Counted from the first letter of the stretch, positions 1 to 18,228 are shown. The stretch is DNA of 18,228 nt from Armatimonadota bacterium (GCA_037446215.1 JBBIJB010000050.1:1-18228); one strand, 5' to 3'. A program made the numbers and translations. The notes: generated from the sequence alone by a model not told the origin.

Positions 1-892
1 CGTCTACCCGCTGCTGTTCAACCGGTGCGTCTACGAGGCCGCGGCTCGTCACTCGCAAGGGGCCCCGATAGTCTGGGGCAGATCAGGGTGGACCGGGAGC
101 CAGCGGTATCCCATGCAGTGGGGCGGCGACCCGCAGGCCGACTGGGAGGGAATGGCCGCGAGTATCCGCGGCGGGCTGTCGTGGTGCATGAGCGGCGCGG
201 CGTTCTACACCCACGACATCGGCGGCTTCTACCACCTGAAGCCGGGGGCGATGCCTGATCCCGAGCTCTACGTTCGCTGGATGCAGGCCGGGGTGATGTC
301 CTCCCACACCCGGTTCCACGGCACCAGCCCACGAGAGCCGTGGTACTACGGCGACGAGGTCGAGGAGACGGTACGTCGCTGGCTGGGGTGGCGCTACCGC
401 CTGATCCCCTACATCGAGGCCGCGGCCTACGAGGCGCAGAAGACCGGGATGCCGGTGATGCGCGCGATGCCGCTGGCCTTCCCCGGCGACTTGGCGGCAC
501 AGCCCTTCGAGCACCAGTACATGCTGGGCCCGGCCCTGCTGGTTGCGCCGGTAGTGCGGCCCGGCGGAGAGGTGCGGCTCTACCTGCCCGCGGGCGGGTG
601 GTACGACATCGAGTCGGGCGAGCGGCAGGAAGGGCCGCGCGTGCTGGATCTAGAGATGCCGCTCGACCGGATCCCGATCTATGGCAGAGAGGGACAGATG
701 CTGCCATTGGGACCCGCCGTCCAGCACACCGGCGAGCTCAAGGAGGGCACGCACCTGGAGGAGGTATGGGCGTTCGGTGAGCCCAGGTGCTCCGTGGAGT
801 GGCCCGACCTGGCAATCGGTGCGGACGACGTGCGAGAGGGCCGGCTCCCGGCCGGGCTGAAGCTGCGCCTCCTGGGCATACCCAGGGCGTGA
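1..892 (+). CDS. Glycoside hydrolase family 31, alpha-xylosidase YicI-like (5' truncated by window edge)
   Basis: The frame is open from position 2 (VYPLLFNRCVYE...WGRSGWTGSQRYPMQWGGD). GH31 motifs WGGD (acid/base Asp), HDIGGF, ELYVRW, SHTRFHG, REPW, YRLIPYI, QYMLGPALLVAPV and YLPAGGWYD are present. Stop TGA at 890-892. Confidence 0.9.
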   Translation, partial: VYPLLFNRCVYEAAARHSQGAPIVWGRSGWTGSQRYPMQWGGDPQADWEGMAASIRGGLSWCMSGAAFYTHDIGGFYHLKPGAMPDPELYVRWMQAGVMSSHTRFHGTSPREPWYYGDEVEETVRRWLGWRYRLIPYIEAAAYEAQKTGMPVMRAMPLAFPGDLAAQPFEHQYMLGPALLVAPVVRPGGEVRLYLPAGGWYDIESGERQEGPRVLDLEMPLDRIPIYGREGQMLPLGPAVQHTGELKEGTHLEEVWAFGEPRCSVEWPDLAIGADDVREGRLPAGLKLRLLGIPRA

Positions 893-1005
893 ACCGGAGA
901 GAACTGCTGGGGGACAGGCCGGCCGAGGGAGCCGCCGATCGCATCGAGTACGGAGAGGCAAGCTCCGTGCGGCCGTAGCGGATAACTGGCGGACACGAGG
1001 GTGCG

Positions 1006-2256
1006 ATGACGTCACTTCCGCGTATGGTGAAGGTGAGGCTGCAGTTTCCGCGGCCGCGTGTCCCCGATCCCGAGCGAGCGGCCGACGAGGCCCTGGCCGG
1101 GCTGAACCTGGGGCCCCGCGTGGAGGGACGCAAGATCGCGGTGACCGCGGGCAGCCGGGGCATCAGCGACATCGCACCGCTGCTGCGCGGGGCCGTCTCG
1201 CACCTGAGGCGGCTGGGGGCGGAGCCGCTGGTGGTGGCCGCGATGGGCAGCCACGGCGGAGGCAATGCCGAGGGCCAGCGCCGCCTGCTGGAGCACCTGG
1301 GCGTTACCGAGGAGTCGGTGGGCGCGCCGGTCTCGACCCGCATGGAGACCGTGGTGGTCGGCACCACCCCGGGGGGGCTCCCGGCCTACTGCGACGCGGC
1401 GGCCGCCTCCTGCGACGGGATCCTGGCCGTCAACCGGATCAAGCCCCACACCGCGTTCGCCGAGCCGTTCGGCAGCGGCCTGATGAAGATGCTCGGGGTC
1501 GGGCTTGGGAAGGTGGAGGGCGCCTCCCAGATCCACCGGCAGCGGCCCGCCAACCTCCCCCGCGCGATCAGGGAGATCGCGGAGGTGCACCTCGCCCTCG
1601 GCACCGTGGTCGGTGGGCTGGCCGTCATCGAGAACGCCTATGAGGAGACCGCGAAGGTCGAGGCCGTTTCGCCGTCCGGCCTGATAGAGCGTGAGCTCGC
1701 CCTCTTCCGGGAGGCGCGTGCGCTGCTGCCCCGGCTGCCGGTAGACGATCTCGACGTGCTCGTGGTGGACGAGATGGGCAAGGTCTACGCCGGGACCGGC
1801 ATGGATACCAACATAATCGGCCGGCTCTGGATCCCTGGACTGCCCGAGCCCGCCTCGCCGCGGATAACGCGCATCGTCGCGCTGCGGCTCTCGCCCAGGT
1901 CCGAGGGGAACGCCCAGGGGATAGGGCTCGCCGACCTGGTCACCGAGCGGCTCGTGGGGGCGATGGACCGGGGCGTGACCTACCTCAACACGATCACGAG
2001 CACCTTCCTCAACCGCGGCTCAGTGCCCGTGACGATGCCGTCGGACCGCGAGGCCGTCGCAACGGCGATCGACACCCTCGGCATAGAGGACCCCGAGAAG
2101 GTCCGCCTCCTCCGGATACCCAACACGCTGCACCTGGAGCAGATGCTGGCCTCCGAGGCGGTCGCCGGGGAGATCCGCGGCCGGCCCGGGGTGGAGATAG
2201 GGGAGGAAGTCAAGTGGGTCTTTACTCCGGAAGGCCACCTCGCCGACCTGCCGTGA
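1006..2256 (+). CDS. LarA/DUF2088 lactate-racemase-domain protein (putative nickel-pincer-dependent hydroxyacid racemase/epimerase)
   Basis: 416 aa with GAGG upstream. Motifs TAGSRGI, AMGSHGG, NRIKPHT, SGLMKM and QIH match the His/His/Lys/His pattern of the LarA superfamily. The C-terminal half has GK..AGTGMDTNIIGR and GNAQGIGLAD. Confidence 0.75.
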   Translation: MTSLPRMVKVRLQFPRPRVPDPERAADEALAGLNLGPRVEGRKIAVTAGSRGISDIAPLLRGAVSHLRRLGAEPLVVAAMGSHGGGNAEGQRRLLEHLGVTEESVGAPVSTRMETVVVGTTPGGLPAYCDAAAASCDGILAVNRIKPHTAFAEPFGSGLMKMLGVGLGKVEGASQIHRQRPANLPRAIREIAEVHLALGTVVGGLAVIENAYEETAKVEAVSPSGLIERELALFREARALLPRLPVDDLDVLVVDEMGKVYAGTGMDTNIIGRLWIPGLPEPASPRITRIVALRLSPRSEGNAQGIGLADLVTERLVGAMDRGVTYLNTITSTFLNRGSVPVTMPSDREAVATAIDTLGIEDPEKVRLLRIPNTLHLEQMLASEAVAGEIRGRPGVEIGEEVKWVFTPEGHLADLP

Positions 2257-2277
2257 GCCACCCCGCGGGGGAGCGCC

Positions 2278-3159
2278 ATGTATGAGGCGATCGAGCGCAA
2301 CACCCGCCGCACCTGGCTGCTGTTCGCCGGGTTCATCGTGGTGGTGGTGGCGCTCGGCTATCTCTTCGGGGAACTGACCGAGCTGGGCCCCGCAGGGGTA
2401 GCGGTGGCCGCGGTCGTGGCGGTCGTCGGGACCGTCGGCGGCTACTACCACAGCGACCGGATCGTCCTCTCGATCAGCGGCGCTCGAGAGGCGCCCCGCG
2501 ACAGGTACCCGTTCCTCCACAACGCCGTGGACGGGCTGGCCATAGCGGCGGGCGTGCCCGCCCCGCGCCTCTACGTGATCGACGACTCCGCCCCCAACGC
2601 CTTCGCCACCGGCCGCGACCCCCAGCACTCGGCCATCGCCGTCACGACCGGGTTGATCGAGAAGCTGGACCGGCTCGAGCTCGAGGGCGTCATAGGCCAC
2701 GAGATGGCCCATATCCAGAACTACGACATCCGCCTCCAGACCGTGGCGGCAGTGATGGTGGGGACGATCGCGCTGCTCTCCGACTGGATGCTGCGCAGCA
2801 TGCGCTGGGGCAGGCGGAGGTCCGGGCGCGGCGGCTCCGGCGGTGGGGTGCTCGTGCTCGTCGCGGCCGTGCTGGCGCTCCTGGCGCCCCTACTCGCCGG
2901 CCTGATCAGGGTGGCGGTCTCCCGGCAGCGCGAGTTCATGGCGGATGCGTCGGGCGCCATGCTGACACGCTATCCCGAGGGGCTTGCCGGCGCGCTCGAG
3001 AAGATCGGCGCAGACAGGGAGCCGCTGGAGGTGGCGAACAAGGCCACCGCCCACCTCTACATAGTCAACCCGCTGCGGGAGTGGGGCGGCTGGGCCAACG
3101 GCCTCTTCAACACCCACCCGCCGACCGAGGAGCGGGTCCGCCGCCTGCGGGCGATGTAG
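2278..3159 (+). CDS. htpX: M48 family zinc metalloprotease HtpX
   Basis: Two N-terminal TM segments, PNAFATGR, ELEGVIGHEMAHI (HExxH), SRQREFMAD and FNTHPP. GGGGAG SD upstream. Confidence 0.9.
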   Translation: MYEAIERNTRRTWLLFAGFIVVVVALGYLFGELTELGPAGVAVAAVVAVVGTVGGYYHSDRIVLSISGAREAPRDRYPFLHNAVDGLAIAAGVPAPRLYVIDDSAPNAFATGRDPQHSAIAVTTGLIEKLDRLELEGVIGHEMAHIQNYDIRLQTVAAVMVGTIALLSDWMLRSMRWGRRRSGRGGSGGGVLVLVAAVLALLAPLLAGLIRVAVSRQREFMADASGAMLTRYPEGLAGALEKIGADREPLEVANKATAHLYIVNPLREWGGWANGLFNTHPPTEERVRRLRAM

Positions 3160-3250
3160 CCGCGGCCGCTGGGCCGGGAGGAAGCAGGGGCCCGCGGGCG
3201 AAGAATAGGGGGCCGGGCATCGCCCGGCAAGCTGCCGGCCGAGGATAAGC

Positions 3251-3952
3251 GTGCGCCTGGGTTTCGCATCTCTCCTTTCAATATCGACGGCTGTCCTGAT
3301 AGCTGGCCTGGCGGCTGCCCCGCTCGCGGCCTCTCCAAGCCCGGCCAAGAGCTCCTCCCCGATCAAGACCCAGGTACACGTGGTGCGCGAGGGCGACACG
3401 CTCTGGGCGCTCTCCAGGCGGCACGGCACCACCCCTGAGCGGCTGGCCGCGCTCAACGGCATTCCTACCGAGGCGATCCTCCAGATAGGACAGCGGCTGA
3501 AGGTCCCCGCCCCGCCTAGTGCGCGCTCGGCAGCAGCCGGCAAGAGCGCCTCTCCAGCGCTGGCCGCGCTGCCATCGCGCGGAGCCAACTGGGCTCCGAC
3601 GTTGATCTCGATCTCCAAACGCTACCTCGGTGTGCGCTATCGCTGGGGAGGGACCGGCCCCGCCGGTTTCGACTGCTCCGGGTTCCTGTACCACGTCTAC
3701 AGGCGTATGGGAGTGGAGCTGCCGCGGACGACCTACGCGATGTACAAGGCCGGGGCTCCGGTTCCGCGATCCGATCTGCGGGCCGGGGACGTGGTGTTCT
3801 TCCAGACGCTGCGCCCCGGGCCTTCCCACGCCGGGATCTACCTTGGCAACGGCCTGTTCATCCACTCCTCCTCGGGCTTCGGGCGCGTGACGATCACGCC
3901 CATGAGCTACCGGTACTACGCCCCTCGATACCTGGGAGCGCGCCGCTTCTAG
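3251..3952 (+). CDS. Secreted LysM-domain NlpC/P60 (C40) peptidoglycan endopeptidase
   Basis: GTG start with GAGGA SD and a hydrophobic signal peptide. LysM domain (HVVREGDTLWALSRRHGTT...LNGI...LQIGQRLKVP), an Ala/Pro/Ser linker, then NlpC/P60 with YRWGG, FDCSG, SHAGIYLG and IHSS (Cys-His-His). Confidence 0.92.
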   Translation: MRLGFASLLSISTAVLIAGLAAAPLAASPSPAKSSSPIKTQVHVVREGDTLWALSRRHGTTPERLAALNGIPTEAILQIGQRLKVPAPPSARSAAAGKSASPALAALPSRGANWAPTLISISKRYLGVRYRWGGTGPAGFDCSGFLYHVYRRMGVELPRTTYAMYKAGAPVPRSDLRAGDVVFFQTLRPGPSHAGIYLGNGLFIHSSSGFGRVTITPMSYRYYAPRYLGARRF

Positions 3953-3971
3953 GGCGGCGTCGCGGCCTCCC

Positions 3972-5378
3972 GTGCGCCCAAACCCGATGCGTGACCTGGT
4001 CGCCATAGCCGCGGGCCGGCTCGCGGCAACAGCCAGCCGTGCGCTGCGCGCCGGCGGCGGCACGACCGTACCCGGGCGCATCGCCACCGCTGTGGCGCCG
4101 GGCCTGATCTCTACCCTCTCGGCGCGCCTCGCCCGTGGCGTGGTCCTCGTGTCCGGCACCAACGGGAAGACGACCACGGCCCGCCTGCTCGGGGGGATCC
4201 TCGACAGCGCGGGGCTGGTGTCCATCCACAACCGTGCCGGTGCCAACCTGCTCTCGGGCGTCGCCTCGGCGCTGGTCGAAAGCTCCACGCTGCTCGGGCG
4301 GCCTCGCGGCGATATGGGGCTGTTCGAGGTTGATGAGGCCACCCTGCCCGCGGTGGTGGAGGCGACGCGGCCCCGCGTGGTGGTCCTTCTCAACCTGTTT
4401 CGGGACCAACTGGACCGTTACGGAGAGATCGACCTGGTCGCCGACAGGTGGCGCCGCGCGCTGTCGGCGATGCCGCGGGAAGCGACCCTCGTCTTCAACG
4501 CCGATGACCCGCTGGTCGCCGATGTGAGCAGGGGCTACGCGGGCCCGATGCTCTCCTTTGGGATCGAGGAGGCGCCTGACCGGGCCGATCCCACCCCGGG
4601 CCTCGAGGCGGCGGCAGACGCCCGCTACTGCTATCGCTGCGGCCGGCCCTACGACTACTCCCTCGTCCTGCTGGGCCACATGGGCCACTACAGCTGTGCG
4701 CGGTGTGGCACCGCGCGCCCCCGTCCCGAGGTCGTCGCCCGCGAGGTGCGCCTCCGAGGGGCAGAAGGGGGCTCCGCCTCCGTCGCCTGGGAAGGGGAGA
4801 CGATGGAGGTCTCCAGTGCCCTCCCAGGCCTCTACAACGTGTACGACGCCACCGCGGCCGCGGCCGCCGCGCTCGCCCTCGGGATCCCGCCCGCCACGAT
4901 CGTGCGAGGCATAGCCGCCACCGCCCCCGCCTTCGGGCGCGGCGAGCGCGTGACGGTAGAAGGGCGCGAGGCGGTCTTCCTCCTTGCCAAGAACCCGGCG
5001 GGCTTCAACGAGGTTCTGCGCACGGTCCTCTACGCCGAGGATGCGCCGGTGGTGCTGATCGCGATCAACGACCTCACGGCCGACGGGAGGGATATCTCGT
5101 GGCTGTGGGACGTGGAGTTCGAGCTGCTCTCAGGGCGCGCCCGCGCCGTCGTCGTCACCGGGACGAGGGGCGAGGACATGGCGCTGAGGCTCAAGTACGC
5201 CGGCGTGGAGGCCGGGCGCGTGACGCTCGAGCACGACCTCGCCCGCGCGATCTCGCGCGCGGGGGAGGCCGCGCGAGAAGGGGAGAGGTTCTACGTGCTC
5301 CCGACCTACACCGCGATGCTCGAGCTGCGCGCGGTGCTCGCGCGCGCCGGGATCGTGCGCGGGTTCTGGAGGCAGTAG
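3972..5378 (+). CDS. murT: Lipid II isoglutaminyl synthase subunit MurT (Mur ligase + DUF1727)
   Basis: P-loop SGTNGKTTT, GANL, FEVDE, NLFRDQLDRYGE, a four-Cys insert (CYRC...CARC), KNPAG, DGRDISWLWD and PTYTAML. Lies directly upstream of gatD. The start may instead be ATG 3987. Confidence 0.92.
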   Translation: MRPNPMRDLVAIAAGRLAATASRALRAGGGTTVPGRIATAVAPGLISTLSARLARGVVLVSGTNGKTTTARLLGGILDSAGLVSIHNRAGANLLSGVASALVESSTLLGRPRGDMGLFEVDEATLPAVVEATRPRVVVLLNLFRDQLDRYGEIDLVADRWRRALSAMPREATLVFNADDPLVADVSRGYAGPMLSFGIEEAPDRADPTPGLEAAADARYCYRCGRPYDYSLVLLGHMGHYSCARCGTARPRPEVVAREVRLRGAEGGSASVAWEGETMEVSSALPGLYNVYDATAAAAAALALGIPPATIVRGIAATAPAFGRGERVTVEGREAVFLLAKNPAGFNEVLRTVLYAEDAPVVLIAINDLTADGRDISWLWDVEFELLSGRARAVVVTGTRGEDMALRLKYAGVEAGRVTLEHDLARAISRAGEAAREGERFYVLPTYTAMLELRAVLARAGIVRGFWRQ

Positions 5379-5384
5379 CCGGCC

Positions 5385-6134
5385 GTGGAGCTGCGCATCT
5401 GCCACCTCTACCCGGACCTGCTCAACCTCTACGGTGACAGGGGGAACGTCACCGTCCTGGTCCGCAGGGCCGAGTGGCGCGGGATCGACGTCAGCCTGGT
5501 GGAGGCGGGGCTTGGGGACCCGGTGGACCCGGAGGGCAGCGACCTCTTCTTCATAGGAGGCGGCGAGGACAGGCAGCAGAGGCTCGCGGCGCAGGACCTC
5601 CGCAACGTCAAGGGCCCCGCGCTGAGCGACGCCGCCGAGGCCGGCGCGGCCGTGCTGGCGGTCTGTGGGGGCTACCAGTTGCTGGGCCACTACTACCGGC
5701 CCTCCGAGGGCCCCGACCTGGAGGGGCTGGGCCTCCTGGACCTCCACACCGTCCACCCCGGCCCCGGATCCCGCCGCCTCATCGGGAACGTGGTGCTTCG
5801 CGAGGCCGCCGGCGGCAGGATGCTGGTCGGCTTCGAGAACCACGGAGGCCGCACACACCTGGGAACAGGGGTTCGGCCCCTCGGGAGCGTGGTCGCTGGC
5901 TGGGGCAACAACGGTGAGGACCGTACCGAGGGGGCGGTCCGCGGGTCGGTCTACGGGACCTACCTGCACGGTCCGCTACTCCCCAAGAACCCCTGGCTGG
6001 CCGACCTGCTGATAGCCGCCGCGCTGCGGAGGCGCTACGGGGCGGCGGAGCTGTCCGACCTTCCCGACAGGGAGGAGGAGCGCGCCGCGCGTGCGGCCGC
6101 CCTCCGCGCCGGGGTGAGAGGAGGAGCGCGTTGA
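5385..6134 (+). CDS. gatD: Type 1 glutamine amidotransferase GatD (CobQ-like)
   Basis: HLYPDLLNLYGDRGN, IGGGED, AVCGGYQLLG (catalytic Cys), GFENHGGRT, GNN and TYLHGPLLPKNP. Confidence 0.92.
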   Translation: MELRICHLYPDLLNLYGDRGNVTVLVRRAEWRGIDVSLVEAGLGDPVDPEGSDLFFIGGGEDRQQRLAAQDLRNVKGPALSDAAEAGAAVLAVCGGYQLLGHYYRPSEGPDLEGLGLLDLHTVHPGPGSRRLIGNVVLREAAGGRMLVGFENHGGRTHLGTGVRPLGSVVAGWGNNGEDRTEGAVRGSVYGTYLHGPLLPKNPWLADLLIAAALRRRYGAAELSDLPDREEERAARAAALRAGVRGGAR

Positions 6135-7345
6135 ACGGAAGAGGTAGGATCTGGCGCATAGCCGCCATCCTGGGGCTGGCGCAGCTCGGGTTCGCGACCG
6201 TGCTGCCGCTGCTCCCGCTGCACCTGACCGAGAACCTTGGCTCGAGCGTCAAGCTGGTAGGGGTGGTAGTGGCCTCCTTCGCGCTGGTGGAGACCTTCTT
6301 CAAGACCGCTTGGGGAGGCGTCACCGACCGCCTGGGCCGAAAGCCCGTCATCGTGACCGGGCTCGGCCTCTCCGCGGTCGCGCCCCTCATAATGGTGGTG
6401 CTGCGGGCGCCGGTGCTGTTCGTGCCGCTGCGGCTGGTCGATGGGCTGGGCTCCGCGGCGCTGTGGCCGGCCGCCGCCTCGGCGGTGGCCGACTCCACCA
6501 CGCCCGACCGCCGCGCCACCGGCATGGCGGTCCTCAACCTCGCCTTCATGGCGGGGCTGGCGGCCGGGCCGGCGCTGGGGCTGTTTGTCTCCGGACTCAT
6601 CGGCGACTTCCGCGCCGGGTTCTTCCTGGCCAGCGGCCTGCTGGCCTCGGCCATGGTCCTGGCCGTCGCCGTCTTCCCCGGCGACCGCACCGGCCGGCCG
6701 CCCAACGGCGCCCTGGTTGGCTATCACTCGGCCGGCCGGCCTGCCGGCGCCCAATCCACCCTCGCCTTCCTGCGCACCACGCGGGCGCTGACCGCCCTCT
6801 ACCTGGTGGCGTTCGTGCAGATGTTCGGCGTGGGGCTGCTGGTGCCCATCGCGGCGATCTTCGCCAAGCAGAGGATCGGGCTGAGTGAGCACCAGATAGG
6901 CGTGCTCTTCCTGGTGGTCGTGGCGTCCACGGCCGCGGCTATGATCCCGGCAGGCCGGCTGGCGGACCGGGTTGGAAAGCCCCGCCTGATTGTCACCGGG
7001 ATGGCCGTCGGCTCGCTGGGCATGTGGGTGATGTCGCTCAGCGACCGGTTGGTGGACGTGCTCGCGGCCGGTGGCCTGCTCGGGATCAGCTACGCGCTGT
7101 CGGCATCCGCCTGGCTGGCGCTGATCACGGAGCTCGCGCCGCCCGGCCGCATGGGGCTGGCGGTGGGCGCCTCGGAGACGGTCCAGGGCCTGGGGCTCGT
7201 GCTTGGCCCGCTGCTGGGAGGGCTGCTCTGGGACACGATCGGCCCAAAGGCGCCCTTCGTGGCGAGCGCGATAGTGATGACCATCGGCGCCGCCGTGGCG
7301 GCGGCCTCTCTGCGCTCCGTCCCGTCGGCCAGGGCTAGGGGCTAG
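6131..7345 (+). CDS. MFS transporter (DHA1/TetA-like, about 12 TM)
   Basis: TTG start overlaps the gatD stop (TTGA), with AGGAG SD. MFS motif A appears in both halves (GGVTDRLGRK, GRLADRVGK). Confidence 0.88.
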   Translation: MNGRGRIWRIAAILGLAQLGFATVLPLLPLHLTENLGSSVKLVGVVVASFALVETFFKTAWGGVTDRLGRKPVIVTGLGLSAVAPLIMVVLRAPVLFVPLRLVDGLGSAALWPAAASAVADSTTPDRRATGMAVLNLAFMAGLAAGPALGLFVSGLIGDFRAGFFLASGLLASAMVLAVAVFPGDRTGRPPNGALVGYHSAGRPAGAQSTLAFLRTTRALTALYLVAFVQMFGVGLLVPIAAIFAKQRIGLSEHQIGVLFLVVVASTAAAMIPAGRLADRVGKPRLIVTGMAVGSLGMWVMSLSDRLVDVLAAGGLLGISYALSASAWLALITELAPPGRMGLAVGASETVQGLGLVLGPLLGGLLWDTIGPKAPFVASAIVMTIGAAVAAASLRSVPSARARG

Positions 7346-8274
7346 CCGGCCTTGCCCCCGGCCACACGCTGGGGGTAGGAGGTCGCCTCGGCCTGCACGA
7401 GCAGCACGCCGCCGATGACCAGCCCTGCCCCCGCCCACTGGGCCGGCCCCATCGTCTCCGCCAGAAGCGCGGTGCCCGCGACCGCGGCCACTACGGGCTC
7501 GAGGGTGGCCACGACCGCTGCCCGGCCCGCCTCGACCCGGCGGAGACCGTCGATGTACAGCAGGTAGGCCGCCACGGTCGGGCCCGCCACCACGTAGATG
7601 AGAGCGGGCACCGCCTGCCTGGAGACCTCCGGCAGCGTCCCTGTGGAGGCCCAGCCCGCCGCGGTCAGCAGCAGCGCCCCGAACCCCAGCGTGTAGACCA
7701 CCGCGGTGAGGGGCGAGTGGCGGCGCATCGCCACCTTTCCGAAGATGCTGTAGAGGCCGTAGGTGAGCCCGGCTCCAAGCCCTGCCAGGAGGCCAGGGGT
7801 GCTGAGGCGCAGCTCCTGCGGCCCCAGCGCGCCAACGACGAGCACGCAGCCGGCGAATGTCAACCCGACGGCGGCCGCCTTCATGCGGGTCATCGACTCG
7901 TGGAACATCAGGCGCGCCAGTACCACCACCCACGCGGGCGCCGTGTACATCAGCACTGCCGCGGTCGCGACGGTGGTGAGCTCGATCGCCGTGAAGTAGA
8001 CCGTCATGAAGCCGGCGACGCTCACCGCGCCGAAGGCGGCCAGCAGGGGCAGGTCCCGAGCCGAGACCACCAGCGCCCTGCGCCGCGCGACCAGGCAGTA
8101 GAGCAGCAGCACCAGGAACGCCCCGGCGGCGCGCAGCCCCGCGGCCTGCAGCGGCGACAGCCCCGCGGCAAAGAGGCTCCGGACTCCGACGCCGACCGTT
8201 CCCCACAGGACCGCGGCGGCGATGATCTGGAGGTAGCCGCGCAGGGCCGGCTCCCCATAGGGTTTGGACAGCAT
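7342..8274 (-). CDS. EamA/DMT family transporter (two EamA repeats, 310 aa)
   Basis: The true start is most likely ATG 8274 (MLSKPYGEPALRGYLQIIAAAVLWG), overlapping the upstream TGA. Typical EamA features: AAVLWG, A.VLMYTAP.WV.VLA..MFHE, LEPVVA, LLAET and G.GLVIGGV. The ORF-track extension to 8784 lies inside the upstream gene. Confidence 0.9.
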   Translation of the reverse strand: MLSKPYGEPALRGYLQIIAAAVLWGTVGVGVRSLFAAGLSPLQAAGLRAAGAFLVLLLYCLVARRRALVVSARDLPLLAAFGAVSVAGFMTVYFTAIELTTVATAAVLMYTAPAWVVVLARLMFHESMTRMKAAAVGLTFAGCVLVVGALGPQELRLSTPGLLAGLGAGLTYGLYSIFGKVAMRRHSPLTAVVYTLGFGALLLTAAGWASTGTLPEVSRQAVPALIYVVAGPTVAAYLLYIDGLRRVEAGRAAVVATLEPVVAAVAGTALLAETMGPAQWAGAGLVIGGVLLVQAEATSYPQRVAGGKAG

Positions 8275-9851
8275 CAGGGCTCGGCGGCTGTGAAGAGCTC
8301 GTTCTCCCGGAGGAAGCTCGCCAGGAGCAGCCGCAGGTACGGGCTGTCGAGCTGGCTGCGGTACTCCTGCATCGCGGCCTGCTTGAGGGCCAGCTCGTCC
8401 GGCTGCAGGTCGAACCGGAGCCAGCGCCAGGAGTCGCGCAGCGACTTCGGGGGCAGCAGGGGCGTGTCCGGGGCGTGCCGGAGCGGCCTGGGGAAGTCCC
8501 ACGCATGTATAAGGAAGGTGTAGAACCTCGGCTCCGAGAGCGCACCCCGCGCGGTCGCGGAGCGGATCGCCCTCCTCACGAACAAGTTCAGCGCCCTGTG
8601 GTCGCGGTGACGGTCGGCCTCGTGGTGGGTCAGGATGACCGTGGGACGCGCGTCCGCGATGACCGCCTCGAGATCGGAGGTGATGTCCGCCCCGGTGTAG
8701 GGGGCCCCTGCCCGGTACGACCTCTTGTAGGGAGAGGCCGAGGCCTTCGTGAACGGCGAGAGGTAGGGGGCGTCCCTCTCCCACTTCTCGATGGCCATGG
8801 TCATCAGGCCGCGGTCCGGATACCCCAGGAACGTTATGCTCTCGGGCGCGACCCCGAGCCGGCCCAGCGCCGAGAGAGCCTCCTCCTGCCGGGCCTCGCC
8901 CTCCGCCACGAAATCGGCGGCGCCGGGCAGCAGCTTCTTGCCGGCGATCGCCGCGGCGAGGCGATTCCCGTCGCCGTTCGTGGCGAGGACCACGCGCACC
9001 TCCGCTCCGGCGGACAGGGCCCGCTGCACCAGGCCTCCGGTGGCGATTAGCTCGTCATCGGCGTGTGCCGCCACGATGAGGAACCGGTCCGCGCCCGTGG
9101 GTTCGGGGAACACCCCCAGGGCGCTTCCTACGGCTCGGGTCACAGAGAACAGTCCCATGGAGACGTATACCACCATCGCCGCAATAATAGTAGTAACAGC
9201 CAGGGCCCTAGCCCGCGGCGCCGGGTCTTTGGGCCGCCTGCCTCGCAGCGCCAGAACCTCGACCGTCATCCGGACCTTGCCCTGCCATCCCCTTATCAAA
9301 CCATACTTCTCCTGCTTGCGGGGATGGAACACACCGGTGAGCGGGACCCTGGCGACCTTCCACCTCTCCTCCCACGAGAGCTCGGTCAGCGCCCTCTCGA
9401 ATCCGAAACGCGTCGCGGCGAGACCCGGTCGGACGAGCAGCCTCCGGCGCCTGATAGCACGGATCCCGGAGAGATAGGGGAGTACCGCCTGCAGCAGGTC
9501 GTCCGAGAGCACGCCCACCGCCATGTCGCAGCCGCCGTCTTGCACCGGACGCACCAGCTCCCGTATCTCGCCGGGCTTGAGGCCCTCCAGGTCGGCGTCC
9601 AGCAGTAGAAGCACTTCGCCGCGCGCGCGCCTGGCCGCTGCCATGACCGCGCCGCCCTTGCCCAGGTTCTTCGGTAGGCGGATGACCAGGTCGGCGCCGG
9701 CGGCGGCCGCCGCCTCCGCCGTGGCGTCGGTCGATCCGTCCGAGACGACGATGACCTCGGCAACGCCGGCGGAGCGCCTCGCCGCTGCGATTACGCCCGC
9801 GACCGTGCGTTCCTCGTTGTAGGCGGGGATTATGCAGGATACCGCGGTCAT
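8274..9851 (-). CDS. Fusion: GT2 glycosyltransferase - single TM helix - PIG-L/LmbE family deacetylase (525 aa)
   Basis: ATG 9851 overlaps the upstream stop (ATGA). GT2 motifs IIPAYNEE, VVSDGSTD, NLGKGGA and LLDAD (DxD). Hydrophobic stretch ALAVTTIIAAMVVYVSMGLFSV. PIG-L motifs AAHADDE, TNGD, R.EEA, FLGYPD and DRHRDH. Confidence 0.85.
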   Translation of the reverse strand: MTAVSCIIPAYNEERTVAGVIAAARRSAGVAEVIVVSDGSTDATAEAAAAAGADLVIRLPKNLGKGGAVMAAARRARGEVLLLLDADLEGLKPGEIRELVRPVQDGGCDMAVGVLSDDLLQAVLPYLSGIRAIRRRRLLVRPGLAATRFGFERALTELSWEERWKVARVPLTGVFHPRKQEKYGLIRGWQGKVRMTVEVLALRGRRPKDPAPRARALAVTTIIAAMVVYVSMGLFSVTRAVGSALGVFPEPTGADRFLIVAAHADDELIATGGLVQRALSAGAEVRVVLATNGDGNRLAAAIAGKKLLPGAADFVAEGEARQEEALSALGRLGVAPESITFLGYPDRGLMTMAIEKWERDAPYLSPFTKASASPYKRSYRAGAPYTGADITSDLEAVIADARPTVILTHHEADRHRDHRALNLFVRRAIRSATARGALSEPRFYTFLIHAWDFPRPLRHAPDTPLLPPKSLRDSWRWLRFDLQPDELALKQAAMQEYRSQLDSPYLRLLLASFLRENELFTAAEP

Positions 9852-10516
9852 CTCGGCGGTCCGTGGCTCCAATGCGCGTCCCCGGATCCCTCCCGCCGCG
9901 CCATGAAGTACCTGCCCGTCAACACCTGCTCGGTCCTAACGCTGTCACAGCCCAACTCCCTCAGCCTGCCCGCGAGCGAGCGCACCACCCACGGCAGCAC
10001 CGAGCCCCCGGCGGTGTAGGACATCACCACCCAGCCCCCGGGCCTCAGCACGCGCACTATCTCGTGCGGTACAGGGAATGCGTTCTGCACCGTCACGAGG
10101 TCGAACGCGCCGGCCCCGAACGGCAGCATCGCCGCATCGGCGCAGGTGAAGCCCGCGCGCCACCCTTCCGCGCCGGCGCGCGCCACCGCCATTGCCAGCA
10201 TCGCGGGCGAGAGGTCGACCGCCGCTCCGCGGCACTCCGGGAAGCGCCGCAGCACGACCCCGATCGCCGCCCCGGTGCCCGTGCTTATGTCGAGGGCACT
10301 GCTCGGCGCGGCGGGCAGGTTGTCCAGCGCCGCCTCCAGCGGGGCCAGGTAGCCCTCCTGGTGGAGCACATCGGCGTCGTAGCGCGCGGCCAGAGCGCCG
10401 TATCTGCTCAGCGCGGCCGCCCGCTGCAGCGGGGAGCCGATGAACCGCGAGTTCCAGGCTCCCACCGCCAGGTATACCGTGTCCGTTATGAACGAGCTTA
10501 GCCAGGTCGCCCGCAT
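9848..10516 (-). CDS. Class I SAM-dependent methyltransferase
   Basis: Motif I variant ALDISTGTG, plus VDLSPAML, ADAAMLPF..GAFDLV and EIVRVLRPGG. Confidence 0.85.
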   Translation of the reverse strand: MRATWLSSFITDTVYLAVGAWNSRFIGSPLQRAAALSRYGALAARYDADVLHQEGYLAPLEAALDNLPAAPSSALDISTGTGAAIGVVLRRFPECRGAAVDLSPAMLAMAVARAGAEGWRAGFTCADAAMLPFGAGAFDLVTVQNAFPVPHEIVRVLRPGGWVVMSYTAGGSVLPWVVRSLAGRLRELGCDSVRTEQVLTGRYFMARREGSGDAHWSHGPPR

Positions 10517-10546
10517 CGGCTGCCCCGCTAGGTGTCGCTTCGGGTT

Positions 10547-11758
10547 CTACTCAGGTTCTCTGCCGGGGGGCGGGCTCCTGCCGTCCCAGACGATGCGGCC
10601 TCCCACCACGGTCATCCGCGCGCTCAGCCCCTCGTCGAGGAGGACGAGGTCTGCGCGCTTTCCCGGAGCGAGGCTGCCCCGGTCCCCGTCTATCCGCATG
10701 AAGCGGGCCGGGTTGATGGTGGCGAGCTTCACCGCGTCCCCGAGGCCGAGGCCGACCTCGCGCACCAGCGTCCGCAGGCAGCGGTCCATGGTCGCGATGC
10801 TGCCCGCGAAGAAGCTGCGGTCCGGGAGCTTGGCCACACCGTCCTCCACCAGGATCGTACGTCCCGCGGCGGTGTGCTCTCCCTCCGGGAACCCGGCCAC
10901 GCGGACCGCGTCGGTGCAGACGCACAGCCGATCCAGCCCCTTTGCCTTGATTATGAGACGGATCAGGCTGGGCGGCAGGTGCCGGCCGTCCGCTATCATT
11001 TCGGTCGTAAGTTCGTCCAGGAGGAGGGTGGCCTCTATCACGCCCGGGATCCTGTAGGCCTGAACCCGCCGCAGGCCGGACATGCTCGAGTACATGTGGG
11101 TTACGTGGGTGAAGCCGGCCTCGACCGCGGCCACCACGTCATCGATCGTGGCCGCCGTGTGACCGATCGAGGCGACGATGCCGTTCTGGACGAGCAGCCG
11201 GCCCAACTCCAGTGCCCTGGGAACCTCCGGGGCCACCGACATCCGGCGCACTATGTCGGAGAACGACAGCAGCCGGTCCCACTCCTCCGGGTCGGGCTCC
11301 TTCATGGCGCCCGCGGGCTGGGCGCCGGCCTCCGCGGGCGCGAAGTACGGGCCCTCGACGTGGACCCCGGCGATGTCTGCACCGTCGCGGGTCTGTTGGG
11401 CTGATCGGCGCAGAGCCTCCAGCGCGCGGAGAATCTCCTCCACCGGCGCGGTCCGGAGCGTCGCCAGCACCGAGGTCGTGCCTCCACGGGCGTGGAAGGC
11501 GCAGGCGCGGTCGGTCGCCTCCTGGGAGGCGTCCATGAAGTCGGCTCCATTCCCTCCGTGGACGTGGATGTCGACGAAGCCCGGGACGACGGCATACCCG
11601 GAAGCGTCGACGACGTGGGCGTCGCCGGGAACGGGCGTGCCGGATGAAGGGCCCACCGTCTCGACGCGCCCGTCTCTCGCCACCACCGTGCCGTCCGGAA
11701 TCTCGCGAAAGGGAGTGAAGATCCTGCCGCCCGCAAGGGCCAACGGCTGCGCGGCCAT
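10547..11758 (-). CDS. nagA: N-acetylglucosamine-6-phosphate deacetylase family amidohydrolase
   Basis: PGFVDIHVHG, GGTTS, GVHVEGPY, APE, SIGHT, THMYSSM, IADGRH, TDA, AGS, NPAR and GSLAPGKRADLV. SD GGAGGT lies 8 nt upstream of the ATG. Confidence 0.88.
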   Translation of the reverse strand: MAAQPLALAGGRIFTPFREIPDGTVVARDGRVETVGPSSGTPVPGDAHVVDASGYAVVPGFVDIHVHGGNGADFMDASQEATDRACAFHARGGTTSVLATLRTAPVEEILRALEALRRSAQQTRDGADIAGVHVEGPYFAPAEAGAQPAGAMKEPDPEEWDRLLSFSDIVRRMSVAPEVPRALELGRLLVQNGIVASIGHTAATIDDVVAAVEAGFTHVTHMYSSMSGLRRVQAYRIPGVIEATLLLDELTTEMIADGRHLPPSLIRLIIKAKGLDRLCVCTDAVRVAGFPEGEHTAAGRTILVEDGVAKLPDRSFFAGSIATMDRCLRTLVREVGLGLGDAVKLATINPARFMRIDGDRGSLAPGKRADLVLLDEGLSARMTVVGGRIVWDGRSPPPGREPE

Positions 11759-11773
11759 CTATGCACACCTCCG

Positions 11774-11802
11774 GCGAGGGGGCCGCGCCGCGGCCCCCTC
11801 GC
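11774..11802. other. Perfect 13-bp intergenic inverted repeat (stem-loop) between SIS paralog B and nagA
   Basis: GCGAGGGGGCCGC-gcc-GCGGCCCCCTCGC, with no flanking U-tract on either strand. Confidence 0.7.
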
Positions 11803-11819
11803 TACCCGTCCGCCCCCGG

Positions 11820-12572
11820 CTAGAGGTGCTTCACCAGGGGGCGGTACTTCTCGTTGAACGGCGCGTTGATCTCGTCGGCGCCGGCCATGTTGCCGCTGTA
11901 CCACACCTCCGGCGTCGCGCCGGCCTTCACCACCCGGTCCACCACCTCGGTGACGAGCGCCTGGACTATGTAGGTGTTTATCACGGTGGAGACCGAGGCC
12001 ACCTTCCTGTCGAATCCGTCTATGTCCACCACCGCGTCACCGGGCGGGACGTGGGCGTCTATTACGACGTCGGCGAGGTCGCATAGATTCTGGTTGCTCG
12101 GGTGTCTTGCCGAGATTCCCGGCTCGACGCCCTCGGCGAACTCGCGCGACGTCACGGCGATCACGGTGACGCCCCGCTTGCGGCACTCCATCGCCGTGTC
12201 GATCGTCACCGCGTTGATCCCGTTGACGTTGATCAGAACCAGAAGGTCGCCCTGCTTGACGCGGTAGTAGTCGAGGACGTGCTGCGCGAAGCCTACCACC
12301 CTCTCGGTGTTCGGGTGGCCCTCCAGGTTTGCGATCCCCGGCGGGAAGAGGGGGTTCCAGGCCGCGAGCCCGCCCGCCCTCCAGAAGAGCTCCATCGCGC
12401 CCATGACCGAGTGCCCGCCGGTGCCGAAGACGTGCACCAGCTCGCCCTTCAGCATCTTCTCAGCGACCAGGTCCGCGGCCCGGCCCAGGTTGGCGCGCTC
12501 CTCGCTCCTGACGCGCTCCAGTATGGAGATGCACGACTCGTAGAAGCGGTCCATCGGTGCGGTTGCTGTCAT
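11820..12572 (-). CDS. SIS-domain sugar isomerase-like protein, UPF0309-type (paralog B)
   Basis: AADLVAE, VHVFGTGGHS, E.F.RAGGL, TER, GDLLVLI, VIAVTS, RHPS..NL.D.ADVVID.H.PPGDA and a C-terminal SGN..G...N....EKY...VKHL. AGGAGG SD. Confidence 0.85.
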   Translation of the reverse strand: MTATAPMDRFYESCISILERVRSEERANLGRAADLVAEKMLKGELVHVFGTGGHSVMGAMELFWRAGGLAAWNPLFPPGIANLEGHPNTERVVGFAQHVLDYYRVKQGDLLVLINVNGINAVTIDTAMECRKRGVTVIAVTSREFAEGVEPGISARHPSNQNLCDLADVVIDAHVPPGDAVVDIDGFDRKVASVSTVINTYIVQALVTEVVDRVVKAGATPEVWYSGNMAGADEINAPFNEKYRPLVKHL

Positions 12573-12584
12573 GCGTCGGTCCTC

Positions 12585-13868
12585 CTACTTGTATCCGATG
12601 TCGCGAAGCTGCCGGGCGGCCCACTGCATGGCGTCCTTTGGCTTCATCTGCCCCGTGACGACCTGGGCGAACATGTTCGGCAGCACGAACGTGGCGTAGG
12701 CGGCCTGGGCGCGCCGGTCCGGCGGCGCCGGCCAGCCGGTCAGCCGCTGCCACTTGGTGTAGCCGATGATCCCCTCCAGCTTGGTGTCTGCGCGCCAGAC
12801 CGGGTGCCGGTCGAACTTGGGGTGGGCCGGCATGTTGAACCCGCCGCCGGTCTCGATGTAGCGGTTCTGGTTCGCCTCCTCGTAGAAGAAGCGGAGGAAG
12901 TCCTTGGCCGCCTCCTTGTTGCGGGCGAACTTCCAGATGCCGAAGCTGTAGAAGTCGCCGATGCCGAACCGCCCCTTGGGTCCGAGCAGCGCGCCGTGGT
13001 GGTTCAGGTTGGCGGCGACCTCCGGGGCGGTGCGCTTGGCCGTCACGTAGACGCTGATGGGGTTCAGGGTCCATGAGCCGCGGCCCGACAGGATGAAGCG
13101 GTTGTTCCCCGCGTTGTCCCAGGCGAGTACCTCCCGGTCCATCTGCGGGAAGATCTCCTGGACGTAGGCTATCGCCGCCTCGGTCTCGGGCGACTCGATC
13201 GCCACCACTCCCTCAGGCGTCGCCGTCTTGCCGCCGAACGCCCACAGTATCTGGTAGAGCGTGTTGTTGGCGTCGCCGGCCTGGCTGATAGGGAAGCCGA
13301 TCGGGCGGTCGATCCCCCGCAGCTTCTTGGCCGCGCGCAGCACGTCCGCCCAGCTCGCCGGGTGCCGCTCGCCGACCTGCCTGAAGTAGTCCTCCCGGTA
13401 GGTGCCGTGGAAGGCCACGGTCATCCTCGGCACGGCCTTCCAGCGGCCGTTGAGGAAGCACGCCTGCTTGGCCACGGGATGCCACTGCCCCCAGCGCTTG
13501 ATTATCTCGTCGTTGACGTCGTTGATGTCCTCCAGCTGCCCCTCGACCATGGCGGTCTGCAGGTTCTCGAGCCCAACGATGTCGTGGCCTCGCTGCGCCG
13601 AGACCTCTGCCGCGTGCTTGGCGGCCATCTCGGGGATCGAGACGAAGTCCACGGTGACCTTGACGTTTGCCTTCCTGCCGAACTCGGCGGCCTGCCTCCG
13701 CAGCTCCTCGTCGTTCGCCGAGACGAAGGAGCTGAACATCAGGATGCTCATCTCCCGCTCCTGCCCGAGGGCAATCTGCGGGAAGCGGCTCGTCAGCCCC
13801 AGGCCGTAGGCGGCCCCTGCCGCGCCCGCGGCCTTGACCAACTGCCTTCTGGTCACTCTAGCTGCCAT
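12585..13868 (-). CDS. Carbohydrate ABC transporter (CUT1) substrate-binding protein with Tat signal peptide
   Basis: Twin-arginine motif TRRQLVK followed by a hydrophobic region. SBP family 1 features include YREDYF, P.SW.D, AFGG, WDNAGNN, AAKDFL and F.QVVTG. GGGAGGAG SD. Confidence 0.9.
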   Translation of the reverse strand: MAARVTRRQLVKAAGAAGAAYGLGLTSRFPQIALGQEREMSILMFSSFVSANDEELRRQAAEFGRKANVKVTVDFVSIPEMAAKHAAEVSAQRGHDIVGLENLQTAMVEGQLEDINDVNDEIIKRWGQWHPVAKQACFLNGRWKAVPRMTVAFHGTYREDYFRQVGERHPASWADVLRAAKKLRGIDRPIGFPISQAGDANNTLYQILWAFGGKTATPEGVVAIESPETEAAIAYVQEIFPQMDREVLAWDNAGNNRFILSGRGSWTLNPISVYVTAKRTAPEVAANLNHHGALLGPKGRFGIGDFYSFGIWKFARNKEAAKDFLRFFYEEANQNRYIETGGGFNMPAHPKFDRHPVWRADTKLEGIIGYTKWQRLTGWPAPPDRRAQAAYATFVLPNMFAQVVTGQMKPKDAMQWAARQLRDIGYK

Positions 13869-13942
13869 CTGGATCTCCTCCCTTTGCTGTCGGATCTATC
13901 TGCCCGCTGCCCTGCCGATCTCTCCCCGCCGCGCTTGTCGGA

Positions 13943-14782
13943 TCACTTGATGGCGCCGGCGGTAAGGCCCGAGATGTAGTAGTCGAGCAGGAAGGCGTAG
14001 ATCACGGCGATCGGTACCGATCCCAGGACCGCCCCCGCCATCAGCTCTCCCCAGTAGTACACGTCGCCGCGGATCAACTCCGTGACGACCGCCGGCCCGA
14101 GCGTCTTCTGTGCCGTCGAGCTGACGAATGTTACGGCGTAGATGAACTCGTTCCACGAGAGCGTGAAGGCGAACAGCGTCGCCGTGAGGACTCCCGGGAT
14201 CGCGGTTGGGAGGATGACGCGCACCAGTGCGCCCACGTAGCCGCACCCGTCTATCAGCGCGCTCTCCTCGAGCTCCTTCGGGATGGTGCGGAAGTAGCTC
14301 ATCAGAAGCCAAGTCGCGAAGGGAACAAGGAAGGTCGGATACGAGACCACGAGCGCCCACCGCGTGTCCCCGAGGTTGAGCGCACGCAGGACCTGGGCGA
14401 GCGGTATGAAGAGGAGCGTCGTCGGCACCAGGTATACGGCGAATATCAGCCCGCCCAGGGTCTCGCCCCCGCGGAACCTCATCCTGGCCAGCGCGTAGGC
14501 GGCCAGGGTGCTTATAGCCACCGCGATCGCCGTCGAGAGCACCGCCACGAGCGCGGTGTTGCCCATCCACGTGGCGAAAGCGGTGCGCTCGAACAGGAAG
14601 CGGTAGTGCTCCAGCGTCGGCGCGGACTGGAACCATAGGGGGATCGCCTTGAGGTCGTAGAGCTCCGTGTTCTGCTTCAGCGACGTAATGACCATCCAGT
14701 AGAACGGGAAGAGCAGGACGACCACGAATGGAAGAACGGCCAGGTAGTAGGCCGCGGCCCGGCGCGTCCGGCGGCCTACCAT
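13943..14782 (-). CDS. Carbohydrate ABC transporter permease (MalG-like)
   Basis: FPFYWMVITSLK, the EAA loop IPKELEESALIDG, WNEF and G.TAGAIK. ATG 14782 sits 8 nt after AGGAGG; GTG 14788 is an alternative start. Confidence 0.92.
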   Translation of the reverse strand: MVGRRTRRAAAYYLAVLPFVVVLLFPFYWMVITSLKQNTELYDLKAIPLWFQSAPTLEHYRFLFERTAFATWMGNTALVAVLSTAIAVAISTLAAYALARMRFRGGETLGGLIFAVYLVPTTLLFIPLAQVLRALNLGDTRWALVVSYPTFLVPFATWLLMSYFRTIPKELEESALIDGCGYVGALVRVILPTAIPGVLTATLFAFTLSWNEFIYAVTFVSSTAQKTLGPAVVTELIRGDVYYWGELMAGAVLGSVPIAVIYAFLLDYYISGLTAGAIK

Positions 14783-15723
14783 TCCCACTTCCTCCTCATC
14801 AGGCGCATCTGGTAGAAGACGATGATCATCAGGAACGGCAGCATGAAGAGCGAGGTAGCGGCCCCGCGGCCTATCTCGCCGGTGATCAGGCCGGTCTGGT
14901 GGGCCAGGGTGGCGAGCAGGTGAGTGCTGTTGAGCGGGCCGCCCCTCGTCAGCACGTACACTATGTTGAAGTCGCTTATCGTCATGATCAGGGAGAACAG
15001 GATGACCGTGGCCAGGACGGGCCGCAGCAGCGGTACGGTTATCAGCCAGAAGCGTGTGAACGAGTTGGCTCCGTCGGTCTCCGCCGCCTCGTATATGTCG
15101 TCCGGAACCGAGAGGAGCCCCGCCAGGAGGTTCACCGCGAAGAACGGGATCCCACGCCAGACGTTTACTATTATCACCGAGGTACGGGCGAGGCCCGCCT
15201 CACCGAGCCACTGCAGGTCCGATATGTAGTTGATGGCGCCGAGCTTCACGAGGACCCAGTTGATGACGCTGAACTGGGGCTCGAACATCCACTTCCAGCC
15301 GACCGTGCTGAGCGCGGTGGGCACGATCCACGGCAGGAGGATCGCCGCGCGGATCAGGCGGCTCCCGGGCAGGCGGTGGCGCCCCAGCCCGGCGAGCACC
15401 AGCGCGAGGAGCATCCCGAGGACTACCTTCGCGATCACTGCCGCCGTGGCGTAGATCGCCGTGTTCTTGAGCGTCTGCTGGAAGATCTCCTGGCGGAGGA
15501 GCCTGATGAACTGCCCCAGGCCGACAAACCGGCCCAGGTCGCCGATCACCGCGTCGCTGGTGGCGAGGTAGAGGGCGAGCAGGAACGGGTACCCGACCAG
15601 GACGGCCAGCAGCGTCACGGCGGGAGCCACGAAGGTGTAGGCCGTGGCCGCCTCGGGGCTCAGGCGAAAGGGTCCGGTCCGCCTTCCGGTAGCCGGGGTG
15701 GGCGCCTTGGGCGTAGGTCCCAC
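14776..15723 (-). CDS. Carbohydrate ABC transporter permease (MalF-like)
   Basis: FVGL, LLPWIVP, WKWMF, VWRGIPF, the EAA loop YEAAETDGA, ITVPLLRP and LTRGGP. The start codon is uncertain (see findings). Confidence 0.92.
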   Translation of the reverse strand: MGPTPKAPTPATGRRTGPFRLSPEAATAYTFVAPAVTLLAVLVGYPFLLALYLATSDAVIGDLGRFVGLGQFIRLLRQEIFQQTLKNTAIYATAAVIAKVVLGMLLALVLAGLGRHRLPGSRLIRAAILLPWIVPTALSTVGWKWMFEPQFSVINWVLVKLGAINYISDLQWLGEAGLARTSVIIVNVWRGIPFFAVNLLAGLLSVPDDIYEAAETDGANSFTRFWLITVPLLRPVLATVILFSLIMTISDFNIVYVLTRGGPLNSTHLLATLAHQTGLITGEIGRGAATSLFMLPFLMIIVFYQMRLMRRKWEW

Positions 15724-15727
15724 CTCC

Positions 15728-16474
15728 CTAGTACTGATGGATGACCCTCCCGCGGTAGCGCTCGTGGATGCGCAGGCTCCGCTCCCTGCCTCCCGGGAGG
15801 TTGGCGCTGTAGCGCACCAGCACCTCCATCCCCCGCTCGACCATCCGCTCCGCGACGAGGGCTACCAGGCAATTCACTATCAGGACGACCGGGAATGTCG
15901 ATCCGGAGGCGACCTTGTGCTCCACCCCTGCTATGTCGAGCAGCGCGTCCCCGGGAGGGATGTGGCAGTCGATCGTTATGTCCGCGATATCGCACAGGTT
16001 CTGCCCGCTGGGGTGGCGGGCCGGCGTACCCTGCGCCACGCCCTCCGCGAACTCCCGGGAGGTGACCGCGATCACCTTCGCCCCCCGGGCCCTTGCCTCC
16101 AGCGCGGAGTCTATGGTGACCGCGTTGATGCCGTTGACGTTGATCACGATTATGACGTCGCCCGCGCCCACGCCGTAGTGGTTGAAGATCGCCGGGACGT
16201 ATCCGACCAGCCTCTCGGTGTTGGGATGGCTGTCCGTGACCGAGATGCCCGGAGGGAATATCCCGTTGATCGGGTAGAGCCCCCCTGCGCGCTGAAACAT
16301 CTCCATCGCGCCCATTATGGAGTGGCCCCCGGTCCCGAAGACGTGGATCACCCGGTCCTCTGCCAGCTTCTCGATCAGGAGGTCGGCGGCGGCACCCATC
16401 TGCTCCTGCTCGCGCTCCATCACGGTCTGCATGATCCCTGTGACGGCGCGGTAGTATCTCTCAGCGGCGTTCAT
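15728..16474 (-). CDS. SIS-domain sugar isomerase-like protein, UPF0309-type (paralog A, 248 aa)
   Basis: The start is most likely ATG 16474 (MNAAERYY) after AGAGGGAGGA, overlapping the gntR 3' end. It has the same motifs as paralog B: IHVFGTGGHS, RAGGL, HPNTER, INVNGINAVTID and RHPSGQNL. Confidence 0.85.
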   Translation of the reverse strand: MNAAERYYRAVTGIMQTVMEREQEQMGAAADLLIEKLAEDRVIHVFGTGGHSIMGAMEMFQRAGGLYPINGIFPPGISVTDSHPNTERLVGYVPAIFNHYGVGAGDVIIVINVNGINAVTIDSALEARARGAKVIAVTSREFAEGVAQGTPARHPSGQNLCDIADITIDCHIPPGDALLDIAGVEHKVASGSTFPVVLIVNCLVALVAERMVERGMEVLVRYSANLPGGRERSLRIHERYRGRVIHQY

Positions 16475-17174
16475 CGCTTTCCTCCCTCTCTGGTGTCGAG
16501 TCGGATCCGGCGGGCAGGGAGAGGAGCGGAGCAAGGGCCTCGGCCCGCCTTCTGACCTTGCGGAGGTGGTCGGTCAGGGCTTCCGCCGCCTCGATGCTGT
16601 TCTTCCGCTGGAGCGCGCAAAGGACCCTCTCGTGCTCCTGTAGGCTCTGCTCAAGCTCCTGGAGCCGCGTCTGCTCCTGGAAGTAGAACAGGCGCAGGGT
16701 GTGCATGTGCGAGTTCATCGATCTAAACAGCCGCAGCAGGAGCAGGTTGCCGGAGGCCGCCACGATGGACTCATGGAACTCCCGGTCGGCGACGTTGTTC
16801 GCCATGTACTCCCGGTCGGCCACGGCGCCGCAGAAGCGCGAGTGGATGCCCTCGAGCCTAAGTACCAGCCCGTCGCCGATCGGCCTTATCTGGCGCACGG
16901 CGAACACCTCGAGCATCAGACGGCAGTCCAGCATCTCGTAGATGTCGCGGGCCGAGAGCGGCGTGACGTGATAGCCCTGGTTCCTCCGATAGACCACCAG
17001 CCCTTCGCCCTGAAGACGCCCCAGGGCTTCACGGATGGGGGTGTGGCTCACGCCCAACTCCCGGGCGATCTGGTCTATGGGTACCCTCTCGCCAGGCCTC
17101 CATGCCTGCTCGAGGATCCGCTCCCGGATGGCATCCGTGACCTGCTCGGAGATCACCTGCACGCCTATCACCAC
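16461..17174 (-). CDS. GntR family transcriptional regulator with FCD domain
   Basis: wHTH (IRERIL..W.PGERV....IARELGVSHTPIREAL.RL..EGLV) and an FCD domain (R..LE, D.EFH..IV.ASGN, EH..V..AL, L..HL). Confidence 0.92.
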   Translation of the reverse strand: MVIGVQVISEQVTDAIRERILEQAWRPGERVPIDQIARELGVSHTPIREALGRLQGEGLVVYRRNQGYHVTPLSARDIYEMLDCRLMLEVFAVRQIRPIGDGLVLRLEGIHSRFCGAVADREYMANNVADREFHESIVAASGNLLLLRLFRSMNSHMHTLRLFYFQEQTRLQELEQSLQEHERVLCALQRKNSIEAAEALTDHLRKVRRRAEALAPLLSLPAGSDSTPEREESDERR

Positions 17175-17178
17175 CGGT

Positions 17179-17206
17179 TGCGATCCTATATCCTATAGGG
17201 TTCGCA
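17179..17206. promoter_or_regulatory. Putative GntR operator overlapping a -10-like element upstream of gntR
   Basis: Imperfect palindrome TGCGATCCTATA-tcc-TATAGGGTTCGCA containing a tandem TCCTATA repeat. It is an AT-rich patch in a GC-rich region. The minus strand reads TATAGGATATAGGAT, with the last TAGGAT ending 8 nt before the GTG. Confidence 0.55.
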
Positions 17207-17248
17207 TTGGGTAGGTTCTCGCTCGTGGGGCTTGGAACCTGCAGGAGC

Positions 17249-18228
17249 CTACTGGTGCGAGGCCCGGATGAAGGGCTCGCCCTCCACCACCGGTATCGTC
17301 TCGGCGCCGTGAGTTATGACTGTGAGGCGGGCACTCCGGCCGTGGCGGTCCAGCGCGGCGTCGAGGGCCGCCTGGGCGCTGGGAAACGGCCTCATCCTGG
17401 CGCGCCGGGCCTGCTGGGGCGTCAGGCCGTCCGACACGAGGGAGACGTCAAGCCGCGCCCTCACGCGCAGCGATGCCGCCGCCACCGACAGCGGCAGCAG
17501 CTCCGAGGCCGGCGTCCTCTCGGACCTGGCGAGGAGCTCCTCGGGGCCGGCCTCCGAGAGATAGTCGAGGTAGTGCGGGTGCGGCCCCACGCCCTCCGGG
17601 CACGGCGCGACGAGTATGGCGGTTCCGCCGGGCAGCGCCGCCAGGTCGGCCGCCAGCAGTCCCTTCCCTGCCTGCCAGAGGTCGGCGTCGGCGGGGTGGG
17701 AGGCGGTGACCACGATCTCTGCCCTTCGCCCGGTCGGGACGCAGAAGATCTCCCTCGCGGCGGCCACGGCCCGACGATGCGCCCCGACGAAGTGGCCTGC
17801 CGCGGCCCGGTAGATCCTCCCGTCCGGTGTAAACGCCACGTTGACTATGAACTCCAACCCCACCCGCTCGGCGACCCACGACTCCATCGCCAGCCGGACC
17901 CGGCTCTCCTCTGAGCCGAACATGTTCTGCGGGGTGCGGCCGTGCATCAGGTGGAAGGCCGCCACCGTCTCTTCGCCGGCGACTCCCGGGAAGATGATCT
18001 TGCCTCCCCCGGACCAGCCGGCGGCGGGGTGGGGGAGGACGCCTCCCAGGCCCACCCTGATGTCGGCCTCCACGGCGCGCCTGTCGAGCCAGATCTCGGG
18101 TCCGCCGGGGAGGCCGGGCAGGCGCACCATCAGCGATCTGTCGCGGAACTCGGAGTTGACCACCCGGATCCGGCGGCGGAGGTCTTTGCCGACCTTGCGA
18201 TCGATCTCGGCCTCGGTCATGGGGCGGT
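17249..18228 (-). CDS. LarA-family nickel-pincer-dependent racemase/epimerase (5' truncated by window edge)
   Basis: The frame continues to the window edge as (H)RPMTEAE. PHPAAGWSGGGKIIFPGVAG corresponds to the LarA SHFFAGFSGGRKSVLPGIA motif. AAFH, FIVNV, AG....AH, DLWQAGKG, GGTAILVAPCPEG and the C-terminal fold also match LarA. Confidence 0.88.
   Translation of the reverse strand, partial: RPMTEAEIDRKVGKDLRRRIRVVNSEFRDRSLMVRLPGLPGGPEIWLDRRAVEADIRVGLGGVLPHPAAGWSGGGKIIFPGVAGEETVAAFHLMHGRTPQNMFGSEESRVRLAMESWVAERVGLEFIVNVAFTPDGRIYRAAAGHFVGAHRRAVAAAREIFCVPTGRRAEIVVTASHPADADLWQAGKGLLAADLAALPGGTAILVAPCPEGVGPHPHYLDYLSEAGPEELLARSERTPASELLPLSVAAASLRVRARLDVSLVSDGLTPQQARRARMRPFPSAQAALDAALDRHGRSARLTVITHGAETIPVVEGEPFIRASHQ

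Follow-up and report, generated by a model that had tools for sequence, protein, structure and literature searches.

The segment at positions 10,547–18,228 of the window, as we call the whole stretch of 18,228 nucleotides analysed, holds a genuine module for amino-sugar catabolism, conserved and built of enzyme variants that are uncharacterised, in an Armatimonadota-like bacterium. The cluster probably imports and breaks down an acetylated amino sugar. We tentatively read it, with a probability of roughly 0.4, as the downstream part of a conserved operon that imports an N-acylated amino sugar, or a derivative of one, and degrades it by a non-6-phosphate route.

The segment contains eight minus-strand genes in a single orientation. 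The sequence-only reading had described co-oriented genes that overlap or lie less than 80 bp apart, and the spacing is indeed −14 to 74 bp (in transcription order from the 5′ gene, 74, −14, 4, −13, 74, 12 and 61 bp). The genes were assigned to families by Pfam and NCBIfam profile searches, and both agree with the families first proposed and with the absence of a kinase from the cluster. No match to kinase, PTS, NagB, NanE or MurQ families was obtained among the eight genes, and the cluster thereby differs from the canonical nagA/nagB pathway of E. coli, B. subtilis and mycobacteria in having no NagB, kinase or PTS. The window is the entire contig C50, which ends inside larA; hence the 5′ end of this gene is lost, and the upstream part of the cluster is missing. 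In genomes G006 and G002 of the same genus, where the cluster is kept at 75–92% identity, a further module lies upstream of larA, with another CUT1 importer, a third SIS gene and another NagA-like amidohydrolase. The start of this upstream module was found on contig C101 of the host genome.

The regulator is a GntR/FCD protein (16,461–17,174, minus strand; GntR 63.4 bits, FCD 72.4 bits), the gene of which overlaps that of SIS1 by 14 bp. The importer comprises two CUT1 permeases and a family 1 substrate-binding protein. The MalF/UgpA-like permease (14,776–15,723, minus strand; BPD_transp_1, 63 bits) gave MalF, UgpA and GlcT as its best NCBIfam matches, all under the cut-off, and the MalG/GlcU-like permease (13,943–14,788, minus strand; BPD_transp_1, 59.7 bits) matched GlcU and MalG, also under the cut-off. 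An ORF at 13,896–14,636, in another frame over the second permease, has no family match and was taken as spurious. The binding protein (12,585–13,868, minus strand) carries a TAT signal (SBP_bac_8 86 bits, SBP_bac_1 63.7 bits, TAT 22.6 bits); its closest solved relative is MalE3 (E = 2e-12), and none of its solved relatives is informative. The cluster encodes no importer ATPase, which must be supplied from elsewhere.

The two SIS proteins are UPF0309 SIS_2 members. SIS1 (15,728–16,474, minus strand) scores 235.7 bits with NF002805/PRK02947 (cut-off 135), and SIS2 (11,820–12,572, minus strand) scores 243.8 bits with NF002805. SIS1 has 248 residues; its start was set by identity to the database gene call P0085, with which it agrees when the start-codon residue is left out of the comparison. 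The two copies share 53% identity. For both, the closest solved relative is NagS, PDB 9eol (E = 1.5e-30 for SIS1 and 5.9e-36 for SIS2, the latter over residues 5–244). NagS (SCO4393; PDB 9eol, 9f7o, 9f7v) is the GlcNAc-6P dehydratase of Streptomycetaceae and works with NagA, as the sequence-only reading had stated and PMC12680351 confirms. The same paper assigns phosphate binding to S119 and S121 and catalysis to H53, R64, E94, D179 and N228. In the alignment to 9eol, equivalents of H53/S54, R64, E94, D179 and N228 are retained, and the pair further resembles NagS in family and in its NagA partner. In contrast, the S91 loop is deleted, both S119 and S121 are replaced by Asn, and R123 by Ile (N/N/I in SIS2), so that the phosphate-site motif S-x-S-G-R-N of NagS reads N-V-N-G-I-N; an extra residue is also present in the G-x-G-H-S loop. 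The context differs as well: the genes lie within an importer operon in two or three copies, in a host outside Streptomycetaceae, and a dmdR1 neighbour is absent. The proposed kinship with NagS therefore holds through the 9eol match, whereas orthology does not, given the deleted S91 loop, the replacement of both phosphate serines and the finding of PMC12680351 that distant homologues outside Streptomycetaceae are inactive.

The substitutions are not peculiar to this genome. The motif NxNG[IV]N occurs in 116 of the 120 closest cluster representatives. In a set of 150 representatives from clustering at 50%, Ser stands at both phosphate positions in 94, none of which has the extra G-x-G-H-S loop residue; the rest comprise 38 with Asn or Tyr at the second position, 17 others and one gapped sequence. 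On these sequence grounds, SIS1 and SIS2 are assigned to a large, widespread, distinct and uncharacterised branch of UPF0309, a membership recognised here. As the branch lacks the usual phosphate-gripping residues, the reactions it catalyses may depart from the textbook route. However, Asn or Tyr at the serine positions could still hydrogen-bond phosphate. The S54A, S119A and S121A variants of NagS retained activity, according to PMC12680351.

The NagA paralogue (10,547–11,758, minus strand) is an amidohydrolase with a remodelled 6-phosphate loop. It exceeds the TIGR00221 nagA cut-off (278.6 vs 225.65) and falls below that of the E. coli-type model NF008371 (197.9 vs 483). Like canonical enzymes, it has the amidohydrolase fold, and its metal and catalytic motifs align (HxH, the Glu of hvEGP, two His and the Asp of tDa). 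The difference lies in the loop, THMYSSMSGLRRVQAYRIPG as opposed to canonical THLFNAMxxxH----HREPG: compared with M. smegmatis NagA (6fv3), Asn212 is replaced by Ser, and four residues are inserted ahead of the invariant Arg of the phosphate pincer. Both this Arg and a second conserved Arg are retained, which, together with the TIGR00221 match, suggests that the variant would still bind an anionic group, possibly phosphate, a point against the non-6-phosphate route. A second NagA of the host genome, encoded on contig C114 next to a NagZ-like gene, has the canonical loop. The variant loop is common to 18 of 35 SIS-linked NagA-like proteins, and a variant and another NagA occur together in the host genome and in G002, G006, G041, G045, G048 and G050. 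In the reverse direction, a search from the variant NagA yielded 80 metagenome loci, the loop being recognised in 70. Only seven of these loci have an SIS gene of the serine-less branch, whereas NagB-like genes are present in 53, MFS in 29, SusC in 14 and SusD in nine. The variant NagA thus resides mostly in ordinary-looking GlcNAc-utilisation clusters with unlinked kinases.

The neighbourhoods of the SIS branch were compared in 78 related loci, which represent many phyla and had been picked by the NGIN motif itself. ABC permeases occur in 40 loci, SBP_bac_1 in 26, GntR/FCD in 20 and NagA-like proteins in 37–41. The sequence-only reading had named a consistent ROK/BadF kinase as evidence against itself, but kinases prove to be few: ROK genes occur in 15 loci, but of the nine scanned, seven align over their full length with NagC/Mlc regulators, one is of kinase type and one has no match. 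Other kinases are FGGY in three loci and PfkB in two. Several associations are hints of acid sugars, namely TRAP transporters in about six loci, the FCD-type regulators, a UxuA gene (517 bits) directly after the SIS gene of a TRAP operon (L047), an MR_MLE enzyme (L040), 6PGD with a hexonate-type LarA homologue (L086) and xylose-isomerase-like TIM genes, which adjoin the SIS gene in at least ten loci and also lie upstream of the cluster in the genus. Archaeal loci have SSF transporters. Because the neighbourhoods are so heterogeneous, a single substrate for all loci is unlikely. The suggestion of a sugar acid as substrate draws support from the TRAP, FCD-GntR and UxuA associations; against it, no UxuA, Mannitol_dh_C-type (UxuB-type) reductase or KDPG aldolase was found in the host genome, which is 91% complete.

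In the non-6-phosphate route, the substrate would enter the cell unphosphorylated and the NagA paralogue would take off the N-acetyl group. The SIS enzymes would catalyse C2-enolisation, as in their relatives, leading to isomerisation with deamination or to C3 beta-elimination; the two copies may pair as a mixed dimer or handle two epimers. The distal anionic group of the substrate would be something other than a 6-phosphate ester; a carboxylate is the likeliest, and amino-uronic acids and lactyl ethers (MurNAc, for example) would offer one. If active, the LarA homologue would invert an alpha-hydroxy-acid centre of the acid product. A comparable route is the ong pathway of Pseudoalteromonas for catabolism of GlcNAc1A from oxidised chitin, in which an N-acetyl amino-sugar acid, brought in by a carrier of secondary or ABC type, loses its acetyl and amino groups with no phosphorylation beforehand. 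Its enzymes are entirely different, however: a D-aminoacylase-type OngB, PLP-dependent OngC and KdgK, with an RpiR regulator, and no SIS, NagA or LarA in the pathway (PMC9537276).

The larA gene extends from 17,249 to beyond 18,228 (minus strand; Lar_N 83.3 bits, LarA_C 51.7 bits), and the window holds only its 3′ 325 codons. The LarA superfamily comprises nickel-pincer 2-hydroxyacid racemases and epimerases, including LarA, malate racemases and gluconate 2-epimerase (PMC11770544, PMC7583248). The fragment lies under every NCBIfam LarA-family cut-off, the best being LarAH6 malate racemase (201 vs 500). It was rejected as a lactate racemase: the fragment scores 201 and the full-length G006 orthologue (81% identity) 290 against a cut-off of 460, and the specificity positions of the orthologue are P/A/V/A instead of F/F/W/x and match none of the published signatures (PMC11770544). 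The gene may have no working part in the pathway of this genus, either closing the upstream module, with an unrelated role, or encoding an enzyme that lacks its cofactor; this has somewhat less than an even chance. LarB, LarC and LarE were not found over cut-off in the host genome or in five same-genus genomes with the orthologue, four of them at least 92% complete (best scores, LarB 27 vs 175 and LarE 55 vs 150, LarC without a match). The gene is missing from two of the seven other genomes of the genus, and homologues occur in just 12 of the 78 loci, as three LarA subfamilies. On the other hand, H174, K184 and H200 are present in the fragment, and the G006 orthologue, aligned to 5HUQ, has these three as well as R75 and H108 and thus the full set of five residues for NPN binding and catalysis. 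The position of larA between two importer/SIS/amidohydrolase modules is kept in G002 and G006, and LarC is encoded in four of 11 genomes with an SIS-linked LarA gene. The adjacency itself recurs, in five of those seven genomes and in the 12 loci, which span seven phyla. Of the proposed nickel-pincer step, then, the recurring adjacency stands, while the mixture of subfamilies and the missing LarB, LarC and LarE count against it.

Ordinary use of GlcNAc or chito-oligosaccharides is possible but rather unlikely. It would combine ABC import, an unlinked ROK kinase, NagA, the SIS pair as a NagB substitute and larA as a bystander. A kinase-type ROK on contig C8 scores 254.8 bits (glucokinase cut-off 260.35) and NanE is encoded outside the cluster, beside an ABC system; the standard route through phosphorylated sugars, served by an unlinked kinase, is therefore possible. 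The host genome has two NagA, a NagZ-like protein and NanE, but a search for a PF01182 NagB found none, and the SIS pair could simply take its place; SIS-fold GlcN-6P deaminases are established in other families. The TIGR00221 score and the typical surroundings of the variant NagA fit this as well. However, neither SIS copy keeps either of the two phosphate serines, which are replaced throughout their branch as well, a canonical NagA is already present elsewhere in the genome, and TRAP transporters and UxuA occur in some homologous operons. SIS and NagB-like genes stand together in 16 of the 78 loci, and hence the SIS protein there is not simply a NagB substitute; the three NagB-like representatives scanned fall below the nagB cut-offs (88–164 vs 236.9). 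The idea of an undescribed kinase-free amino-sugar pathway is supported by the gene content of the cluster and weakened by the ROK kinase and NanE elsewhere.

Peptidoglycan salvage is improbable. Here MurQ-like SIS etherases would cleave the D-lactyl ether of imported MurNAc or its phosphorylated form, giving GlcNAc and D-lactate, with deacetylation by NagA downstream and racemisation of the freed lactate by the LarA homologue. According to PMC12680351, NagS stands beside MurQ among the SIS proteins, and the two have in common a phosphate site of three serines. A substrate with a carboxylate fits the FCD-GntR and TRAP associations, two SIS-linked LarA proteins are true lactate racemases (L057, 478, and L088, 606, over the cut-off of 460), and the genome has cell-wall recycling genes (NagZ-like, NanE by its ABC system and a D-aminopeptidase). 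However, MurQ shares the SIS fold but by description acts on a 6-phosphate through the three serines, which the SIS branch lacks; a MurNAc kinase and amidase are absent from the cluster; and the low lactate racemase score, the P/A/V/A positions and the missing LarB, LarC and LarE in six genomes of the genus speak against the last step.

Frl-like use of glycated amines (Amadori or Heyns products), with the SIS proteins as deglycases, is very improbable: the cluster resembles B. subtilis frl (SIS enzyme, GntR, CUT1 ABC importer), and the TIM genes recall the xylose-isomerase-like TIM epimerase of E. coli frl, but FrlB is a member of a different SIS family and depends on the kinase FrlD, and the strongest recurrent partners, NagA-like, NagB-like and NagC-like proteins, point to N-acetylhexosamine-type substrates.

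The same-strand run continues past position 10,547 with a methyltransferase (9,848–10,516, minus strand; Pfam), 30 bp below NagA, and a GT2/PIG-L fusion (8,274–9,872, minus strand; Pfam) overlapping it by 25 bp. Both are possibly on the same transcript, their membership in the cluster being uncertain. In G006, other genes stand in place of this pair, and in L074 the pair adjoins a related SIS gene.

Eight genes of the window form a co-oriented run on the reverse strand, from position 18228 down to 10547, separated by gaps of 74, −14, 4, −13, 74, 12 and 61 bp. They encode, in order, a LarA homologue with Lar_N and LarA_C domains that is cut at the contig end (17249 to beyond 18228), a GntR/FCD regulator (16461–17174), the UPF0309 SIS protein SIS1 (15728–16474), two MalF/MalG-like permeases (14776–15723 and 13943–14788), a family-1 solute-binding protein (SBP) with a TAT signal (12585–13868), the paralogue SIS2 (11820–12572) and a NagA-type amidohydrolase (10547–11758). 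The permeases and the SBP were assigned with Pfam and NCBIfam. Searches of all eight genes against both collections gave no matches to kinase, PTS, NagB, NanE or MurQ families; the sequence-only reading of a tightly spaced, co-oriented run devoid of these genes was borne out by the domain searches and the gap measurements. The regulator belongs to the FadR/FCD subfamily, with a GntR winged helix-turn-helix at the N-terminus (63.4 bits) and an FCD domain at the C-terminus (72.4 bits). The SBP and the two permeases probably belong to a CUT1-type importer. The ATPase gene is absent from the cluster, and MalK-like ATPases are located elsewhere in the genome, e.g., on contig C8 (9804–10904; OB_MalK, TOBE_2). 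Comparison of the SBP with solved structures yielded nothing beyond a weak MalE3 match, and a consensus scan of positions 7000–18228 for promoters and terminators gave no signal exceeding shuffled controls.

The window makes up all of contig C50 (18,228 bp); the host genome has 2.16 Mb in 149 contigs, is 91% complete and has about 70% G+C. Orthologues of LarA were found in five of the seven other same-genus genomes. Two of these, G006 and G002, retain the entire cluster with a protein identity of 75–92%, and the cluster is a conserved importer operon. In both, larA is preceded by a second module. It is made up of a family-1 SBP with two permeases, a third SIS gene, which shares 39% identity with SIS2, a second NagA-like amidohydrolase, which shares 34% with the window NagA, and genes for a divergent LacI regulator and for a TIM protein of the xylose-isomerase-like type; larA is positioned between two importer/SIS/amidohydrolase modules. 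In the window's own genome, the 7.8 kb contig C101 contains genes for RpiR, TIM and LacI, for the upstream-module SBP (92% identical) and for the first of the module's permeases. As C101 carries the start of the upstream module, the remaining piece falls in an assembly gap.

Downstream of nagA stand two more co-oriented genes, for a methyltransferase and then a GT2/PIG-L fusion (8274–10516, reverse strand), the first at a distance of 30 bp and the second overlapping the first by 25 bp. In another Armatimonadota MAG (locus L074), their homologues (64% and 63% identical) are immediately preceded by a GntR gene and a SIS gene related to those of the window. The counterpart position in G006 is occupied by ceramidase-N-like, SBP_bac_6 and ABC ATPase genes instead.

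SIS domains are textbook phosphosugar binders and, to our knowledge, NagS (2025) is the only UPF0309 member with a known reaction; no paper containing the term "UPF0309" was present in the literature searched. Both window proteins pass the cut-off of 135 of model NF002805 (PRK02947), SIS1 with 235.7 bits and SIS2 with 243.8 bits, residues 6–250 of the latter covering profile positions 3–246 of 247. They are 53% identical to each other. The best solved relative of both is NagS/SCO4393 (9eol; E-values 5.9e-36 for SIS2 and 1.5e-30 for SIS1), and the next is 3cvj. The NagS study (PMC12680351) classes H53, R64, E94 and D179 as essential and S91 and N228 as important, and names S54, S119 and S121 as the phosphate ligands. 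Residues H53, S54, R64, E94, D179 and N228 are aligned to identical residues in SIS1 and SIS2; however, the five-residue S91 loop is missing, and S119-L-S121-G-R-N of NagS is represented by N-V-N-G-I-N, both S119 and S121 being replaced with Asn.

The same study restricts NagS orthologues to Streptomycetaceae and describes assays of four homologues, in which one with 65.5% identity was active, and three with 25.7–35.7% identity demonstrated negligible or no activity. SIS1 and SIS2 fall outside the orthologue group as delimited there (identity of at least 58.7%, Streptomycetaceae only, divergent dmdR1 neighbour). Their closest named relatives come from Armatimonadota MAGs, and their neighbours are GntR, permease, SBP and NagA genes rather than dmdR1. 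The ESM Atlas returned generic "SIS domain-containing" clusters and nothing more specific. It can be conjectured that SIS1 and SIS2 form a mixed dimer.

The motif NxNG[IV]N is present in 116 of the 120 closest representatives clustered at 90%. Among 150 representatives obtained by 50% clustering, 94 carry Ser at both phosphate positions, 38 carry Asn or Tyr at the second, 17 have other residues and one is gapped; none of the 94 double-Ser representatives contains an extra residue in the G-x-G-H-S loop. The split into serine and serine-less types is family-wide in these alignments. The tree of 92 sequences (quick search, SH-aLRT support only) places SIS1 and SIS2 in one 30-row clade (support 98), on separate sub-branches, and points to an independent SIS duplication in the spirochaete loci. 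N-V-N and A-Y-G types occur together in single loci (L024, L031, L036 and L066) and likewise in the window's genus. The operon encodes two or, in the genus, three enzymes of this uncharacterised serine-less branch. Ten serine-containing UPF0309 proteins (P0155, P0162, P0167, P0186, P0208, P0215, P0225, P0243, P0247 and P0261) are 469–683 aa long and possess an extra domain of approximately 230–440 aa; the SIS domain is C-terminal in nine of them and N-terminal in P0155.

The window NagA passes the TIGR00221 equivalog model (278.6 bits, cut-off 225.65) and scores under the E. coli-type model (197.9 vs. 483). Its active-site motifs HxH, E (hvEGP), H (igHt), H (vtH) and D (ctDa) align with those of 6fv3 and 2vhl. 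A second, higher-scoring NagA is encoded on contig C114 of the same genome, beside a NagZ-like GH3 gene. In the M. smegmatis enzyme, as described in PMC6016474, Asn212, the Ala213 amide and, from the other subunit, Arg219/Arg220 hold the phosphate; unphosphorylated GlcNAc is a non-substrate. The C114 protein has the canonical loop THLFNAMPPYH----HREPG. The corresponding loop of the window NagA, THMYSSMSGLRRVQAYRIPG, differs from the M. smegmatis one in having Ser in place of Asn212 and an insertion of four residues ahead of the invariant Arg, which is itself retained; a second Arg is likewise conserved. In this NagA paralogue the phosphate loop is remodelled, and the canonical 6-phosphate site (Asn212, Ala213 NH and the His/Arg-Arg pincer) is not preserved. 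Of 35 SIS-linked NagA-like proteins, 18 have this variant loop, 15 have a third type and two are canonical. The variant NagA occurs alongside another NagA in the window's own genome and in G002, G006, G041, G045, G048 and G050, and is the sole NagA found in G042, G044 and G046.

The window LarA fragment, which includes H174, K184 and H200, scores under every curated LarA-family cut-off. The full-length G006 orthologue (81% identical) keeps R75, H108, H174, K184 and H200 of 5HUQ. It reaches 316.6 vs. 500 for LarAH6 malate racemase, 290.3 vs. 460 for LarA, and 251.8 vs. 540 and 241.7 vs. 462 for further subfamilies, and lies outside the characterised groups (lactate racemase, LarAH5/6, LarAH10 and hexonate epimerase). 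Specificity positions F175, F176, W358 and T359 of 5HUQ correspond to P, A, V and A, the alignment at 358/359 being less certain, and this combination fits no signature listed in section 6 of the LarA superfamily paper (PMC11770544). That paper makes no mention of SIS, N-acetyl, NagA, muram-, glucosamin- or amino sugars. Seven of the ten SIS-linked LarA proteins scanned are G006-like, with LarAH6 as the best match at 256–338 bits; those of L057 and L088 are true lactate racemases, and that of L086 is of the putative hexonate epimerase type.

The neighbourhoods of the branch were studied in 78 loci of 2.1–20.7 kb, retrieved by scanning a single genome for each species. As the NGIN motif was among the search patterns, the set represents the serine-less branch by construction. 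Neighbours were called by tblastn with the window proteins and by clustering with Pfam annotation of representatives. The phyla include Armatimonadota, Bipolaricaulota, Acidobacteriota, Atribacterota, Spirochaetota, Bacillota, Bacteroidota, Thermodesulfobacteriota, Planctomycetota and several archaea. ABC permeases were found in 40 loci, NagA-like proteins in 37–41, SBP_bac_1 in 26, GntR/FCD in 20, PF01182 NagB-like proteins in 16, ROK and ceramidase-N-like proteins in 15 each, GFO/IDH/MocA and ABC ATPases in 14 each, LarA in 11 with either method (12 when the two are combined), xylose-isomerase-like TIM proteins in at least 10, SDR in 7 and TRAP in about 6; SSF is found in the archaeal loci. 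The analysis singles out a large UPF0309 sister branch in which the phosphate serines are swapped and which sits in importer operons with deacetylases. The neighbour cluster "unk441" was discarded as a wrong-strand artefact of simple ORF picking in high-GC loci; the same picking possibly hid genes in L012, L013 and L074.

Nine ROK neighbours were scanned, this set excluding L025, L028, L034, L046, L052 and L063 (399–522 aa) and two L038 fragments. Seven match NagC/Mlc at full length, including the DNA-binding end; of the other two, the L040 protein (339 aa) is of the kinase type and one had no match. Because seven of the eight matching ROK neighbours are NagC/Mlc-like regulators, a ROK kinase was ruled out as a general feature of homologous clusters, in agreement with the kinase-free pathway expected from the sequence-only reading. 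Other kinases comprise FGGY in at least three loci and PfkB in at least two, which are minimum counts since singleton genes are incompletely annotated. Three NagB-like proteins scanned all fall under the nagB cut-offs (88–164 vs. 236.9).

Several loci give hints of acid sugars: an enolase-superfamily enzyme with NanE and the ROK kinase in L040, AGE-family 2-epimerases in L045 and L046, and 6PGD with a hexonate-type LarA homologue in L086. In L019 (9830–13530), the SIS gene is 0.5–2 kb from LarB-like (AIRC) and LarC (Ni_insertion) genes. The isolate Tepidanaerobacter sp. GT38 (L047:4758–13292) carries nagB-like, variant nagA, TRAP DctPQM, SIS, UxuA (D-mannonate dehydratase, 517 bits) and LacI genes, and this operon is a cultivable entry point to the question of an acid amino-sugar substrate. 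The ceramidase-N-like neighbour, a protein of 430–520 aa with a weak neutral-ceramidase N-terminal match, recurs beside SIS in the 15 loci (e.g., L045:13431–14831) and in L107:2014–3375; it may be another pathway amidase.

The cluster is best described as an amino-sugar catabolic operon with an uncharacterised enzyme branch. The favoured reading, with a probability that we put at roughly 0.4, is the catabolism of an imported N-acetyl amino sugar bearing a distal group that is something other than 6-phosphate and may be a carboxylate. Its acetyl group would be removed by the NagA paralogue. The SIS enzymes, working by enolisation, would either isomerise and deaminate or eliminate at C3, and LarA would epimerise an acid product.

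The main rival, which we consider rather unlikely, is GlcNAc breakdown of the usual kind, with a kinase encoded away from the cluster and the SIS pair replacing the missing NagB. PF01182 NagB was not found in the window's own genome, and a kinase-type ROK lies on C8 amid housekeeping genes (254.8 vs. 260.35). A reverse search speaks in its favour: in 80 metagenome loci with a variant-NagA alignment (L111–L190; variant loop recognised in 70), a SIS of the serine-less branch occurs in only 7, NagB-like proteins in 53, MFS transporters in 29, GFO-type oxidoreductases in 23, 13 and 10, SusC in 14, SusD in 9 and LarA in 5, and no kinase families were detected among the 27 cluster representatives scanned. 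Specificity of the variant loop for SIS clusters was thereby ruled out, and the variant NagA is a broad subfamily mostly paired with NagB-like genes. The missing linked kinases may simply be unlinked. On the other side stand the altered phosphate positions of the SIS proteins and the presence of the canonical NagA on C114. The NagB-like partner in L111–L190 is divergent, and one GFO/IDH/MocA type there has Oxidoreduct_C. If the SIS pair merely replaces NagB, GlcNAc catabolism in NagB-less genomes would be explained.

That the SIS proteins are MurNAc etherases is improbable, and an Frl-like function is very improbable. Neither MurQ nor FrlB models were among the NCBIfam matches at E of 0.001 or better for the cluster proteins. 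UxuA, Mannitol_dh_C and KDPG aldolase were all missing from the own genome, and local tblastn with locus-derived UxuA, NagB-like, ceramidase-like, AGE, LarB and LarC queries gave no match there; the uronate reading was rejected for this genome, in which, at 91% completeness, the absence of these enzymes and of NagB is unproven, and an amino-uronate is kept solely as one candidate. The enzymes of the GlcNAc1A (ong) pathway are unrelated to those of the cluster, and this pathway serves as an analogy only.

Independently of these alternatives, the chance that larA is non-functional in the pathway in the window's genus falls somewhat short of even. No LarB, LarC or LarE over the cut-off was found in the own genome (91% complete) or in the five orthologue-carrying genus genomes (G002, G003, G005, G006 and G007, four of which are at least 92% complete), and LarC gave no match whatever in any of them. 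Four of 11 genomes carrying a SIS-linked LarA gene encode LarC. The genus retains all NPN-binding and catalytic residues in LarA alongside this lack of LarB, LarC and LarE over the cut-off. If LarA does work in such genomes, it would imply scavenging of the nickel-pincer cofactor or another way to make or replace it.

A wider proposal is, as a conjunction, unlikely: serine-less UPF0309 proteins would be the first SIS-fold enzymes acting on phosphate-free sugars, within a widespread phosphorylation-independent bacterial and archaeal route for N-acetyl amino-sugar acids or 3-O-substituted N-acetylhexosamines. In that route the variant NagA would remove the acetyl group, the SIS step would be an isomerisation, a deamination or an elimination, and the acid product would be epimerised by a LarA of a new subfamily, which in this genus would work without recognisable LarB/LarC/LarE. 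If the substrates are unphosphorylated or acidic amino sugars, a missing route by which uncultured lineages turn over sugars of the cell wall, the capsule or oxidised chitin would be added, and an unassigned LarA subfamily would gain a physiological substrate.

Elsewhere in the genome, C13:35811–42473 (L110) contains NanE and, after it, genes for a PG_binding-like protein, a family-1 SBP, a permease and a D-aminopeptidase (M55); this cluster may serve in the salvage of muropeptides or amino sugars. At the other end of the window, a 416-aa ORF beside a GH31 gene (1006–2256, forward strand) scores 20.8 bits with Lar_N, under the threshold of 23.3, and matches the LarA structure 9eid weakly (E = 0.0018); it is possibly a LarA/DUF2088-like protein of a very distant kind. 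The MurT/GatD pair for peptidoglycan iso-glutamine amidation (3972–6134, forward strand), preceded by NlpC/P60 and M48 peptidase genes and followed by an MFS transporter gene, marks a region of ordinary cell-wall housekeeping.
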